IMG/VR virus record: IMGVR_UViG_3300005841_000939
DNA: 64,000 nt
Direction: 5' to 3' (one strand)
Source: a virus
Taxonomy: Duplodnaviria > Caudoviricetes
Positions 1-64,000 of the stretch are shown piece after piece. Below the pieces are notes generated by a model. The model did not search any database and was not told the DNA's origin. It worked only from the letters and a program-made list of their open reading frames with translations. How positions within the stretch are numbered: position 1 is the stretch's first letter; the number at the start of each line of letters is the position of its first letter. Both the position numbers and the translations under genes were made by a program.

Positions 1-44
1 CCAGAATCAGCATTGAAAGTTTCAAATTATTTGAGTAAATAATT

Positions 45-467
45 ATGCCAAAATATACAAATACAAAACAATTCATTCAGCCAATCATGATTGAAGGAAA
101 GAGATTGTTGGTTAGACCCAATCAAACAATTCAAACTTCTAAGGCAATTGATTTGTCAATTTATTCTTTTCTTGAATTAGCGCCAGATGATCGTGAAATA
201 AGCAATGTTGCTGAAAGTAAAAATCAATTAGTTGTTGATAAAGCTAAAGAAGATCAAATTGCAGAATTAAAAACACATATTGAAAATCTTACGAAGAAGG
301 TAGAAGAACCAGTCGTTTCTCAAGATATATTACAGCGCCTAGAAACTGTAGAAAAAAGACAAAAAGTTTTGAAAGATGCTATAGATACGTTAAATACTGC
401 ATTGTCAAACCTTGAAAGTGAAGTATACTTTAATGGTACCTTCGTAATTGAAGATGAAAATAAATAA
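45..467 (+). CDS. hypothetical protein with coiled-coil C-terminus
   Basis: 140-aa ORF, stop overlaps the next ATG (TAATG). Confidence 0.65.
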   Translation: MPKYTNTKQFIQPIMIEGKRLLVRPNQTIQTSKAIDLSIYSFLELAPDDREISNVAESKNQLVVDKAKEDQIAELKTHIENLTKKVEEPVVSQDILQRLETVEKRQKVLKDAIDTLNTALSNLESEVYFNGTFVIEDENK

Positions 468-634
468 TGTACGACGCAAAATATCAAAAACGAATTGATT
501 CATTCACTACATTTCTATTTGGCAATGTACCTGAACGACCAATTGATTCACCTGATGATTTACCAAATCATGTAAAAACTGATAGAGAGTCAATGATGCC
601 ACATATCAATCAAATTGACGAGGATAAAAAATAA
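467..634 (+). CDS. small hypothetical protein (55 aa, below the ORF-track cutoff)
   Basis: MYDAKYQKRIDSF...EDKK; TAATG overlaps with both neighbours. Confidence 0.5.
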   Translation: MYDAKYQKRIDSFTTFLFGNVPERPIDSPDDLPNHVKTDRESMMPHINQIDEDKK

Positions 635-927
635 TGGCTGCAACAATTCTTACAGTTGGATGTCAAAGCGATCACGGTGGAACAATTATTACAGGTGATC
701 CTTTGTTGACCATTAATGGTAAACCAGTTGCAAGAATTGGTGATTTACACTCATGTCCTCAGTTTTGGGTTTTAGTTCCACACTCAATTACTCCTATTGT
801 AGCATCAAACCCTTGTCCATATCGTCCAAATATAAAAGGTAGATTAGCTGCAATATCTGGTGATACAACAGGTTGTGGAGCACGCCTTTTGCCATGCGCG
901 GATCTTGGTACAATTCCAAGTTGCTGA
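634..927 (+). CDS. PAAR-domain spike-tip protein
   Basis: SDHGGTIITG...INGKPVARIGDLHSCP...H...GDTTGCGARL matches the PAAR Zn-binding pattern. Confidence 0.85.
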   Translation: MAATILTVGCQSDHGGTIITGDPLLTINGKPVARIGDLHSCPQFWVLVPHSITPIVASNPCPYRPNIKGRLAAISGDTTGCGARLLPCADLGTIPSC

Positions 928-978
928 TTGAATTTTCTTCTATACAATAGAAGTGAATTCATTTAAGAAAGAAAAATA

Positions 979-1545
979 ATGACACCAAAAATTTATGTTA
1001 AAGAATCAGCACGCACCGATGCTCCTACTGATAAAGTAGAAGAAAGATTGAAAACTATTCCTGGTTTGGATATTGTTCTTACATCAAATCTTAGAACTTT
1101 CGTGTCAGAAGGTGAAGATTTAGATAAGCTGAAGAAACTTATCTTTTATGGTAAGGGTGAATTGAGTGAAAAAGAATACGAAGGCAATACATTCTCAGAA
1201 GGTCGTTTAGTTGACGAAAAATTTGCTAAAACATTGCATGGTATTCTTGGTATTGCTACTGAATCAGGTGAACTTGTTGAAGCTTTGTTAAACAACATTA
1301 CATCAAATGAAAAAGTTGATGAAAATACAGTTCTTAAGGAAATTGATTCCGTAAACTTAGAAGAAGAAATCGGTGATCTATTCTGGTACATCGCTTTACT
1401 TTGCAGAACTTATAATTTTGACATTGAAAAGCTCATGCAAAAGAATATTGATAAACTCAAGTTGAGATTTCCTAACAAGTTCTCAGAAGAAAAGGCTATC
1501 AATCGTAACGTAGAAAAAGAACGTGTAGTATTGGAAGAAAAGTAA
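979..1545 (+). CDS. MazG-like nucleotide pyrophosphohydrolase
   Basis: LHGILGIATESGEL...LEEEIGDLFWYIA...NIDKLKLRFP all-alpha NTP-PPase motifs. Confidence 0.75.
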   Translation: MTPKIYVKESARTDAPTDKVEERLKTIPGLDIVLTSNLRTFVSEGEDLDKLKKLIFYGKGELSEKEYEGNTFSEGRLVDEKFAKTLHGILGIATESGELVEALLNNITSNEKVDENTVLKEIDSVNLEEEIGDLFWYIALLCRTYNFDIEKLMQKNIDKLKLRFPNKFSEEKAINRNVEKERVVLEEK

Positions 1546-2480
1546 TGGCAAAACCAATAAAAATCGTAGTTCACAATGATCTAGATGGTGGAGGTTCTGC
1601 CATCTGCATTGTGAACTATATTAATCAAAAATATGGTAAAGGTCATCCTTACGATATTTGGTTTGGTGGTTATGACAAGGTCAACCAATATGTTGAACGT
1701 GTCATGGATTGGCCAGACAAATATGAAGAAGTGATTATTGCTGATATTTCTACAAACGTTGAATTAGCTAAAGACTTTCCATCAAATTTCTTGACGTTGG
1801 ATCATCACGATTCAGCAGCAAAGTTGAATGGTATTGGTAATTGTATTATTGATACATCAGGCAATCATTGTGGTGCATCATTATGCTATAAGCATTTGTT
1901 GATGGATAATAACTATGAGTTCAAGCATCTTACAAATTTGGTAAAAATTTGTATTGATTATGACTTGTATCATTTAAAGCTTCCAAAGAATATTGCCAAG
2001 AATTTAAATTTCTTGTATTACTACTATTGGGGTGAAAAGTTTATTGCTAGATTCCTAAATGGATTTGATAAGTTCACTGACACTGAAAAGATTTTCTTGA
2101 AATCAAAATGGGCTGATATTGAAAAACAAATTGCTGATGCAGAGATTATTGATTTATTGCAAGAGGAACCTGGTAAAAAGGGTAAATTTGGAATATTCAT
2201 TATAAAAAGTGGGCAAGATGCAATTAATGATATTTGTGAAAATGCAATAAATGTCCTAGGATACGATATAATCATAGCCGCAAATCCAAATAAAGGTAAG
2301 ATTAGTGTTCGTGCATCAACACATGCAGAAGAAAAAGGTATGCACGTTGGCATGTTACATGAATCTTTAGGTATTGGTGGTGGACACCCTAAAGCTGGCG
2401 GCGCTCAATATGGTTCAGATGACGAACTGGAAAAGATTACTGAAGCTTATGCAAATCGGATTTTAGAACTAGAAATATAA
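1545..2480 (+). CDS. DHH/DHHA1 family phosphoesterase
   Basis: HNDLDG, ADIS, LDHH, DYD and GGGHPKAGG motifs. Confidence 0.8.
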   Translation: MAKPIKIVVHNDLDGGGSAICIVNYINQKYGKGHPYDIWFGGYDKVNQYVERVMDWPDKYEEVIIADISTNVELAKDFPSNFLTLDHHDSAAKLNGIGNCIIDTSGNHCGASLCYKHLLMDNNYEFKHLTNLVKICIDYDLYHLKLPKNIAKNLNFLYYYYWGEKFIARFLNGFDKFTDTEKIFLKSKWADIEKQIADAEIIDLLQEEPGKKGKFGIFIIKSGQDAINDICENAINVLGYDIIIAANPNKGKISVRASTHAEEKGMHVGMLHESLGIGGGHPKAGGAQYGSDDELEKITEAYANRILELEI

Positions 2481-2509
2481 ATAAATCCGATTTCGCATAT
2501 ACTTATGAA

Positions 2510-2728
2510 ATGCGATTAAGCAGAGACGAATTTTATGGTCATGTCAGGATTCAAAAGCTTGCCACGGCCATAAATAAAAAGACTAAAGAGAAACAAAATA
2601 ATCTTCTTGTAAAAGAGCCAGTCCTCATTCAACTATTAAAAGAGAATGAAGACTGGCTTGATTATATTGGTTTGAAATTAGACCTTAAAAATAAAAAGAG
2701 CATTTACCTAAGATGGGATATTGAATAA
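2510..2728 (+). CDS. hypothetical protein
   Basis: 72-aa ORF, translationally coupled to the next. Confidence 0.5.
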   Translation: MRLSRDEFYGHVRIQKLATAINKKTKEKQNNLLVKEPVLIQLLKENEDWLDYIGLKLDLKNKKSIYLRWDIE

Positions 2729-3054
2729 TGGCTTCTTCACCAAAGAAAAAGAAATTTGAGATTTTAGAAGATTCAACATCAGGTTTACGACTTCCGCTTG
2801 ATTTGCTGCTAATACATGATGTTGAAGATTTAGAAGATTCTTTATCCGCCAAATGGGTTGTAGAATCTGATGGAGCAATAACATTTCATAAAACAGATTA
2901 TGATTTAGAACTATTCGTTGAAGATTTAGATGAATTCAAATATTACCAATTAGATGATATTGAACATGATCGTATTCACGCTGCTATTGAATTACTAAAT
3001 AAAGCAGAAGATGATAATTTCTTAGATCATATTCTCAATCGTTTAGTTAGATAA
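2728..3054 (+). CDS. acidic hypothetical protein
   Basis: 108-aa ORF, TAATG overlap. Confidence 0.55.
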   Translation: MASSPKKKKFEILEDSTSGLRLPLDLLLIHDVEDLEDSLSAKWVVESDGAITFHKTDYDLELFVEDLDEFKYYQLDDIEHDRIHAAIELLNKAEDDNFLDHILNRLVR

Positions 3055-3100
3055 TTACGTAATTTTGGTTCTCCTGGATTTATTATATAATGATAAAAGT

Positions 3101-3108
3101 TATAAATA
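3101..3108 (+). promoter_or_regulatory. candidate T4-type late promoter TATAAATA
   Basis: exact octamer 26 nt upstream of the 948-aa ORF; the same octamer lies just upstream of several other ORFs. Confidence 0.45.
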
Positions 3109-3133
3109 GTCTTTAATCTCACGGAGTGACCTA

Positions 3134-5980
3134 ATGCCAGTATCCTTTGTTTCAAAAGATCATGAAAAAGAATGGGACAAAGCCAAAGAAATAGCAACGG
3201 AACGCTTTGGTAGTCAAAAACATAAGTCGTTTTGGGCATTCACTAATTGGATGTATCATAAACTTGTAGGCGAACCATTGTCAGAAACATGGGATCATGA
3301 AAAGCCTATTGCAAAAGACAAACGCGTTTTCCCAACATCATATTATGGATGTTGGAAAGAAATGGAACGTTATATTAATCGCCATCCAGTTTATTCAACT
3401 CTTTCAGAAGATGATAAAGATGAATTGGCACATAATTGGTTCACTAACAATGAAGATCACACAAAATACGAAGTAACCAAACTCAATGAATTTATCAGTA
3501 CATATGGTAACGCAACATATGGAAATAATGGTTTATATGGCGGTGTAACACCTTTTGGTGGTGGACGTGATGAATCTCCCCGTGGTCCAATTGTTTATGG
3601 TTTTCCTGAACCAGGTACTCCATTGAATGGTAGCGGTGGAAGTGGCAATTATGGTTCAACTGTTGGATCAACTATTTCAAATGGAGTTGGAAATGTTCAA
3701 GATGCTGGTGGCCCAAGTGGAGGTGATCCAGCAATTGTAAATATCCCTCCAAAAGAATCAAATTACAAGCCATGGGAAACCACATTAGATAAAGATGGTA
3801 ATGTAGTTTCTGACATTGAACGTAAACAAGTAACACAAGCTGAAACAGATGCTTGGAATGGTCCATTAGGTGATGTTATTACATCATTGGAAGATAATGG
3901 TTTAAATGTTGAAGAATTCAATGACATGACAGAAGAACAGATTGAAGATGCAATTCTTCGTGCTCTGAAAAAAGAAAAATCAAAGCATGATTCACAAAAT
4001 ATGAATCAAAATGTTAATCAAATTCCCGGCACTATTCAAAATAAATTACAAGAAGCTTTTTCTTGGATGTCAGAAGAAGATATGCTTGATGAAGCAAAAC
4101 GTGAAAAGGGAGCAATTCCAAAAGCACGCGATTTGTTATCAAGTAAGTTTGGTGTAAAAAATGCCAAAGATAAAGATGAAAATGGTAGAAAATACGTTTT
4201 GAGTCGCAATGAAATTGAAAAAATAATGCGACAAAAAGGTTTAAATTATGACCCTCAATCAGGCCGTTGGCTTGAAAAGGGTGGTAAAGATCCAGAAGAA
4301 AAAGAAGACGTTGTTGTTGATCCAGAGTCTCCAGCAAAAGATGAAAAAGAAGATCCAGATGCACCTGAATTCACAAAGAAGGTTATTCCTAACGATCCAA
4401 ATCCATTACACAATCTTGAAATAATCGCAAAGATTAAAGATTATGAAGCTAGATACTTGCTTGGATTAGCACATGATGATCAATTGGCAGGTACATATAT
4501 CACTGATCCAAAAACAAATGAAAAGCTACCTCAAATTGATGGTGCAAGCATCCTTGCAAAATTAGAATTGTTGAAATACACTTGGCAACCTGATAAGACA
4601 ATATGGTTGAATCACCAATTGAGTCTTCCACCAGCAGTATTTGCCAATGGAGAAGACCGCCAATTTGTTTCTGGACGTGCAATTCTTTCCGCTATTACCA
4701 ACAATCCAAAATGGATTCAAGTCAATTCAGATGACAGTATGCCAGTTGAGCCTAAAGAATACGTTGCTCAAGAATTAGAGAAGAATGGTTATACTTGGGA
4801 TCCGAATTCATTGCAATGGTCATGGAAACCTGTAACAACACCTCAAACTATGAATGAATCATTTTTGGCAGAAGCAAATGACAATAAGAAAAACGTTGCC
4901 ATTAAGCAAGGTCAAGGTCGTTTCTTATATGACATTGATTCTGTAAACAATGCAAATGATAAAGAACAAATTAAAGATATTTTAAATCGTGCTTCAACAA
5001 AGAAGACTGATGAAAAGAATGTTGCAGTTGATTATCCACACGTTGAAAACTATTTGGATGATAAAGGATTTACTTTTGATCGCAGATTCAATATGTGGGT
5101 TGATCGTGATGGAACATTCCCAGCATCATTAGAAGATTTGGGTGAAACACCAGAAAGTTTTATTGGTCGTGGTATTCTTTATGCAAATGGTGATGAAAGT
5201 GCTATTGCTGTAGAAAATCAAAAAGATTCAACCAAGCGTGCTCCAAGAAAACGCGAAAAAAGCGTTATTGAAGATATGCAAGATCATGGATATTATTTTG
5301 ATGAAAATAGTGGTTGGAAAAAGAAAGAATCTATCCGAACAGAAGATGGACGTGAAATTTCTGAACCTCAAGAAGTTGCAGAATATAAAAAGCAACAACA
5401 AGAAAAGAAACAAGCTGAAATTGCTGCTAAAGAACAAGCAAAACAATTGAAGTTACAGCAACAACAAGCCAAGCAAGCAGAATTAGATAAAGCAAAAGCT
5501 GGCCAAGCACAATCGCAAAGTGAAGCTAGACTTCTTGATGCAAATTATGATCTTTTGAGTCCACAAGACAAACAAGCATATGATGATATGATTCTCAAAA
5601 AATCAGCTATGAAATCTATGGGAATGCAAACCTGGCCAACTGATGAAGAACAACAAAAGAAGGCAATTAAAGATTTCAGAAAATATCACAAGCAAGTTAT
5701 TGACCCAGCAACTGGAAAGAAAACTTGGATCAATCGCAATTCTGATATGAAGAAATTTGTTGAACCAAAATCTCCATTTAGACGTGCATTATCATCTATT
5801 ATAAAAAATACTGGAAGACTAGGTGCCGCAGCAGGAACTGGTTTAGGTGCAGCTTTATGGAATCTTGCAAGAGATAACGTACATGCTGCGGCTTATGCAG
5901 TAAATCCTTGGAATGTTGCCAAGAATGTGCAAAAGCCCGAAAATCTAAGAGCACCACATCCAAAATCAGATTTTAACTAA
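3134..5980 (+). CDS. large hypothetical protein, possibly a head-internal virion protein
   Basis: 948-aa ORF with GGAG RBS, Gly-rich and Gln/Lys coiled-coil segments; function inferred only. Confidence 0.7.
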   Translation: MPVSFVSKDHEKEWDKAKEIATERFGSQKHKSFWAFTNWMYHKLVGEPLSETWDHEKPIAKDKRVFPTSYYGCWKEMERYINRHPVYSTLSEDDKDELAHNWFTNNEDHTKYEVTKLNEFISTYGNATYGNNGLYGGVTPFGGGRDESPRGPIVYGFPEPGTPLNGSGGSGNYGSTVGSTISNGVGNVQDAGGPSGGDPAIVNIPPKESNYKPWETTLDKDGNVVSDIERKQVTQAETDAWNGPLGDVITSLEDNGLNVEEFNDMTEEQIEDAILRALKKEKSKHDSQNMNQNVNQIPGTIQNKLQEAFSWMSEEDMLDEAKREKGAIPKARDLLSSKFGVKNAKDKDENGRKYVLSRNEIEKIMRQKGLNYDPQSGRWLEKGGKDPEEKEDVVVDPESPAKDEKEDPDAPEFTKKVIPNDPNPLHNLEIIAKIKDYEARYLLGLAHDDQLAGTYITDPKTNEKLPQIDGASILAKLELLKYTWQPDKTIWLNHQLSLPPAVFANGEDRQFVSGRAILSAITNNPKWIQVNSDDSMPVEPKEYVAQELEKNGYTWDPNSLQWSWKPVTTPQTMNESFLAEANDNKKNVAIKQGQGRFLYDIDSVNNANDKEQIKDILNRASTKKTDEKNVAVDYPHVENYLDDKGFTFDRRFNMWVDRDGTFPASLEDLGETPESFIGRGILYANGDESAIAVENQKDSTKRAPRKREKSVIEDMQDHGYYFDENSGWKKKESIRTEDGREISEPQEVAEYKKQQQEKKQAEIAAKEQAKQLKLQQQQAKQAELDKAKAGQAQSQSEARLLDANYDLLSPQDKQAYDDMILKKSAMKSMGMQTWPTDEEQQKKAIKDFRKYHKQVIDPATGKKTWINRNSDMKKFVEPKSPFRRALSSIIKNTGRLGAAAGTGLGAALWNLARDNVHAAAYAVNPWNVAKNVQKPENLRAPHPKSDFN

Positions 5981-6612
5981 ATGGTTTGAAAAAAATCATC
6001 CCATTTAGTTTCATTTATTTCAAACCCTGATGTAACCAATACATTTTTAAATTCAATGGCATTATTGTCAGGATTATCAAATACCTGTATTTCTACAGGA
6101 TCGTAGATAAATTGAAACCAATAATTATAGTCTTTTTTAAGCCACAATTTTTTACTTAAATCAATAAAGTCTTGCAGAGTGTTACACTCTAAAATACCTC
6201 TATTAACTGTATGAATATTTCCTTTAACGGATTTTCTTTTAGTAATGAGTCGTAAACGTCTCATTTCAATAAATTTAAATAATTTTGCAGCTAAACTATT
6301 TTCAATATCACCTTGTGTAGAATCATTATAAACGCTAAATGGAATTACCTCATTAAAATGAGAATAATTTTGCATCGTATAGACTTTGTTGGTTATAAAA
6401 TCAACAACAGTTAATCCATAACCATCAGGATATAATGACTTGGTTCTAAATTTTAAATATTTATTTTCTTTTACAATTTCTGGAATATATTTTTCGTCTT
6501 TGGCAATTAAACCTGGATGTTCTACCATCCATTTCATGCCACCAGTGTATGCCTCAAAAAATAAAACTTCGCCCTTAGTATTTCTAAAAGCGAAGTTACA
6601 AGGTCCACCCAT
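5977..6612 (-). CDS. hypothetical protein
   Basis: 211-aa ORF convergent with the 948-aa gene. Confidence 0.6.
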   Translation of the reverse strand: MGGPCNFAFRNTKGEVLFFEAYTGGMKWMVEHPGLIAKDEKYIPEIVKENKYLKFRTKSLYPDGYGLTVVDFITNKVYTMQNYSHFNEVIPFSVYNDSTQGDIENSLAAKLFKFIEMRRLRLITKRKSVKGNIHTVNRGILECNTLQDFIDLSKKLWLKKDYNYWFQFIYDPVEIQVFDNPDNNAIEFKNVLVTSGFEINETKWDDFFQTI

Positions 6613-6644
6613 GGTTTATCTCCAGGGCTACATTGTATTATTTT

Positions 6645-7049
6645 TTATTGATCTGTCCAGCTTACTTCGTAAACGCCAAAACCAGCTTCCTTGATGTAAT
6701 TGATCTTAGGGCGTTTTTCGTTTTCAAACAATGTACACATTTTCAAAAGTACCAAATTTTCTGGACCTTTGAACTTCTTTGCTTGTGTTTCAGCCTTGTA
6801 TTTTTCAGTTAAGAATTTCTTAGCACGACGACTATCAAATTGACCATTAGGTTCTTCTTCAGTTGACTTTTCAAATGTATCAACCTTTGGACGATTTGAT
6901 GCAGGAGCTGCTGTTTCCTGAATTACTTTTCTATTTTGTTGCTGTGGTTGCTTTTGGCCACCATTTTGATTCATCATTGCACGCCAACCCGCTGTTACTT
7001 TGCGTGTTTCGTCTGATGCGCCACCGCCCGAGGGAGTAATAACTGACAT
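6645..7049 (-). CDS. hypothetical protein
   Basis: 134-aa ORF. Confidence 0.6.
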   Translation of the reverse strand: MSVITPSGGGASDETRKVTAGWRAMMNQNGGQKQPQQQNRKVIQETAAPASNRPKVDTFEKSTEEEPNGQFDSRRAKKFLTEKYKAETQAKKFKGPENLVLLKMCTLFENEKRPKINYIKEAGFGVYEVSWTDQ

Positions 7050-7051
7050 AA

Positions 7052-7819
7052 TTAGATACCTTTCTTTCCTACATGAATAACCATACCTTCATTAACATCT
7101 CCTGGGAGAATAATTTCTTGACGTGCTCTTGCACGACGCAAAACATTGTTTTGAGGTTCCATGACTTTACCTCCCATTATAAGAGATTCCATCATCTTAG
7201 TAAATGCTGGAACATAAAGTAAAGTCTTATCTGGACTAACCTTAGTTTCCATAATATAATGATCTTCAAAGTTTTCTGCCAAATTATTTGCAGAATGTTT
7301 TTCCACATGCCAAATCTTGGGAGCATCGCCACTACGCTTTGCTACTTTACCAATTTCTTCATCAAATTGTTCTCTAATGGCATAGACGGGGAAATGCCCC
7401 TTTGGCAAATGATTGATAGATTCTTGTTGAACCCAACGCTTTAATTGAGGATAATCTTCCATCAAATCTAAAGCTTCAGTCAAGTGTTTAACCTTATTTT
7501 CATTAAGATAATCAACTATATGTTTTAGGAAAGTTTCTTTTAAAGAAAGACGATATTCACCCTGCATGAATTCGCGAGGATCTTCTTCAATAATTTCCTC
7601 ATCTTTACCTGTTTTTGACTTATTACGCTTATCACCTTGTCGTTCTTTACGTTTACGTATTTTATCTCGTAAACGAGTCAACCCAGGAGTTTCTGTTACT
7701 CCTGGGTTGAATCCGGTTGTACCACCAAAGCCTTCTAAAAAGACTTCTTGAAGTCGTTCCTTAAGAGTTTTGGGCTTCTGCTCCATTGATAGCTCCAAGA
7801 ACACCCTTTTGGGTGTCAT
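7052..7819 (-). CDS. hypothetical protein
   Basis: 255-aa ORF. Confidence 0.6.
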   Translation of the reverse strand: MTPKRVFLELSMEQKPKTLKERLQEVFLEGFGGTTGFNPGVTETPGLTRLRDKIRKRKERQGDKRNKSKTGKDEEIIEEDPREFMQGEYRLSLKETFLKHIVDYLNENKVKHLTEALDLMEDYPQLKRWVQQESINHLPKGHFPVYAIREQFDEEIGKVAKRSGDAPKIWHVEKHSANNLAENFEDHYIMETKVSPDKTLLYVPAFTKMMESLIMGGKVMEPQNNVLRRARARQEIILPGDVNEGMVIHVGKKGI

Positions 7820-8252
7820 CAGAACTATTTATAGCATTTCCTGGCGAAAACTCTTGTTCGATCACATCCTTGAAGTAATCACGGAACTTTTCGTAACCAA
7901 TGGTGTTCATGATTTCTTCAGGAGCCATGTGATCCAAATAGAATGGCTTTACCGTTGCCCATGGCAGATGATCCAAAAGAAGCAATTCGTCGTAACATTC
8001 AGTCAAAGTTTCAATACCAATAACCTTGCACAGGAATTTCTTGGTGTTGGTGTCATTGATGAATTCGTAAATCAATTCCGAAGTCATGGCCTGCTTGATG
8101 AATTCAATAGCAGAGCATTCAATCTTGATGTACTTGAAGCCATCCTTGTCAAATGTATTCAAGATTTCTGCTGGAAGATGGATACGCATATTGCCTTCCT
8201 TCTTCTCATCAGTTGTTTTGGTGTCTTGTTTGGTATCTGATGTATCAGACAT
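7761..8252 (-). CDS. hypothetical protein
   Basis: ORF-track frame; start moved to the ATG at 8252 (MSDTS), which removes the overlap with recQ. Confidence 0.55.
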   Translation of the reverse strand: MSDTSDTKQDTKTTDEKKEGNMRIHLPAEILNTFDKDGFKYIKIECSAIEFIKQAMTSELIYEFINDTNTKKFLCKVIGIETLTECYDELLLLDHLPWATVKPFYLDHMAPEEIMNTIGYEKFRDYFKDVIEQEFSPGNAINSSDDTQKGVLGAINGAEAQNS

Positions 8253-8254
8253 AT

Positions 8255-9727
8255 TTATTCCTTTTCTAGGCAAACATCACATTTGCCGCATGGTTTTGTT
8301 AATGATCTATCACCGAAGTATGTAAGAACTTGCAGAAGACGACAGTCTGACCTATTGTCTACTAAATTCACCATATCTTGTAGAAGTTTGATTTTATGGT
8401 TTTTTCTCTTTTGTAAAGTATCAAATTTTGGATGATTTTCATCAATACGGTCTACATATTTAACCTTATACATACCTTTACCTTCAGTCTCAACAATACC
8501 AAACAGCTTTAATGCTGTGATTGATCCACTGATGAAGTCGCCTTTTATTTCAGCTTCTTCGGCCATTTGTGCTTGTGTCTTATTGACAATTGACCCATGT
8601 TTAGCTTCAAAATTCAAATATTCCCATAACTTGATAATAGTATCCTTATCAGGGAATCTCATATTGATGAAAAGATTTTGCAGATACATATCCTGGCCCA
8701 TATTCACAAACGTATCGCAATATGATTCTGCGCCATCACGGCCCGCTCTACCAATTTCTTGATACCATGCTTCAATCGTTCCTGGCATACCAGCATGAAT
8801 TACATAACGAACATCCGATTTATCTACACCCATGCCAAATGAACATGTTGCAATAATTGGACCACCTACTTCAAACCAATCATTCTGAATCTGTTCACGC
8901 TCTTTTGACCCTAAACCAGCATGATAAACTCTAGCATGTGTACCAAATCGTTTTATTCCCATCGCAATATCTTCTGCGTTATTTCTTGTACCAGAATAAA
9001 TGATTCCAGTGGGCATACCCTTTTCTACATAATCTATAGCTTGACGAATTACTGTATTATCTCGTTCACCTTTACCTTTTAAAGATGTTATATTAATATT
9101 TAAATTTGACCTGAAGAATCCTTGAACAAATTTCTTTGCATTATGAATTCCAAGTTGAATGACAATATCTTGCTGAACAGTTTTAGTTGCAGTTGCTGTT
9201 ACTGCGATGACTTGTTTTGGTTTTAAACGTTTTATTACTTCACCCAACTTACGATATGTTGGACGAAAATCTTGACCGTATTGTGAAATGCAGTGACTTT
9301 CATCAACTGCGAAAATATTAATTCCAGTTTCTGCAAGCATTGTCAAAAATGCTTCATCTTCAAATCTTTCAGGAGCAACATATAAAATATCAACAATTCC
9401 AAAAAGAATTCCGGCTCGTACCGATTCTTTTTCTTTTGCATTCATTGATGAATTATAGTATTGAGCACTAACACCTTTTCTCTTCAATGTATCAACTTGA
9501 TCTTGCATCAAAGAAATAAGTGGTGAAATAACAATGCTTAATCCTTCCATCATTAACGATGGAATCTGAAATAGTAAACTTTTACCCTTGCCTGTTGGAA
9601 GAATTGCCAATATACCTTTATTTGTTTCATAATCTAGAGCAGCGTCAATAATTTCGCCCTGCCCCTCTCTAAAAGTTTCGTATTTAAAAACTTCTGTTAA
9701 TACTTCTTCTTTTGTTTTATAAGCCAT
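8255..9727 (-). CDS. recQ: RecQ-family DNA helicase
   Basis: LPTGKGKS, SPLISLMQDQV, YVAPERF, AVDESHCISQYGQDFRP, FGMGVDKSDVR, QEIGRAGRDG, CR...YFG...CGKCDVC. Confidence 0.93.
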   Translation of the reverse strand: MAYKTKEEVLTEVFKYETFREGQGEIIDAALDYETNKGILAILPTGKGKSLLFQIPSLMMEGLSIVISPLISLMQDQVDTLKRKGVSAQYYNSSMNAKEKESVRAGILFGIVDILYVAPERFEDEAFLTMLAETGINIFAVDESHCISQYGQDFRPTYRKLGEVIKRLKPKQVIAVTATATKTVQQDIVIQLGIHNAKKFVQGFFRSNLNINITSLKGKGERDNTVIRQAIDYVEKGMPTGIIYSGTRNNAEDIAMGIKRFGTHARVYHAGLGSKEREQIQNDWFEVGGPIIATCSFGMGVDKSDVRYVIHAGMPGTIEAWYQEIGRAGRDGAESYCDTFVNMGQDMYLQNLFINMRFPDKDTIIKLWEYLNFEAKHGSIVNKTQAQMAEEAEIKGDFISGSITALKLFGIVETEGKGMYKVKYVDRIDENHPKFDTLQKRKNHKIKLLQDMVNLVDNRSDCRLLQVLTYFGDRSLTKPCGKCDVCLEKE

Positions 9728-9737
9728 TCATTTGATT

Positions 9738-10463
9738 TTATCCATGAGCTAACGCTAAACAATACGCAGTTTTCTTGATTTCAGCGTGCAGATTAGCTCT
9801 TGCCTTTGATTCAAATGGCTTGAAGGCATCAGTACGATATAAGGAAGTTCTCTTATCTAATTGATTGAGAAAATCAAGTCTTCCAGTATATAATGCTTTA
9901 GGTTCATAAAGATCAGAAAATTCAGCAATAATTGCTTTATTCATTTCATCAAAATCTTCTGTATCCGCAGCAAATCCAGCAAGGTCAATATCCATCAAAA
10001 GATTGACATTTTGTTTATGAACGCCTTGGTCATCCCACCAAGCACACAGCGTGTCCTTGAGATGTTCAGATGTTGCTGAAATATAATTGTAAAGATAAAT
10101 TCCTTCCTGTTTAGAAATAAATTTATCCATAATTGCAATTGCAAAGTTAGCTGAATTCTCTTCATTCTTTTTATTTCCAGGGATATAGATGGCATCGTGG
10201 AATAAGAATGCTAATCCAACTTCTTTATTAACATCAATTTTGTTTTTATTGCAAAAATCAACACACCATGCAAGATGCGCAACGGTATGATAATGAACAT
10301 TATCATGATTCATTGAAAATGTCACCAAGTCAACAATCCACGCTATATAAACTTCATCAATTTTATATTCATCTAAAACGTTTCCAAAAAAATTAAGTAT
10401 TATAAGCCTTGTGTTATCAAAATCCGAAGAATCTTGAGTATCATGAATATCGTAAAATTTCAT
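9738..10463 (-). CDS. HD-superfamily metal-dependent phosphohydrolase
   Basis: HYHTVAH...FHDAIY...NEENSA...MDIDLAGFA pattern. Confidence 0.7.
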   Translation of the reverse strand: MKFYDIHDTQDSSDFDNTRLIILNFFGNVLDEYKIDEVYIAWIVDLVTFSMNHDNVHYHTVAHLAWCVDFCNKNKIDVNKEVGLAFLFHDAIYIPGNKKNEENSANFAIAIMDKFISKQEGIYLYNYISATSEHLKDTLCAWWDDQGVHKQNVNLLMDIDLAGFAADTEDFDEMNKAIIAEFSDLYEPKALYTGRLDFLNQLDKRTSLYRTDAFKPFESKARANLHAEIKKTAYCLALAHG

Positions 10464-10466
10464 AAG

Positions 10467-10982
10467 TCACTTAAATTTATAAATGGTTGTGGGGATGTCG
10501 TTATTGATCCAAATTTCTTGGATCAAGGCTTCAAGGATATTCCAATCGCCACCAGCTAAACCAGCACCAAACATAGGAGCATGAATTGATCCTCCATTTT
10601 TTGATACTACTTTACGAACACGGTCCATAGCTTGAGCAACAGCCAAATATCTGATTGGAGCATTACCCTTTTCATCTTGCCCCATCATATGCTGGCCGAT
10701 CATATTGCAGATGATTGTATTTTTAGGTTCTACTTGAACGTATTGGACTTGACCCAAGGCAAATGGAATGCTGGTATCACCGACTTTCCAAATCTTGTCG
10801 CTATGCCATTTCTTATAGTTTACCCTGGGAGCATCCCAACGGGCATTTAAAGCAGCAACAAACCCACTTCCATAACCACCAATATCATTGCAAACATGGG
10901 GAATGAATTTAAGTCCTTCAACGACTGATTCTAAACAGTCTCCTTCAACATAATTGATGATGCTCATGGAAAAAATTGCCAA
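10467..10982 (-). CDS. macrodomain (ADP-ribose-processing) protein
   Basis: EGD, HVCNDIGGYGSGFVAAL, IHAPMFGAGLAGGDW. Confidence 0.8.
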   Translation of the reverse strand: MAIFSMSIINYVEGDCLESVVEGLKFIPHVCNDIGGYGSGFVAALNARWDAPRVNYKKWHSDKIWKVGDTSIPFALGQVQYVQVEPKNTIICNMIGQHMMGQDEKGNAPIRYLAVAQAMDRVRKVVSKNGGSIHAPMFGAGLAGGDWNILEALIQEIWINNDIPTTIYKFK

Positions 10983-11194
10983 TTCTCATCAGGACTGTAT
11001 TCACCTGCTTCAGCATCAAAGCCTGGTTGATTAAAACCAAACTCATGAAGTTTTTTCAAATCTTCTTCTGAAACCGGCTTTTGGGTAGCGTAGACGTATA
11101 TAATATCGTGATCAGCATCAACGTGATGGTCATCAGGATTATCATAATACTTTTGAAGGATTTTTAGACCTTCAATTATCTCATTGAGTTTCAT
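10964..11194 (-). CDS. small hypothetical protein
   Basis: 76-aa ORF, ATGA overlap with the upstream gene. Confidence 0.55.
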   Translation of the reverse strand: MKLNEIIEGLKILQKYYDNPDDHHVDADHDIIYVYATQKPVSEEDLKKLHEFGFNQPGFDAEAGEYSPDENWQFFP

Positions 11195-11748
11195 AGCCCA
11201 AATTGCTTTGTTAATTCTGCGATTGTTGGGAGGAATTTATCTTTCAACCGCTCATCATCAATTTTGAAAATTTGCAGGACGAATATACCGTGATTGATTT
11301 CTTTTTGCTTGATCTTTCTTTTTGATGTCACCAATGTCATATTATATTGGTGTGCAACTTGAGATAGACCGGCCATCATGGTCATATCCTTATTCATGGA
11401 AAGTGGCCACCAGAATAAATCAACGAAGATACGTTCCTGAGTCTCTATGGTATTGTATTGGTTCATACGACGCACGGCATCGCTGTTCAAAAAATCATCC
11501 CAAAATTCATCACTATCAATGAATTTGTCACCCATTTCAGCTTTGAACAAGCCAACACAACTATTCCAATGAACGCTTAATTCAAAATTTGCAAAAGCAA
11601 CAGCCTCATTCAAGAGTTTTTCAAGAGGACTTACCGGGATTTGGGAGAAGTCGCTAATTGGTTCATTTTCCTGATACTCATGATTATCTTGCATATGGGT
11701 GGCTTTCTGATTCGCTTTTGATGATAGTCGTTCAAAACGCACTGTCAA
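11191..11748 (-). CDS. hypothetical protein
   Basis: 185-aa ORF; start uncertain. Confidence 0.5.
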   Translation of the reverse strand: MTVRFERLSSKANQKATHMQDNHEYQENEPISDFSQIPVSPLEKLLNEAVAFANFELSVHWNSCVGLFKAEMGDKFIDSDEFWDDFLNSDAVRRMNQYNTIETQERIFVDLFWWPLSMNKDMTMMAGLSQVAHQYNMTLVTSKRKIKQKEINHGIFVLQIFKIDDERLKDKFLPTIAELTKQFGL

Positions 11749-11820
11749 ATAGTGTCCTGTTGCACTTTAAAATGCAACACATCATGCAACTGACACATTT
11801 GAAACAGACTAAACCATTAA

Positions 11821-11857
11821 AAAAGAAAACCCTTGACAAATTTCTCTGTCAAGGGTT
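11821..11857 (-). terminator. rho-independent terminator after the small tRNA cluster
   Basis: AACCCTTGACA/TGTCAAGGGTT 11-bp stem followed by TTCTTTTTT on the minus strand. Confidence 0.8.
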
Positions 11858-11862
11858 CTTTA

Positions 11863-11940
11863 TGGAGCGTTTACCGGGATTTGAACCCGGACCGTCAGCT
11901 TGGAAGGCTGTAATGCTAGCCGTTAAAACACCATAAACGC
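11863..11940 (-). tRNA. tRNA-Gly(TCC)
   Basis: cloverleaf, loop CTTCCAA, GGTTCAAATCC T arm, encoded CCA. Confidence 0.9.
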
Positions 11941-11945
11941 ACACT

Positions 11946-12021
11946 TGGTAGCCCCAGGGGGATTTGAACCCCCGTATCATGACTGAAAATCATGCGTACT
12001 AGGCCGCTGTACGATGGGGCC
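11946..12021 (-). tRNA. tRNA-Glu(TTC)
   Basis: CATGA-TTTTCAG-TCATG anticodon arm, encoded CCA. Confidence 0.9.
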
Positions 12022-12025
12022 ATAA

Positions 12026-12092
12026 TAATCTCAACAAAGTTTGCTCAAGTTATATTTTTTAGCGATGTAAACTTGTGCTGCATTTGAGATTA
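12026..12092 (-). ncRNA. Y RNA-like family, short copy 1 (no tRNA module)
   Basis: TAATCTCAA/TTGAGATTA terminal stem, AAATGC and TACAT motifs, second stem CAAGTT/AACTTG. Confidence 0.6.
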
Positions 12093-12094
12093 AA

Positions 12095-12171
<77 letters not shown>

Positions 12172-12238
12172 TTGGGAATTTAATTTGCGTTCATGTCTCA
12201 GTTGTCAAAATCTCACCATTACTGGCTTGATGGTATAT

Positions 12239-12472
12239 TTATACCAGATTTACATCATATGTCAACTGGCTTTTATTCTCTAATCGTTCACCCAATAAAT
12301 GATGTAAGGTACCCATGTCCTCAACAGTAGCATCGCGCCATGTCTTATAAGGTCTTCCAGGTGAGCAATCATCGTAACAATCCAAAGTTGAGGTTTCATA
12401 TTCAACTTGAAGGATTAAAACCTTGCTGAAAGGCCAACGACTTTTTCTAAAACGAAGTTTTCCAGTCATCAT
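12239..12472 (-). CDS. small hypothetical protein, paralogue of 12708-13091
   Basis: TGKLRFR...LQVE...WRDATVEDM motif. Confidence 0.55.
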   Translation of the reverse strand: MMTGKLRFRKSRWPFSKVLILQVEYETSTLDCYDDCSPGRPYKTWRDATVEDMGTLHHLLGERLENKSQLTYDVNLV

Positions 12473-12768
12473 ACTATTTGTCTCTTTAGCTTATTTATTT
12501 CTTCTTTGAAAAAAACGATTCTACGCCTAATATCAGCATTATGCATCTTAATAGCTTCTTTTTTCGTCTTTGCAAAATATCTTGTAATTGAACTTTTATC
12601 AATCAAATGCGATATGCGACCATCAGGCCAATGTACATCAAAACAATCTTCAAGCATGATTGATTGTGTTGTACGAACTTTTACTAGTTTTTCTGAATCA
12701 TAAAGTATCATAATGTTGTACCTAAAAATATTTGTGAAATGGTAGAAATTGTTGTGTCTTTCCACCAA
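12469..12768 (-). CDS. small hypothetical protein
   Basis: ORF-track frame; true start probably the ATG near 12711. Confidence 0.45.
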   Translation of the reverse strand: MVERHNNFYHFTNIFRYNIMILYDSEKLVKVRTTQSIMLEDCFDVHWPDGRISHLIDKSSITRYFAKTKKEAIKMHNADIRRRIVFFKEEINKLKRQIV

Positions 12769-13091
12769 TAAACGTGTTCACTAACAAAACCACCATATTT
12801 AGTCAATTCATGTTGAACAACTAATTTACCAAAAGATTCCCTAACCCTAACATTACCAGTTATGCATGTCGCTATTCCAGAGCCATTTCCGAATTTATAT
12901 TTCGGAAGTCTTTTCATCACATCGTTTAAATGTTCAACTTTTGCATCTTCCCAACGAGTAGAATTAAGAATGTCATTATCAACAGGAATTGAGGTTTCAT
13001 ACTTTGTGCCAATTTCAATTTGCACAATCACTTTCTTAAAAAGACCTAGTCTTTTTACATTAAATCTAAAATTTCCTGTCAAATATTCCAT
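12708..13091 (-). CDS. hypothetical protein with an internal duplication
   Basis: two TG..R....Q.E....W.D units. Confidence 0.55.
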   Translation of the reverse strand: MEYLTGNFRFNVKRLGLFKKVIVQIEIGTKYETSIPVDNDILNSTRWEDAKVEHLNDVMKRLPKYKFGNGSGIATCITGNVRVRESFGKLVVQHELTKYGGFVSEHVYWWKDTTISTISQIFLGTTL

Positions 13092-14314
13092 CAGCGAATA
13101 TCAATCCTAAATAACGATTTTTTACCATGACGAATAACAATGCTATTTTTCACAATATCGTTATCAGTCACAATGTATGTCATATCATTGATTTTTACAT
13201 CGTTGACAGAAATTGAATTTTCCTTGATCATTCTCTGACCTTCTGAATTTGATTGGGCAATTCCAATCTCTCTCAGTAACATTTTTAATTGTATACCAGT
13301 TTTAATGTCTTCAATTGAAATTACCTTACTTGGAATATTTTCTCCAGTCACATCTCCTGATTTTTTAAATCCTGATTTAATATCATACATTGTCCGACGG
13401 GCAGTAGGTTCACTGCGAACCATTGAGGTTACATCATATGCCAAAATTTCTTTAGCATGATTGATGTCAGTAGAAACCATTTCACTAATTTCTTTCAAAG
13501 GACGCATCGTTAAAAAACGTAGAAGTTTTTCAACATCTTTATCTGGCACATTGCGCCAGAATTGGAAGAAATCAAAATTAGAAGTCAGTTTTTCATCCAA
13601 CCAAATGTTTCCAGTTTCACTTTTTCCAAACTTCTTTCCATTTGATTGAGTAAGCAATGGAAATGTCAATCCGTATGTACGTTGAGAAAACTTTTTACGA
13701 ATCAAATCAATTCCCATAATGATATTACCCCATTGATCTTGACCACCTATTTGAATCGTACAACCATGCATAAAATTCAAATAATAAAAATCATATGCTT
13801 GCATCAACATATAATTGAATTCAAGTGCAGTCAAACCTGTACTCAGACGACTTTTAACTGAATCCATACTAAGCATATGAGCAACACTGAAATGCGGCCC
13901 AATAATTCGTAACATATCAACCCATGGAACTTTATTAAGCCATCCACTATTATTTAAGAAAAAATGATAATATGGATTTTCAACATCATAACAATCGCGC
14001 AATTGTCTTTCAATGAGTTGCGCATTCGTATCAACCTCCTCAACAGTAAGCATCTTTCTAGATTCTGATTTTCCAGAAGGATCACCAATTAAGGCAGTTG
14101 CTCCACCAATAAGAGAAATAGTCCTATGATTGCATTTTTGTAACCATTTCATACACATGATAGGAACAAGACTACCAACATGCAAACTGGATGCAGTAGG
14201 ATCAAATCCACAATATGCAGTAATTTGTTTATTAACTTCAAAATATTCTCGTAAATTATCATCAGTGGTCTGAAAAATCAAACCACGTTCAGCCATAATA
14301 TCATAAAAATTCAT
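13091..14314 (-). CDS. tyrS: tyrosyl-tRNA synthetase
   Basis: YCGFDPTASSLHVGS (HIGH-like), EFNYMLMQAYDF, QIGGQDQWGNI, KFGKS (KMSKS-like), C-terminal S4 domain. Confidence 0.95.
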   Translation of the reverse strand: MNFYDIMAERGLIFQTTDDNLREYFEVNKQITAYCGFDPTASSLHVGSLVPIMCMKWLQKCNHRTISLIGGATALIGDPSGKSESRKMLTVEEVDTNAQLIERQLRDCYDVENPYYHFFLNNSGWLNKVPWVDMLRIIGPHFSVAHMLSMDSVKSRLSTGLTALEFNYMLMQAYDFYYLNFMHGCTIQIGGQDQWGNIIMGIDLIRKKFSQRTYGLTFPLLTQSNGKKFGKSETGNIWLDEKLTSNFDFFQFWRNVPDKDVEKLLRFLTMRPLKEISEMVSTDINHAKEILAYDVTSMVRSEPTARRTMYDIKSGFKKSGDVTGENIPSKVISIEDIKTGIQLKMLLREIGIAQSNSEGQRMIKENSISVNDVKINDMTYIVTDNDIVKNSIVIRHGKKSLFRIDIR

Positions 14315-14319
14315 AAAGA

Positions 14320-14520
14320 TTATTCTTTCGGATTAAGCATTTCTAACAAATTCAATTCTGTCAAATCTTCAATAGATGCATCACACCACACCGGAGATTG
14401 GAAGATTTGCACCACTAAAACTATTTTATCATAATCAGGCTGTTGCACTCCTGGAATTTTTCCTCCAGGAACTTTAATTGTTTGCGGACGAAGTCTGAAT
14501 TTAGCGGCCATAACGTCCAC
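14320..14520 (-). CDS. small hypothetical protein
   Basis: 66-aa ORF. Confidence 0.4.
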   Translation of the reverse strand: MDVMAAKFRLRPQTIKVPGGKIPGVQQPDYDKIVLVVQIFQSPVWCDASIEDLTELNLLEMLNPKE

Positions 14521-15742
14521 TCCTGTTGAATGGGTTTAGAGGATGATATGATTCCCGTCTACCATCTTTATCCCAGGGATTCAGAAGACAGATTGGAACG
14601 TAAATGCCAATATACACAACCTGGATGAGAATCAACCACCAAGCTTTTTCCATTGGAATTTCAGGATCAAGATAATCAAACTTCTTCCAATTCTTGATCG
14701 CATAATTAGTTTCAATTTCTTTTTGAATCGCTGGAAGGGTCTTATCAGTCAACCCATATTTTAAAACATAGGTCTGAATGTTTACTTTCATCAAATCGGA
14801 TTCAGTCCACCCAAAAACTCTGCACCAATCAGGCTTTGCTGAATCTTTTCCTCCAGTTACAATGACAACATCGTTCTTTTTACCGCCAAACCATTTGGTT
14901 TCCAAATCTTGAGAAAGTGAACTGTCGCCATCAAATCCAACAAGAATTAAATTACAATGCTTCTGCGGCCCAATGATAGCATTGACCTGAGACAGCTTCC
15001 AAGAATTAACTTGAACAGTTCCCAGCACACGATTATTACTAAATTGATCAGTTGGCATTGGATAATCAAACAATGCAGGGTTCTTTTGGATTGTTTCCGA
15101 ATATTTGAAAACTGATGAACATGCTTTAACTCGGTTTTCCCAAGTCTTGATAGTTGTCGTCGGATAAACGTAATTATTTGCATTGATAGCAAAATAATCG
15201 TTTGGATCACCAGCAATCATTCTGCTGTTGTGCTCGGTTGTTCTACGATCTCCTGGACGAGCATCTTCGTGGCCGAACTTTGCCAAAATATTTTGATACC
15301 GAGAAGAATCAGTATCATGAGAACCTTCTAAGGTGTCCCAATAATACCAAGAATCGCCATGCCATCGTGTGGTAGGTTCCCAATGATCAAAAACTTTGGT
15401 TTCCCGACGCTCTTTATGCGATCCTGATTTGTATCTACGTCCTTTTGAATCAATTGAATAATCGGCAACATCTTCGTAATAATATTCGGTTCTATAAACC
15501 GCATATTCATAATATTCTTTCCACTTCGGAATAAATTGTGCTTGTGTTACTTGGCCCGACCAAACTTCTTGATCTTCTGTTGCGAAATAAACGCAAGCCT
15601 TATAGAAACAGAAGCTGATTACGATTGAAAGAACTGATGAAATCAGTGCCTCAAGAATATGCATTTTCTTGGTAAAGAGAAAAAGAAACACTGCTACCGA
15701 AATTGGTAGCAGTGCCAGAAACATGCACATCCACATGGACAT
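14501..15742 (-). CDS. membrane protein
   Basis: two N-terminal and one C-terminal hydrophobic segments around a large soluble domain. Confidence 0.7.
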   Translation of the reverse strand: MSMWMCMFLALLPISVAVFLFLFTKKMHILEALISSVLSIVISFCFYKACVYFATEDQEVWSGQVTQAQFIPKWKEYYEYAVYRTEYYYEDVADYSIDSKGRRYKSGSHKERRETKVFDHWEPTTRWHGDSWYYWDTLEGSHDTDSSRYQNILAKFGHEDARPGDRRTTEHNSRMIAGDPNDYFAINANNYVYPTTTIKTWENRVKACSSVFKYSETIQKNPALFDYPMPTDQFSNNRVLGTVQVNSWKLSQVNAIIGPQKHCNLILVGFDGDSSLSQDLETKWFGGKKNDVVIVTGGKDSAKPDWCRVFGWTESDLMKVNIQTYVLKYGLTDKTLPAIQKEIETNYAIKNWKKFDYLDPEIPMEKAWWLILIQVVYIGIYVPICLLNPWDKDGRRESYHPLNPFNRSGRYGR

Positions 15743-15748
15743 GATATT

Positions 15749-16336
15749 TTACTTTTCGATAGTGGTTTTCTTGGGGGACAATCCAAGGTCAGTATCATTA
15801 TCCTGACCTGTAGTGAACGCTTCTTGAGTCGCAGCCGAAGTTACAATCCAATGACTGATATCCTGTTTCTTTCTGCCAAACATGGAAAGAACCAATCCGC
15901 TTGGCTGAACATCAAACATATTGTCATGTTGCAAATTCACATCAACCAATTCCTTCTGAACTCGGTTGAACGTATCACGCTTGGCATTGACAATGTTCAT
16001 CAATTGTTTGAAACTCAGTTCAGGCAGAGTAGGACACGCTTCCTTCACCATCGTTACCAACGTTCCTCCATTTTTACCGCGAGCATTTGAATTGCCAACG
16101 ATAATGTTTGCGATGGCATCTGCCTCAGCCTGCGAAACTTGGGCAGACTGCTTGATGCTCTTGGACATATTATCATGTTCGGACTTGTTGGCTTCCACCT
16201 TGGCCAGAACTTGATTGTTGAGAACTGCTTCCTTGTTGAGGACACCAAGCCCCCACATGAAAACACCAATGAGGATGAGAATGCCGAGAACAGCAATCCC
16301 AAGCCCACATAGCAGCAGAATCTTATTCATTGACAT
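15749..16336 (-). CDS. LemA-like membrane-anchored helical protein
   Basis: N-terminal TM helix and helical-bundle pattern ending FDVQPSGLVLSMFG; family by recall only. Confidence 0.55.
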   Translation of the reverse strand: MSMNKILLLCGLGIAVLGILILIGVFMWGLGVLNKEAVLNNQVLAKVEANKSEHDNMSKSIKQSAQVSQAEADAIANIIVGNSNARGKNGGTLVTMVKEACPTLPELSFKQLMNIVNAKRDTFNRVQKELVDVNLQHDNMFDVQPSGLVLSMFGRKKQDISHWIVTSAATQEAFTTGQDNDTDLGLSPKKTTIEK

Positions 16337-16400
16337 GAAAGGGTCTCCTTGTTATGTGGGCTATCTTAGAATGTCTAGGCTTATGTCAATATATTTTTTA

Positions 16401-17240
16401 TTAACCTTCAAATTTCTTTTTAAGCTCAATATACTTGGAATATTCCTCAGTCTCGGTTGATGATGCTAATCCTTGAAGATTGAATTTGAATATTGAGGAA
16501 ATTACACCTTCACCATAAAAATTGGTTTCAACAAATTGTTGATTGCTCTTTGTACCTTCAACAGTCGCACCAGATTCCAAAGAACGTGGAGTAGGGACAG
16601 AATAACTACAAGGAATACAATTGTTTTGTGCAGAATATTCAGAATTCAATGATTTTGTTTTTCCATCTGAACAAATTGATGCACCAAATGTAATGTTATT
16701 TAAATCATCACCAGCCCAATTTACATTTTGATGCTGAATTTGACCACCAATCAATGTAGTTTGATCAAAAATTGTTGATGGTTGTCTGTATGGAGTGTTC
16801 CAATAACTTCCATTTGGATAAACGCCACCATAAACGTTGTGCCATGGATCATAAACTTTAACAGGTTGTGAAAATAATTTTCTAGCTTTTTCAACTTCAA
16901 ATACAATTGAACCATTATCCTTTGAAGTTGGATCAGAAACAGCTTCATGTGCTTTGCGAACAAATTTGAACTTTTTATCACTATTCAAAAAACGTTCAAG
17001 ATTTACATTTTGGAATGCATTAACAATGAATCCATCACCGAAAATATCAGTACCATCAATTGAAAGCTTCAATTTAATGGCAACATCATTCATATTTTTA
17101 ATTAAGAATTTATATTCCGAATCAAATGGTAAAACTACACGACAACTGCGGGTTTTATCATTTTTAGCAACATCATATTCACGATATGCTGAGCCTGTAT
17201 TACTTAGAACGGAAATAACCGTATCATTTATGTGCATCAT
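16401..17240 (-). CDS. hypothetical protein
   Basis: 279-aa ORF with GGAG RBS. Confidence 0.65.
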   Translation of the reverse strand: MMHINDTVISVLSNTGSAYREYDVAKNDKTRSCRVVLPFDSEYKFLIKNMNDVAIKLKLSIDGTDIFGDGFIVNAFQNVNLERFLNSDKKFKFVRKAHEAVSDPTSKDNGSIVFEVEKARKLFSQPVKVYDPWHNVYGGVYPNGSYWNTPYRQPSTIFDQTTLIGGQIQHQNVNWAGDDLNNITFGASICSDGKTKSLNSEYSAQNNCIPCSYSVPTPRSLESGATVEGTKSNQQFVETNFYGEGVISSIFKFNLQGLASSTETEEYSKYIELKKKFEG

Positions 17241-17371
17241 TTTGTCTCCTTTGTTTTAATCCGAACGATTAGCGGATGGGTTATTTAAATCGTTAGACAA
17301 ATGCAATTTTTCAAATGGCAGTCCATAAGACAACCATGCACCAATTATATATAAAAAATTTATTTCTTCAA

Positions 17372-18538
17372 TTATTTGTTTTTATCGCGAATCATATTGC
17401 GATATGAATCAATATAATCTTTTGTTTCCTGAGGGGCAGCTTTTCTAATCCAAGCACTACCATACCGTTTCCATGCATTGGCAACCTTTGCCGGACCCCA
17501 ATTGTATGCCCCAAGAACCGTCTCATAAGTAATAGGTGTCTTGTATGCTTTCAGCATTTCAGGAATACGTGTGTTGAAGTAATATTTGCATATTTCTTCA
17601 CTATTATTTTTAATGTGATTCCAATCATCAAAATCATAATCTTTTTTCAAACCCTTAATAGCATCTTCCCAAGCACCAGCACGCAATTGAAATTTTCCGC
17701 GCGCATCCGTTCCTTCGTTATGAGCAGAATGATCGTTTTTACTTTCAATAGTTCCAATAATTTTTACATCAATTGTTTTGGGAATAACAAATGCTGGTTT
17801 AGGAGTAATAGCTGGTGGACGAACGATTGGAAGACTTGGTGCTACTTGACGGATTGGAATTGAGAAAATTTTATTTTCTACGAGGGTTGATTCATTACCA
17901 CCAATCGTAGGTGGCATCATTACCGCAAGAGCCATTATCAATGCCGCACTTCCAAACTTGGCAGTGTTTCTAACTTTCTCAGAAAGCACAGAGAAGTCCT
18001 TGATAATAATAAATCTCATATCGGCATTCGCTAATTGGTTAATATCACAATGATCGAATGATTCTAGTTTGGCATTGTATAGTGTCAATGATCCCTTGTT
18101 GGAAATATGATTTTTCCATAAACCAAGTGATAGATTGAACTTACCTAGTTCAGTAAATAATGTATCACCGCTAACAAGGACACCATGACGTTCTATCATA
18201 GCCTCGTAAAGCTGTAATCCATATCCTTTACTTCTTTCGTTTTTTTCAGTACATACCATTTCAACAAATGGAATCACTGAACCATCTTTAAATATTTCAC
18301 CATTACCTTTTTTATATTTTATTTCACATGCAGAAATGCAATCTTCAGGATAACATTTATTGGTTTTAAACAAACCATAAATCATAAATCCATCTTGTTG
18401 ATCAACTCCAAAATATAATTCACCAATTTGTTTTATAAAAACTGGCCAATGCCAGCCAAAATCTTTTGGTGATGAAAAAAATGTGGAAGTATCTTCTGAA
18501 TTAAGATTACTTTTTTCCACTACCTTTATTATTGGCAC
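17372..18538 (-). CDS. lytic transglycosylase (SLT-like) C-terminal domain protein
   Basis: IGTIES...ARGKFQL...LGAYNWGP...PQETKDYI; hydrophobic linker; GNAT-like N-terminal region. Confidence 0.7.
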   Translation of the reverse strand: MPIIKVVEKSNLNSEDTSTFFSSPKDFGWHWPVFIKQIGELYFGVDQQDGFMIYGLFKTNKCYPEDCISACEIKYKKGNGEIFKDGSVIPFVEMVCTEKNERSKGYGLQLYEAMIERHGVLVSGDTLFTELGKFNLSLGLWKNHISNKGSLTLYNAKLESFDHCDINQLANADMRFIIIKDFSVLSEKVRNTAKFGSAALIMALAVMMPPTIGGNESTLVENKIFSIPIRQVAPSLPIVRPPAITPKPAFVIPKTIDVKIIGTIESKNDHSAHNEGTDARGKFQLRAGAWEDAIKGLKKDYDFDDWNHIKNNSEEICKYYFNTRIPEMLKAYKTPITYETVLGAYNWGPAKVANAWKRYGSAWIRKAAPQETKDYIDSYRNMIRDKNK

Positions 18539-19115
18539 GTTTTGTTCTCTTTGACTCTAAGAGTCTGCGTCCTTCAAAATACGCTGCTTTAGCTTGATCA
18601 GCGGTAATTGGTTGGGCTTGTGTTGGATCTACTTCAACTTCTGTATCAACAACGTCTATACCTTCTGGTTCTTGTCCATTTTGTGGCAATTCATCTTGTG
18701 GTGCAGGAAGTGCATTTTGAATTTGTCCAAAATTTGTATTAATATAACCAACAACTTCACTTGTATTGAATTTGTCGCTTACAATACCCTTACTTTGAAG
18801 AATATAACCAATAGTAATTAACAAACTACTAATTTCAGCGTGAGCATCTTCAATTTCATTTTGATTGCCGTCAGTTGATGACGCTTCAACATCTGAACGT
18901 GGTTCATCAATAGGTGTTGTATCACCATTTGTTACTGTAGTTTGTGCAGTACTATCAGGAACAACACCATTAACAATACCACCACCTACACTGGTATCAT
19001 CATTTACATCATCAACAGTTTGACCTGGAATTTCTTCAGTTGGAATACCATAAACAGGATATCCGAAAGATTGTTCAGCTAATTTGCGCAGGCGTGATTG
19101 AAATGATTTGTCCAT
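18507..19115 (-). CDS. acidic hypothetical protein
   Basis: 202-aa ORF with TATAAATA 16 nt upstream (19131-19138). Confidence 0.6.
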   Translation of the reverse strand: MDKSFQSRLRKLAEQSFGYPVYGIPTEEIPGQTVDDVNDDTSVGGGIVNGVVPDSTAQTTVTNGDTTPIDEPRSDVEASSTDGNQNEIEDAHAEISSLLITIGYILQSKGIVSDKFNTSEVVGYINTNFGQIQNALPAPQDELPQNGQEPEGIDVVDTEVEVDPTQAQPITADQAKAAYFEGRRLLESKRTKRANNKGSGKK

Positions 19116-19162
19116 GTTACCCTCATCTCATATTTATATATTTTATGAGCGAATATAACTTT

Positions 19163-19687
19163 TTATGCCTTTCGGCTAACAATCCAGACTCCACCCTTTT
19201 CTTCAACATTGGCAATGTCTTTGATAATTTCTGTAACTTTCTTGACAACTTCAACACAACGGTATTGATGTTTCATTTCTCTACCGCGCAATTTGAATGA
19301 AAGTGTAACTTTACTACCTTCTTCAATAAATTCTTGAATTTTCTTGACCTTTACTTCAAGATCAGCAATTTCAATATTTGGCGTTAGACGAATTTCTTTA
19401 TCATCCGGTGCTTTATGCGTATTATCTTTAACTTTTTTCTTTTGTTCAAAGACATACTTGCCATAATCCATGATTTTTGCAACTGGTGGGTTTGCCTCTG
19501 GAGCAATTTCCACCAAATCAAGACCTACTTCTCTTGATTTCTGCAACGCTTCTTTGTTTCCTATCACTCCAACATTTTCACCATTTTGATCAATCAGACG
19601 GACTTTCCAAGCCTTTATCTGATCATTAATTCGCAATCCATTTGCGGCTTGCTGTGGCTGTTCTCTGAAACTCTTTTTAGGAAACAA
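19163..19687 (-). CDS. infC: translation initiation factor IF-3
   Basis: RINDQI...VRLIDQNGENVGV...GLDLVEIAPEANPPVAKIMDYGKY...KEIRL...GRE; UUG start after GGAG. Confidence 0.92.
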   Translation of the reverse strand: MFPKKSFREQPQQAANGLRINDQIKAWKVRLIDQNGENVGVIGNKEALQKSREVGLDLVEIAPEANPPVAKIMDYGKYVFEQKKKVKDNTHKAPDDKEIRLTPNIEIADLEVKVKKIQEFIEEGSKVTLSFKLRGREMKHQYRCVEVVKKVTEIIKDIANVEEKGGVWIVSRKA

Positions 19688-19767
19688 ACGTGTAACTCCT
19701 GACCATTGGGTCTGAATAGTTGATAGCTTATATACTACTTACTTTATCTACAGCGTCAAATAAAGAA

Positions 19768-20526
19768 TTATTTAACAACTTCTGCATTAGGATTTGCTGG
19801 AGCAGCAGGATTCAAATCTTTTTGAACCTCTTCTTCCATTTGCCATCCAGCATTGAAACCTTCCATCCAGCGAGTAACGTGAGAATAAGATTCCTTACTC
19901 AATTCACTTTCTGCCATTTGGCGAGCCATGTTCTTTGGATTTTCACCAGCTTTAAAACGCTTACGTGCTTCTGCAAAACCTTTTTCAAATGAACTTGTTG
20001 GGCCAGTTTGACCTGGATGTGGAGTGTCAATAATTGCTGATGCACCTTTTACTGGAGCTTCACAAGTTGAACCTGATGTGGTTGGTGCAGCATCATCATC
20101 AACTGCGTCTTCATCAATCTTTTGTTCGCATGGTGCTGTACCAGGAACTTCTTCTTCCAATTTTGGAACTTCTGCAATTACTGCATTTTCTTTAAGAACC
20201 AAAGCAAAAGCTTTTACTGATTCAACGATTTTTTCAAGTTTCTTTTCTGTTTCATATGAAACAACTGATTCTGAAAGCTTGGCAATACCTTCTTCAATTG
20301 GTTGCTTAGGATGAACTGTAGCAATTTGCTTTAATGATTCATTGGCTTTTTTAATATCTTCATAACCACTTATATCATTTGATCTTAGCTTAGATGTACC
20401 GTCTCTAAATAGTTTAACGGCTGTTTCCCAAGTCTCTAAAGCACTACTTTCTATCAAAACTCTTTGATAGTCACTATATTTTGCTTGTGGGGCTTTGAAA
20501 AACTTTGAAAATTCGATTTTTGACAT
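19768..20526 (-). CDS. acidic hypothetical protein
   Basis: 252-aa ORF with GGAG RBS. Confidence 0.6.
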   Translation of the reverse strand: MSKIEFSKFFKAPQAKYSDYQRVLIESSALETWETAVKLFRDGTSKLRSNDISGYEDIKKANESLKQIATVHPKQPIEEGIAKLSESVVSYETEKKLEKIVESVKAFALVLKENAVIAEVPKLEEEVPGTAPCEQKIDEDAVDDDAAPTTSGSTCEAPVKGASAIIDTPHPGQTGPTSSFEKGFAEARKRFKAGENPKNMARQMAESELSKESYSHVTRWMEGFNAGWQMEEEVQKDLNPAAPANPNAEVVK

Positions 20527-20550
20527 GCCAAGAACTCCTAAATCTTGACA

Positions 20551-21906
20551 TTATTTATACTTTTTTTCTTTAAAATGTTCTATCAGACGATCAGGCGTAA
20601 TTTCATACTTATAATCTTGTAAAAAACGACCATGTTGAATGTCATGAGCCAATGATGCAAAAATCTTTGAAAAATCTTTGTATGGAACTGGAACTTTCAT
20701 ATCCGTGAACGCTTTAATTAAGCTATCACCTGAAACTCTCAATATCCATGTATGAGCATAGGTGTCATTCAAATGAAATAATGGCTTATCGAAAATATCA
20801 ATTATTTCTTTATTTGCTTGATGCACATGCAAGCACAAATCAACATACTCTGAAATTGATTCTTGAACTTTTCTAGCGGAACTATGTACTCGCTCCATGT
20901 TCTCTTTTGATTTGTCGTAAAAATAAATGTGCAAGCATTGGTGGCAATGCATTAACGCCTTCCATTCATTCTTATCAGTTATTTTTGTAAAATCTCCACC
21001 ATTGAAGAATAATGCTGGCAACCATACTTTTTCCATTGAAGGAAATTCAGAATCGTCATCATCCTTATTGATGATGATCGGCTTGAAATCATCACCAAAC
21101 AATTCTTTGTCAATTCCATGATCCTTCATGCAATTGACGAATGTGTTATAGTCGCCAGACACACATCCTTTATAAAATTCGGCTTCAAATCTTTCTTTAC
21201 TAATGTTATGCAGTAAAGGAGCATTCCTCTTCATTGCTTGTGAAGTTTTAGGATCAATCTTCAACTTATACCGAGCAACAAATTGCAACGCCCTCAAAAT
21301 TCTTAGAGGATCTTCTGCAAAACGATCATCTGCATTACCAACAGCTTTTAAAATCTTTTTCTTGCCATCGTTCTCTGCTGTTTTATTTGGAGCAATGATA
21401 CGTTGAGGCTGTGCAATTTCAATTGCAAATGCATTGATGGTAAAATCTCTACGCTGCAAATCTTTTTCAATTGGAATTGAAGGATCTACTGACACGACAT
21501 TTCTATCAGTGTCAAAACGAGGAATACTAATCTGACATTCTTTTGTCAAGAAATTATTAATCATCAAAATACCAAACGATTTACCAACCTCATCAATCTT
21601 TAAATTAAAAGTTGCAATCTCTTTTATTATTTCTGTAATTTTTTCATATGCCAATCCAGCCACACAAAAATCATAATCAATTTTCTTCGTTGAATTATAA
21701 TAGTAATATGGTTGATTTTTTGATAATCCTAGGATATAATCCCGAACCATACCACCAACAAAATACAGAGTGCCACCAGCAGCCTGAACAGCAGCACCCA
21801 ACAACAAGATTCGTTCATAATCTCCGATATTAGGAACGAATGACAAGTGAGGATGTCTGTTTGATTTAAGGGCGTCAAAAATCTGGAGATATGGTTGCTG
21901 GGTCAT
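20551..21906 (-). CDS. cca: CCA-adding enzyme / poly(A) polymerase family nucleotidyltransferase
   Basis: FVGGMVRD, DYDF, DLQRRDFTINAFA, RFAEDPLRILRALQF. Confidence 0.88.
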   Translation of the reverse strand: MTQQPYLQIFDALKSNRHPHLSFVPNIGDYERILLLGAAVQAAGGTLYFVGGMVRDYILGLSKNQPYYYYNSTKKIDYDFCVAGLAYEKITEIIKEIATFNLKIDEVGKSFGILMINNFLTKECQISIPRFDTDRNVVSVDPSIPIEKDLQRRDFTINAFAIEIAQPQRIIAPNKTAENDGKKKILKAVGNADDRFAEDPLRILRALQFVARYKLKIDPKTSQAMKRNAPLLHNISKERFEAEFYKGCVSGDYNTFVNCMKDHGIDKELFGDDFKPIIINKDDDDSEFPSMEKVWLPALFFNGGDFTKITDKNEWKALMHCHQCLHIYFYDKSKENMERVHSSARKVQESISEYVDLCLHVHQANKEIIDIFDKPLFHLNDTYAHTWILRVSGDSLIKAFTDMKVPVPYKDFSKIFASLAHDIQHGRFLQDYKYEITPDRLIEHFKEKKYK

Positions 21907-21911
21907 AAAAT

Positions 21912-21943
21912 AAAAAAGTAGAGTGCTTTAAGACACTCTACTT
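21912..21943 (-). terminator. rho-independent terminator after the Ro60 gene
   Basis: AAGTAGAGTG/CACTCTACTT stem followed by a U run. Confidence 0.75.
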
Positions 21944-21969
21944 CTTCAATTTACAGAATCAAGAAGTTT

Positions 21970-23661
21970 TTAGGACTTCTTCTTGATGGCCTTCTTGACA
22001 CCAGCCTTCGCAGCATCAACCACTGGACTTGTTTCCAGGGTAATAGTGTCAATCAACTTCACGAAGTCACCACCATTGTATGTTCCATTGGCGAACAGGT
22101 CAATAACAGTGAAGCAATCATCCGAGAAACCACCGATGTACAATACATCAGTTCCAGTCTTCACTTGTTGTGAAGTGTTAGGAGTCACGTCAATTGAAAC
22201 GAAACGTGCCTTAGGATTGCGACTCTTGAACTTCAACCATTCCGCGTGAGCCGAAGTGCCGTAGTCATTTGACATGTCGCGCCATGATTCATTGTCAGAA
22301 ACCATGATGATCAAGTCACCCTTGGCATTATCACGGTTCAACTTGCGGATTGGCGCACTGCATGAGGTTCCACCTGATGGCAAATGGGCGATGACATTTG
22401 AATTTGATACAACTGAATCACGAGGATTCAAGCGGCATGGAACAACATCATCACTGAAACAGATTACCTCTGCATCTGGATTCTTGCGCAAAACAGCCGA
22501 AGCCACCAATGCAGCAACATCGCGACAAGACACCTTTGAAGAAGTATTGCCACGGTTTCCAGTCACAGGAGAACCCATTGAACCTGACACGTCAACGCAT
22601 ACATACACCTTACCTGCGAAGGTTGGAATATTCTCGGTTGAGATTTCCAATGCGTCTTGCAACGCATTAGTGATTTGCGAAGGAATTCCTTCCTCAACAT
22701 TCTTGTATGCTGCCAAGAGTTGGTAAGGGAATACCTTACTCTTCTCAATTGATGCGCGATCACGGAGCTTATCCGAAACAGTGCCAATCATCTTGGAATC
22801 GTTGAAAACTCCTTGACGCAAGAAAGTATTCAAGTTCATGCGAGTTGCATGCCAAGGAGCATTCTTCGCAATTGCAGTCCACTCGGGTGTTCCGAGATTC
22901 AATGCAGTCAGAAGACGGAATTCCACATCAGGAATTTCTGAAATGTTGGCCTTACCAGAAAGAACAGAAGTCTTGAACTTCTCGTACTTTTGCACAGTTT
23001 CAGGAAGTTCTGACAAAAGGACAGTGGTTGCACGCCCGTGCTTGTCATTAACCATATCACTCTTGCGAGTAACAACCTTCTTGCCGATGAGATATGCGAA
23101 CAATGCAGCTTGCACACTATCACGAGGAGCAGGGTGAGCCATCTTGATCACGTCAGCAATTGATGGATCATTACCAACTGAATCCTTGAAGAGGGAATCA
23201 TCACGACGGGTCTTGAACCATGCATTGATGAGCTTCTTCACACTGGTACCGAAAGACTTACGTCCAACCTTACCAGAACGGATGATTTGACAGAAGTTAC
23301 GCAACATCTTACCGTTGTCGATAACTTGAGGGAACACTACCTTCAAAACACTCACATCCTTAGATGCGAGAATTGCACATAGAAGTGCAGGAGTGTCCTT
23401 CATGAAAGAGTGCTTGCGTGCGTAGATTGCAGTACGACCGATGAAAGTCGCAGGAACCTTGTTGCAGAGCGAGATGATTTCTGCAAGTTGATCACCAGCA
23501 GAAGTATAGAAGGTATTTCCCAAAGTACCAACGATGGCCATTTGCGCCAGCTTTTCGCGGTCGCCGAGGTCATACGCAGCCCCGCCAGCGTGGTTTACCA
23601 CAGTGGCAACGGGAGACTTGGACTTAGGAGTTGAGGAACCGAAGAGATTCTTATTAGCCAT
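21970..23661 (-). CDS. rsr: Ro60/TROVE-domain RNA-binding protein (Rsr) with C-terminal vWA domain
   Basis: NHAGGAAY, GTLGNTFY, MKDTPALL, NGKMLRNF, RMNLNT, VFPYQLLAAY, VDVSGSM, SDNESW; start placed at the ATG at 23661 (563 aa). Confidence 0.92.
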   Translation of the reverse strand: MANKNLFGSSTPKSKSPVATVVNHAGGAAYDLGDREKLAQMAIVGTLGNTFYTSAGDQLAEIISLCNKVPATFIGRTAIYARKHSFMKDTPALLCAILASKDVSVLKVVFPQVIDNGKMLRNFCQIIRSGKVGRKSFGTSVKKLINAWFKTRRDDSLFKDSVGNDPSIADVIKMAHPAPRDSVQAALFAYLIGKKVVTRKSDMVNDKHGRATTVLLSELPETVQKYEKFKTSVLSGKANISEIPDVEFRLLTALNLGTPEWTAIAKNAPWHATRMNLNTFLRQGVFNDSKMIGTVSDKLRDRASIEKSKVFPYQLLAAYKNVEEGIPSQITNALQDALEISTENIPTFAGKVYVCVDVSGSMGSPVTGNRGNTSSKVSCRDVAALVASAVLRKNPDAEVICFSDDVVPCRLNPRDSVVSNSNVIAHLPSGGTSCSAPIRKLNRDNAKGDLIIMVSDNESWRDMSNDYGTSAHAEWLKFKSRNPKARFVSIDVTPNTSQQVKTGTDVLYIGGFSDDCFTVIDLFANGTYNGGDFVKLIDTITLETSPVVDAAKAGVKKAIKKKS

Positions 23662-23763
23662 GATGCATTTTCCTTTCAGGAAACAATTGGTTGGCGAGTT
23701 AGTATAGAGATAAATTTTAAAGTGACAAGTGTTAATTGTCACCAAAGAATATACCTATTATAC

Positions 23764-24411
23764 TTAAATAATTATTTTTTCAACTACGGTACTATCATCA
23801 ATGATGACTGCACCAAGTTGACCGTTACCATCCGATTTACCGCATTGTAAATCCACACAATATGCGTTTGGCTCAACGTCAATAACATGTGAATGAATGT
23901 GGCCGAAGATAACCGGTTTATCGCTGGTTTCACCAGGATATTTTTCTGATAATTTCATCCGAATTGGTTTACCCTCAGCATCAAAACCAGCAACCCATCC
24001 ATAGAAGAATCGGTCAAAAGGAACATTGTCCCAATCATGTTGAAATAGGGCAGCCGGGGCATGTGAAATTCCGACGTGTTCGGTTTTGAAATAATGGCGC
24101 TGCTTGTCTCGGGTATCACCAACACAGTTGAGAAGGGCAGTTTTAAATGCCTCAAAGTCACGATCAGTCAATTGTTCCGGAAAAACACGCTTCTCTTTGC
24201 GAATCTTTTTCAGATAAGCAAATTCGTGATTTCCAACTAGACGAATGCTGTTAGGAACTGATGCACAATAATTTAAAACATCAATTGGCTGAGGACCACG
24301 GTCAACGTAATCACCAACGAAAACGACCAGATCAACTTTTGAGAAATATGAATCAAGTTGACGAACCTTGTCGTAAACTCCGTGAATGTCACCAACAGCT
24401 AAGATACGCAT
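23764..24411 (-). CDS. calcineurin-like metallophosphoesterase
   Basis: GDIHG, GDYVDRG, GNHE, FGH motifs. Confidence 0.88.
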   Translation of the reverse strand: MRILAVGDIHGVYDKVRQLDSYFSKVDLVVFVGDYVDRGPQPIDVLNYCASVPNSIRLVGNHEFAYLKKIRKEKRVFPEQLTDRDFEAFKTALLNCVGDTRDKQRHYFKTEHVGISHAPAALFQHDWDNVPFDRFFYGWVAGFDAEGKPIRMKLSEKYPGETSDKPVIFGHIHSHVIDVEPNAYCVDLQCGKSDGNGQLGAVIIDDSTVVEKIII

Positions 24412-24515
24412 GATGTATCAAGTATAGAGATAAGGTGTAAAAATCAATCATTACCTTGAATGCTACTTTATAGATAATTCATTGAATATGCATGCGCTTA
24501 TGGTATAAAGCAATA

Positions 24516-24635
24516 ATGCTCAAGAAGATTTCTATTGGTTTTATGGTTATTTTAGGTATGTTCCTGATTACAGGATGTTCATGCAGAATAAAAGAACATA
24601 CCTACAATACACTGACATTAGAAATTGGTCAGTAA
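24516..24635 (+). CDS. small putative lipoprotein (39 aa, not in the ORF track)
   Basis: MLKKISIGFMVILGMFLITGC signal peptide with lipobox; upstream TTGAAT-N16-TATAAA. Confidence 0.45.
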   Translation: MLKKISIGFMVILGMFLITGCSCRIKEHTYNTLTLEIGQ

Positions 24636-24886
24636 TCTTTGCGACGATTTGTAACTTCATGTGAAGTTAATTTAGATAAACATTCACGTTCTTCATTGGT
24701 CAACGTTTGAAGAAGTGCGCCAGGCAATAAATCTGCTGGAATTTCTTTTCCACTACGAAAACATTCTTTTAAACGATCGGGATCAGGTGATCCAACCATA
24801 TACCTGCGCATAATAGCTTGATCAATTAATTTCTGAAAAACATCAAGTGGTTGCATTACGATTCTTCCCAAGGAAAAACTAACCAA
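24629..24886 (-). CDS. small hypothetical protein
   Basis: 85-aa ORF; start uncertain. Confidence 0.4.
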   Translation of the reverse strand: MVSFSLGRIVMQPLDVFQKLIDQAIMRRYMVGSPDPDRLKECFRSGKEIPADLLPGALLQTLTNEERECLSKLTSHEVTNRRKDY

Positions 24887-25317
24887 CCTTCTGGTTTTCT
24901 ACTACCAATATATTTATTTTTACTTATTTTCTTTGCATATAAAGCTGCAATAGAATAATTTTCAACATTATTTTTTGTTAAAACTTTTTCCAGCCATTTA
25001 ATTGTTCGTCCACTATCAATTAGATCATCAACAAACAATACATGTTCAACTTCCCAATTGAAAAGCTGTGCCAATTCGTTTTCAGAAATGCTATCTGAAC
25101 TTATTTTTGTTTGAATATCAGTACCTTTGTAAAAACTTATACGAATATCAGAATAAGGTACATCCAGTAGCAAAGCAATTCGCTTGGCTGGTATGACACC
25201 ACCATTGCGAATACCCACAACTCGGGTAAAACGCTCTGTACCTGCTTCAATCTGTTTAACAATTGCATCTGTTTGTACAAATATGTCTTGCCATCTTAAA
25301 ATAACTTTTTCTGTCAT
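24856..25317 (-). CDS. type I phosphoribosyltransferase
   Basis: VVGIRNGG, VLFVDDLIDSGRT PRPP-binding loop, WLVFPWE. Confidence 0.85.
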   Translation of the reverse strand: MTEKVILRWQDIFVQTDAIVKQIEAGTERFTRVVGIRNGGVIPAKRIALLLDVPYSDIRISFYKGTDIQTKISSDSISENELAQLFNWEVEHVLFVDDLIDSGRTIKWLEKVLTKNNVENYSIAALYAKKISKNKYIGSRKPEGWLVFPWEES

Positions 25318-26312
25318 TTTAATTCCGATTTAATATTCTTACCTTCAAAAGTTTTAATCAATTCATCAAAAGTAAGATTGCACACTTCATCAATCCAATC
25401 ACCTACAAAATACAATTTAGTGCTACCGTTAATAACACCAAATAAAATTGGATCTTTTTTCTTAGCAAGTATTTCAGCTTCTTCTTGCTTTGTATGTTTG
25501 AAAGCAGTAACAGAAGGATCATAATGAAGGATGACATAATTGTCAAACGCCATCAATTCATCAACAAGCAATTTCTTTTTAATAATATCATATGGAATTT
25601 CACGATGAAAATTCTTAATGTAATCCAAACGTAGACCTTTTTCAGATTCTGCAACAAACGATGCAACATCTGATTCATCCAAATATTTGACATTGTTGGA
25701 TGCAAACAAACGAGCCTCAAATTCAGCAACATCACGTTGATTTTCGTATGTTTCTTTCAACGAAGTTTGTCCAGCAATCTTTGCTTTTTCAATCATTTCT
25801 TGAATAAGTTTTACCTTATTATCATATTTCTTTAAATCAACCAATCCTGACTTTATAATATGGAAAAGTTGTTGTGCATCGTATTTTGGAACAACATCAA
25901 CTTCTTTTACCGCTTTAGCTTGCTTCCCATAATCATTTTCTTCTCGCCAATATAGAATTGCAGATTTAATGACAGAAAATAGTGAACGCTTATGAGGTTG
26001 ATAATTTATTATTCCCAAGGAATCTACTGCATTAAATCTTTGAAAAGCTGAGGTTTGATTTGTAAAACCATTTCCTTCTATTTGATTGAATACAGGACGC
26101 ATAACGATTTCACCCGATGATGTTGGTGCATCTTTATCCATACTATTTCTATCTTCAACAAATTTTTTCCATTTAGGTAATTCTCTATCAATAGAAATAC
26201 CACCATTCATATCTTCAAATATTGCAAGGTGCCATTTGCCAGAGGAATCTTTAAAAATCATAGTCGTTGAATTATAGCGTCCAATATGACGTGTCAAATT
26301 GTCCTTGGTCAA
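25314..26312 (-). CDS. hypothetical protein
   Basis: 332-aa ORF. Confidence 0.65.
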   Translation of the reverse strand: MTKDNLTRHIGRYNSTTMIFKDSSGKWHLAIFEDMNGGISIDRELPKWKKFVEDRNSMDKDAPTSSGEIVMRPVFNQIEGNGFTNQTSAFQRFNAVDSLGIINYQPHKRSLFSVIKSAILYWREENDYGKQAKAVKEVDVVPKYDAQQLFHIIKSGLVDLKKYDNKVKLIQEMIEKAKIAGQTSLKETYENQRDVAEFEARLFASNNVKYLDESDVASFVAESEKGLRLDYIKNFHREIPYDIIKKKLLVDELMAFDNYVILHYDPSVTAFKHTKQEEAEILAKKKDPILFGVINGSTKLYFVGDWIDEVCNLTFDELIKTFEGKNIKSELK

Positions 26313-26796
26313 CTTTATTGAGTTCTTCTTTCAATTTATCCCATGTAGGAAATAGATGTTGACTCTTAACAAGGACTGGAACCCAAAAATTGAACTTATC
26401 CAATTGACTGCGATCATATTTAAGAAGGACAGGTTTCTTTTGAATATGCGAGGCCATAACTACTTCGTGCCAGGTCCCAACTGTTGGAATTTCAGGATTG
26501 TAATTCACAATGATGAAATCGCTTTTATCAACCGAACGCAAATCCCAACGCGCAACAGGCCAAAACAATTTTTTGTGTTCTTCCCATTTTTCTTGCATGA
26601 TCAAATCTTTAAAGCGTTGGCGTTCCTCTGGTGTTTCTGCAAGACCCTCTTTATCTTTCTTCAATGGATCCAATACATTCACACCAAGATCAGCAAGGAA
26701 TGGCTTTATTCCTTCTCGCCAATTACTCATTTCAGTACTTGATGCTGCTGCAATTGGACCGCAGAGATAGCAAGTTTTACCTTTGAGATATTCCAT
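26272..26796 (-). CDS. nucleoside 2-deoxyribosyltransferase-like protein
   Basis: CYLCGPI...VLDPL...DLRSVDKSDFIIV...GTWHEV. Confidence 0.7.
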   Translation of the reverse strand: MEYLKGKTCYLCGPIAAASSTEMSNWREGIKPFLADLGVNVLDPLKKDKEGLAETPEERQRFKDLIMQEKWEEHKKLFWPVARWDLRSVDKSDFIIVNYNPEIPTVGTWHEVVMASHIQKKPVLLKYDRSQLDKFNFWVPVLVKSQHLFPTWDKLKEELNKVDQGQFDTSYWTL

Positions 26797-27143
26797 TAGT
26801 GAGATTCTCCGCCACCATTACGATTTGGAATAACTGGCTCAGGACAAACATCAACTTTTGGTATATTTTGAAGTTCGGGATAAATGCTTGTTGTATCGCC
26901 ATTCTTTTCAATACAAGTATCTTCATATCCTGCAACTTGGCGACGATATAATTCAATTTTAGAGCATTCTAATGCGCCAATTACTTCGTTGAGAACTGCA
27001 TAACTAACACCCTTCTTACGAATGTATGCATGAACCATTTCAGTAATTGCATAATTTAAATCACCAGCAACAGTTGCTTCCTTAGCAATCGCTTGTGCAT
27101 GATCAAAATATTTACTGCGATTTTCTTGTTTAATATAAGGCAT
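26796..27143 (-). CDS. small hypothetical phage protein
   Basis: MPYIKQENR...GDLNYAIT...KIELYRRQVAGYED. Confidence 0.6.
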   Translation of the reverse strand: MPYIKQENRSKYFDHAQAIAKEATVAGDLNYAITEMVHAYIRKKGVSYAVLNEVIGALECSKIELYRRQVAGYEDTCIEKNGDTTSIYPELQNIPKVDVCPEPVIPNRNGGGESH

Positions 27144-27355
27144 TAGTGTTCAACCTCCAAAATAGCAACTATTTCATTACCATTATCAACATCATTAAGG
27201 GCAGAATTCAATTGTGCGGATGTCGGCTTTTTATCAAAACCAACAGTAAATGATGAACCGTCAATAGAATCTACGAAAACAACTACATATGTTTTCTTAA
27301 ATTTTTTGTCTTCTTTTTGTTTTATTATTTTAAATGGTACAAGCTTCGTTTTCAT
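27143..27355 (-). CDS. small hypothetical protein
   Basis: 70-aa ORF, TAATG coupling. Confidence 0.5.
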   Translation of the reverse strand: MKTKLVPFKIIKQKEDKKFKKTYVVVFVDSIDGSSFTVGFDKKPTSAQLNSALNDVDNGNEIVAILEVEH

Positions 27356-27387
27356 ACCAACGATTTTATCGTTTTATAGAAACAAAA

Positions 27388-27696
27388 TCAAGAATTTTTC
27401 TTAGCAACTATTTCATCTATTTCTGCATAGGAATAGACAATTTTAATCAATTTATCTACGCCTAATGCCTTCAATATATTTAAAGCTCTTGTTGTTGGAT
27501 TCAATAATGCAATTACTCGGCCATTGCTGAAGTTAATAAACGAAATAAATGTTGAATTAACAACATGTAAAGCTGACATATCAAAAACAATCCATTTTTC
27601 TTTAATCAATGATTCATCAATTAGTTCAAGATCATGTAAATCATTAAGAGAACGAATTTCTATGATCTTGTACATTTGGCTTGTTATGCTACTCAT
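27388..27696 (-). CDS. STAS-domain anti-sigma-factor antagonist-like protein
   Basis: IVFDMSALHVVNSTFI...LNILKALGVDKLI. Confidence 0.6.
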   Translation of the reverse strand: MSSITSQMYKIIEIRSLNDLHDLELIDESLIKEKWIVFDMSALHVVNSTFISFINFSNGRVIALLNPTTRALNILKALGVDKLIKIVYSYAEIDEIVAKKNS

Positions 27697-27719
27697 ATTT
27701 TTATTAACCTCAACAAATT

Positions 27720-28505
27720 TTATACATGCTTCTTAACAAATGCATCTGCTCCAACATCATCAACTGCCAAATATCCACCTTTAGTCTTAATATTCTTTTT
27801 CATTTCAGTGATCAAGTTTGAAACATCATCTTGATAACCTAAATCATGTTGTGCATCACTTAGAACTGATTTAGCCCAATCAACAGGATCTTTACCACCA
27901 CATTGTGCTTTCAATTTTTCTTTTGCGTCAGGATCTAAGGCACTAAATACATCATCAAAATTACTCAAAAGAACATCAACAGATGTAATTGCACCAACAG
28001 CAGCCTTTTTGTTTGCATCGTAATTTGGTAAGCAGCGTTGTGCTACCATTTGAATTGATGAACCAATGATATTAAATGGTGGACCCATAAATTTACCAAC
28101 AAAACCTGCAGCCATAGCACCAAATCCAAGAATAGAAGCCCATCCTATAGCACCAAACCCTTGTGGACCTTGACTAACAAAGTTTGAAATTTTAACTAAT
28201 TCAGTATTTTGTTGACCTGGTTGCTTTATCTTTTCAGCATCAACAATTTGTTGTGCAGTTGATGTTGCTTGTATTTCATGATCGGGATCAATTTTATTAG
28301 CCGCTGCATCTGATGTATATGCAATGAAACGCAATGCATCATCTGGCGATACACCACCAGGATATTGTGCTGATTTAGCAACTTCACTATCGTTACGTAA
28401 CTGCTTAATTGCATATTCTTCACTTGAAGAACGTAAACAACCACTTGTAACAAATATGCTTACAATTAAAAAGACTTGAAGAGAATATTTATACAAGATG
28501 TTCAT
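27720..28505 (-). CDS. putative lipoprotein with a Gly-rich hydrophobic segment
   Basis: signal peptide ending VTSGC; GFGAIGWASILGFGAMAAGFVG; TATAAATA 22 nt upstream. Confidence 0.6.
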   Translation of the reverse strand: MNILYKYSLQVFLIVSIFVTSGCLRSSSEEYAIKQLRNDSEVAKSAQYPGGVSPDDALRFIAYTSDAAANKIDPDHEIQATSTAQQIVDAEKIKQPGQQNTELVKISNFVSQGPQGFGAIGWASILGFGAMAAGFVGKFMGPPFNIIGSSIQMVAQRCLPNYDANKKAAVGAITSVDVLLSNFDDVFSALDPDAKEKLKAQCGGKDPVDWAKSVLSDAQHDLGYQDDVSNLITEMKKNIKTKGGYLAVDDVGADAFVKKHV

Positions 28506-28544
28506 AGTAGTTGCTCCTACTACGACTATTTATAAATATTTTTA

Positions 28545-29609
28545 CTAAATACGGTTTCCTGTGAAGTAATACGCCAAACTTACATCATATCCTTCACTCT
28601 TTTCATTCTTGCTGTCATATGCAATTATTGAGAATGTGTGAACATCATTAGTCAATTCAGTTGTTAGAATTGAACCATTTAATCCTGGATTTTGTGCATA
28701 AGATTTATTCCATAAATCAATGAGCCAAGCCTGTTTACCACCATCAATTGATACTGCTATTTTTCCTGAACTCTTTGTTGATAACCAATACAATCCAAAC
28801 ACACTTCCTCTAAAAATACCAAATAATGGAACACCCTTTTGGAACGATTCAAACAAATTGAACTCGCGATTTCCATAATCGTTCCAAGGTATCTTTTTCC
28901 ATCCACCAGTTGGAGAAAATTCATTGGTACGAGGAGTATCTATTAAAAAATTACCATCAATACGTGCTGGTACTGATTTGTGCTCAATTGCAAAAATATT
29001 CTCTTCAATAAAATCTGTCAATGCTTTAGCATATGCCGCATGTCCAAAATTATTTGGATGCCAACGGGCATCTTGCATCAAATCATCAATTGCCCATTTT
29101 GAAAGTTGTTCACCTTTCCAGAGATATTGTCCAACATCTATTGTTGGAATACCATATGTATTCATAATTGGACGATACCATTTATCTAATTGATGACGTT
29201 CTAAACCCTGATAATGCTTCGTTAAGAAACCACCATATGGATATATATTGAAAATAAATGTTGATGGCAAATGCGTTCTAATCAAACGAATTGCAGTTTC
29301 TAACCACATTCTACCCGATTCTGATGGTAGATGCCAATCTTCACCCGCAATCTCTAATAATAAAATATCTGGCTTTTCTTTTAAAATAGCCTCCATGAAA
29401 TATACTGATAAATGAATTGATGAGTTTCTAGGATATCCTAGATTCATTTCAATTACTTGAGAATTTACAAATTTATCAGAAAACCAATTGCAAAATAATC
29501 TTGAAAAGCGTTCATCATCAGGATTAGCTAAACCAAATCCCTCAGTAATGCAACTACCAACAAATGCTATTTTTACAGGTTTACCAGCAAAATCACTAAT
29601 TAGATCCAT
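28545..29609 (-). CDS. SGNH/GDSL hydrolase-family protein
   Basis: IAFVGSCITEG block I, DARWHPNNFGH block V. Confidence 0.7.
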   Translation of the reverse strand: MDLISDFAGKPVKIAFVGSCITEGFGLANPDDERFSRLFCNWFSDKFVNSQVIEMNLGYPRNSSIHLSVYFMEAILKEKPDILLLEIAGEDWHLPSESGRMWLETAIRLIRTHLPSTFIFNIYPYGGFLTKHYQGLERHQLDKWYRPIMNTYGIPTIDVGQYLWKGEQLSKWAIDDLMQDARWHPNNFGHAAYAKALTDFIEENIFAIEHKSVPARIDGNFLIDTPRTNEFSPTGGWKKIPWNDYGNREFNLFESFQKGVPLFGIFRGSVFGLYWLSTKSSGKIAVSIDGGKQAWLIDLWNKSYAQNPGLNGSILTTELTNDVHTFSIIAYDSKNEKSEGYDVSLAYYFTGNRI

Positions 29610-29640
29610 TCACCCATTATAGAATGGGTGGACCAAATTA

Positions 29641-30450
29641 TCAATCGTTTTTCAAATTATACTTACGGAGCAGCTTATGACCAATCTGTTCCTTCTTATA
29701 TCCATATGCAAATGGACTACCATAAACACGGATACGATCCTGTCTAGCATCTGATCTAATAACACTTCTGTTAAATTCACGAATTTTCCAGTCAATGTTA
29801 GAAATACGTGAAAAATCCAGAAGAACATCACCATATTCAAAATCATACATACGATGACGAATATGAATCATGTACCAAATGCCCTTAATTTTGTGCAATT
29901 GGTGTTCATCATCAATCTCTACACGTTCATAGCTTGATTTGGAAACTACTCTTTTTTCAGGCGCATCAAGCATCGCCATCAATTCATTAGTTTCGGGATG
30001 AACCCACGCCAAATAACTATATCTGGACTTATAAATTGGTGAAAAGCCAGCGGCCCTATATTCTGCCACTTGATGAGGAATATTATCAATCATCACAACA
30101 TTCAATGCAACGTATTGCAATGCGTGTTCACGAACATGATTCTGCACTACAGAATTGCTATTGTTCTTCTCACAAATTTCAGCAAAAACATTATCCCACT
30201 TCTTACCAATTTTGCTTTTGATAAATCTTTTCAGAGGAGAAAGATGATCAGAAAGCGTACGCTTATTATAACCAAATTTACGGGTATTGCTTTGATAATG
30301 AGGAAGATCATCAACATCATCCCCATCCTCAAATTCTGATTTCCATTTGGAACGCAAACGACTTTCATAATATGCGGCTGATTTCTCTCCGCATTCATAG
30401 CATCCACGCCTAGAACTCTCAACAATCACTTTGTCCATATCATCGCGCAT
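29641..30450 (-). CDS. hypothetical protein
   Basis: 269-aa ORF. Confidence 0.65.
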   Translation of the reverse strand: MRDDMDKVIVESSRRGCYECGEKSAAYYESRLRSKWKSEFEDGDDVDDLPHYQSNTRKFGYNKRTLSDHLSPLKRFIKSKIGKKWDNVFAEICEKNNSNSVVQNHVREHALQYVALNVVMIDNIPHQVAEYRAAGFSPIYKSRYSYLAWVHPETNELMAMLDAPEKRVVSKSSYERVEIDDEHQLHKIKGIWYMIHIRHRMYDFEYGDVLLDFSRISNIDWKIREFNRSVIRSDARQDRIRVYGSPFAYGYKKEQIGHKLLRKYNLKND

Positions 30451-30505
30451 AATATAATCTCTTTGTTAAGGTTAATTGTATCCTGAGCGATGATATGTCA
30501 AGCGT

Positions 30506-31285
30506 TTACTTGCTATATCTGCCCTTGTTGTCTCTTGGTTGATTTGCCCAATGTGGCAATGAACCTTGGACGTTCACTTGTACTTGAACTGATGCAGGAG
30601 TTGGTGTAGGAGCTGACAATGATTTTTGTACAGGTGCTGCAAGAGAATTGTTATATTCTGTTACATCTTGATCAGTGAATGCAGCCTTACTACCAAATGA
30701 ACGTGAACGGGTAACACTCTTACCTAATGTATCAATGGCACTCTTTGTACCCGCAGATGATCCTGCGTAAGTCATTGATGAACCCTTAGCAATACCAATT
30801 CGTTGAGCACTCAAAATTGCATCTTGATTAGCACCCAAAAATACAAATTCCCAATTATAAACTTCTTCTTGATGTCTGATCTTTTCAGCAATCGTCTTTG
30901 CTGTAGCCGTTCTACTCATATTTTCTTCACCGTCAGTCAAGATGGCAACGATAACCTTTGATGGACGATCCCATTCATTCATTTGTGATAGCTTTCTACC
31001 AATGGAATCAATTGTTTCATTGATGGCATCATACAAAGCAGTATTTCCATTTGGATAATAATGCTTTTGATATTCTAATGTTGGAATAGTGTTGATATTT
31101 ACGAAATCAAATAATGATCTAACGGAGTCACTAAATTTATTAAGAGTGAAGCTGACTTCACCTTGCAAATTCTTTTGTTCAGTGATGAATTGGTTTAATC
31201 CACCAACAGTGTCTGATGCAACGCGCCCCATTGATGAACTTTCATCTAGAACTATTGCGATTGCTGCGTAATTTTGTTTTGTCAT
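30506..31285 (-). CDS. vWA-domain protein
   Basis: VLDESSSM (MIDAS), TALYDAI, ILTDGEEN, FVFLGAN. Confidence 0.8.
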   Translation of the reverse strand: MTKQNYAAIAIVLDESSSMGRVASDTVGGLNQFITEQKNLQGEVSFTLNKFSDSVRSLFDFVNINTIPTLEYQKHYYPNGNTALYDAINETIDSIGRKLSQMNEWDRPSKVIVAILTDGEENMSRTATAKTIAEKIRHQEEVYNWEFVFLGANQDAILSAQRIGIAKGSSMTYAGSSAGTKSAIDTLGKSVTRSRSFGSKAAFTDQDVTEYNNSLAAPVQKSLSAPTPTPASVQVQVNVQGSLPHWANQPRDNKGRYSK

Positions 31286-32163
31286 TTTATTTTCTCTAGT
31301 TTGTGTCCAAATCTATTAGCAAGTTTTTCAAGGTTTAAAACTTCTTGAGCAATGATTGGAACTGGTTTATTGGACTCAATTTTATTTTGTTTTCCTTGAG
31401 TTGCAACTGGTTTTTTAATTGAAACTTTCTTTAAATTAGTACTAACAGCATTAAAATTTTTATTTTTAAAGGTTTCAATCATTTTTAGTAAAGTCTTAGA
31501 ACATCTATCAATCACGTTTTGATCATGGATTGCCAACTCATTAACATAAATTACTTCAATTCCAGATACTTTAGAAAAACTGATGTTAACGTTATTTTTT
31601 TTCTTACGGAATGTCTTTTCAAGAACAAACTCATGCATAGGTTTTCCGTCTCGGAACATATCCAAATAATATCCAGCAACCATAGCAACCAAGAAATCCT
31701 GAGTATATAGTGGGAAAACAATATATGGATTGTCGCGAATATATTGTTCGCGTTTATCAGCATCCATTCCATTTAACATACAATCTCCAAATTTTTCAGA
31801 AATATTTTTATTGTCTAACGTATTAGTTTTAATTTCACCAAAAATTGGTTTATTATCATTTATTTCAATAATGCAATCATAGTTTGTTTCATATTCGTCA
31901 GGATACATCTTAGTTGCCCCTAGAATATCTGCCAAAACAAATGCTGTATGTGTTTCCTTTACACCAGCTTGTGAATTATTTCTAAGAAGAAGTTTTGCAG
32001 AATAATACTCTGTCAGCCCGTTAATACCAGATTCTTTGACGTAATGGTCATATTCTTTTTTATTCTTAGACATATTCGCAAAGTACAACGACTTAGCCAA
32101 CTTAATCCTTGAATTTTCAAAGTCATTGAACTGAATTTTATTATATTTTTTCTTTTTATTCAT
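31282..32163 (-). CDS. possible PD-(D/E)XK endonuclease
   Basis: NYDCIIE...IFGEIKT spacing; weak. Confidence 0.35.
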   Translation of the reverse strand: MNKKKKYNKIQFNDFENSRIKLAKSLYFANMSKNKKEYDHYVKESGINGLTEYYSAKLLLRNNSQAGVKETHTAFVLADILGATKMYPDEYETNYDCIIEINDNKPIFGEIKTNTLDNKNISEKFGDCMLNGMDADKREQYIRDNPYIVFPLYTQDFLVAMVAGYYLDMFRDGKPMHEFVLEKTFRKKKNNVNISFSKVSGIEVIYVNELAIHDQNVIDRCSKTLLKMIETFKNKNFNAVSTNLKKVSIKKPVATQGKQNKIESNKPVPIIAQEVLNLEKLANRFGHKLEKIK

Positions 32164-32218
32164 ATTTAAAGAATATTATACGCCTTTCATATTAGGCCGC
32201 AAAATGTTTATATAGGTG

Positions 32219-32250
32219 AAAAAACCCATATACATTTCTGCATATGGGTT
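32219..32250 (-). terminator. terminator closing the large tRNA/ncRNA array
   Basis: AACCCATAT/TATATGGGTT stem followed by a U run. Confidence 0.7.
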
Positions 32251-32260
32251 ATCCACTTTA

Positions 32261-32336
32261 TGGTGCTGACAGAGGGAATTGAACCCCCAACCTATTGTTT
32301 ACAAAACAATTGCTCTGCCAATTGAGCTATGTCAGC
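32261..32336 (-). tRNA. tRNA-Thr(TGT)
   Basis: ATTGT-TTTGTAA-ACAAT arm, encoded CCA. Confidence 0.9.
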
Positions 32337-32372
32337 ATAAAAACATTATAAACGGTAGAATCAAAAAACAAG

Positions 32373-32448
32373 TGGTCAGGGTAACGAGAATTGAACTCGT
32401 GTTTCATCCGTGACAGGGATGCGTAATAAGCCACTATACCATACCCCG
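32373..32448 (-). tRNA. tRNA-Asp(GTC)
   Basis: CATCC-CTGTCAC-GGATG arm, encoded CCA. Confidence 0.88.
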
Positions 32449-32453
32449 AAAAT

Positions 32454-32528
32454 TGGCCGCTTCCGTGGGATTCGGACCCACATGACAAGGTTCGTAGCCT
32501 TGTATCCTTCCAGTTAGATGAAGAAGCG
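32454..32528 (-). tRNA. tRNA-Arg(ACG)
   Basis: CAAGG-CTACGAA-CCTTG arm, encoded CCA. Confidence 0.85.
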
Positions 32529-32543
32529 AAACATAAAACAAAT

Positions 32544-32618
32544 TGGCGTCCCATAAAGGATTTGAACCTTTTCTCTCAGTTTAGAAGACTGATTTGCTTC
32601 CAATTACAACAACGGGAC
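32544..32618 (-). tRNA. tRNA-Arg(TCT)
   Basis: TCAGT-CTTCTAA-ACTGA arm, encoded CCA. Confidence 0.87.
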
Positions 32619-32626
32619 AAGAAAAA

Positions 32627-33048
32627 ACATATGGTGTGCTATGCTGGGCCAAAGTCTATTGAGGTATATTCTTGAGAAGTCGGGCATACAACCTTTTGCT
32701 TATCAATTGCAACGCCCTCAAACCCACCGTTCCGTAAGATACTTGATGGGCAATTCTCATGTCGTCTGTTATATCAACTTACACAAGCTTTATTGGGTCG
32801 GAAATCATGCATTGCTGCAATCAAAAACCCCTTGCTCCCTGTAACTGCTTGCGCAATTTATGGGTTCTTTCGATGTAAGCCAATATCGTCAACTCTATCC
32901 TAGGGTTATAAGTCTGGACTGTTGCTATGCACTCCCTGATTGCTATTCAGTTCGCTGTGCTGCCAGAAACTCTTGAACCGTTTGCGCGACAGTTCTTCCC
33001 TTCGACACTCCTTAGATGATGCCTTGTTAAAGGCCACATCCCATATGC
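32627..33048 (-). ncRNA. large structured ncRNA (~420 nt), GOLLD/ROOL-class-like, family not verified
   Basis: terminal helix GCATATGG/CCATATGT, GCAA-tetraloop hairpins, further helices, no credible ORF on the array strand, flanked by tRNAs. Confidence 0.62.
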
Positions 33049-33052
33049 AAAT

Positions 33053-33127
33053 TGGTTCCCCGTCTGAGAATTGAACTCAGGTCTCCAGCGTCACAAGCCG
33101 ATATACTGCCATTGTACGAACGAGGGA
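33053..33127 (-). tRNA. tRNA-His(GTG), atypical acceptor stem
   Basis: TCGGC-TTGTGAC-GCTGG arm; A73, no G-1. Confidence 0.75.
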
Positions 33128-33207
33128 ATAACAAAACCGATTTTTTCCATAGCTCGGTAAACACTATGTTCCTTAGACGAGAACACGTTCATAGAAATTT
33201 CAAATAT

Positions 33208-33282
33208 TGGTTCCCCATCCGAGAATCGAACTCGGGTCTCCGGTGCCACAAACCAGCGTACTAACCACTGTACGAATGAGAG
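33208..33282 (-). tRNA. tRNA-His(GTG) second copy, atypical acceptor stem
   Basis: CTGGT-TTGTGGC-ACCGG arm; A73, no G-1. Confidence 0.75.
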
Positions 33283-33283
33283 A

Positions 33284-33595
33284 ATGAGAAAGACATTTTA
33301 TAATATTGCAATGCTTCGTTTAAAAACATTACGTGATGGACATACTTGTGTATTTTGTGGCCTAACATCTAAGCTAGGTAACAAGTCATGCCGAAATCTC
33401 ATAGAGATTCATCATATTATTGAACGTCAAGATGGCGGATCTAACGAAAGTTCAAATTTAATTCCATGCTGTTCCAATCACCATTCGCTTATCCATTCAG
33501 GAAGCATCAACGTTGATCGTTGGTACAAATCCACAAAAGGATGGCTATTGCGATGGACAGATGAAACTGGTGTTGAACACTATTCACCAGAATAA
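33284..33595 (+). CDS. HNH endonuclease, antisense to the array
   Basis: CVFCG...IEIHHII...GGSN..SNLIPCCSNHHSLIH. Confidence 0.82.
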   Translation: MRKTFYNIAMLRLKTLRDGHTCVFCGLTSKLGNKSCRNLIEIHHIIERQDGGSNESSNLIPCCSNHHSLIHSGSINVDRWYKSTKGWLLRWTDETGVEHYSPE

Positions 33596-33599
33596 AAAA

Positions 33600-33945
33600 T
33601 TGTTTGAATGGTGTGTTATTACACCAAAGAACCGGTTTTCTTTACTCTTAATCAAACACGAATTATAAAAAGACACATTGAAAAAGTAATGTATTGTCTC
33701 TTTATAAAAGGAGAATAACTCCAAAGTTTCGTTCTTAAACATGTAGCTGACTCCGGTCAAAGAGTAGGATTATGAATCCTTGCGCGGTTTGTTCAGAAGA
33801 GGTTGCTAGCTAATCCCTTCGTCGTCATACTTTATTTACCTTTTTTATCAGGACCATATGACAATCATCGGGCAAGCACCTTGCTATTCAGCGAATTCAC
33901 TCTTTAAAAGATGGCTACTTCTAAGCCGACTTCCCATTCAAACAA
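33600..33945 (-). ncRNA. 23S rRNA GTPase-associated-centre (H42-H44) mimic RNA with a large insert
   Basis: 12-bp terminal inverted repeat; GGAAGTCGGCTTAGAAGTAGCCATCTTTTAAAGAG at the 5' end and TTCTTTGGTGTAATAACACAC at the 3' end. Confidence 0.72.
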
Positions 33946-33951
33946 AAAGAA

Positions 33952-34108
33952 TTTCACGACAAAAGTGCCAAAGTAGACTCCTTGCGGATTAGCTGTGTCT
34001 ATCATTTCCACCATACTCCCAATTGGTGGGAGCACCGGGATTTAAACCACGGATGTACCTAAGTACGGCTACGGTTATATAATGTAAACTTTAACTGCAT
34101 TCGTGAAA
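33952..34108 (-). ncRNA. Y RNA-like (YrlA-type) with permuted class II tRNA module
   Basis: TTTCACGA/TCGTGAAA stem, GAATGC, TACAT; variable arm, T arm, closed acceptor TGCTCCC-ACCAATT-GGGAGTA, D arm. Confidence 0.75.
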
Positions 34109-34110
34109 AG

Positions 34111-34185
34111 TGGTGCGTCGTCTTGGAATCGAACCAAGTCCCGAGGATTAAAAGTCCCCTGCTCCACCATTTGAGCTTACAACGC
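34111..34185 (-). tRNA. tRNA-Lys(TTT)
   Basis: GGGGA-CTTTTAA-TCCTC arm, encoded CCA. Confidence 0.9.
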
Positions 34186-34189
34186 GTGT

Positions 34190-34501
34190 TTATTTCTTTG
34201 GTAAATTGCCAGTTATGAAAAATTTAAGACGTTGAAAAAAGCCCATATGAACTATTTCTTCATATGACATCAACATACTTTCCATACATGAATCTTTTAA
34301 CTTATTACTTTCTTCAATCTTTTTATTTTCTTCAATCAGTCTTTTATTTTCGGATTGAAGTGAAACATAATGCTTTTGTTGATATTCGATCAAACCAGCA
34401 TGAAATGCAGTTCCGCCAACCAAAATAAATTCACGAAGTGGAATTGATTGAGGCATTGAGTCTTGCATCTGTTGCGCAGCTTTTTCTAAATCTTTAGTCA
34501 T
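34190..34501 (-). CDS. hypothetical protein
   Basis: 103-aa ORF inside the array. Confidence 0.5.
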   Translation of the reverse strand: MTKDLEKAAQQMQDSMPQSIPLREFILVGGTAFHAGLIEYQQKHYVSLQSENKRLIEENKKIEESNKLKDSCMESMLMSYEEIVHMGFFQRLKFFITGNLPKK

Positions 34502-34669
34502 TTTATTTCTTTGTGATTGGTTTTAACGGACTTTGATCCATACCCTGGACCAAACTTTTCTATCTGCTTCTTATACCACAATGCATGTGATCTAAGCCTT
34601 AAGAAATCGCCAGGTCCACTTCCTTTTGGTATCGGAATTTTTCTGAACATGGCATCTCCTTTCTTAATT

Positions 34670-34744
34670 TGGTGGGTCGTCACGGAATCGAACCGTGTTC
34701 TCAGGATTAAGAGTCCTATGCATCGCCATTTATGCTTACAACCC
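34670..34744 (-). tRNA. tRNA-Lys(CTT)
   Basis: TAGGA-CTCTTAA-TCCTG arm, encoded CCA. Confidence 0.9.
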
Positions 34745-34748
34745 AAAT

Positions 34749-35036
34749 TTATATTAAAGATAGTGTTGATTCATCAAATAGGAATTCTTTTTTGACTTGT
34801 TCAATTGGAACTTTTATGACTTGTTCGTGAAATTGCCTAGTTTCTTTATAAGACGATTTTGAATGCTTATATACATGACGAATTAGCACCGTCTTTTCAG
34901 TGACCTTCGCAATTTTACCAAACATGAATGATCTATATTCCAATTCTACAAATAAAACCCAATCACCTGCAGCTAATTCATTGCCAAGAAAATCTTTGTT
35001 CATGGCGAAAGTATATGCAACCAATTTCGTTGTCAA
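34749..35036 (-). CDS. hypothetical protein
   Basis: 95-aa ORF; start uncertain. Confidence 0.5.
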   Translation of the reverse strand: MTTKLVAYTFAMNKDFLGNELAAGDWVLFVELEYRSFMFGKIAKVTEKTVLIRHVYKHSKSSYKETRQFHEQVIKVPIEQVKKEFLFDESTLSLI

Positions 35037-35420
35037 TTCTAAAAGGATACCTGGTTAAGCAGCAGGGTGAGGTTACGATTCTGTCGTCACAGACCGATTA
35101 AATATTCTTCACTCATCACAAACGCCAAACAGTCATCATCCATTCCATTATCAATTATGACTGGACCTGTTGCTTCTGCACCATACATTTTGATGGCATT
35201 TTCCATGGAATCTTCACACAGTTTTTTGAATTCTGGATATTCCATGATGATCACTTTATAATTCTAAGAGGATAAAATTTTGTTTCATCCTTCTTTTTAT
35301 TCTTTGGATTCTTACTACGTTTTTGTTCAGATTCATGCAAAAGTTTTGCATAAATTTTCTGAAACTCTTCTAACGTGATTCCTATATCGTCATCTTCTTT
35401 CATGATGAGTCTTTCTAAAA

Positions 35421-35496
35421 TGGTGGAGACGGCAGGACTCGAACCTGTAACCCTCTACGTGCAAGGCAGATGCTCTACCAATTGAGCTACGTCCCC
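35421..35496 (-). tRNA. tRNA-Ala(TGC)
   Basis: GGGGACG acceptor with G3-U70, CTTGCAC loop, encoded CCA. Confidence 0.92.
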
Positions 35497-35595
35497 ATTT
35501 TGTTTATTGATATTTAGCTTTCGCTATTTTCTTCTTCCATGATGGCCAGGAATTAAACTTTTTCTTAGCCTCTTTTAAAATTTGTGCAGATGATT

Positions 35596-36039
35596 TCATA
35601 TTTTATTGGCGAATGTATAAAACATTCCAGTCTTTGTGTCAATGAATTTATATTCCTCAACTTTATATTCAAAAACTAATGAAAATATTCCGTCTGTATC
35701 ATTTAAATCATGATCTAACTTAGTTCCATGATAGAGACCTGCCAGATAAATTTTAGTAAATTCAAGTTTCAATATTACATCACCATTTTTTGCTATTTGT
35801 GATGTAACAATTTTTTCTGGTTGTTTAAACATCAATTCAAGTGTTTTTGGATTTTTATCATCAACTAACATTTTTATTTTTAATGTATCTTTATTAGTGA
35901 AGTCAACCGTTCTCACAAGTGTTGTTAGTTCGTTCTTTGGAACTAGTTCTACGCCATTAGCATCAAAGGCTTCTACTAAAAATAGATATGATCTTAATGG
36001 ATCATTAAAAAGAAATTCTGGTTTTGGAATATTATTCAT
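35596..36039 (-). CDS. hypothetical protein
   Basis: start placed at MNNIPKPEF (36039); the longer ORF-track version runs through tRNA genes. Confidence 0.55.
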   Translation of the reverse strand: MNNIPKPEFLFNDPLRSYLFLVEAFDANGVELVPKNELTTLVRTVDFTNKDTLKIKMLVDDKNPKTLELMFKQPEKIVTSQIAKNGDVILKLEFTKIYLAGLYHGTKLDHDLNDTDGIFSLVFEYKVEEYKFIDTKTGMFYTFANKI

Positions 36040-36080
36040 ACAAGTAATTATACAAAATATATTACAATATGCGAGAAAAA

Positions 36081-36156
36081 TGGTTGGGGAGGAAGGATTC
36101 GAACCTTCAACTTCTGGATTCAAAGTCCAGCGTTCTACCGATTGAACTACTCCCCA
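36081..36156 (-). tRNA. tRNA-Gln(TTG)
   Basis: CTGGA-CTTTGAA-TCCAG arm, U1-A72, encoded CCA. Confidence 0.92.
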
Positions 36157-36165
36157 ATGAAAATT

Positions 36166-36247
36166 TGGTGTGCCTGAGAGGACTTGAACCTCCACCCTTT
36201 CGGACTAGTTTCTAAAACTAGCGCGGCTGCCATTACGCCACAAGCAC
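36166..36247 (-). tRNA. tRNA-Leu(TAG)
   Basis: CTAGT-TTTAGAA-ACTAG arm, long variable arm, encoded CCA. Confidence 0.92.
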
Positions 36248-36262
36248 ATGATGAAATTGAAA

Positions 36263-36349
36263 TGGTGTGTCCAAAAGGAGTCGAACCTTCACCCCTGTTA
36301 CGGGATTAGCACCTCAAGCTAACGCGGCTGCCAATTACGCCATAGACAC
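36263..36349 (-). tRNA. tRNA-Leu(GAG)
   Basis: TTAGC-TTGAGGT-GCTAA arm, long variable arm, encoded CCA. Confidence 0.92.
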
Positions 36350-36356
36350 ATAAAAA

Positions 36357-36417
36357 TCAAGACTAATATTTGAGAAGTTTTGTTGTTTCATAATGTAAAC
36401 TTCTGCGGCATTCTTGA
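36357..36417 (-). ncRNA. Y RNA-like family, short copy
   Basis: TCAAGA/TCTTGA stem, GAATGC, GAAGTTT/AAACTTC stem, TACAT. Confidence 0.6.
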
Positions 36418-36427
36418 AAAAATAAAA

Positions 36428-36522
36428 TGGCGCCCCAGGATGGATTTGAACCACCAACCTCTTCTTGATCCCCCAAGGGATGGCCTTGATCAAGAATCAC
36501 TCTACATTTGAGCTACCGGGGC
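36428..36522 (-). ncRNA. tRNA-like RNA with an extended, non-canonical anticodon arm
   Basis: normal acceptor, D and T arms and CCA; 9-bp TTCTTGATC/GATCAAGAA stem enclosing 17 nt. Confidence 0.65.
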
Positions 36523-36532
36523 ATATAAAAAA

Positions 36533-36607
36533 TGGCACCCAAGATAGGACTCGAACCTATAACATCCTGATTAACAGTCAGGCTCTCTACCATTGAGATA
36601 CTCGGGT
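36533..36607 (-). tRNA. tRNA-Asn(GTT)
   Basis: CCTGA-CTGTTAA-TCAGG arm, G73, encoded CCA. Confidence 0.9.
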
Positions 36608-36617
36608 ACAAAAAAAA

Positions 36618-36708
36618 TGGCTGGTAGTGAGGGACTCGAACCCCCATGATGTTTTTCACATCGGCTCGTTAACAGCGGGCTGCCTTACCAAATTCGGCAC
36701 AACTACCA
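36618..36708 (-). tRNA. tRNA with Asn anticodon (GTT) and a class II long variable arm
   Basis: loop CTGTTAA; variable hairpin GATGT-GAAAA-ACATC; G73; encoded CCA. Confidence 0.75.
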
Positions 36709-36720
36709 ATGAAAATAAAA

Positions 36721-36806
36721 TGGAGTCTGTAGCAGGATTTGAACCTGCGTGTGGTTTCCCAAACGGTTTTGCAAACCGTCGCTTTCAGCCGCTCAGCCAT
36801 ACAGAC
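36721..36806 (-). tRNA. tRNA-Cys(GCA) with a long variable arm
   Basis: ACGGT-TTGCAAA-ACCGT arm, U73, variable hairpin TGG-GAAA-CCA. Confidence 0.85.
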
Positions 36807-36812
36807 ATATAA

Positions 36813-36891
36813 TCGCAACAAAATTTAAAAAGTTTTGGTTTTTCCAGAGCAAGCTCGGGTATATTAGATGTAAACTTTTCAGCATTTGCGA
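36813..36891 (-). ncRNA. Y RNA-like family, short copy
   Basis: TCGCAA/TTGCGA stem, AAATGC, AAAAGTTT/AAACTTTT stem, TACAT, one internal hairpin. Confidence 0.6.
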
Positions 36892-36902
36892 AATAAAAAG
36901 AA

Positions 36903-37037
36903 TAAAGCGACAAAAAGTATGAAGTGGTTTTTCGTGTGTTAGCCGTTACACCACCACCCGTTATGGTCGGGCAGCCAGGAATCGAACCTAGATCACGTTC
37001 TCCGAATGAATGTACACCTCAAAAGGCATTCGCTTTA
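36903..37037 (-). ncRNA. Y RNA-like (YrlA-type) with permuted tRNA module
   Basis: TAAAGCGA/TCGCTTTA stem, GAATGC, TACAT; T arm CTAGGTTCGATTCCTGG, closed acceptor CTGCCCG-ACCATAA-CGGGTGG, D arm. Confidence 0.8.
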
Positions 37038-37039
37038 AA

Positions 37040-37116
37040 TGGTGGTCCCTCAGGGAATCGAACCCTAACCTCAGGTTTTTCAAACCTACGTGCATACCTA
37101 ATTACACCAAAGGACC
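37040..37116 (-). tRNA. tRNA-Phe(GAA)
   Basis: TAGGT-TTGAAAA-ACCTG arm, encoded CCA. Confidence 0.9.
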
Positions 37117-37133
37117 ATAATATCTTAAAAAAT

Positions 37134-37223
37134 TGGCGGATAGAGAGGGATTTGAACCCCCGGAACGTTTTCACGCTCATCGGTTTAGTAAACCGGCGCA
37201 TTCGGCCACTCTGCCATCTATCC
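37134..37223 (-). tRNA. tRNA-Ser(ACT), rare A34 anticodon
   Basis: Ser-type body nearly identical to 40811-40900; loop TTACTAA. Confidence 0.8.
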
Positions 37224-37232
37224 GTATGAAAC

Positions 37233-37306
37233 TGGTCGGTAATGATGGAGTCGAACCATCGCATTGGCCTTATGAGAGCCACGTTCTGCCGTTAAACTAA
37301 ATACCG
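37233..37306 (-). tRNA. tRNA-Met or Ile2 (CAT)
   Basis: TGGCT-CTCATAA-GGCCA arm, encoded CCA. Confidence 0.8.
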
Positions 37307-37310
37307 ATAC

Positions 37311-37386
37311 TGGCACGCTGGGCAGGACTTGAACCTGCAACACCTGGTTTTGGAAACCAGTGCTCTGCCGATTGAGCTACCAGCGT
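37311..37386 (-). tRNA. tRNA-Trp(CCA)
   Basis: CTGGT-TTCCAAA-ACCAG arm, G73, encoded CCA. Confidence 0.92.
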
Positions 37387-37393
37387 ATGAAAC

Positions 37394-37603
37394 TTAAAAA
37401 TCTTTCTCTTCAAGCAAATTTGTGCAACGACCTTCTGCAACTGCTCTATTTATGTCATCAAATTCTTTTTTGATTTCATCAAGCAATGCTTTCTTTTCTT
37501 CTTCTGATATATCAGAAGAATTTAACCTTTCTTCGGTTTTCTCATCCAAATGAATGCAACTTGAAATCATTCCTTCTGATAACCATTCCTGTGGAACTAT
37601 CAT
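37394..37603 (-). CDS. small hypothetical protein
   Basis: 69-aa ORF, ATGA coupling. Confidence 0.5.
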   Translation of the reverse strand: MIVPQEWLSEGMISSCIHLDEKTEERLNSSDISEEEKKALLDEIKKEFDDINRAVAEGRCTNLLEEKDF

Positions 37604-38205
37604 TTGTCTTCTTTCTCTAAAAGGTTGTTAAAAATGATTTTGCAAATGGCCTTGCCACGACGGTCAATATGCTTCCACTTGATCTTAAAAGAATCCGAAT
37701 CAATACCACCAAACATATTGGCATTTGAATGGATTTCAGCAAGACCTGCAATTAGAAGTGTTATTGCTTCTTTGCGTTTGCAAAATTCTTCAATTTGTTC
37801 TGCTTTGAGACGATGAATATCCATATCCAACCTAATGAGATTGGCAATTTGTTCATCACCTCCATGATCTAACCAAATTTGTGCAGAAATTTCCGCATGA
37901 TTTGGAAAATGAATGCGACCTTCGCTATCAGTTTCCTGACAGAATGGTTTGCCGCAATCATGAAAAAGGGCATACTCAAGAATTGTTTCGGTGTCTAACA
38001 GATTCCCTAAAATCTGTGACTTGTATAATTGAAACCATTCAGGGAGTCGCCAATTTGGCAACACCTATGTTTCACCTTTTATAAACTGAATCAACTCTTG
38101 AAGATGATTCTTGACTGATTCTCCGTGTTGGAGAATCGTTTGATGTTGATTTTGATTACAACCCTTCATCTTTTCGATGAGGATCTACTGAAAGTCCTGC
38201 TTCAT
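37600..38205 (-). CDS. HD-like phosphohydrolase interrupted by two in-frame TAG codons (readthrough gene or pseudogene)
   Basis: AAGGA RBS + ATG at 38205; TAG at 38185-38187 and 38065-38067; TILQHG...FHDCGKP...HFPNHA; ends at TGA. Confidence 0.6.
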
Positions 38206-38380
38206 GATGTTCCTTAAATGGTTGATGCGAGAGCGAGCGATGTTGCTATGCGTGAAAGTTCGTCATTTCTTTTACTATCAATTTGACCATTGTTCCATCC
38301 AATTTCTCGAATGTGAAATGCCAACGCCAAAGAATTTTCAAATTCTTCAACTTCAATTAATTTTTCTCCAACTCTAATCA

Positions 38381-38689
38381 TCATTTCAATCTTTCTGATT
38401 TTTGAATTGCGAGTTGTTTTGACGATTTAATTTTATTATACAAGTCATCAGGATGGAAATTTGGTTCCCATTCTTTCCCTTGTGTAATATGAAATTTTTC
38501 TGCCATCATGTGATGGGTTGGGCAAAGAGAAATACCATTCTCTTTGACATAGCCACCGTTTGGCATTTCATTTCGATCAGTTATGTGATGCGCATCAAGA
38601 TTTTCTTTAATGTCACAAAACAAACATTTGCCACCGTCTCGCTTGAAGACTGCGTTGCGAAATGCTGAACGAATTTCCTTCTTGTTCAT
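38381..38689 (-). CDS. HNH endonuclease
   Basis: VFKRDGGKCLFC...LDAHHI...NGISLCPTHH. Confidence 0.82.
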   Translation of the reverse strand: MNKKEIRSAFRNAVFKRDGGKCLFCDIKENLDAHHITDRNEMPNGGYVKENGISLCPTHHMMAEKFHITQGKEWEPNFHPDDLYNKIKSSKQLAIQKSERLK

Positions 38690-38738
38690 GGCTTACGACA
38701 TAAGTTTAAGCCTTGTTTTTATATGTCAACTGAAAAAA

Positions 38739-38890
38739 CACCTGGGTATTCGCTGTCTTTCAAACTCTGGTTAGTTGATGCATTCAACATCACCAATGCG
38801 CCAAGTGTGTATTGAAAATGCCGCAGTCAGGATATGCGCCAGCTTTGAACTTCTAGTTAGTTGATGCATCAACATCACTAATGCGCCTGA
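38739..38890 (-). ncRNA. tandem pair of ~65-nt structured motifs of unknown function
   Basis: two copies of GGCGCATTRGTGATGTTGA(A)TGCATCAACTAACYAG, each in its own closing helix, with a compensatory A-U/G-C change. Confidence 0.55.
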
Positions 38891-38901
38891 GATTGGCTTT
38901 T

Positions 38902-38977
38902 TGGTGGACAATGAGGGATTTGAACCCCCGACCTCTTGAATGTAAATCAAGCACTCTAGCCGCTGAGTTAATCGTCC
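38902..38977 (-). tRNA. tRNA-Val(TAC)
   Basis: CTTGA-TTTACAT-TCAAG arm, encoded CCA. Confidence 0.92.
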
Positions 38978-38994
38978 AAAAATTGAAATTATAA

Positions 38995-39137
38995 AGGCAG
39001 CTTTCAATCGCGACCATATCGTATAATTTCTTCCTGTTTTTTATCCATGATGGATCATCATGCTATGCTTTTGACTTGTTGCAAACAAGCAATGTTATGC
39101 ATTAACATTGTTAGCATCTAACCGTCGCTAGATGCCC
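38995..39137 (-). ncRNA. candidate multi-hairpin ncRNA
   Basis: four consecutive hairpins inside GGGCA/TGCCT ends. Confidence 0.4.
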
Positions 39138-39145
39138 AAAAAAGA

Positions 39146-39212
39146 AATACGACTAAAAGCGAATAAGAGGGGTTATCTTAAATGGATGTACTCCTATTCT
39201 AGCATTCGTATT
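39146..39212 (-). ncRNA. Y RNA-like family, short copy
   Basis: AATACGA/TCGTATT stem, GAATGC, GAATAGGAG/CTCTTATTC stem, TACAT. Confidence 0.62.
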
Positions 39213-39214
39213 AT

Positions 39215-39300
39215 TGGTGCCCATAGCCGGACTTGAACCAGCACCCCTGTTACGGGAGAGGATTTTGAATCCACCGCGGCTGCCATTACGCCATACGGGC
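39215..39300 (-). tRNA. tRNA-Leu(CAA)
   Basis: loop TTCAAAA, long variable arm, encoded CCA. Confidence 0.9.
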
Positions 39301-39342
39301 AAAAATTGATTGTCTAAAATGGTTGTGAATACTTTCGTTTAT

Positions 39343-39446
39343 AGAAATGGTCTGCCGTAGCACGTTGGCCATTTCTTTGACGGGAGCATTCATATCTAAA
39401 AGGTGCCAATAATATCCCCAAAGCTGCCGTAGCACGTTCTATGAGG
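39343..39446 (-). repeat. two hairpins sharing the 15-mer AACGTGCTACGGCAG
   Basis: identical 15-mer at 39352-39366 and 39424-39438, each capping a different basal stem. Confidence 0.6.
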
Positions 39447-39458
39447 AAGATGGCGAAA

Positions 39459-39532
39459 TTGCTGCGACACTTGGATTTAAACCAAGACTTTCCGATTTCC
39501 CCTCGGTGCTCTAATTATTAAGCTATATCACA
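39459..39532 (-). pseudogene. degenerate tRNA-like gene
   Basis: acceptor, D and T arms pair; anticodon loop GGGGAAA lacks U33; ends GCAA instead of NCCA. Confidence 0.55.
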
Positions 39533-39538
39533 ATAAGA

Positions 39539-39615
39539 TGGTCAGTATGAGAGGATTTGAACCTCTGACTTCTGGCTTCCAAAACCAGCACTCTTCCAGG
39601 CTGAGCTACACACTG
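39539..39615 (-). tRNA. tRNA-Pro(TGG)
   Basis: CTGGT-TTTGGAA-GCCAG arm, C1-G72, encoded CCA. Confidence 0.88.
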
Positions 39616-39623
39616 ATAAAAAG

Positions 39624-39725
39624 TTTCACAACAAAATAAAAAAGAAGTGCTCCCCAATAGAGCATCTGAGGTTTCCCTAAGATTGGAATCGAACCAATAA
39701 TGTATTCTTTTTAGCATTTGTGAAA
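39624..39725 (-). ncRNA. Y RNA-like with reduced tRNA module
   Basis: TTTCACAA/TTGTGAAA stem, AAATGC, TACAT; T arm ATTGGTTCGATTCCAAT, GAAA-capped stem, TGCTC/GAGCA hairpin. Confidence 0.68.
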
Positions 39726-39731
39726 ATGAAA

Positions 39732-39818
39732 TGGTGGGTGAAATAGGACTCGAACCTATGAAGTCATTAAAGACGGGACGTTTACAGCGTCCAGCAATTG
39801 CCGCTATGCGATTCACCC
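39732..39818 (-). tRNA. tRNA-Tyr(GTA)
   Basis: GGACG-CTGTAAA-CGTCC arm, long variable arm, encoded CCA. Confidence 0.92.
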
Positions 39819-39823
39819 AAAAA

Positions 39824-39964
39824 TATCACGACTAAATTGCGAAAGAAAATGGCTTGCGCCGAATCGGCTGTTCTACCGCTGAACTACATCACACCGAAAT
39901 GTGATGGTGGGATTTGAACCCACGACAGGCTGATGGAATGTAATCCTTCATTGCATTCGTGATA
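39824..39964 (-). ncRNA. Y RNA-like (YrlA-type) with permuted tRNA module
   Basis: TATCACGA/TCGTGATA stem, GAATGC, TACAT; T arm GTGGGTTCAAATCCCAC, closed acceptor CATCACA-TTTCGG-TGTGATG, D arm TAGTTCAGCGGTAGAAC. Confidence 0.82.
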
Positions 39965-39975
39965 AAAACTGAAAA

Positions 39976-40052
39976 TGGTCGGACATGCTGGATTTGAACC
40001 AGCGGTCTCTTGCTCCCAAAGCAAGCGCGATACCAGGCTACGCTAATGTCCG
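39976..40052 (-). tRNA. tRNA-Pro(TGG) second copy
   Basis: CTTGC-TTTGGGA-GCAAG arm, encoded CCA. Confidence 0.92.
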
Positions 40053-40056
40053 AAAA

Positions 40057-40131
40057 GCCGATCCGTCAAGATTTTAACTTGAATCTCCCAGCGTATAGTG
40101 CCAGGCATTCTTTACGTTGAACTACGAATCG
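40057..40131 (-). ncRNA. tRNA-like RNA with a 9-nt anticodon loop (CACTATACG)
   Basis: 7-bp acceptor, D and T arms; no GG in the D loop; no encoded CCA. Confidence 0.55.
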
Positions 40132-40146
40132 AAAAGTAAACTAAAA

Positions 40147-40223
40147 AGGCCCGACTGTCAAGATTTGAACTTGAATTTTCCAGCCATGACGGCCGGACGT
40201 TCTTTGCATTGAACTACAATCAG
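40147..40223 (-). ncRNA. tRNA-like RNA with a 9-nt anticodon loop (CCGTCATGG), paralogue of 40057-40131
   Basis: same D and T arm sequences, covarying acceptor stem; ends GCCT. Confidence 0.55.
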
Positions 40224-40228
40224 AAAAA

Positions 40229-40361
40229 GAAACGACTAAAAGCGAAAAGATGTATTACGCGCTCTACCGGTGAGCTAAACGAGCAAATTGGCGCCCGCTC
40301 CAGGAATCGAACCTGGTCCTCGTCCTTAACATGGATGTAATCCTTTCAAAGCATTCGTTTC
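40229..40361 (-). ncRNA. Y RNA-like (YrlA-type) with permuted tRNA module
   Basis: GAAACGA/TCGTTTC stem, GAATGC, GAAAGGAT/ATCTTTTC, TACAT; T arm CCAGGTTCGATTCCTGG, closed acceptor AGCGGGC-GCCAATTT-GCTCGTT, D arm. Confidence 0.82.
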
Positions 40362-40370
40362 AAAGAAAAG

Positions 40371-40501
40371 GTCTGACAAATATTAGAGAAATTGTTTTTT
40401 AATGCTACCGTTACACCATACACACCTTTCGATGTGCAATAGGATTCGAACCTATACCCTTTGATTATCGGTCAATGTAAATCTCTCAAAGGCATTCAGA
40501 C
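40371..40501 (-). ncRNA. Y RNA-like (YrlA-type) with permuted tRNA module
   Basis: GTCTGA/TCAGAC stem, GAATGC, GAGAGAT/ATTTCTC, TACAT; T arm ATAGGTTCGAATCCTAT, closed acceptor TGCACAT-CGAAAG-GTGTGTA, D arm. Confidence 0.8.
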
Positions 40502-40504
40502 TTG

Positions 40505-40580
40505 TGGTTGGCATACCAGGAATCGAACCTGGATCTTAACTTTATCAGAGTTATGTGATGAACCATTCTACTATACGCCA
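40505..40580 (-). tRNA. tRNA-Ile(GAT)
   Basis: TAACT-CTGATAA-AGTTA arm, encoded CCA. Confidence 0.88.
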
Positions 40581-40583
40581 ATA

Positions 40584-40696
40584 TGGTGATGTCGATTTTT
40601 AGGCCGACACCACTAATCCAACGTTTAAACTCGGTTTTACCCAAATCTCCTAACGTTGGCAAAAGGAATGCTACTAGCCTTTCGACTAATAGCATT
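40584..40696 (-). ncRNA. candidate three-hairpin ncRNA
   Basis: ATGCTATTAGTC-GAAA-GGCTAGTAGCAT, CCAACGTT/AACGTTGG and GGTGTCG/CGACATC stems. Confidence 0.4.
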
Positions 40697-40810
40697 TTTA
40701 ATGCTATTTTTTGATTCTACAGTTATAAAGTTTTCAAGTTTGAATCTGGAACCATTATTCTGTCGTTCTTGGGTTTAGCAAGAACTATCCTTTTTGGTTT
40801 GTCGATTCAT

Positions 40811-40900
40811 TGGCGGATAGAGAGGGATTTGAACCCCCGGAGCCCTTTCAGGCCCTCTAGTTTTCAAGACTAGCGCAATAAGCCGCTCTGCCATCTATCC
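40811..40900 (-). tRNA. tRNA-Ser(TGA)
   Basis: CTAGT-CTTGAAA-ACTAG arm, long variable arm, G73, encoded CCA. Confidence 0.93.
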
Positions 40901-40930
40901 AGCACATTCTAAATTTTTCAAAGATACTAC

Positions 40931-41108
40931 AAAACGAAAAACCCTGAGACTTTTTGGTCCCAGGGTCTTGAGTCAGTCAGTTATGACCTTCTCAGTTGGG
41001 ACCACTTCCGTTTCTATCCAACGGATTTGAGCGGCAAGGATATGTATTAAATGCTACTTGAGCATTCCAGACCTTGCTTTTCATAATGAGTTGATGGGAG
41101 CGTTTCAT
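40931..41108 (-). promoter_or_regulatory. leader-peptide transcription attenuator heading the tRNA/ncRNA array
   Basis: 38-aa leader ORF 41108-40992; terminator 40931-40966 (10-bp stem + U tract); antiterminator GGTCCCA/TGGGACC. Confidence 0.68.
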
Positions 41109-41164
41109 GGCGTTATGTTGATATTTATATATAACTTATTCTAGCATGCAAGAGAAATTTTTTC

Positions 41165-41608
41165 TCAGAAATCTAGAAGCTTGTAAACCTTGTCTTTTGC
41201 GTGTGTTAAGTCGTTGATGATTACATCAAACTTGGGATGCTTGTTTCTACGCTCACGTTCTAAGAAGTCAACGTACCACTCAAGTTGTCCTATGATTTTA
41301 TTTGCGTAGGATCTAACATTGTGTGGATTCACATTTTGACCTTGAACTTGAATATACTTATTCATTTTCTCTACGAGGTCCAAAATAGCCTTGTAATCTT
41401 TTATTCTAAAATATGAAATAGGATCACCATTTTCATCACGTTCAAATGGTGCTATTTTTTTATCAAACTGATGAATACGGTCATCAAAACCACTTAACAG
41501 TTGCCATACACGAAAAAATCTTTCTGATAGAGGTAAGCTTCTTTGTGCTTCTACATGAGCGTTTTCTAAAAACTTACTCCATTGTCTTTTCATGAATGCA
41601 GGGTGCAT
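41165..41608 (-). CDS. hypothetical protein
   Basis: 147-aa ORF, loosely similar to the upstream neighbour (W..FLE). Confidence 0.6.
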   Translation of the reverse strand: MHPAFMKRQWSKFLENAHVEAQRSLPLSERFFRVWQLLSGFDDRIHQFDKKIAPFERDENGDPISYFRIKDYKAILDLVEKMNKYIQVQGQNVNPHNVRSYANKIIGQLEWYVDFLERERRNKHPKFDVIINDLTHAKDKVYKLLDF

Positions 41609-41616
41609 ATTAGTCC

Positions 41617-42063
41617 TTAGAAATTTAATTCTTTGAATGCCGCTGGCAAGGCTTTTATCAAATTATTGGCTGCTTCATCAACTTTCTTATCATGACCACG
41701 TAAAGAAATTAATTTCTTAGCATAATTTGACATTGAATTGATAATGCCGTCACGGTAAACTTTTACTTTTTCAATATTTGGATTTTCATTTTTATACAAA
41801 TATTTACGAAGGGCATCCCAAGTACTTACAATATCTTTTAACTTATTTGTATCATAAAAAGATTTTTGTTCGCCGGTTTGAGAATCCATATTTTTATCCC
41901 AACCACCTGCACGTTCAGCTTTATACAAATCATCAATAAATGCTGATACTTCGCGATAACCCTTCATTATTTTATCTTCTACAGAATTACCAAGGGTAAT
42001 CATCTGTGGACGTTCAAGAAATAATTTCCATTTATTTTTAAATTGTTGTTTTTCTGTAGCCAT
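41617..42063 (-). CDS. hypothetical protein
   Basis: 148-aa ORF. Confidence 0.6.
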   Translation of the reverse strand: MATEKQQFKNKWKLFLERPQMITLGNSVEDKIMKGYREVSAFIDDLYKAERAGGWDKNMDSQTGEQKSFYDTNKLKDIVSTWDALRKYLYKNENPNIEKVKVYRDGIINSMSNYAKKLISLRGHDKKVDEAANNLIKALPAAFKELNF

Positions 42064-42209
42064 GATTATTTCTTTGGATTGTGTTTAAAATATTCAACTT
42101 GTTGAATTCTTTTTTCTGCTTGCTTGTGAGAAAGATTACTTTTAGAGAGATTTTTCTTTCCATCCTTGCTTACAACTTTGTATCCACTTTTTGTTTTTCT
42201 GATCATAAT

Positions 42210-43496
42210 TTACCCCAAAATAACGTTGAATTTATCACCTTCACCAGTGATCTTTTTTCCCTTATTCATCTTTTGATATGCATTCCAACCTTCGTTGATT
42301 TTCTTCAATTTAGATTTTTTGCGATCATCAGTTGTAACTTGTTCATAAAAATCAATCTTTGGTCCACAATCCATGCGACCAACGCCAGCATGTACAGGGG
42401 ATTGTTCTTTGATTTGTTCATCATCTTCAACAGGTTCTTCATCGTCTTGTTCAATATCGGCTGGTTTATCAGCAGCAACTTTAACATTATTATGTTTAGG
42501 TTTGAAATCGTGATGAATCACTTTCTTTGTTTCTTGATCAAAACCAAGAGCAGGATCATCTGGATCTAACAACCAAGTATCGCCACTTGCAATTTTCTTG
42601 AGCAATTCATTTTGTGCTTTAGTATCAAGACCCTTGATAATTTCTTGACGCTTCTTAAATCCACTTGCAAATGCACCATAGATATTAGCAATACGAACAT
42701 CATTGAAAATCTTTGCTGACAAATCAACCAATTGATTCCAATAATTGTAATCTTTGTTATTCTTCATCCAACTTGCAAAACTTGAAACACGCTCTGGAAT
42801 TTGTGATTTATTTGGATCAGCATCAACAACGTTTTTACGTTCACGACCATTGTCTTGTATACGTCCAAATAAATTTGGGGCTTCTGTGAGAGTACCTTTA
42901 TTTGCAACACCAAGTTTACCTGCAACTTCTGGTAATAGGTATGGAAGTAAAGCACCACGACCTTCTTTTGAATTAATTACAAAGTTTCTGAAACCATCAG
43001 TGTTATCAATATTTGGATAACCCAAATAATCAATACCTAGCCCAATGCCACGCTTTCTTACTGCTTCTGCAACCAATTTATTAAATTCGTCAACATGATT
43101 ATTTGCACTTGCTACAGCTTCAACTGACATTTCTGCCATTTCATCACGGTAAGAATTAAGTAATTCTAAAATTATATTAGTATCGCCTGATACAGATACA
43201 TTTGACAAATCTTTTGTAGCTTCTCTTGCAAAATCATGATAGACCTTATACATGGTCTTATCTTTCTTTGCTTTCTCAGCTTTCAAAATCTTTTGATATT
43301 CTGGATTCTTTGAAAGATCAGCAATATTCTTACCAAATGTTCTCAAGAAATCATCTTGAGAATCAAATTTACCGCCAGCAATTGGTGCGTCAGGATGAAC
43401 ATCTGATCCACCAAAAGCTTCATCCTCTTTAAGCAATTTACGCTTTTGGAAGACTTTCCAGTCACCTTTACCAGTATTGATGTATTCTTGATCCAT
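42210..43496 (-). CDS. hypothetical protein, possibly virion-internal
   Basis: 428-aa ORF, GGAG RBS, TATAAATA at 43521-43528. Confidence 0.65.
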   Translation of the reverse strand: MDQEYINTGKGDWKVFQKRKLLKEDEAFGGSDVHPDAPIAGGKFDSQDDFLRTFGKNIADLSKNPEYQKILKAEKAKKDKTMYKVYHDFAREATKDLSNVSVSGDTNIILELLNSYRDEMAEMSVEAVASANNHVDEFNKLVAEAVRKRGIGLGIDYLGYPNIDNTDGFRNFVINSKEGRGALLPYLLPEVAGKLGVANKGTLTEAPNLFGRIQDNGRERKNVVDADPNKSQIPERVSSFASWMKNNKDYNYWNQLVDLSAKIFNDVRIANIYGAFASGFKKRQEIIKGLDTKAQNELLKKIASGDTWLLDPDDPALGFDQETKKVIHHDFKPKHNNVKVAADKPADIEQDDEEPVEDDEQIKEQSPVHAGVGRMDCGPKIDFYEQVTTDDRKKSKLKKINEGWNAYQKMNKGKKITGEGDKFNVILG

Positions 43497-43541
43497 TAGG
43501 TTCTCCTAGTATCTTTTACGTATTTATATGTTTTAAAAGCC

Positions 43542-43578
43542 AAAAAATAAACCTATGGAAATTTCTTCCATAGGTTTA
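43542..43578 (-). terminator. rho-independent terminator
   Basis: TAAACCTATGGAA/TTCCATAGGTTTA 13-bp stem followed by a U run. Confidence 0.8.
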
Positions 43579-43603
43579 CTAGATTCTAATTACTTTTTTA
43601 CTA

Positions 43604-44503
43604 TTATTCTTCGTCGGACTTATGTCCAGTTACTTTATGCTTTTCTTTTGAATCTGAACTAATCTTTGATGAAGACAACTTACCTTTGAGTTTTTCTATC
43701 TTTTTCTTCAATTCTTCTTTTTCTTCTGGATCAGTTTCATCGGCAAGCCACTTCTTAAGGCCTTCCAATTCTTTCTTCAAAGCTTCAAGATTTTGTTCGT
43801 TGAACTTTTGAACGCGGCCAGCTTGGAATGACTTCCATGACTTGCGACCTTCCATCATTGGGTCACGTTGCTTTTCACGATCTGCGGCATCTTGTTCTGC
43901 CTTATCGTCTGAATTGCAAACTTCTTCTTCCTTCAATTCAGTATCATCAACTGGTGCTGCATCGTCAGATGGAGCAACATCACCTACTGGTGCATCCAAT
44001 GCTGGATCAGCAACTGGTGCTGCATCAGGAACCATTGCACCTGAAGCGCCTGGGATTGCTGAATCAACTGGTTGAAGAATATTTGCAACATCTTGAATTG
44101 TCATTGTTGCTGGGAAAGTGACAACCATGAATTGGCCACTTTGATCATCATTAACTGATGCATTAAAGATACCATTTTCATTGACTGATTCTGCAATATT
44201 AACATCTGATGGGAGACCCTTCAAATATTTTGTAACGAAATCAGTTGTTGCCAACTTTGCTTGTGGATCAGCGGCAGCACCTTCTGCTGATGCATCTGGT
44301 GTAGTTGCAGGAACTTCTGGTGAAGTAACATCAACTGGTGCTGGTGCATCAGTTGCGGATGGATCTACTACTGGATCTTCCTCTTCTTCTTTTACTTTAA
44401 CGAGTCCCCAACTCTCTTTAAGAATTTGCTTATATGTTGAACGAAGGTCTTTACTGAGCTTGTTGCGCTTTTCGATAAGTTCGTCTCTTTTATTCATATC
44501 CAT
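43604..44503 (-). CDS. acidic Pro/Ala/Asp-rich hypothetical protein
   Basis: 299-aa ORF, TATAAATA at 44538-44545. Confidence 0.65.
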   Translation of the reverse strand: MDMNKRDELIEKRNKLSKDLRSTYKQILKESWGLVKVKEEEEDPVVDPSATDAPAPVDVTSPEVPATTPDASAEGAAADPQAKLATTDFVTKYLKGLPSDVNIAESVNENGIFNASVNDDQSGQFMVVTFPATMTIQDVANILQPVDSAIPGASGAMVPDAAPVADPALDAPVGDVAPSDDAAPVDDTELKEEEVCNSDDKAEQDAADREKQRDPMMEGRKSWKSFQAGRVQKFNEQNLEALKKELEGLKKWLADETDPEEKEELKKKIEKLKGKLSSSKISSDSKEKHKVTGHKSDEE

Positions 44504-44596
44504 CTGAATGACTCCTAAGTAAAATGAATCTGAGATTTATTTATACACTTCTTTGATGTAAAATACTATGAAGCATAAATAAGAGAGTGAGATACC

Positions 44597-45376
44597 ATGG
44601 AAAAAAATAAATTTGAAGAAGGTCTGATCAAACAAGTATCAAGTCTAGCTAACGCTGGTGACGGTAATGATGGTCAAAAGAAAGTATTAGTTAATCAAGC
44701 AATTCAAATAAAAACACAAGATGCAAAATCTTTAAAAGATTTACAAGCTAATTTAAAAAAGTCACAAAGCGTTATCAGTAAGTCAATTAACTTGGTGACT
44801 GACCGTGATACTCGCAATGCGATGCAAAAAACTGTTGCTAATTTAAATAATACGTTGAAACAAAAATCTGATAAAGTTGGTGCTGATATTGACGCTATTA
44901 AGAGCGAAGCCAAAGAAGCGTTGGCTGTTTTGGATGCCCAAAAAACAACTGATCAAGAAGATAATCAAACCAGTACAATAGGGAGTTTTAAAAATACTAT
45001 GTCATTCATGGAAGAAAGCGAAGCCCTATTAGCAGGTAATAATTTACAGAAGATAGAAGATTTCCTTAAATCATCACCTTATTTAATGCTTCAAATATTG
45101 TCAACTGCAATAATGAATAAGCCTGGATTTCCAACTTGGTCATTGGCTGACATTGAATCAAACCCAAGTATTCTTCGTTCACCTGAAATGAAGGTAAAAA
45201 TGCAAAAAGTGGCAAATTCCAACTTTCCTGCATTCTTCAACAGTACTTTTAAGAAAGTTTTTCCGGCCGCTGGAAACAATCCGTCAGCATGGGCAAAACA
45301 ATTCAGCAATGACACCGCAGATTTAAACAACCCAAGAGTCGTTGAACTTCTGCAACGTGTCACAAATGTAAATTAA
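44597..45376 (+). CDS. hypothetical protein
   Basis: 259-aa ORF. Confidence 0.6.
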   Translation: MEKNKFEEGLIKQVSSLANAGDGNDGQKKVLVNQAIQIKTQDAKSLKDLQANLKKSQSVISKSINLVTDRDTRNAMQKTVANLNNTLKQKSDKVGADIDAIKSEAKEALAVLDAQKTTDQEDNQTSTIGSFKNTMSFMEESEALLAGNNLQKIEDFLKSSPYLMLQILSTAIMNKPGFPTWSLADIESNPSILRSPEMKVKMQKVANSNFPAFFNSTFKKVFPAAGNNPSAWAKQFSNDTADLNNPRVVELLQRVTNVN

Positions 45377-45927
45377 ACGTAAGCGTGAACAACTACACCG
45401 TCTGCTACACGCTTTACTTGATCCTCTTCCCATTTAAATCCATGTTTGCGTAATTCTGGCAAAATATGAGATTCATCAATGGTATTTTTACCTTTAAATT
45501 TAAAATATAGTCCAGGTTTTTCATTATTCTTGGCATCACGAACAGGAAAGACTTCTAAAATTTCATCACCTTCAGACAAATTCATAGTACATTCAAACAT
45601 ATGTTCTTTATGAGGTGAATATTTGAGAGGAAAGCCCATCTTTCTAAGAGTAGGACGTACTGAACCCCAATACTTATCAACATCTGTATAGGAACTTGGT
45701 GTTTTTACAATAAAATATTTGCCTTCATGCAAATCTTCTTTCAAATCTTCAGTAACGAATGATGGAGTTTCTACTGATTCTTCCATTTTGAAGATTGATT
45801 TAATACGCTCACCAGCTTTTACAGAAACTTCTTCTTTTTTCTCAACTTGCTTTTGCACGATAACTTTTTCTGGAGGATTGGTTAGTAACCCTTGAATGCG
45901 ATCCCTGTATGTTGGTTTGTTTTCCAT
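45373..45927 (-). CDS. hypothetical protein
   Basis: 184-aa ORF. Confidence 0.6.
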   Translation of the reverse strand: MENKPTYRDRIQGLLTNPPEKVIVQKQVEKKEEVSVKAGERIKSIFKMEESVETPSFVTEDLKEDLHEGKYFIVKTPSSYTDVDKYWGSVRPTLRKMGFPLKYSPHKEHMFECTMNLSEGDEILEVFPVRDAKNNEKPGLYFKFKGKNTIDESHILPELRKHGFKWEEDQVKRVADGVVVHAYV

Positions 45928-46234
45928 ATTTTTCCTTTAGTTTCTCAAGTCGTCGCAATGAATATATTACATTTGGTGTTTTTGTACGATAAAGCTCAAC
46001 CCATTCATTTATCTTATATGAGTTTAATATCTTTTCTAATGTATTAAATCTTTCTCGTAATTGCTGATTTGTAAAACACTTGTGAATAATTACATGACAT
46101 GTTTGACAAATATAAATTGTCGGTTCACTCTTTTCTTCACCCTTATAAGATGGTAAAAGATGATGCCATGTCATATATTGTTTGCTATGGTTTCTGCCGC
46201 ATATTGGACAGACATACATATCATCCAGGCTCAT
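45842..46234 (-). CDS. HNH-like Zn-binding protein
   Basis: CPICGR...TWHHLLP...ICQTCHVIIH. Confidence 0.65.
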   Translation of the reverse strand: MSLDDMYVCPICGRNHSKQYMTWHHLLPSYKGEEKSEPTIYICQTCHVIIHKCFTNQQLRERFNTLEKILNSYKINEWVELYRTKTPNVIYSLRRLEKLKEKYGKQTNIQGSHSRVTNQSSRKSYRAKAS

Positions 46235-46272
46235 TCAGTCATATTTTAGTTATCCACCCTTCATACTCTTAT

Positions 46273-46788
46273 TTATTCGTTTTCTCTTTTTGGAATAAGT
46301 GTATATGAAATGAATTCAGTCCATGGACCATCGTTTTGTTGTGAAATCCAATCCTTACTATCAAAGAATGGAAAAACAGTATCACCTACTACATTCATAT
46401 TCATAACATTTAGATACATGCGATCAACCAATCCACGACGTAATGCCTCTTCATAGATTTGAGTTCCACCAATAATAAATGCTTCAAGTACTTGAGTGTC
46501 ATCAATTGCATCAATGGCTTGTTCTAAAGATGAAACGAAAATTGGACCATCTTTATTATCTGATCCCAAACCATGCAATTGAGGATCTCTTGTAACAACT
46601 ATATTAAATCTATCCTTTAATGGGCGATTACGTAATGATTCCCAAGTTTTTCGGCCCATGATAACAGGATGCCCGATTGTCTTTTGTTTAAAATAGTCCA
46701 TATCTTGCTTGCTTTTCCAAGGTATTACTCCTTGGTTGCCAATAACACGATTTTGTGACATTGCTGCGATAAGTGAAATAGTTAACAT
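46273..46788 (-). CDS. folA: dihydrofolate reductase
   Basis: IAAMSQNRVIGNQGVIPW...DMDYF...VIMGRKTWES...PLKDR...IIGGTQIY...GDTVFP. Confidence 0.95.
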   Translation of the reverse strand: MLTISLIAAMSQNRVIGNQGVIPWKSKQDMDYFKQKTIGHPVIMGRKTWESLRNRPLKDRFNIVVTRDPQLHGLGSDNKDGPIFVSSLEQAIDAIDDTQVLEAFIIGGTQIYEEALRRGLVDRMYLNVMNMNVVGDTVFPFFDSKDWISQQNDGPWTEFISYTLIPKRENE

Positions 46789-46795
46789 AATTTTC

Positions 46796-47506
46796 CTATG
46801 GTAATGGTAATCCTAAAAATTTATATGCTTCGTCTCTTGCAACCATCAATTCATTTGTCTTTTCAATAGACCCACCTCTATCAGGGTGACGAATCATGAT
46901 TTGCTTTCTAAAGTTTCTTTTGATCAATTCTTCATTAATTGGTTCATATAATCCAAAGCCAAGAATTTCGCGCCATTTAATTTCAGTAGATGGTGCTGGT
47001 GGAGGTGGTGGCCGTTGTTGATATTGTTTGGCGCGCTCTTTAGCTTCTTCTTGATTAAGCTTTTCGTTTTCTTTACGAACTTTTTCATGCCATTCATTCC
47101 ATTTACGGCGATCTTCATCTTCTTGCTTCTTTTTACGTTCCTCACGTTTATTTTTATGTTCTTCTTCTAAATCATTTACAGCTTTTTTGAAGATGTCATC
47201 AATTGATCCCCAATCAACATGATTTGAAATAGATACCTGACGTTGATTTGCAAACGGATCAGCAACTTGCTCAACATTTTTTGTATCGGACACAACTGAA
47301 AATGTAAAATCATTTCCCAATTTCTTTTGAATATCACCAACAATCAAATTGGCAATGAAGATGCAAGTAGTTTTATCAAAATATGGATCACCTAAACGGC
47401 GAAACAATTGTGGATTCCTTATTCTTGTATCTTGCCAATATTGATAAACATCGTGCCAAGAAACAGAAAATCCTTTAACAAAAAATACTTGAGATTGATC
47501 AATCAC
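46796..47506 (-). CDS. protein with a C-terminal J-domain (DnaJ-like)
   Basis: WREILG...IKRNFRK...HPDRGG...AY. Confidence 0.75.
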   Translation of the reverse strand: MIDQSQVFFVKGFSVSWHDVYQYWQDTRIRNPQLFRRLGDPYFDKTTCIFIANLIVGDIQKKLGNDFTFSVVSDTKNVEQVADPFANQRQVSISNHVDWGSIDDIFKKAVNDLEEEHKNKREERKKKQEDEDRRKWNEWHEKVRKENEKLNQEEAKERAKQYQQRPPPPPAPSTEIKWREILGFGLYEPINEELIKRNFRKQIMIRHPDRGGSIEKTNELMVARDEAYKFLGLPLP

Positions 47507-47757
47507 TTTATCTTAACTGTATATTGAAATTCATTTTGACTTACTGTTGACTCTGCAATTATTTTATTTGCAAAATCATCAACATCCAATGGTGAAAATT
47601 TATAGACTTTCATTGCTGAAGCCAATTCTTGAATACGTGCTAATTTGGTTGTGTAATCTCTTGTAGCTTTTGTTTGAAACAAAATCAAATCATACGCCAC
47701 AAGAGACAACCCAATACATATTAAAGCTGTAAATATCCATTGAAAAACATTCTTCAT
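47503..47757 (-). CDS. small membrane protein
   Basis: N-terminal hydrophobic helix. Confidence 0.5.
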   Translation of the reverse strand: MKNVFQWIFTALICIGLSLVAYDLILFQTKATRDYTTKLARIQELASAMKVYKFSPLDVDDFANKIIAESTVSQNEFQYTVKIK

Positions 47758-47996
47758 TTTACTTCCTTAAAACGAGGTACTTTATTTCCCTCAAATTCAA
47801 CTAATTCCGTCCATGTGCTGATAAGCCGCAAATTCCATTTGTCGCTTATTTCTTCATCTTTACCTGGTTTACTAATTCTTTTGTAAACAACATATTTGTC
47901 CATAGTTTCAACATCTTCTGCAAAATTAATAATCTCTACCCAATGCCCATTTCTAAAATTTTCCCATTTTGTACCAATCTTTAGAGGTTTGTACAA
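47754..47996 (-). CDS. small hypothetical protein
   Basis: 80-aa ORF; start uncertain. Confidence 0.45.
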   Translation of the reverse strand: MYKPLKIGTKWENFRNGHWVEIINFAEDVETMDKYVVYKRISKPGKDEEISDKWNLRLISTWTELVEFEGNKVPRFKEVK

Positions 47997-47998
47997 GA

Positions 47999-48247
47999 TT
48001 AATTAACCTCCCTAATGAAGTTATTTGAAATTGAAATATGGTCGTATGGATATACATCAAAATCTGATGACAACGGTGCTGTCTTATCAATGCGAACAAT
48101 GTAATAGGTAAAAATATGTTCCATTGCAATACCTTCAATACTACCAGGATACCATTTACCTTCGTATTGAAATTCTATTTTCAAACCAGGTTTAAATTTG
48201 GTTGCATAGTAATCTGTTAAGTCTTGTTTTGTTTGTGTCATAGCCAA
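47999..48247 (-). CDS. small hypothetical protein
   Basis: 82-aa ORF. Confidence 0.45.
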   Translation of the reverse strand: MAMTQTKQDLTDYYATKFKPGLKIEFQYEGKWYPGSIEGIAMEHIFTYYIVRIDKTAPLSSDFDVYPYDHISISNNFIREVN

Positions 48248-48267
48248 TTTATTCTAATTGATAAAAC

Positions 48268-48306
48268 AAAAAAATAAAGAGTGTGGAATGAACCACACTC
48301 TTTATT
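48268..48306 (-). terminator. rho-independent terminator after the SPFH gene
   Basis: ATAAAGAGTGTGG/CCACACTCTTTAT stem followed by a U run. Confidence 0.8.
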
Positions 48307-48326
48307 CAGACTGACTTTAAAGAATA

Positions 48327-49640
48327 TTACTTCTTTTCAGGAGTCGTAATCGTCATGTCAAGAGACAAGTCCTTTGCAGTCTTGACCATCAACATTTGCA
48401 TCAGAGCTTGAGCCTCCGAATCAGCAGTCCCACCAGTGCCTGATCCACCACCAGCCATCCAAATATTCGGGACCCTCTTTTGTGCGATAGCATCGGCATA
48501 TACCTTTTGCACAGCAACATATGCTTCAAGCTTTTGAGTCAAAGCACCGTCAGCACCTAACACCAATCGCTTTCTTTCAGCTTCACCAGTACCAATTTCA
48601 ATTTCTCTCTGCTTTTGGAGCTTCGCAGCATCCAATTCAAGTGCTGCAACTTCTTTTACCTGTTCAGCAAGAACAAGTGCTTGCTCCTTGGTTTTTGTGG
48701 CGACAGTTACCAACTTTTCAGCATTGATGGTTGCAACCGAAGCTTCTTGTTGAGCACGCACTTCCGCTTGAATTTTTTCTTGTTCTTTTTCGTACTTGGC
48801 CTTCATCACGTTGGCTTTACCAGTTTCTTCAGCAGTGATTGAGTCCTGTTGAGCACGCAAAGCATTTGCCTTTGCAGTTTGAACTGACATAATGGCTTCT
48901 TGCTGAGTTTTGATCTGCGCTTGAACGCGATCCTCATACTCAAAAGCCTTGACTTCAAAGTTTGAAAGATGGATACCCAATCCTTCAATTGGATTCTTTT
49001 CACGCTTTGCAACGCCACGCTCATCAACCATGATTTCTTTGACAACACGATTCACCATTTGACCAGTGATCGGATCAGCATCTTTGACTTGTACGTCCTT
49101 GGTGACATACAAACCATTTTCAATTTGATCCCAAGCGAGACGGAAGAAGTCTGAACGCTTATCCGAATATGATTCCTTGGCAGTCATAAAGTTAGCTGAC
49201 ATGATCAGCGCCTTACGAACAATCGGAAGAATCAGTTTATATTCAAGATCATCGTAAGTCTTGAAACCATGTACCGTGATCAGTTCAATTGCTTCTTTTT
49301 CAGATTTTGGCAAGTCAACACGACAGGTACCAGAAATGTGACAGACGGAACCGTCATTGAAACGAACTTCTACACTTGCATCAATCTTCTTGTCCTTTTC
49401 ATTTATTCCACCTTCTGAATCCTTGGTGAAATAGAATGTTTCTGAAACAGGAAATACGCTTACAGCGCCAAATCCTTGAAAATACATACCTGGACGCATG
49501 TATGCGGTCATTTCACCTGATCCAAGAGCCTGTTTGACGTGATAAGAACCACGATCAACTGTCTCAAATAATGATGGGAATGATACTGCAACTGCCAACA
49601 AGACAATTGCGATGAGGATATAACTGAATCTGATTTCCAT
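48327..49640 (-). CDS. SPFH/Band 7 domain membrane protein
   Basis: N-terminal TM helix, SPFH-like core, long Ala/Glu/Lys coiled coil; start placed at MEIRF (49640). Confidence 0.7.
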   Translation of the reverse strand: MEIRFSYILIAIVLLAVAVSFPSLFETVDRGSYHVKQALGSGEMTAYMRPGMYFQGFGAVSVFPVSETFYFTKDSEGGINEKDKKIDASVEVRFNDGSVCHISGTCRVDLPKSEKEAIELITVHGFKTYDDLEYKLILPIVRKALIMSANFMTAKESYSDKRSDFFRLAWDQIENGLYVTKDVQVKDADPITGQMVNRVVKEIMVDERGVAKREKNPIEGLGIHLSNFEVKAFEYEDRVQAQIKTQQEAIMSVQTAKANALRAQQDSITAEETGKANVMKAKYEKEQEKIQAEVRAQQEASVATINAEKLVTVATKTKEQALVLAEQVKEVAALELDAAKLQKQREIEIGTGEAERKRLVLGADGALTQKLEAYVAVQKVYADAIAQKRVPNIWMAGGGSGTGGTADSEAQALMQMLMVKTAKDLSLDMTITTPEKK

Positions 49641-49641
49641 G

Positions 49642-49875
49642 TTACTTTTGTTCTTTCTGTTTTTGAAGGGCTTCATCAGCCTGTTTGATTTCTTCGTTGA
49701 GTTGTTTCTTTTTAGTGAGAATTTCAAGTTCTTTACGCTTGGATTCTGCTTCTTGTTCTAGCACACCGATTTCTTTTTCAACTGCTTTAATTTGAGGTTT
49801 ATGAGAAATCTTGAGTGCCAAAGCAATCACAGCGATTGCTAAAAACACGATAATAACGAATAGGAATGCTACCAT
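49642..49875 (-). CDS. small membrane-anchored coiled-coil protein
   Basis: TM helix followed by a charged helix; immediately upstream of the SPFH gene. Confidence 0.6.
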   Translation of the reverse strand: MVAFLFVIIVFLAIAVIALALKISHKPQIKAVEKEIGVLEQEAESKRKELEILTKKKQLNEEIKQADEALQKQKEQK

Positions 49876-49938
49876 GTTGGATCCTTACTTATGAGGAATC
49901 CAATAATAGCGTCTGAAAATCAATGTTCAATAATAACT

Positions 49939-51069
49939 TTATTGAAAATGTAGGTACTTATTGACCGCTGATATAACATCAGAGGTTTTTATCATATCCA
50001 TACATTTAGGAATAATTGCATTACCTTCTGTTTGAATAGGGAAGGAACACAATGACTTATCCTTGTGATCATTATCACCTCTAGCAACAATTCGGCTCTT
50101 CCAACATCCACCGGTTTCACAGCATTTTAATGACCCAATAGTGTGAAGAAATTGATGACCAGGATATTCTTCCCATTGTACAGGTTCTCTGCCACCAGCA
50201 ATAACTACACAAGGACGTAATTTAGGTCTTCCTGGTTTGGTTTCTACAGCAGCAGCCAAGTGCATTAAAAATGTTACACCACAAATTACACCGTCAGCAT
50301 GATACATTAATCGTACCATTTGACGAAGATCAGTTTTACCAACCAAGTTGATTACACCTTTTAATGGTGGATGATTATGATTACCCTCACCAACTTGCAC
50401 AAACTGAATTACACCTTTGAAATGATCAACAACTTCTTGGAATCTACCTGGATGCCACCATTTTGTTGTGAAATCATATTTCCCACCCGAAACAATTAAC
50501 CAATATCTTGTATCAGTTTTTGTTACTTCTTGAACTTGAGAAATCCATGATTTTTCAGCAGCAGACAAATGAATATCACCTTTAAATGCAGATGGCGGTA
50601 TTTTTGTATCTAAATGATTTTCTAGGTCCATCCGATAACCATGAATAAAATGGTATGGAAGTTGATTTGATTGATTAATCAATGGATAATTCATATTTAA
50701 AATACGAACTTCAGGATCTTTTTCATCAAGCTTTGTGATGTATGGATTATTATCCCACAGCGATCCGCAACTTGTTCTTACATCAGTTAAAAATGCTTTT
50801 GGATATGCTTTATGCAAATCTCTAACAGCAGCAGTCAATGTAACAATATCACCAGGTGACAATGAAGATTTTAAAATTAATTTTTGTGGTTTAGGGGAAA
50901 AGACTGTTTCAATTGGTGATGCCGATATATCTACAGTATTTGATTGAAAAATGTTAAAAACAGGTTTACCATTTAAAGTCAATTCATTCCATTTTGGTTT
51001 ATCACCTGATAATGAAACTACCTCAATATTATTAGGTTGATCTGTAGGTTCTATTTCCATTTCATCCAT
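49939..51069 (-). CDS. glycosyltransferase, family 9 (heptosyltransferase)-like
   Basis: SPGDIVTLTAAVRDL, W....F.EVV, NLVGKTDLRQ, ADGVICGVTFLMHLAAA. Confidence 0.75.
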   Translation of the reverse strand: MDEMEIEPTDQPNNIEVVSLSGDKPKWNELTLNGKPVFNIFQSNTVDISASPIETVFSPKPQKLILKSSLSPGDIVTLTAAVRDLHKAYPKAFLTDVRTSCGSLWDNNPYITKLDEKDPEVRILNMNYPLINQSNQLPYHFIHGYRMDLENHLDTKIPPSAFKGDIHLSAAEKSWISQVQEVTKTDTRYWLIVSGGKYDFTTKWWHPGRFQEVVDHFKGVIQFVQVGEGNHNHPPLKGVINLVGKTDLRQMVRLMYHADGVICGVTFLMHLAAAVETKPGRPKLRPCVVIAGGREPVQWEEYPGHQFLHTIGSLKCCETGGCWKSRIVARGDNDHKDKSLCSFPIQTEGNAIIPKCMDMIKTSDVISAVNKYLHFQ

Positions 51070-51070
51070 T

Positions 51071-52288
51071 TTATATCAATTTCTTTATATTATCAATCAC
51101 AAATTCACCTAAAATAGGGCGTGTTGGACTCAAAACGTGTTTATATTCTAATGATTCTTTTTTAAAGAAAGAGCCAGGTCGTTTATCTAATCCCCTATCA
51201 TAAATATTTTTACTAATGATATGAATACTTTCATCTTTAGGTTCATCATACCAAGAAGGTAAATGTTCAATCCAAATACCAATAGTTGGATGTGTATTGC
51301 AAGCCATACTTAAATGATAAGGTCCAGTTGGAACACCTATTGTTAAATTTGCTCTACGTATTAATGTTTGAATGATCATCCCAAAAGGTAAAAAAGATAA
51401 ATCAGGAGTACCAAAAACATCAGCATATGAATAACAATGATGTTCTAAATTCTTTACTGTATTTTTTTCAGTAAAATGTCTATCTTCCATAACTAAGAAA
51501 ATCCATTTATCATCATGTTCTTTTAGAAGCTTGATAAAATCACGAACTTCTTCACCTTCATGACGTTTTTCTTCAACTAAATCTTCTCTAAATTCATGCC
51601 CCCAATTTTTACCAATAGCAGTGTAACCTACACGACTAATGATGCATAATTTCTTTTTTGCATCTAAACCTATTTTATTTTGCAAACGTGATTCTATCAT
51701 CGCATCAAGTGGAGTTGGTGCTAAAGAAATATATGTTTGTAAACTAGAAAAAATAGTCTTATCTTCTTTTTTATAATCTGTCAAAAACTTTAAAAGATTT
51801 CTACCTTTTGTATGAAATGGAAATTCTGAATTTCCATGGGTTTCTGGAAACCATGACCACAACATATGTCTAATATTATTTTTCTTACAAACTTCATATA
51901 GAGATATTGGCAATTTTAAGGGCTTCAATGTTCCATCAACAGTATGATATTCCAAACTGAAATGTTTGCAGCCATATTTTCCACCATCTGAACAATGTGT
52001 GCTGTTATAACCTGTTTTTATTGTTTTAACTTTGTCAGTTCCATCATGAATATACACATTATCATCACCAAAACGTGTTATCCAATATGTATTTGATTTT
52101 TCTAAAAGAGGTAAAATATAACTAACAAAGATTTGATCACCAAATCCATGCGGCCAATAAATCAAAATGTTTTGATTTTTTAAATTCTTAAAATCGCCAC
52201 GATCATGTGAATGGACATACATTTCCCATTCCTCAGTAGCGAAATTAAAAGATTTTGAAAAATATTCAATCTCTTCGCGTGTACTCAC
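51071..52288 (-). CDS. second GT-B glycosyltransferase-like protein
   Basis: PHGFGDQIF; LIRRANLTIGVPTGPYHLS. Confidence 0.55.
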   Translation of the reverse strand: MSTREEIEYFSKSFNFATEEWEMYVHSHDRGDFKNLKNQNILIYWPHGFGDQIFVSYILPLLEKSNTYWITRFGDDNVYIHDGTDKVKTIKTGYNSTHCSDGGKYGCKHFSLEYHTVDGTLKPLKLPISLYEVCKKNNIRHMLWSWFPETHGNSEFPFHTKGRNLLKFLTDYKKEDKTIFSSLQTYISLAPTPLDAMIESRLQNKIGLDAKKKLCIISRVGYTAIGKNWGHEFREDLVEEKRHEGEEVRDFIKLLKEHDDKWIFLVMEDRHFTEKNTVKNLEHHCYSYADVFGTPDLSFLPFGMIIQTLIRRANLTIGVPTGPYHLSMACNTHPTIGIWIEHLPSWYDEPKDESIHIISKNIYDRGLDKRPGSFFKKESLEYKHVLSPTRPILGEFVIDNIKKLI

Positions 52289-52297
52289 TCATAGATT

Positions 52298-52984
52298 TTA
52301 CGAATCTTCTGGTGGATTTATTATAGGAGCAGCATCCAAATCACAAACTAAACCATATGTGCCAACATTAACTGTTCTTGTAGCACTTGATCCTGTAATT
52401 AACCAATCCGTTGTTGGACTATCAACTGTTTGAGCAATTGAAACGATTCTCCATGATGGAGATGGGACATAATTTCCATACCAATCAAATCCACCATCGT
52501 TTTGTGCAGTATAAAAGTATGCACATCCCGTTTGCACACAGCAACTAGTAATGTCTGGACGATAAATCATTCCATATTCTGTTCTATATCCTACTAATGT
52601 TGGATATGTTGGTTTTACTAATTGAACATATCCAGGTACAGTTTCACTCAACCACAATTTAACACCCATTTGTCCTGGAAGAGTTGAATTATTTTCTTGA
52701 ACAACTCCACCAATTTGATTGAAATATGATTTAGCAAATGGAAAACGATATGACATCGGGCATGGTTCACATTTTAACCAAAAATGTCTATCATCTACAA
52801 TGGACCACACAACACCAATAACTTGTGATGGTTTAAAATCACTAGCATAAGCTAATTTGTATTGACCAGATTCGTGCATATACAAAATTTGACCAGGAAC
52901 AAAATTTACAGGATAATCATGTTCAATCAACTTAGGATCATGATGAATATGAGAAATAGTTTTATCGCGTTGATGAATTGTCAT
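52298..52984 (-). CDS. hypothetical protein, paralogue of the N-terminus of 52986-56771
   Basis: RDKTISHIHHDPKLI...LWLSETVPG...VGYRTEYGMIYRPD...CC. Confidence 0.7.
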   Translation of the reverse strand: MTIHQRDKTISHIHHDPKLIEHDYPVNFVPGQILYMHESGQYKLAYASDFKPSQVIGVVWSIVDDRHFWLKCEPCPMSYRFPFAKSYFNQIGGVVQENNSTLPGQMGVKLWLSETVPGYVQLVKPTYPTLVGYRTEYGMIYRPDITSCCVQTGCAYFYTAQNDGGFDWYGNYVPSPSWRIVSIAQTVDSPTTDWLITGSSATRTVNVGTYGLVCDLDAAPIINPPEDS

Positions 52985-52985
52985 A

Positions 52986-55900
52986 TTAACTTACCGTGGT
53001 TGTTAATGTAGATGCGAATGGGTATCCACATTGATCTTGTACGAGGGTATATCCACCAGTAAATTGATTTGGAATGCAATTACATGAATTATCAACTGCA
53101 CACCAACCGCCAGTTGTCCATTGTCCAAGGGTGCAATCCCATACCCAATCAGGAGAAGTATTTGTTGGATCATCAGTATAAACTCCAGTTGGAGCACAAA
53201 ACTGACATGTTAATCCATCCGGTGGAAAAGGATCATTTTGTGATTCAGCATAAATTAATGAATATGTTACAGTTGTAGCTGTTGATGCTGTCTTTTTATA
53301 AATTTGAGTTGTAGTACAATTACAATCGCTTGAACCTGTGTCACCACCTGATGATTGAAAATTATATGTCAATGTATCTGGTCCATCTGTACATGGATCA
53401 ATTGAGCCGCCACTTGATGTTTCCGAAGAGTCTGCTGATGAATCACTTGATCCTGGAGGAGTACCAGAAGAATCATTTGTAGAAGAAATACTTGAATTTG
53501 CTGAAGAATCGTTTGATGCACTACTTGTGGATGAATTAACTGATGAATTTGATGATGAATTATTTGATGCACTACTTGTTGATGATTGTTCAGATGATCC
53601 TACTGATGAACAGCATGTCGGACCTGGACCAAATCCTGGTAAACCAGCACTTGGCTTACCTGATCCGGTTGGAACATATATTCCATTAAATGCAGTGCAA
53701 TCATCGGATAATTGCCATCCATCATTTGAATCGCACGGAACATCAGTTGACAAAGGAGCAACTGGATCTGAATCCAATTCCCAAGCTGAAGTTTCACAGT
53801 TATAAACAGCGTGGAAATACCAGAAATCACAATTTGTTGTTGATGAGTTACTACTTACAGTTTCAGAAGAATTTTGTGATGAATTACTAGATGTTTGTGA
53901 ATTAACTGAGGACGCACTTGAAACTTCTGATGATGTCATTGATGATGGGCAACATGTTGGCCCTGGACCAATATCAGGATAATAATCAATACATGGTTGA
54001 TTTGTAAAAGGGGTTCCTGCTGGAACATAAACAGTTTTTGTTGCATTACAATCGTCAGATAATTGCCATGGTGTATCAGTTCCACATTCTTGATCAGTTG
54101 AAGATGATACAACACTTACAAACCAAGAGAATGAACCATTACATCCACCAGGTTCATCGCACCAGTAAAATGCAGCTAAGGAATAAATGTCACATAATCC
54201 CGAAGCAGATGATGTTGTTTCAGATGAGTTGTTTGAAGATTCACTTGAAATAGTTGATGATGTGGCAGATGATGCCGAAGAAACAATGGATGATACACCA
54301 CTTGAAACAGATGAAGATATTTCTGATGAATTATTTGATGATTCTTCAGATGATTGTGTTGAAGAAGTTGATGAACTACTTACACATTCACAACCAACAG
54401 GTTGAAATGTTGGTGCATCTGGTGCCGCTGGATATGGGGGAATATCACCTGGATTTTGTGGATCACAGCATCCTGACAATCTTGTGTAATAACGATATGT
54501 GCAAGCATCACCAAACGCAAGCCATTGATCAAAAGTAAAAGTATTTTCTGTACAATCAGCATAAACGCCAGTTACCGAACCCCATGTACATGTGGTTTGA
54601 TTATAAACCGTTTCCCATCCATAAATAATGCGTCCAGGAGTATCACCGCCACAAGAATTATCACTTGAAATTGTTGATGATTGGTCACTACTACCTTGTT
54701 GAGAAGATTGTGTTGATTGTTGACTTGAAGTTGTTCCAGATGATTGTGTATTACTACTTCCTTGTTTAGAAGATTGTGCGGATGATTCTTGACTTGATTC
54801 TGCTGATGATTCCTCAGATGATTCAACTGACGATTCTTGACTTGATTCGGCTGATGATTCTTCGGAAGATTCACTTGATGATGAACAAACACACAAATCT
54901 GGTTTAGGTGCAGTTGGTGCAGTTGGTGTTGGGGGTGGTGGTGAACCAGCAGAAACATAAATTTGTGTATCAAGACTGCAATCGCCACTAACAATTCCCT
55001 GATGCCAATCAACATTAGATGAACATAATGTATTGTGTATGACAACAGGTACAGAATCAACATTCCAAGTATTTGTAGAACAATCATATTCTGCAAAGAA
55101 TGTATATTGATCACACAATTGTTCAGAAGATGAAGAATGAGAACCTTGTGATGATGAAGATGATGGGCAACAATCATCCAATGGTTCTAATCCTTGATCA
55201 GTAGGATTTACTGGTACAACATAATCTTGTGTTTCACAATCAACAGAAGAATTACATGTTACTGGTGCAGTTGTTGTTGTGTAAATGTGGGCAACGCATG
55301 AAGATGTTGGAACAAGTTCCCAAACATTCAATACCTGACCAATACTGCAATCATAAGGATTTATTATAGAAATTGCTGGGTCTGACCAGGCTTGTGTTGA
55401 ACAATTAAATACTGATCGCCATTGTGCAACACAAATTGGAATTCCAGGACCAGATGATGAATTTCCAGAATTATTTGAACTACCTTGACTTGAATTATTT
55501 GAATTACTTGTAGATGATTGGCTAATTGATGATTGGCTAATTGATGATTGGCTTATTGAAGATTGACTAATTGATGAATGACTAATTGAAGAATTTGATT
55601 GTGATGAGACAACCGACGAAACGCTTGAATTATTTGAAGATATGTTTGAAGATATGTTTGATGATTCTTCGGATGATATACTTGATTCTTCGGATGATTC
55701 GCTTGATGATAATTCGGAAGATGAAGATTCAAAAACTTCTGATGATGCATTGCTTGATGACGAATGATTTATACTATTTGATTCGGATGAACTTCCACAG
55801 CAAGCATCATGATCACCTTGAACAGCGACTGGTTTATTAGTTGGTGGTAAAAGGACAACAGGGCATCCACCTTCCGATCCAGTGATACTTGAGCCACTTG

Positions 55901-56771
55901 AAAATGATTCAAGTGAAGTGCCAGAAGAATCGGTATCACATAAAATACCAATTTGCCAATAATGTGCAACACATCCAGTCTTTACCCAAACACCTAATGG
56001 TTCCCCTGGACCAGTTACTGAACAAATTATTTGAACAAGAATCGGTGATGTCCAATCAGATGTATTACAATCATATGACGATGTATACAAATAATAACAA
56101 TGTTTTATTTCTTCACTTGAATTACTACTTGATGAAAAATTAGATGAAAATTGTGAACTACTAGCGATTGATAATGAAGAAGATTGACTAGGTGATTCTG
56201 AACTTGAAGTCAAACTTGAGAAAAATGATGATTCACTTGAAATCAAACTTGAAAGACTTGAAGACATTGAACTTATACTAGAAGTTGGTTCAATGTTACA
56301 GCAAAAAATAGTGTCTGGACGATAATACAAACCAAATTCTGTTTTAAATCCAACTGCAAGAGGCCAGACCTTTGGTTTAAAAATTTGTACGCCACCTGGT
56401 TCAGTTTCACTCAACCAAAGACGATCACCAATATTTCCTGGAATCTTAAAAGGATTAACATTATATTCATCAACCGTACCATCACCATTTGTTAAGAAAA
56501 ATTCTGGACCAAAAGGAAAACGATATTTAACTGGCCCAACACTCATTCTTAAATAAAAATGATCTTCATCTATAAATGACCAAACGTAACCATGAATAAA
56601 AGTTTTTTGTTTACTTGAGCCAGAAAGGCCAGGTTTATATAGATCATCCGTGTCTAAATATACAAATTGACCAACTTTAAGAGTAGATTGGCAACCAATT
56701 TGAGTTATCAACTTGGGATCAGTATGAAGATGCGAAACAGTTTTATCCCGTACAGAAACAGTCATAGCCAT
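52986..56771 (-). CDS. 1261-aa mucin-like protein: Ser-rich linkers alternating with six Cys/Trp modules
   Basis: Y.C....W......C.....W......C modules separated by SSES/SSNS tracts. Confidence 0.75.
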   Translation of the reverse strand: MAMTVSVRDKTVSHLHTDPKLITQIGCQSTLKVGQFVYLDTDDLYKPGLSGSSKQKTFIHGYVWSFIDEDHFYLRMSVGPVKYRFPFGPEFFLTNGDGTVDEYNVNPFKIPGNIGDRLWLSETEPGGVQIFKPKVWPLAVGFKTEFGLYYRPDTIFCCNIEPTSSISSMSSSLSSLISSESSFFSSLTSSSESPSQSSSLSIASSSQFSSNFSSSSNSSEEIKHCYYLYTSSYDCNTSDWTSPILVQIICSVTGPGEPLGVWVKTGCVAHYWQIGILCDTDSSGTSLESFSSGSSITGSEGGCPVVLLPPTNKPVAVQGDHDACCGSSSESNSINHSSSSNASSEVFESSSSELSSSESSEESSISSEESSNISSNISSNNSSVSSVVSSQSNSSISHSSISQSSISQSSISQSSISQSSTSNSNNSSQGSSNNSGNSSSGPGIPICVAQWRSVFNCSTQAWSDPAISIINPYDCSIGQVLNVWELVPTSSCVAHIYTTTTAPVTCNSSVDCETQDYVVPVNPTDQGLEPLDDCCPSSSSSQGSHSSSSEQLCDQYTFFAEYDCSTNTWNVDSVPVVIHNTLCSSNVDWHQGIVSGDCSLDTQIYVSAGSPPPPTPTAPTAPKPDLCVCSSSSESSEESSAESSQESSVESSEESSAESSQESSAQSSKQGSSNTQSSGTTSSQQSTQSSQQGSSDQSSTISSDNSCGGDTPGRIIYGWETVYNQTTCTWGSVTGVYADCTENTFTFDQWLAFGDACTYRYYTRLSGCCDPQNPGDIPPYPAAPDAPTFQPVGCECVSSSSTSSTQSSEESSNNSSEISSSVSSGVSSIVSSASSATSSTISSESSNNSSETTSSASGLCDIYSLAAFYWCDEPGGCNGSFSWFVSVVSSSTDQECGTDTPWQLSDDCNATKTVYVPAGTPFTNQPCIDYYPDIGPGPTCCPSSMTSSEVSSASSVNSQTSSNSSQNSSETVSSNSSTTNCDFWYFHAVYNCETSAWELDSDPVAPLSTDVPCDSNDGWQLSDDCTAFNGIYVPTGSGKPSAGLPGFGPGPTCCSSVGSSEQSSTSSASNNSSSNSSVNSSTSSASNDSSANSSISSTNDSSGTPPGSSDSSADSSETSSGGSIDPCTDGPDTLTYNFQSSGGDTGSSDCNCTTTQIYKKTASTATTVTYSLIYAESQNDPFPPDGLTCQFCAPTGVYTDDPTNTSPDWVWDCTLGQWTTGGWCAVDNSCNCIPNQFTGGYTLVQDQCGYPFASTLTTTVS
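55513..55590. repeat. 15-bp tandem repeat encoding SSISQ-type units
   Basis: gattggctaattgat-like unit, about five degenerate copies. Confidence 0.7.
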
Positions 56772-56813
56772 TATTTATATATTTCTCTTGGTTATATAAT
56801 AATATCATAAGAG

Positions 56814-56996
56814 GTGAAAATGTCAGAAATCAAGTGTCCTAACTGTAGCGGAGTATTAAATGTTAATGGAAAATCCAAAAATAGAGTAATTTGCCAAAAA
56901 TGCCTTCAAGAAACTGGAAAGACTTTTATAATGATTGAAACAAAATCTAATCAAGATATTCAAAATCTTGGCGATGGATTTTTTACTAAATCATAA
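56814..56996 (+). CDS. small Zn-ribbon protein
   Basis: CPNC...CQKC. Confidence 0.55.
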   Translation: MKMSEIKCPNCSGVLNVNGKSKNRVICQKCLQETGKTFIMIETKSNQDIQNLGDGFFTKS

Positions 56997-57005
56997 AGGT
57001 AAAAC

Positions 57006-57602
57006 ATGACAACAATTATTGGATTGGCAGGACCAGGTGGTGTTGGAAAATCAACCACATCTAAGGCTATTTCAAAACTGTTAAAAGATGATGGTTATAC
57101 TGTAACTTCATCTGCATTTGCTGAACCACTTTATGAAGTGACATCATTAATTACCGGAATTCCTGTAGAAAAACTAAAATCTCAGGATTATAAAGAAACT
57201 CCTTGGACTGATAATAATGCGCCTATTCCATGTCTTTCTGAATGGACTCCAAGAAAATTATTACAAATTATTGGAACTGAATGCTTTAGAGAAAATATTA
57301 ACTATGATTTTTGGATTCAATTAGCAATATCAAGAGTAAAAAATTATGATTTTGCAATATTTGAAGATGCTAGATTTGTCAACGAATATGAAAAATGTCA
57401 TGTTGTTTATGAATTGGCAAGACCTGGCGTTGAATATAAAATGAATCATCCTTCTGCGATGCCACCAGATAAAAAATATATAAATTCTATAATAGAACTA
57501 ACACCAAATTTAGATTTTTCACCTTGGGTGCAAGATATAATTCATTATAGAAAGTATGGTTATGGGCTGGAATGTCTTCAAGTTAATAAGAATAAAGTGT
57601 AA
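57006..57602 (+). CDS. deoxynucleoside monophosphate kinase
   Basis: IIGLAGPGGVGKST, FAEPL, TPRKLLQIIGTECFR, EDARFVNE. Confidence 0.85.
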   Translation: MTTIIGLAGPGGVGKSTTSKAISKLLKDDGYTVTSSAFAEPLYEVTSLITGIPVEKLKSQDYKETPWTDNNAPIPCLSEWTPRKLLQIIGTECFRENINYDFWIQLAISRVKNYDFAIFEDARFVNEYEKCHVVYELARPGVEYKMNHPSAMPPDKKYINSIIELTPNLDFSPWVQDIIHYRKYGYGLECLQVNKNKV

Positions 57603-57774
57603 CGACTGCAAAGAAACTATTGATGCTCCAAAAGACGGTAAAACTTGGAAGGAATGTAGTTGTGGTGGTTGTGCTGTAAAAGGTGCAGGCGTTGCTAAAC
57701 AAATTCGTGGGAAAAATTACGAGGATCTTTCAATAGAAAATTGGGAAGGTCTTGAGGGAGTTGATTCAAAATGA
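57556..57774 (+). CDS. small Cys-rich protein
   Basis: CNDC...CSCGGC; start uncertain. Confidence 0.5.
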   Translation: MVMGWNVFKLIRIKCNDCKETIDAPKDGKTWKECSCGGCAVKGAGVAKQIRGKNYEDLSIENWEGLEGVDSK

Positions 57775-58421
57775 ATTCTCTAACTCCTGCTGAAAGTAAA
57801 GAAAATATAGTTACTTTACTTTTAAATAAATCAATATTAACTGAAAAAGACTTTGCCAACTTTAATAGTTGTAAAGCTTTTATCATTGATACCTATATGA
57901 CTGTACCTATGTATAGACCTCTTGTTGTTAAAATGTTTGGTGTTCTAGGTGACCCACAATTTTCAACATTAGAATCAAAATATTGGCAATGTAAAACAGA
58001 AGCTGAAACTCATGCTAATGAATTAATTAGAGAAATGCATGATTTAGAAAAGTTGAAGATTAATATTGATAGAAGTGAATATATTCTTAACAACAAAATG
58101 AAAAGCAATGAGCCAAACGAAGAATTAAATTTTGATCGTAGAGAACTTGCTGTAAATATTTCTCTTCTCAAATTTGAATTTGCTCAACTTGAAAAGAAAA
58201 TTAAATATCGTATTGAAGAAGTGACTGAATGGAAAAAAATAAGTGATTCTTTGTCAAGCTCAAAAGAATTTAATCCACAAACATATGCTCAAATGCTTTT
58301 GGTATCCCTAGAAAATAAATGGGATAAAGATTTAGAAAATCCACTAGTTAAAGATGATGACAAAGTTGTCATTAAGCAAAAACTAGATGGATTACGTAAA
58401 GTTAAAAGCCAACCACGCTAA
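57771..58421 (+). CDS. coiled-coil hypothetical protein
   Basis: 216-aa ORF. Confidence 0.6.
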   Translation: MNSLTPAESKENIVTLLLNKSILTEKDFANFNSCKAFIIDTYMTVPMYRPLVVKMFGVLGDPQFSTLESKYWQCKTEAETHANELIREMHDLEKLKINIDRSEYILNNKMKSNEPNEELNFDRRELAVNISLLKFEFAQLEKKIKYRIEEVTEWKKISDSLSSSKEFNPQTYAQMLLVSLENKWDKDLENPLVKDDDKVVIKQKLDGLRKVKSQPR

Positions 58422-60267
58422 CACGTACTGATACCGTATCAGCCATAATCAATTTAAATGAATTTATGGAGAGCGCAACTACCTCTTGTGGAATTATCTT
58501 TCTATTAGTTGCAACATCTGTGACTGAAACAATAAAATCATTCTTATCAAATAATGAGAAATTATGATTGATAATAACTTGGAAACCAGTGTACGAAACT
58601 TCTGATGGGAATGAATATGTTACTGGTGTAAAATCACCAGTAGCAACAGTTAGAGTATATTTACTTCCAACTCCTCCACCGCCGCCAGCACCAACAGTAA
58701 CAACTTGTAATCCATTCCAATATTGAAGATTTCCATTACCCTTATTGTACCAAAATGGGACACCATAATTTAAATCATAATATTGAAAATTTGAAACATC
58801 AGCAGGATCTACTTGTCCTAAACGTAATTCATTTTTTACACCAATACCAAATGCGAAACTTTCTTTATTCCAGAAAGATTTAACAGGTTTTACTGAATTA
58901 TTCCCACCGGTTGCAGGAGAGCTAGTTGTTGGTGTTGATGTAGTAGGCGTAGAACTTGTTGATGGAGTAACAATTTGAACGTTATATATTTCATCAATAC
59001 CGGTTGCATTTAATACAACGGTTGAATCAACTTCAATCCAATCAACCAAGAGTGTTGTTCCGCCAGCACCTTCTTCAATTGGATTATATGAATCACGGAC
59101 AATGTTTGCATTGTGAATATCAACGATTGATGTATCAAATGCTTTCAAAAGCTTTGTCTTAACTCCAACAAAATAAACACTATTCCAATAACTCTTCTCA
59201 TCTAACGTTGGATTGATCAATTTCAATCTACCATTAAGGACAGTAGCTCCAACAAACGATGTTACCTTTGTAGCATCAACATTAACGTTGCCGTTTGATT
59301 GTTGTGGAAAAGCCAATTGCAAATCTTGGACAAATAAACTTGTTTCTCCGTTGTGATCCAAATAAAATAACTGAATGTCACTACTTGTTGAAAGAAGATT
59401 TGTAAAACTACCTAAATGAATATTTTTTGCAAAAACTGATGAAACTAGACGAACGCCAATATTAGATACATCTACTAAACGAACGTTCTTTTGTGTCCCG
59501 TTTACAAACGAAACACCAACATTTTCAATGTATGTTCCACTCTTATCCTTAACAAATGAATTGATTGGAGAATTTACAACGTGGATTGCTGAAACATAAT
59601 TACAATTTACAAATTCAAAATGAACATCCTTGATCAATGTTGAAATATTATTTTTAACTCCGTCTGTGTCAATTTGAATGAAATCAACATTATTTCCAAG
59701 TGTACCTGCAAAATTTGTCAAACGAATAGTTGGATTACCATATCCAATGATTTGAATCCCATTTTTCTTCAAAATTATTGGAAGCCATGTACCATCATAA
59801 ACAAATTCATGGACACCAATATCAGTAGTCAATTCTGCTGGACCTTGATCACGATGCGACCCCATCAAAACTATATTTACAGTATTGTAGCCATTGAAAG
59901 TCAATGAATCTGCATAAATTGCAGCAGATTTCAAGTTATTGTAAATTTGTCCTTCAACTACCATATCATTTGGAATAGTTGGATCAACAAAAAGAGTTTT
60001 ACCAACACTTTGCAAATATGCAGCTTGATTTAGGAATGTTAATGCTTGTTGAACAGTTGTAGCACCAACAAAAAATGTTCCAGTATTATCAAAAGGAATT
60101 TCGTTACTGTCAATTTTCTTCAACAACTCAGTTAAAGTTACGCCTGATGGATTTGGATCATCAGAAAATATCAAATTTCCTGTTGAATCCGAAGTAATAG
60201 CATTGACAATGCGCCCAACTTGGATGCGGGATGCCTTGAACGGTTCGTTTGCTGACATCTTATGCAT
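58402..60267 (-). CDS. tail fibre / tail spike-like protein
   Basis: 621 aa, beta-rich Asn/Val/Thr composition, PTTS linker; function inferred. Confidence 0.5.
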   Translation of the reverse strand: MHKMSANEPFKASRIQVGRIVNAITSDSTGNLIFSDDPNPSGVTLTELLKKIDSNEIPFDNTGTFFVGATTVQQALTFLNQAAYLQSVGKTLFVDPTIPNDMVVEGQIYNNLKSAAIYADSLTFNGYNTVNIVLMGSHRDQGPAELTTDIGVHEFVYDGTWLPIILKKNGIQIIGYGNPTIRLTNFAGTLGNNVDFIQIDTDGVKNNISTLIKDVHFEFVNCNYVSAIHVVNSPINSFVKDKSGTYIENVGVSFVNGTQKNVRLVDVSNIGVRLVSSVFAKNIHLGSFTNLLSTSSDIQLFYLDHNGETSLFVQDLQLAFPQQSNGNVNVDATKVTSFVGATVLNGRLKLINPTLDEKSYWNSVYFVGVKTKLLKAFDTSIVDIHNANIVRDSYNPIEEGAGGTTLLVDWIEVDSTVVLNATGIDEIYNVQIVTPSTSSTPTTSTPTTSSPATGGNNSVKPVKSFWNKESFAFGIGVKNELRLGQVDPADVSNFQYYDLNYGVPFWYNKGNGNLQYWNGLQVVTVGAGGGGGVGSKYTLTVATGDFTPVTYSFPSEVSYTGFQVIINHNFSLFDKNDFIVSVTDVATNRKIIPQEVVALSINSFKLIMADTVSVRVSVVGF

Positions 60268-61624
60268 CTCCTTGGAACTTTAATTTTGTGGCAATCCAGT
60301 CAACTTGGCCAACAAATTTTCTTTCAGTTCTAATTATAAACCCTTGGTTTGTTTTGTTAGTGTACCAAACATTTATATTTTTATTGTTTGATAATGTAAT
60401 GGAATAGTCACTACTACTGAATGCTGTATCAAATGTAATTGATTGCAAATCGGAATTGTTGAACGCGATGACTCCAGCTTTTCTTCCAACAATATCAGTT
60501 GGTGTTGTATCAAAAATCATTACATCAATACTTGATGAAACGATAGGCTGATCAGAAATACCATTTGGTAAACCAATTACACGACGTTCAAGAGCTTTAT
60601 AGCGAACATCAGTTGTATCTTCAGTTGGAACATATAACGCTCCACTTACATTTTCACATTTTGAACCATATACATCAAAATTTGAAGTGTCCGGATAATA
60701 TTCTTCAACATGGAATTGAATTATCAAATCATGTGTAGGTTCAGTTTCAGCCAAAGCAATTTGTTCAGTTGTTGGACATTGGCAATTTAATTTTTGAATG
60801 GCTTCAATAACTGTAATTATTTTACCGGTATATGATAAAGTAATTTGTTCTTCTGTTGGTAATGGTGTTTCATTTTGAACAGCTTTTCTATCCAACTCAA
60901 TACCATTTGTTTTATCAAAAAGTCTAAAAACAACAGCTTTATCAGACATGATTAAACGCATATTGGTTTTTGCCAATATGAATGCAACTTTATTTGAATC
61001 TACTGGAGGAATAGTTATCTTTAAATTTGGAACATCATGCCACTTCCAAGAACCGTCAGTTTCATTTTTCCAATCACCCACATAATCTTTAATATATTGA
61101 TCAATTGAAAATGTTTTAGTTCCAACTGAAAATGTTGGATATGCTGAATTTATACTTTTATCAAAAAGACGAGGTATACCATATTCAGGTGATGTATTTG
61201 TAGCAAGATTAGGATCACCATTAATATTAACAATTAAATTATTACAATCGTTATCAGTAAATCTTTTTGAACCAATCCAGAAAATTCCACCATTGGTTAA
61301 TTTGTTTTTCCAATCAATGTATGCTCCAACTATTTCTTGGAGCGAATAGGCTTTTGTAACTGATGAATCTTTAAAATATAGCTTACCATTACTAACATAT
61401 ACACCCTTAATTCTTGTATATAAATCTTCAAGAGTTAAAGTTTCAACTTTTTCTCCTGTTATATCAACTAAGTTTTGAGTGTAATTGTCTTTAAAATGCA
61501 ATTTGCCATCAGCATCCAAGAAAATAGCATTGTCAATAGATTGTACATCGGTAGCAGATGTATTTGGTATTCCAAGTGTTATACCATCCGCCAAGAATGC
61601 ATTATTTGAAGGATCTGATGCCAT
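60260..61624 (-). CDS. putative tail-associated protein
   Basis: C-terminal F...F....YSITLS.N.N..VW.TNKT..GF.I domain shared with the next gene. Confidence 0.5.
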   Translation of the reverse strand: MASDPSNNAFLADGITLGIPNTSATDVQSIDNAIFLDADGKLHFKDNYTQNLVDITGEKVETLTLEDLYTRIKGVYVSNGKLYFKDSSVTKAYSLQEIVGAYIDWKNKLTNGGIFWIGSKRFTDNDCNNLIVNINGDPNLATNTSPEYGIPRLFDKSINSAYPTFSVGTKTFSIDQYIKDYVGDWKNETDGSWKWHDVPNLKITIPPVDSNKVAFILAKTNMRLIMSDKAVVFRLFDKTNGIELDRKAVQNETPLPTEEQITLSYTGKIITVIEAIQKLNCQCPTTEQIALAETEPTHDLIIQFHVEEYYPDTSNFDVYGSKCENVSGALYVPTEDTTDVRYKALERRVIGLPNGISDQPIVSSSIDVMIFDTTPTDIVGRKAGVIAFNNSDLQSITFDTAFSSSDYSITLSNNKNINVWYTNKTNQGFIIRTERKFVGQVDWIATKLKFQGDA

Positions 61625-61657
61625 ATTTTCTATTTATCTATTTTTTATTGGTTTATC

Positions 61658-63994
61658 TTATTTGTTCCACTCATAACCATCAAATTCACCCAAACTAGAG
61701 ATGTCAGTTTCAGTAACGTTTATTACTGCTGTTGCTAAGAATGCAACTTCACCCTTCCAATCTGCTAATTCAGTGTTAATTGTAAAGCCAGCAACGGTTT
61801 TATCAGTCCACCAAACTTCAACATTATCATTTGGTGTCAAAGCAATTGAATAATTTACATCAATTTCACTTGGGAATGGTTTATCAAATATTGCAGTTGA
61901 TGTATTTGTACCATCAAAAACAACAGTACCCGTTCTTTCAACAATAATATTTGATTCAGCATCAAAAATTATTACATTAAGGTCAGAACTTGCTCCGGTT
62001 CCAGAAATTGGTACGGTCACATTTGGATTTTCTATTGTTGAGAAGAAACGACGACCAAGATAATTAGTTAAATATGTATCTTCTTCTGGAATTGTTTGAG
62101 TATCCCACACGAAAATACGTTTTGTAGTTGGTGATGCGTGAATACCTGATCCAACAAGAGTTCTACCGACATTTCTATCAACTCGGTGACCACCAACAAC
62201 GATTGCACGTAACGGAGTACCGAATGCCATTTGCCCGATATGCCATCCACCAATTTGACGCCATTGGTTTGCCAACTTCTCAATACTTTGTGGTGTATTC
62301 CAAATAGTATCGTAATTAGGAGCATCGCCACCAAGCCCAACACCGTCCATGTGACGCTTCCATGTACTTGATTTCCAATTTACTCCTGTATTTTCTGGCT
62401 TAATATCATAACCATTTGATTGAATCCATGATGCAGGGACTTTGTAACGCTTATCATCATGCCATTCTTGAACAAATGTAGTTGACCATTCAGTATATGA
62501 AACACCAGAAACTGGAATTGTTGACAAATCAATTGTTTTTGTTTCAGCAGATGTATCACAATCACTTAGACAATCAGATACATCTATAAACAATTGTCCA
62601 CTTTTGCATTCTTGTGTTGAAACAAATAATTTTCCAGTGGCAATTGAATTAATATTAACAACAAAGGTTTCGCCGAAAGTACCAAATCCAAATATCAATT
62701 CATACAATGATGGTGAAATTTGATTTATAGTTTGATATGTGAAATCTGCAGGGAAATTAAATGTTTGTGCAATGCAATTATTGACAAGACTTCCACCAAC
62801 ATTTGTATTTACTACATCATGCGGATTGCCTAAAGTTTGTGCGCCATTTAATGTTATTCCTGATGCATCAAAACAATAACCTGATGGGGAAATAACAAAT
62901 GATGAAGCTACAGCCCAAACGCAAGGATCAAAATAATGATATTGAACAAGATTTGAAATGGTATCATTTCCTTCAATTGTTTCGCCACTAATGCCGATCA
63001 ATTGGAAATTAGTTGGGAATGTTCCTTGTCCAGAGCAACATGTTGCACTAATATCAACAGTCAACAATGCAGGGATTGCATTTACAACCAAATCACCATA
63101 TGCACATTGATTTTCATCAAACGAAACATTGAATTGACGAACACATCCGCCACTTGCATTATTTTGTTGGAATTGCCATCCAACAACCTTATTTTTACTT
63201 GGTGCAATAATATCGTAAATCAGAGTTGTTTGTGAGCCGCTAGCAGATGTCACCAATGGAGAATATGAATTAAATGCAAAATGATCTGGCCATGTTGCGG
63301 ATGTAGGAGTACATGTATTTGTTACTTCCAAATCAAGTCCATATGAAACGCCTTCTGTTATCAATCCTGCAAAACATGCACCAGAAATGTTGATAACATT
63401 CAATACCTCACCGCAAGGTGAACCATCTTCAGCAGATAATGAAACATTCTGAACTGACCATCTACCAATAGGACCAACCTTGTTTATTGCAATTGCTTCG
63501 TGCTCTTGAATTTCACTCAAGCCACGAATAAGAACGCGACGATTTACAATAGCAGCAATTGAATCTGATGATACAGAAAGTGTTGCAACTTCATAATCTT
63601 CTGTCAAATGATTACCATCTGATCTTTCATCACGATGACTAAATGCCATATCAAGATCAAATGTTGCGCCACTATTGAATACAGCACTCCACAAAGGAGT
63701 ACCCCAACGCGAATCTTTTGCAGTTTTATTTTCTGCATTAATATCCAAATATGAAACAATATCTGAACCACATTTTTCAAGTGATGATGCCCACAATTCT
63801 CTAGTTGAGTCAACCTCAACCATGACTGCATTCCAATCATTCATTGATAATTCAAGGGATGCAGTTCCATACGCATACTTAGCACCAGACAAGTTTCCAC
63901 TTGTTGGTGTTTCAGTACTGACATACATCATAACATTTTGTATTGAATTAATTGGTTGGCCACTGATGATTGCAGTGTTGTACATATTATCCAA
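61658..63994 (-). CDS. putative tail-associated protein, probably 5'-truncated by the window edge
   Basis: frame is open to position 64000; same C-terminal domain as 60260-61624. Confidence 0.55.
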   Translation of the reverse strand: MDNMYNTAIISGQPINSIQNVMMYVSTETPTSGNLSGAKYAYGTASLELSMNDWNAVMVEVDSTRELWASSLEKCGSDIVSYLDINAENKTAKDSRWGTPLWSAVFNSGATFDLDMAFSHRDERSDGNHLTEDYEVATLSVSSDSIAAIVNRRVLIRGLSEIQEHEAIAINKVGPIGRWSVQNVSLSAEDGSPCGEVLNVINISGACFAGLITEGVSYGLDLEVTNTCTPTSATWPDHFAFNSYSPLVTSASGSQTTLIYDIIAPSKNKVVGWQFQQNNASGGCVRQFNVSFDENQCAYGDLVVNAIPALLTVDISATCCSGQGTFPTNFQLIGISGETIEGNDTISNLVQYHYFDPCVWAVASSFVISPSGYCFDASGITLNGAQTLGNPHDVVNTNVGGSLVNNCIAQTFNFPADFTYQTINQISPSLYELIFGFGTFGETFVVNINSIATGKLFVSTQECKSGQLFIDVSDCLSDCDTSAETKTIDLSTIPVSGVSYTEWSTTFVQEWHDDKRYKVPASWIQSNGYDIKPENTGVNWKSSTWKRHMDGVGLGGDAPNYDTIWNTPQSIEKLANQWRQIGGWHIGQMAFGTPLRAIVVGGHRVDRNVGRTLVGSGIHASPTTKRIFVWDTQTIPEEDTYLTNYLGRRFFSTIENPNVTVPISGTGASSDLNVIIFDAESNIIVERTGTVVFDGTNTSTAIFDKPFPSEIDVNYSIALTPNDNVEVWWTDKTVAGFTINTELADWKGEVAFLATAVINVTETDISSLGEFDGYEWNK

Positions 63995-64000
63995 TGAATC

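Follow-up and report, generated by a model that had tools for sequence, protein, structure and literature searches.

Does a phage gene that carries two in-frame TAG codons and no other stop make a full-length enzyme, and if so, how is it decoded? This is the question raised by an HD-type gene in the window, i.e. the whole 64,000-nucleotide stretch of DNA analysed here. The first-pass annotation had described the gene as 201 codons with two in-frame UAG codons, and had proposed that amber read-through may gate it, with a pseudogene as the alternative.

The HD gene and its predicted product

Translation of the minus strand of 37600-38205 gives one frame of 201 codons, running from MKQDFQ-TAG-ILIEKMKGC to EKEDK and a stop. 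The in-frame stops are TAG at codon 7, TAG at codon 47 and the terminal TGA (37602-37600), exactly as had been claimed. The coordinates of the gene also hold, while the strand, which had been left unstated, is the minus strand. A plus-strand reading of the same region was rejected, as it contains many stops. The AAGGA ribosome binding site is found where it had been proposed, at 38215-38211, ahead of the ATG at 38205-38203. The features of the locus, all on the minus strand, are as follows.

37600..38205, minus: predicted HD-domain phosphohydrolase gene, from translation, interrupted twice in frame by TAG and ended by TGA
38211..38215, minus: Shine-Dalgarno sequence AAGGA, 5 nt before the ATG, overlapping the TAA stop of the upstream 56-aa ORF
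38203..38205, minus: proposed start ATG, codon 1, from the sequence and from the in-frame upstream ATG of all 71 TAG-bearing relatives
38185..38187, minus: first TAG, codon 7, next base A; the start-proximal amber codon conserved in the family
38167..38169, minus: conserved Met, codon 13 (Met13), invariant in 119 homologues and the annotators' start in relatives
38125..38127, minus: His27 of the invariant QHG motif, first HD metal ligand, between the two TAG codons
38065..38067, minus: second TAG, codon 47, next base G; lineage-specific, in a variable surface loop leading from helix 1 to a W-R-L-P-x-W motif
38062..38064, minus: GTG adjoining the second TAG, start of a 154-aa table 11 ORF (product P0001), with AAGGTGA 7 nt upstream
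37813..37962, minus: the other HD catalytic motifs, all intact, at invariant alignment columns
37962-37957, minus: H82-D83, HD catalytic motif
37911-37897, minus: H99 and H103 in HFPNH, HD catalytic motif
37827-37813, minus: D127 and H131 in DMDxH, HD catalytic motif
37600..37603, minus: ATGA overlap of the TGA stop of the HD gene with the ATG of a downstream 69-aa ORF
37394..37603, minus: downstream 69-aa ORF, followed after 7 nt by tRNA-Trp(CCA)
38214..38689, minus: upstream operon partners, an HNH endonuclease gene (38689-38381) and a 56-aa ORF (38384-38214), joined by an ATGA overlap

The HD gene has no frameshift, has lost no catalytic residue and keeps its ATGA overlaps with its neighbours. 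The overlap at its 3' end suggests translational coupling to the downstream 69-aa ORF, which matches no PHROG and has no significant hit in Pfam.

Residues 70-134 of the HD protein match the Pfam family HD (PF01966) with 24.7 bits, the cut-off being 22. Residues 10-194 align to profile positions 87-269 of the 270 positions of phrog_14850 (E 6.9e-61), a jumbo-phage HD protein family without an assigned function. There are 973 database relatives at E <=0.001, and the best of these are at most 62% identical. In alignments of 60-119 homologues, H27, H82-D83, H99, H103, D127 and H131 are invariant, and the protein has every ligand of the H, HD, H, H, D set found in binuclear HD hydrolases. The 154-aa ORF had been suspected to be a truncated version of the gene, lacking the His of an LQHG motif, and this is borne out: since H27, invariant in 119 homologues, precedes the second TAG, the 154-aa version is without a conserved metal ligand.

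The AlphaFold2 model of the HD protein has a pLDDT of 95, and a structure search with the model recovered the HD fold. The best structural match is PDB 3WFO, with Z 12.2 and an rmsd of 3.1 A over 149 residues at 20% identity, and the matched region is chain residues 259-445 (VIA-align and profile search). At the sequence level, no other PDB entry matched below E 0.001; the 3WFO match (E 1.7e-4) lies around the HDxGKP motif. A Foldseek search of the HD protein against the PDB gave no match at E <=0.001. 3WFO is the A-adding enzyme of Aquifex aeolicus, a class II tRNA nucleotidyltransferase, and the likeness is to its HD-like body domain. In comparison with that class of enzymes the HD protein is a stand-alone protein of 19-23 kDa without a nucleotidyltransferase head or neck. 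We rejected an identity as a CCA- or A-adding class II tRNA nucleotidyltransferase, as the body region alone aligns, the protein has 189-201 residues, and Pfam gives no NTase domain. The HD domains of the GlyRS beta subunit, PhnZ, PgpH and GppA are weaker matches, with Z values of 9-10 that indicate a shared fold only. From these sequence and model data, the gene is predicted to encode an intact HD-domain phosphohydrolase of phrog_14850.

A start-proximal TAG in HD and PTH2 genes

The first of the two TAG codons is a recurrent feature of the family. In 71 of 116 distinct homologues the gene starts with a Met codon, 0-11 codons, TAG, 2-15 codons and then the conserved Met. The gene described here fits this layout, with ATG, 5 codons, TAG, 5 codons and Met13, and AAGGA 5 nt upstream. 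When the frame is followed upstream from the conserved Met, the first stop encountered is TAG in 108 of 141 loci, and every one of the 71 relatives with a TAG at most 15 codons upstream of this Met has an in-frame ATG 0-11 codons ahead of the TAG. The base following the TAG in these 71 genes is A in 47, G in 16, C in 8 and T in none. Approximately 30% of the family members have no TAG at all.

An arrangement of ATG, TAG and ATG was found in 62 of 123 HD genes and in 14 of 810 neighbouring genes. When the same pattern was scored by stop type, HD genes gave 62 TAG, 1 TAA and 2 TGA, against 14 TAG, 21 TAA and 17 TGA in the 810 neighbours (Fisher p 3.5e-48). The proposal that amber read-through gates the HD gene is thus supported by comparative data, in that the start-proximal TAG is conserved in the family and is not a feature of neighbouring genes. 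It had also been suggested that homologues be examined for Gln at both TAG positions. At the first, TAG-free close relatives do have Gln, as in MSYLQN (P0087, P0117) compared with MSYL-TAG-N (L162, L091), while the second is mostly aligned to a gap or a variable residue.

In relatives, HD has a partner gene, PTH2, encoding peptidyl-tRNA hydrolase, that is sometimes fused to it. Stand-alone PTH2 genes located beside HD have an M-x-x-TAG start in 52 of 59 cases. We found six PTH2-HD fusions, including one in the isolate pT24, in which the match to the Pfam PTH2 profile starts at position 2-5 of the profile, no more than 19 residues after the TAG. None of the six has an ATG after the TAG that would keep the PTH2 domain whole. 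In three there is no ATG before the conserved Met, and in the other three the first ATG falls within the PTH2 domain, 30, 43 and 108 codons past the TAG. The sole alternative starts in two of the fusions are TTG or GTG, 11-12 codons after the TAG. As judged from these sequences, a whole PTH2 domain in the fusions would require read-through of the TAG. In the phage studied here there was neither a PF01981 match nor a tblastn match to PTH2 within the 262,529 bases available, a fragment of a contig of approximately 379.5 kb.

The same data bear on an alternative in which no stop is read. The first six codons would then be a leader ORF ending at the first TAG, with reinitiation at Met13, and the second TAG would divide the gene into two parts, an N-terminal peptide of 34 residues and a GTG-started protein of 154 residues, perhaps reassembling or acting alone. 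Met13 is invariant and annotators place the start there in relatives, and because a GTG with a plausible Shine-Dalgarno sequence (AAGGTGA, 7 nt upstream) directly follows the second TAG, a restart product at this GTG is possible. However, a Shine-Dalgarno sequence of at least 4 nt precedes the upstream ATG in 50 of the 71 genes and the conserved Met in only 14 (p 1.6e-9). The stretch between the TAG and the Met varies as a coding sequence, with entropy lowest at the second codon position, intermediate at the first and highest at the third, and it is also part of the protein in TAG-free homologues. The codons directly after the start-proximal TAG are often non-start codons, such as AAC, ACG and AGT. 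Conservation of Met13 as the true start was rejected because Met13 stays invariant even where it is internal, in the PTH2-HD fusions, whose PTH2 domain needs read-through. The 154-residue product, moreover, would be without both the invariant His27 and helix 1. We regard leader-and-restart translation as unlikely.

The second TAG, the genetic code and suppressor tRNAs

The second TAG is of another kind than the first. Its position is a gap in 102 of the 119 aligned homologues, and the corresponding loop of the model (residues 31-43) has a pLDDT of 91. Internal in-frame stops occur in six lineages, i.e. this phage, L047, L056/61, L062/68, L124, and fHe-Yen9-04 with Kaldavass, and cultured Yersinia and Erwinia phages are among them. 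All of these stops are TAG, never TAA or TGA, and other lineages have a TAG within this loop or close to it. No close relative that would reveal the codon ancestral to the second TAG was found by megablast against phages or by an exact-pattern scan of IMG/VR, near-identical records being excluded.

A search for a tRNA with anticodon CUA, which had been put forward as a check on read-through, gave none in this phage with ARAGORN, at default or relaxed settings, within the 262,529 bases examined of the approximately 379.5-kb contig. In relatives, tRNA(CUA) is the commonest tRNA beside the HD genes, accounting for 57 of the 216 tRNAs within 3-4 kb. All 57 are on the same strand as the HD gene, at a median distance of 1.06 kb, and the isolates RsoM2USA, XacN1, pT24, ME3 and Arash encode such a tRNA. 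The association between a TAG in the HD gene and a tRNA(CUA) within 4 kb is weak (29 of 71 vs 14 of 45), and some TAG-free HD genes, those of L103 and ME3, still adjoin a tRNA(CUA). Pattern scans of whole records located a tRNA(CUA) farther than 4 kb away in 3 of 5 records, and the pattern may miss it in the others. The tRNA(CUA) genes near HD belong to several unrelated sequence types; because of this diversity, different phages may insert different amino acids, and the amino-acid identity of these tRNAs is not assignable from sequence.

The two TAG codons could also mark a pseudogene, a dispensable HD gene inactivated by two independent nonsense mutations (e.g. CAG to TAG) and with the TAG codons unread. 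Consistent with this are the lack of a suppressor tRNA within the 262 kb examined, the position of the second TAG in a non-conserved loop, and the relatives, approximately 30%, that do without any TAG. Against it, the family conserves the first TAG, which neighbouring genes lack, and the internal stops are of one type in all six lineages. The gene shows no further decay: TAG is the only kind of interruption, there is no frameshift, and the metal ligands, the other catalytic residues and the ATGA overlaps are kept. Decay, the alternative raised in the first-pass annotation, is in our view very unlikely.

A genome-wide or block-wise recoding of TAG to Gln (code 15), with the HD gene as one of many, would predict further amber-bearing genes. 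TAG is indeed rare as a stop: of 252 gene ends genome-wide, 159 are TAA, 77 TGA and 16 TAG, and of the 58 ORFs of at least 100 aa in the window, 42 end in TAA, 13 in TGA and 3 in TAG. The latter three are those listed earlier, at 5977, at 28545 (where TAA follows at once) and at 46796, and they are the sole TAG ends in this set. Relatives also encode tRNA(CUA). However, with TAG taken as a sense codon the ORF coverage of this phage is 80.5% instead of 79.1%, a smaller gain than for TGA or TAA, and ten TAG-bridged frames and six ATG..TAG..ATG genes elsewhere in this phage have no homology across the TAG. An HTH gene at 226376-226843 of the phage record was considered as amber-bearing and rejected, as it is two adjacent genes. 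Around the genes of relatives, frames bridged by a single stop are evenly divided (35 TAA, 37 TGA, 34 TAG), and the authors of the XacN1 study found nothing behind 18 amber stops (PMC5852040). The scan under code 15 that had been called for thus gave no sign of genome-wide TAG to Gln recoding, and we consider such recoding extremely improbable. The remainder of this giant soil phage, over the 262 kb examined, uses the standard code.

That one or both TAG codons result from an error in sequencing or assembly hardly deserves credence: the genome is a metagenome assembly, but an identical 154-aa product, which depends on the second stop, is present on 6 contigs from two kinds of source (JGI and ENA/Logan assemblies, whose underlying reads may be shared), arguing against a one-off assembly error, and the first TAG fits the family-wide pattern.

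Proposed amber gating and its relation to known systems

Based on these comparisons, we suggest, with a probability of roughly 0.78, that this is an active HD phosphohydrolase gene of the jumbo-phage family whose translation depends on amber suppression at both UAG codons, by a suppressor tRNA(CUA) that probably inserts Gln. Both the occurrence of read-through in this phage and Gln as the inserted residue are things that we infer. In brief, ribosomes would start at the ATG at 38205 behind AAGGA and meet UAG at codons 7 and 47. The 201-residue enzyme would be completed only if the suppressor tRNA outcompetes host RF1 at both; without suppression, a hexapeptide would be released. The first UAG would be the conserved start-proximal gate of the family, and the second, in a surface loop, a further gate specific to this lineage. 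Should the two read-through events be independent, the yield would vary approximately as the square of suppressor activity.

The purpose that we favour is that HD and PTH2 would be synthesised in proportion to suppressor activity, as a pair acting in the clean-up of tRNA ends or peptidyl-tRNA. We lean, by a little over even odds, towards the more general proposal that HD and PTH2 are dedicated, conserved clients of the amber-suppressor tRNAs that standard-code jumbo phages encode. The start-proximal UAG would then read out the activity of the tRNA against RF1, and the enzyme pair would be made only when, and in proportion as, UAG is suppressed.

The sensor logic of such a gate would resemble that of prfB, the gene for RF2, which is autoregulated through an in-frame UGA at codon 26 and a +1 frameshift and so senses the factor that it encodes. 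In both cases an early in-frame stop would sense termination against alternative decoding and set the yield of a translation-related protein; the prfB mechanism differs in being a +1 frameshift, whereas plain read-through by a suppressor tRNA is proposed here. A second parallel is provided by the bar minigenes of phage lambda, which cause peptidyl-tRNA drop-off that is relieved by Pth. Without suppression, the 5' end of the HD and PTH2 genes is a mini-ORF of 1 to 12 codons, of the kind prone to drop-off, and the partner or fused domain is itself a peptidyl-tRNA hydrolase. By analogy, peptidyl-tRNA drop-off at these mini-ORFs may be a lead to follow.

Gut phages that use code 15, TAG being read as Gln (crAss-like, Lak and others; bioRxiv 10.1101/2021.08.26.457843; PMC9523058), are alike in that a phage tRNA(CUA) reads UAG in a standard-code host, Gln is the likely residue and TAG is depleted as a stop. 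Read-through in those phages is thought to regulate gene timing. [quoted passage not shown]

Amber-suppressor tRNAs are frequent in jumbo phages with the standard code. The jumbo phages XacN1 and RsoM2USA both use the standard code and encode an amber-suppressor tRNA, for which no target was found in XacN1 (PMC5852040) and many targets were only guessed, with no client gene identified, in RsoM2USA (PMC8504454). They are of the same kind as the phage described here and have the same type of tRNA, and both carry an HD homologue together with tRNA(CUA). Upstream of the annotated starts, these homologues read M-K-TAG in XacN1 and M-K-S-TAG in RsoM2USA, which makes them candidate clients of the suppressor tRNAs; they were missed because the upstream piece is merely 2-3 codons. 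It should be noted that gene callers miss such genes in general, starting them at the internal Met, splitting them into two or three ORFs, or skipping them.

The HD family and PTH2 thus provide concrete, conserved candidate targets for the amber-suppressor tRNAs of standard-code jumbo phages. A full-text literature search, with most subscription journals outside its coverage, gave no paper on amber-gated HD or PTH2 genes; if the proposal is correct, tRNA(CUA), PTH2 and HD would form a previously undescribed three-part translational circuit. Read-through of this kind would mean that an orthogonal suppressor tRNA serves, in nature, as a translational gate or sensor for a single gene. It would represent a stage intermediate between normal decoding and the recoding of whole genomes in gut phages, and may be the first stage of the published recoding model. 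By tying suppression to peptidyl-tRNA hydrolysis, it would also give a functional lead for a large uncharacterised protein family.

The HD gene and its product

Window 37600-38205 on the minus strand translates as a single frame of 201 codons, and the first-pass description of two in-frame TAG codons and a TGA end was confirmed. An AAGGA sequence stands 5 nt ahead of the ATG at 38205. The stop codons are:

38187-38185, minus strand: first in-frame TAG, codon 7 (translation)
38067-38065, minus strand: second in-frame TAG, codon 47 (translation)
37602-37600, minus strand: terminal TGA, sharing bases with the ATG of the next ORF

Translation table 11 lists only a 154-aa ORF here, starting with the GTG right after the second TAG. 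The first-pass annotation had placed the first metal-binding His of the HD domain upstream of this ORF, and rightly so; the invariant His27 lies between the two TAG codons, and the 154-aa ORF therefore cannot be the functional HD product. The gene belongs to a compact unit of four ORFs (HNH endonuclease, 56-aa ORF, HD gene, 69-aa ORF) within a large tRNA array. The virus record has 262,529 bases, 35.9% G+C and 34 tRNA genes.

Pfam detects an HD domain in the product above threshold and PHROGs assigns the gene to phrog_14850 (E 6.9e-61). We found 973 related database proteins; the 29 phage records with a homologue all come from large phages. Residues H27 (in QHG), H82-D83, H99, H103, D127 and H131 are invariant in the alignments. 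In an AlphaFold2 model of residues 13-201 (mean pLDDT 95), the second TAG maps to a loop at the surface (model residues 31-43). Among known structures, 3WFO, the A-adding tRNA nucleotidyltransferase of Aquifex aeolicus, matches best through its HD-like body region (Z 12.2, rmsd 3.1 Å over 149 residues), and the family profile also reaches it by sequence (E 1.7e-4). The next matches, with Z 9-10, are the HD domain of GlyRS beta, GppA, PhnZ and PgpH. The HD gene is genuine and intact and encodes an enzyme, read as a binuclear-metal HD hydrolase whose substrate is probably tRNA-related.

Start-proximal TAG codons in HD and PTH2 genes

HD homologues were compared at 156 loci from phage isolates, IMG/VR and metagenomes. 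Of 141 loci, 108 have TAG as the nearest in-frame stop 5' of the conserved Met (Met13 in our phage), 20 have TGA and 13 have TAA. With duplicates removed, 71 of 116 HD genes have a TAG at most 15 codons 5' of this Met, and in every one of these an ATG of the same frame lies 0-11 codons ahead of the TAG, most commonly with one codon between, for example M-L-TAG-N-D-L-I-D-A-M. The gene of our phage matches this pattern: five codons separate the ATG from the TAG, the base after the TAG is A, and another five codons lead to Met13. Shine-Dalgarno matches of at least 4 nt precede the upstream ATG in 50 of the 71 genes, against 14 of 71 for the conserved Met (p 1.6e-9). Amber suppression in E. coli is favoured by a 3' purine, especially A; the base following these 71 TAG codons is A in 47, G in 16, C in 8 and never T. 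From the TAG to the Met, variation is highest at third codon positions and lowest at second ones, as in coding sequence, and TAG-free homologues include the same short peptide (...L-I-x-D-M) within the protein. Comparison with homologues also showed that Gln, the residue proposed in the first-pass annotation, occupies the first TAG site in TAG-free close relatives (MSYLQNCLIRQM and MSYLQNRLINDM, against MSYL-TAG-NHLIKQM and MSYL-TAG-NRLISDM). The arrangement of ATG, stop and ATG involves TAG in 62 HD genes, TAA in one and TGA in two, against 14, 21 and 17, respectively, among 810 genes neighbouring HD at these loci (Fisher p 3.5e-48). Judged from these comparisons, the first TAG of the HD gene is a family feature.

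Six relatives, among them Tenacibaculum phage pT24 (an isolate), carry a PTH2 (peptidyl-tRNA hydrolase) domain joined to the N-terminal side of HD, and the fusion genes open with M-T-TAG, M-S-TAG, M-K-TAG or similar. The Pfam match to PTH2 begins at profile position 2-5, at most 19 residues past the TAG, and no ATG 3' of the TAG would leave the domain whole in any of the six. Three have no ATG at all before the conserved Met; in the others the first ATG lies 30, 43 and 108 codons past the TAG, inside the PTH2 domain, and translation from the annotated start of pT24, at 43 codons, would lose 24 residues from the N-terminal end of the match. For two of the six, the only alternative is a TTG or GTG 11-12 codons past the TAG. 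Since a suitable ATG is missing after the TAG, a whole PTH2 domain needs the upstream ATG and read-through. Phage XacN1 has the opposite order, HD-PTH2.

In the closest relatives the gene right after HD encodes PTH2 and reads M-C-L-TAG-V-K-E-G-D-K-L-Y-V-I-T-R... Over all loci compared, TAG is the first upstream in-frame stop in 52 of 59 distinct PTH2-like genes; in nearly all of these it lies 0-10 codons ahead of the conserved motif, and an ATG is usually found 1-3 codons further upstream. The PTH2 partner gene is thus predicted to be gated like the HD gene. Phage RsoM2USA has a PTH2-like gene starting M-L-TAG in the unannotated gap from RsoM2USA_93 to RsoM2USA_92 (locus L001, about 1545-1912), which its amber codon apparently hid from annotation.

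Internal TAG codons and nearby tRNAs

In-frame stops inside the HD domain of homologues are all TAG, with no TAA and no TGA. They occur in six lineages, counting codon 47 of our phage; the others, by locus or phage, are:

L047: internal in-frame TAG in the HD domain
L056 and L061: internal in-frame TAG in the HD domain
L062 and L068: internal TAG three residues from the codon-47 site, in the same loop
L124: internal in-frame TAG in the HD domain
Yersinia phage fHe-Yen9-04 and Erwinia phage Kaldavass: internal TAG in the same loop as codon 47 (...L-D-S-G-TAG-G-D-S...)

A single in-frame TAG (locus position 1612) has led to annotation of this homologue as two or three small ORFs in fHe-Yen9-04 (L206 1474-2040) and Kaldavass (L207 1474-2040). 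The same may hold for GAP32-like phages, whose matches to the HD protein do not begin before residue 55 or 63. L062/L068, L124 (whose HD gene has an internal TAG only) and the Yersinia/Erwinia group have internal TAG codons without a start-proximal one, which suggests a shift of the gate and not its loss. The gene 5' of HD in L124 (2761-3141, plus strand) opens M-L-TAG-I-N-T..., resembling the family pattern; the match may be coincidental, or this may be a third gated gene.

ARAGORN located 216 tRNAs within 3-4 kb of 127 distinct HD loci, all on the HD-gene strand. CUA, the amber-suppressor anticodon, is by far the commonest (57 of 216; median distance 1.06 kb). It occurs at 45 of the 127 loci, and at 34 of the 79 with at least 3 kb on both sides, and a pattern scan located a more distant tRNA(CUA) in three of five records without a close one. 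HD-carrying isolates with tRNA(CUA) are RsoM2USA, XacN1, pT24, ME3 and Arash. In Salmonella phage Arash a tRNA annotated as tRNA-Phe (L208 2500-2574), 0.46 kb downstream of the HD homologue, has anticodon CUA according to ARAGORN; immediately upstream, the annotation lists a 'peptidyl-tRNA hydrolase' fragment of 50 aa. XacN1 carries two tandem tRNA(CUA) genes in its terminal repeat (L191, record ~36.0-37.6 kb). A phage tmRNA gene with tag peptide ANANTFDYALAA follows about 1 kb later; this is a further ribosome-rescue element adjoining suppressors.

Neither the CUA tRNA sought after the first-pass annotation nor a PTH2 gene was found in the 262,529 readable bases of our phage. This record is a fragment, as the 154-aa product is also recorded on contigs of about 379.5 kb. 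The closest relative, L088, encodes a full-length IF3 homologue (7411-8052, plus strand; IF3_N E 2e-32, IF3_C E 3.5e-26) about 3 kb downstream of its HD-PTH2-tRNA(CUA) group, between suppressor tRNAs and a tRNA-Arg(CCU).

Further tRNAs were noted in the window and near HD genes of relatives. Those in the window are:

36618-36708, minus strand: tRNA with long variable arm (class II shape), anticodon GUU (Asn)
36721-36806, minus strand: tRNA with long variable arm (class II shape), anticodon GCA (Cys), U73
37134-37223, minus strand: tRNA with long variable arm (class II shape), anticodon ACU
40148-40223, minus strand: tRNA with anticodon UCA (opal-suppressor type)

The class II-shaped GUU and GCA tRNAs would be unusual combinations of identity and anticodon. 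For the UCA tRNA, ARAGORN gives an odd anticodon loop (C-G-UCA-U-G) without U33 or a purine at position 37, and a register shift would expose CAU; a tRNA(UCA) is also present in L011 and L064, roughly 0.5 kb ahead of the HD gene. In L031, L034, L039 and L043 ARAGORN reports anticodon AAU, not normally used in bacteria, in the same relative place about 0.65 kb upstream of HD; this may be a mis-registered or non-canonical tRNA.

Probable amber read-through and its rivals

Amber read-through from the ATG at 38205 across codons 7 and 47 is the most likely course of HD translation. Ribosomes would initiate at this ATG, and a phage tRNA(CUA) would decode both UAG codons, probably as Gln, against host RF1. 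In relatives, the tRNA(CUA) genes close to HD fall into several sequence types, and it is the alternation of Gln and TAG that points to the inserted residue. Failing suppression, a hexapeptide would be released; with two gates, the HD yield would go roughly with the square of suppression efficiency, given independent events.

The rival explanations are together unlikely, and the family data speak against each. The first-pass annotation had weighed gating against a pseudogene with two CAG>TAG changes; the TAG pattern of the family, the PTH2-HD fusions and the TAG-only internal stops favour gating. A leader ORF with restart, combined with a split gene, fits the 154-aa ORF as listed and is opposed by the same family data. 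Against general recoding, ORF coverage of the readable 262,529 bases goes up only from 79.1% to 80.5% when TAG is read as sense, a gain smaller than for TGA or TAA. Homology across the TAG was not found in ten other TAG-bridged frames and six ATG..TAG..ATG genes of the phage, whose ORFs of at least 100 aa end in TAA (159), TGA (77) or TAG (16); over these bases the phage does not generally read TAG as sense. Single-stop-bridged frames outside HD and PTH2 at the loci of relatives have TAA in 35, TGA in 37 and TAG in 34, and based on these counts and the neighbouring-gene control the relatives are not recoded around the HD gene either. Sequencing error is at odds with the recurrence of the TAG across the family.

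Read-through of 18 amber stops in XacN1 showed no target (PMC5852040), and many suppressor targets in RsoM2USA were only guessed at (PMC8504454). The HD genes of these phages begin M-K-TAG... and M-K-S-TAG..., respectively, 5' of their annotated starts. A full-text literature search found no account of the amber TAG arrangement in HD or PTH2 genes. Suppression as a mechanism is already known; what appears new is its single-gene, start-proximal and family-conserved use, together with the identity of its clients. As to purpose, the gate may alternatively be a timing lock on enzymes harmful to translation if made too early. We favour a circuit that would couple tRNA-end or peptidyl-tRNA clean-up to suppressor activity, because HD, with its tRNA-enzyme-like fold, and PTH2 would both be gated and are fused in either order.

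What the first reader, a model, noticed from the sequence alone, without database searches (positions are those of the whole stretch)
40931..41108. Leader-peptide attenuator that could switch on the whole tRNA/Y RNA array when translation stalls
Seen: directly upstream of the first tRNA, a 38-codon ORF MKRSHQLIMKSKVWNAQVAFNTYPCRSNPLDRNGSGPN (41108-40992) uses 19 of 20 amino acids (no Glu). It is followed by a terminator (ACCCTGGGAC/GTCTCAGGGT + TTTTCGTTTT). The last codons contain GGTCCCA, complementary to TGGGACC in the terminator 5' arm. Established: this is the geometry of ribosome-mediated attenuation (trp/his type). Inference: a ribosome reaching the stop masks the antiterminator and transcription ends; stalling anywhere upstream allows read-through. 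With no single enriched codon, it would sense general tRNA depletion, for example by host anticodon nucleases.
Basis: partly seen in the sequence, partly recalled or inferred. Interest (0 to 1): 0.75.

Follow-up and report, generated by a model that had tools for sequence, protein, structure and literature searches.

The report
Candidate attenuator before phage tRNA array
Just ahead of this 262-kb soil phage's tRNA genes sit a promoter, a 38-codon mini-gene that uses nearly every kind of codon the phage's own tRNAs read, and a switchable transcription stop, so the phage may make its tRNAs only when ribosomes slow down; so far this rests on sequence statistics alone.

Summary
The complementary segment is 8 nt rather than 7.

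The terminator (40969-40938) is strong. It lies 30 nt before the first tRNA and about 180 nt after promoter boxes (TTGCAT-N16-TATAAA, which overlaps a TATAAATA late box).

Several features are weak:
- The ORF's length is unremarkable (16% of shuffles).
- Its codon usage is non-genic.
- It has no Shine-Dalgarno sequence and is not leaderless.

Two features are not chance-like:
- The 38 codons sample 22 of the 24 anticodons and all 18 amino acids of the main tRNA array (P about 1e-4 to 4e-3).
- The 8-nt antiterminator strand (P about 0.01) lies in the last four codons. It forms in nascent-RNA folds unless a ribosome sits at the stop codon.

The nearest Ro60-phage lineage (L004) has a non-homologous cassette with the same layout (P about 2e-4). 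Caulobacter phage RB23 gp135 also matches its tRNA block (P about 1e-3).

No close relatives or RNA data exist for this locus.

Verdict: a leader-peptide attenuator is the best reading, at about 50%. Control of the "whole array" and the anticodon-nuclease idea are untested.

This scan has reported the same idea before on other phage DNA, and I found no published account of it.

The parts
41122..41151 (-). Promoter-like boxes: TTGCAT (41151-41146), a 16-nt spacer, then TATAAA. This overlaps an exact TATAAATA box (41129-41122). A one-mismatch copy of the phage's GCATGATA box lies at 41149-41142.
   Evidence: TATAAATA occurs 27 times on this genome strand against about 13 expected, mostly 0-43 nt before ORF starts. 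TTGCAx/TTGACx-N15/16-TAnnn(T/A) sites are listed, and the GCATGATA family.
40992..41108 (-). Leader ORF: 38 sense codons plus a TGA stop (40994-40992). It samples 22 of 24 anticodons and all 18 amino acids of the main tRNA array. The only residues the array cannot supply are two Gly among the last five codons.
   Evidence: sequence; sampling statistics; non-genic codon usage; length not significant.
41034..41077 (-). Hairpin 1 inside the ORF (codons 11-25). It is a possible pause or anti-antiterminator element and is not statistically exceptional.
   Evidence: Folds. The leader body without the terminator has z = -1.16, against a local background of -0.59 +/- 1.04.
41007..41025 (-). Hairpin 2 (6-bp stem) just before the antiterminator strand.
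40997..41004 (-). Antiterminator 5' strand UGGUCCCA, lying in codons 35-38 and ending 2 nt before the stop codon.
40967..40995 (-). Internal hairpin enclosed by the antiterminator helix.
   Evidence: The antiterminator module 41004-40955 folds alone at -21.4 kcal/mol.
40955..40962 (-). Antiterminator 3' strand UGGGACCA. This is the apical half of the terminator's 5' arm plus two loop bases.
40931..40969 (-). Intrinsic terminator T1: 13-pair stem, 6-nt loop, U tract UUUUUCGUUUU.
   Evidence: -19.1 kcal/mol. Terminator plus internal hairpin gives z = -4.5.
40906..40932 (-). Weak promoter-like site TTGTAG-N15-TAGAAT. Its predicted start would fall on the first base of tRNA-Ser. This is the rival source of array transcription.
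   Evidence: It was not called by the consensus scan. The -35 matches 3 of 6, and I estimate the pattern arises by chance in about 8% of such spacers (my inference).
40811..40900 (-). tRNA-Ser(UGA), the first gene of the tRNA/Y RNA array that runs to 32261.
40661..40708 (-). Second terminator-like element T2: a 13-bp GAAA-loop hairpin followed by UCCUUUUG, with a weak competing hairpin (40708-40688). It lies between tRNA-Ser and tRNA-Ile.
   Evidence: -14.5 kcal/mol for the hairpin, -6.5 for the competitor.

Best explanation
This is a ribosome-mediated (leader-peptide type) transcription attenuator at the head of the main tRNA/Y RNA array.

Proposed mechanism:
1. Transcription starts about 41116, behind the TTGCAT-N16-TATAAA / TATAAATA boxes.
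2. The RNA carries a 38-codon ORF built as a one-of-each sample of the codons that the phage's own tRNAs read.
3. While RNA polymerase copies the terminator's 5' arm, the last four codons (UGGUCCCA) can pair with UGGGACCA. This occupies the apical half and loop of the terminator, so the hairpin cannot nucleate and polymerase runs on into tRNA-Ser and beyond.
4. A ribosome that has translated smoothly to the UGA stop covers UGGUCCCA. Terminator T1 then forms and the transcript ends at about 40933.
5. A ribosome held up at any of roughly the first 30 codons, or no ribosome at all, leaves the antiterminator free.
6. Output of phage tRNAs would therefore rise when decoding is slow and fall when it is fast.

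Shown from sequence: the promoter boxes, the ORF, its unusual codon repertoire, the two mutually exclusive folds and their energies.

Inferred: that the ORF is translated, that translation is coupled to transcription here, that T1 terminates efficiently, and how far downstream the read-through reaches.
For: 1. T1 is a strong terminator (-19.1 kcal/mol, U-rich proximal tail) placed 30 nt before the first tRNA and about 150-185 nt after promoter boxes. A constitutive terminator there would make little sense for a dedicated promoter.
2. The ORF samples 22 of 24 array anticodons and 18 of 18 array amino acids. P is 1e-4 against stop-free frames of the genome, real gene segments or phage codon usage, 6e-4 against random sequence of local composition, and 4e-3 against shuffles of the ORF itself. 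It is the only one of 120 intergenic ORFs of 38 codons or more to reach this. The first 30 'sensing' codons alone give P 6.5e-4 to 6e-3.
3. The array lacks Glu and Gly tRNAs, which lie in the cluster at 12171-11863. The leader has no Glu, and its two Gly codons lie in the structural last five codons.
4. Codon usage is unlike phage genes: a score of -8.5 against 21.4 +/- 10.3, at the 0.4th percentile. That is expected for a sensor ORF and not for a protein gene.
5. The antiterminator is 8 nt (P about 0.01). It is the minimum-energy fold of the nascent RNA, both without a ribosome and with one stalled at codon 20, and it is abolished by a footprint at the stop codon. The full-length terminator and antiterminator folds differ by only 5 kcal/mol.
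6. L004/L003, the nearest relatives (Ro60 49% identical), carry a cassette with no sequence similarity to this one. It has TTGACA-N16-TAGGAT, a leaderless 23-codon ORF holding all 13 amino acids of the first tRNA block (P 2e-4; 0.012 after correction for about 60 ORFs tested), a GGUGCC/GGCACC antiterminator in its last codons, an enclosed hairpin, then a hairpin stop. All other p-values in that survey were 0.04 or higher, so the statistic is not inflated.
7. In an unrelated cultured phage, Caulobacter phage RB23, the annotated 39-aa gp135 before a 12-tRNA block samples 12 of 12 anticodons, with 33 of 39 residues drawn from the block's 8 amino acids (P about 1e-3).
Against: - ORF length is within chance (16%).
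- There is no SD (the anti-SD duplex energy is positive). The ATG lies 13 nt after the TATAAATA box, whereas this phage's leaderless genes have 0-8 nt and its genes with longer leaders show an SD. About 42% of the phage's genes also lack a clear SD, so this weighs only moderately.
- No close relative exists, so neither ORF conservation nor covariation could be tested.
- The leader body upstream of the terminator is no more structured than background, and no clear anti-antiterminator was found.
- Each tRNA is sampled by one to three codons only, which should make a weak sensor compared with his or leu leaders.
- By strict wobble rules, 7 of 38 codons are not read by array tRNAs, and the fraction read is not significant (P 0.13-0.34).
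- T2 and promoter-like sites inside the array, and a weak TTGTAG-N15-TAGAAT site after T1, could make the array independent of T1.
- Six other Ro60-phage lineages show no such cassette.
- The second tRNA cluster has a TATAAATA box but no leader ORF or terminator.
Confidence: 0.5

Rival explanations
1. T1 is a constitutive terminator or insulator. It ends transcripts of the upstream late operon (428-, 46-, 148- and 147-aa genes, 43496-41165) and of the local promoter. The array is fed by leak-through or by promoters after T1 and inside the array. The ORF and the 8-nt complement are fortuitous.
For: There is no other terminator between the 147-aa gene's stop (41165) and T1. ORF length is within chance. 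There is no SD. Of the genome's terminators, 16% have an upstream complement of 7 nt or more. TTGTAG-N15-TAGAAT ends 5 nt before tRNA-Ser. Other promoter-like and terminator-like sites lie within the array. At genome position 233360 a tRNA follows a promoter directly, without a leader.
Against: This reading has to write off as coincidence the codon repertoire (P 1e-4 to 4e-3), the 8-nt pairing (about 1%), its position in the last codons, and the parallel cassette in L004. The site after T1 has a 3-of-6 -35 box and was not called by the consensus scan.
Confidence: 0.25
2. The element is a stand-alone late transcription unit, with promoter, about 185-nt RNA and terminator. Its product is a small regulatory RNA or a 38-aa protein unrelated to control of the array.
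For: It has a complete promoter-to-terminator unit. The whole RNA folds with z about -3.9 to -4.0. L004 has tandem short promoter-hairpin units at the same place.
Against: The structure signal comes almost entirely from the terminator and the neighbouring hairpin; the body has z = -1.16. No Rfam family matches at E up to 1. Codon usage is non-genic, and the composition is more diverse than 99.99% of real gene segments. There is no family hit for the peptide. A strong terminator placed 30 nt before the first tRNA, with no recognised promoter between them, is left unexplained.
Confidence: 0.1
3. The terminator/antiterminator pair is a real switch, but something other than the ribosome sets it: a phage or host RNA-binding protein, a small ligand, an RNA, or a change in polymerase speed during infection.
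For: There are two nearly isoenergetic exclusive folds. Evidence for translation initiation is poor. Both terminators in the genome with complements of 8 nt or more flank tRNA-Ser.
Against: This does not explain the codon repertoire of the ORF. There is no T-box or riboswitch match. The antiterminator strand sits exactly where a terminating ribosome would cover it.
Confidence: 0.1

Closest known systems
Leader-peptide attenuators of enterobacterial amino-acid operons (trpL, hisL, leuL, pheL; multivalent thrL and ilvGMEDA leaders) - textbook knowledge
   Same: A promoter-proximal short ORF, an intrinsic terminator before the regulated genes, an alternative helix that uses the terminator's 5' arm, and a ribosome at the stop codon that covers the antiterminator strand. 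Like thr/ilv, it reports on several amino acids.
   Different: The regulated genes are tRNAs and Y RNA-like RNAs of a phage, not biosynthetic enzymes. There is no run of regulatory codons; instead nearly every anticodon is sampled once to three times. No clear 1:2 anti-antiterminator is present, so the untranslated state should read through. There is no SD. There is no sequence homology. Nothing has been tested experimentally.
pheST (phenylalanyl-tRNA synthetase) attenuator of E. coli - established knowledge, recalled and not checked here
   Same: Leader-peptide attenuation applied to a gene of the translation apparatus, which closes a feedback loop on decoding capacity.
   Different: It senses one amino acid through Phe codons and controls a protein-coding operon of the host.
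T-box riboswitches (Rfam RF00230)
   Same: A terminator/antiterminator leader that reports on tRNA status.
   Different: T-boxes bind uncharged tRNA directly without a ribosome, and control synthetase and amino-acid genes. The covariance model finds no match here at E up to 1.
Transcriptional control of the two subclusters of the phage T4 tRNA operon (Goldfarb and Daniel 1980, Nature 286:418; seen only as reference 29 of PMC9693318)
   Same: A phage tRNA gene cluster whose transcription is controlled within the operon.
   Different: I could not read the paper. I know of no leader peptide in T4, and no homology was tested.
Cassettes before tRNA blocks in L004/L003 (IMG/VR Ro60 phages) and gp135 of Caulobacter phage RB23 (MZ574433.1), plus earlier notes of this scan on other phages
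   Same: A promoter, a mini-ORF enriched in or complete for the amino acids of the following tRNA block, and a hairpin stop with an in-ORF competing strand.
   Different: There is no sequence similarity. L004's ORF is leaderless and matches one 13-amino-acid block, and RB23's is made mostly of 8 amino acids. The window's ORF is a pan-repertoire sample. All of these are in silico only.

Membership tests
Leader-peptide (ribosome-mediated) transcription attenuator | Short ORF inside the 5' leader, downstream of a promoter | tested here: met
   The ORF at 41108-40992 is the only ORF of 25 aa or more on this strand in the spacer. TATAAATA lies 13 nt upstream and TTGCAT-N16-TATAAA is also present.
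Leader-peptide (ribosome-mediated) transcription attenuator | Intrinsic terminator between the leader ORF and the regulated genes | tested here: met
   T1 at 40969-40931: 13 pairs, -19.1 kcal/mol, U tract, 30 nt before tRNA-Ser.
Leader-peptide (ribosome-mediated) transcription attenuator | Mutually exclusive antiterminator whose 5' strand is masked by a ribosome at the end of the ORF | tested here: met
   8-bp helix 41004-40997 / 40962-40955, P about 0.01. It is the minimum-energy fold of the nascent RNA and is lost when 41009-40980 is masked.
Leader-peptide (ribosome-mediated) transcription attenuator | Leader codons related to what the regulated genes supply | tested here: met
   22 of 24 anticodons and 18 of 18 amino acids of the array are sampled, P 1e-4 to 4e-3. 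There is no run of any one codon. The fraction of codons read by array tRNAs is not significant.
Leader-peptide (ribosome-mediated) transcription attenuator | Recognisable translation start signals for the leader ORF | tested here: not met
   There is no SD (duplex energy +1.6) and the predicted 5' UTR is about 8 nt, so the ORF is not leaderless. However, 42% of the phage's genes also lack an SD.
Leader-peptide (ribosome-mediated) transcription attenuator | Anti-antiterminator (1:2) that gives termination when the leader is not translated | tested here: not met
   Only a 4-bp CCGC/GUGG extension appears in the equilibrium fold. The nascent fold without a ribosome forms the antiterminator.
Leader-peptide (ribosome-mediated) transcription attenuator | Conservation of ORF and alternative helices in relatives | tested here: inconclusive
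   No relative of the leader or of the flanking proteins was found. The only other copies are identical. An analogous but non-homologous cassette exists in L004.
Leader-peptide (ribosome-mediated) transcription attenuator | Read-through responds to ribosome stalling | not testable with these tools
   This needs reporter, Term-seq or in vitro assays. No RNA run is listed.
T-box riboswitch (RF00230) | Match to the covariance model (stem I, specifier, T-box antiterminator) | tested here: not met
   cmscan of 30000-44000 at E up to 1 gives no T-box hit.
YrlA / Y RNA-like (RF02553) | Match to the model, or to the phage's own Y-like 5' motif (GAATGC-N8-11-TTACAT) | tested here: not met
   There is no hit in 40931-41160 at E up to 1. 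The motif regex does not match there, and only an 11-mer is shared with the copy at 39201.
T4-type late promoter | TATAAATA box positioned before gene starts | tested here: met
   27 copies on the main strand against about 13 expected, mostly 0-43 nt before ORF starts, with one at 41129-41122.
T4-type late promoter | gp55-like late sigma factor encoded by the phage | tested here: inconclusive
   T4 gp55, phrog_234 and phrog_12791 find nothing in the 262-kb record. The tool itself warns that a blank is not evidence of absence.

The most novel reading that the evidence does not exclude
A single 'pan-tRNA' sensor. One leader ORF spells out nearly the whole decoding repertoire of the phage's own tRNA set. 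Through a ribosome-masked antiterminator, it turns on transcription of the tRNA/Y RNA array whenever any of these codons is decoded slowly, for example after host tRNA cleavage or depletion. This would be a feedback logic not described for tRNA genes, and it would be one instance of a wider, unpublished class of codon-matched attenuators in front of phage tRNA blocks.
Probability: 0.4. Interest if true: 0.8.

Novelty: new variant of a known kind. Interest (0 to 1): 0.6.

Why it matters
How large phages control their tRNA genes is poorly understood. These genes are usually assumed to be made constitutively, either to match codon usage or to replace tRNAs destroyed by host defences.

A translation-sensing attenuator in front of a tRNA array would mean that the phage measures decoding speed and supplies tRNAs on demand. 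It would extend a classic bacterial mechanism to a new class of genes.

It would also give a simple, clonable test object of about 250 nt for studying phage responses to tRNA-targeting defences.

The same statistic picks out non-homologous cassettes in another Ro60 phage and in a cultured Caulobacter phage, which suggests the phenomenon can be surveyed and tested in culturable systems.

Tried and rejected
- **Close relatives.** The flanking 147-aa and 428-aa proteins have no relatives in viral or metagenome contigs or among 5.8 billion proteins. Exact-word searches with the terminator and with tRNA-Ser found nothing. L002 is an identical copy. The phage database matches only the tRNA.
- **Expression.** No RNA holder is listed. 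Contigs of four DNA runs do not cover 40910-41600 usefully, so there are no variants over the leader.
- **Structured sRNA.** Rejected, because the structure signal comes from the terminator and its neighbouring hairpin only.
- **Small protein gene.** Rejected on codon usage and on the absence of any family hit.
- **Y RNA-like, T-box or other Rfam family.** No match.
- **Recurrent TAGCATT motif.** Not specific.
- **GAATGC...TTACAT motif as a promoter.** Rejected; it is the 5' strand of the Y-like RNAs.
- **Analogous leader before the second tRNA cluster (12171-11863).** Only a TATAAATA box is there, with no ORF or terminator.
- **Cassettes before other blocks of this array, and in L005, L006, L008, L009, L017, L021 and L022.** None found.
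- **gp55 homologue.** Not found, which is inconclusive.
- **UGA-suppressor idea for the leader's stop codon.** The candidate tRNA (40148-40223) has an atypical anticodon loop, and TGA is a common stop in this phage (78 of 253). I did not pursue it.
- **Literature.** No paper was found on leader-peptide control of phage tRNA genes.

Full report
**Setting.** The window is the minus strand of a 262,529-bp IMG/VR virus record with about 35% G+C, estimated 97% complete. It encodes a Ro60 homologue and a CCA-adding enzyme. It carries 30 or more tRNAs on the window's - strand and several YrlA-like RNAs. The main array runs from tRNA-Ser(UGA) at 40900 down to 32261. A small second cluster (Met, Glu, Gly) lies at 12171-11863. 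The finding concerns the 264-nt spacer between the stop of a 147-aa gene (41165) and tRNA-Ser.

**Check of the observation.** Every element is present at the stated coordinates.
- The ORF runs from ATG 41108 through 38 sense codons to a TGA at 40994-40992.
- The terminator is a 13-pair hairpin at 40969-40938 with a U-rich tail to 40931. The consensus scan found it, as did my own scan of the whole genome.
- The complementary segment is 8 nt long, one more than reported: 41004-40997 against 40955-40962.

**What chance would give.**
- ORF length: an ATG ORF of 38 codons or more on this strand appears in 16% of dinucleotide shuffles of the spacer. Length is no argument.
- Complement: a perfect complement to the 5' arm within 139 nt upstream occurs in 4.7% of shuffles at 7 nt or more and in about 1% at 8 nt or more. 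Among 32 terminator-like hairpins in the genome, five have 7 nt or more and two have 8 nt or more.
- Structure: the leader body without the terminator is no more structured than neighbouring coding sequence (z = -1.16 against -0.59 +/- 1.04). The strong signal (z = -4.5) belongs to the terminator and the adjacent hairpin. The element is therefore not a compact structured RNA, and no Rfam family matches it at E up to 1.

**Promoters.**
- The octamer TATAAATA, identical to the T4 late-promoter consensus, occurs 27 times on the main coding strand against about 13 expected. Most copies lie 0-43 nt before ORF starts. Several ORFs begin 0, 2, 6 or 8 nt after it, which implies leaderless messages.
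- One copy lies at 41129-41122, 13 nt before the leader ATG. It overlaps a TTGCAT-N16-TATAAA arrangement. That resembles the phage's second promoter family, TTGACA/TTGCAx followed by aaGCATGATA, which has about 20 copies clustered at 215-243 kb.
- I found no gp55 homologue. This is inconclusive, so 'late promoter' rests on motif identity and position.
- With a start near 41116, the terminated RNA would be about 185 nt and the ORF would have an 8-nt leader without a Shine-Dalgarno sequence. That is a weakness. Genes of this phage with comparable or longer leaders show an SD, although about 42% of its genes have none by a duplex-energy measure.
- The second tRNA cluster also has a TATAAATA box about 60 nt upstream, without an ORF or terminator. 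TATAAATA-driven tRNA transcription is therefore plausible in this phage.

**Is the ORF special?**
- As a protein gene, no. Its codon-usage log-odds score is -8.5. Real gene segments of the same length score 21.4 +/- 10.3 (only 0.4% score as low), and non-coding frames score -15.1 +/- 7.8. It matches no family.
- As a sensor, yes. Earlier notes of this scan prompted me to ask how many of the array's anticodons the leader's codons address. With standard wobble rules, the 38 codons reach 22 of the 24 distinct anticodons of the main array. Only Leu-UAG and Ile-UAU are missed. Both Lys, both Arg, both Ser and two of three Leu isoacceptors are included, and all 18 amino acids the array serves are present.
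- The probability of 22 or more is 1e-4 against stop-free frames of the genome. Against real gene segments and against phage codon usage it was likewise 1e-4, and against random sequence of local composition 6e-4; these three were computed at the 23-of-24 count, before the Ile-UAU correction. It is 4e-3 against stop-free shuffles of the ORF's own bases.
- None of the other 119 intergenic ORFs of 38 codons or more reaches it.
- The main array has no Glu or Gly tRNA. The leader has no Glu, and its two Gly codons sit among the last five codons, which are the antiterminator strand.
- The fraction of codons strictly readable by array tRNAs (31 of 38) is not significant. The signal is in coverage, not exclusivity.

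**Does the geometry work?**
- The antiterminator helix with its enclosed hairpin folds at -21.4 kcal/mol and the terminator at -19.1 kcal/mol. For the full leader, the terminator fold (-54.9) beats the antiterminator-enforced fold (-49.9) by 5 kcal/mol.
- For the nascent RNA that ends in the terminator loop, the minimum-energy fold contains the antiterminator. This holds with no ribosome and with a 30-nt footprint at codon 20.
- With a footprint centred on the stop codon (41009-40980), the antiterminator cannot form, and the full-length RNA forms the terminator.
- The antiterminator occupies the apical half and loop of the terminator, which is the part needed to nucleate the hairpin.
- The model is therefore coherent, with one difference from trp: an untranslated leader should read through.

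**Relatives.**
- The flanking proteins have no homologues. The leader, terminator and tRNA-Ser have no near matches other than identical copies. Covariation and frame conservation cannot be tested.
- Ro60 identified 22 related viral loci. I ran one uniform procedure on all loci with tRNA blocks. It took every ORF of 12 or more codons within 320 nt upstream of a block and scored it for anticodon coverage, amino-acid coverage and diversity against stop-free frames of the same locus.
- Of about 60 ORFs, one stood out: a 23-codon ORF in L004 (L003 is the same sequence), the closest lineage, with Ro60 49% identical.
- That ORF starts 6 nt after a perfect TTGACA-N16-TAGGAT promoter, so it is leaderless. 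It contains all 13 amino acids of the first 20-tRNA block (P 2e-4; 0.012 after correction) and 17 different residues in 23.
- Its last codons hold GGUGCC, complementary to GGCACC in the 5' arm of the next hairpin. The nascent fold again encloses an internal hairpin. That 6-nt match alone is not significant (14%), and the hairpin's U tract is poor.
- All other p-values in the survey were 0.04 or above, so the statistic is calibrated. Six other lineages show no cassette.
- As an outside check, gp135 (39 aa) of Caulobacter phage RB23 is annotated directly before a 12-tRNA block. It samples 12 of 12 anticodons, and 33 of its 39 residues come from the block's eight amino acids (P about 1e-3).

**What argues against gating of the whole array.**
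- A second stable hairpin follows tRNA-Ser at 40694-40661 (13 bp, GAAA loop, -14.5 kcal/mol, then UCCUUUUG). It has a weak competitor hairpin. Its U tract is poor, so it may be leaky.
- Promoter-like sites occur inside the array, for example at 38729.
- A weak TTGTAG-N15-TAGAAT site between T1 and tRNA-Ser would start transcription at the tRNA's first base.
- Elsewhere in the genome a tRNA follows a promoter directly.
- The upstream late operon has no terminator of its own before T1, so T1 also serves as its end.

**Weighing.** Taken together, the codon repertoire, the 8-nt alternative helix, its placement in the last codons, the promoter and the terminator directly ahead of the first tRNA are very unlikely to be coincidence. 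A non-homologous cassette of the same design in the nearest lineage supports a functional class. Against this stand the poor start signals, the absence of any expression or comparative data for this locus, and the possibility of independent promoters. My estimates are:
- leader-peptide attenuator: about 0.5;
- constitutive terminator or insulator with a fortuitous ORF: about 0.25;
- stand-alone small RNA or small protein: about 0.1;
- a switch set by something other than the ribosome: about 0.1.

**Novelty.** The mechanism type is textbook. Its application to phage tRNA genes, and a leader that samples nearly the whole repertoire rather than repeating one codon, were not found in the literature searched. 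A 1980 paper on transcriptional control within the T4 tRNA operon exists, but I could see only its citation. This scan has already reported codon-matched leader cassettes on other phage DNA. Those notes gave me the anticodon-coverage test. They are not independent evidence, although my RB23 check agrees with them.

Noticed in passing
whole genome; window examples at 56779, 44545, 43528, 28534, 20559, 19138, 12243, 7833: Exact TATAAATA boxes lie 0-43 nt before ORF starts (27 on the main strand against about 13 expected). Several ORFs start exactly 6 nt after the box, and others at 0, 2 or 8 nt, which suggests leaderless late mRNAs. No gp55 homologue was found.
   Followed up: partly
genome 215-243 kb (outside the window); variant at window 41149-41142: About 20 copies of TTGACA/TTGCAx-N9/10-aaGCATGATA lie on both strands in intergenic DNA. 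This is probably an early promoter class with a short (15-16 nt) spacer. One copy lies 16 nt before a tRNA at genome position 233360.
   Followed up: partly
window 40708-40661 (-): A second terminator-like hairpin (13 bp, GAAA loop, then UCCUUUUG) lies between tRNA-Ser and tRNA-Ile. It has a 9-nt upstream competitor. This and T1 are the only two of 32 genome terminators with an upstream complement of 8 nt or more.
   Followed up: partly
L004 3109-3440 (same in L003): Two perfect TTGACA-N16-TAGGAT promoters lie before the tRNA array. The first feeds a unit of about 60 nt that ends in an 11-bp hairpin. The second feeds a leaderless 23-codon ORF (3235-3306) holding all 13 amino acids of the first tRNA block, followed by an antiterminator/hairpin pair.
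   Followed up: yes
L025 13735-13854 (Caulobacter phage RB23, MZ574433.1 76786-76905, gp135): An annotated 39-aa 'hypothetical protein' lies 140 nt before a 12-tRNA block. 33 of its 39 residues are from the block's eight amino acids and all 12 anticodons are sampled (P about 1e-3). A repeated CCGCTCCGGGTGCC motif follows it.
   Followed up: partly
window spacers at about 40497, 40356, 39958, 39720, 39201, 36887, 36413, 34102, 12085 (-): The recurrent motif (C/T)A(C/A)GAATGC-N8-11-TTACAT marks the 5' strands of Y RNA-like elements. There are more copies than the three sub-threshold Rfam YrlA hits.
   Followed up: no
window 40994-40977 (-) and 40148-40223, 40058-40131 (-): The leader's UGA stop is followed in frame by GAA (the one amino acid missing from the leader), three more codons and a second UGA. 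The array holds two paralogous odd tRNAs, called as anticodons UCA and UAU, both lacking the usual U33. TGA is a common stop in the phage (78 of 253), so general suppression seems unlikely.
   Followed up: partly
window 12243-12172 (-): The second tRNA cluster (Met, Glu, Gly) has a TATAAATA box overlapping the stop of a 77-aa ORF about 60 nt upstream. It has no leader ORF or terminator.
   Followed up: partly
protein of window 41165-41608 (-): The identical 147-aa protein is recorded on a contig of 379,560 bp, longer than the 262,529-bp record. The phage genome may be larger than the record, or that assembly may be chimeric.
   Followed up: no
window 40546-40696: A 2025 freshwater metagenome run (X4) holds a 151-nt contig about 91% identical to this stretch and another identical to 40715-40865. 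This hints at a related strain outside the rhizosphere, but there is no cover of the leader.
   Followed up: no
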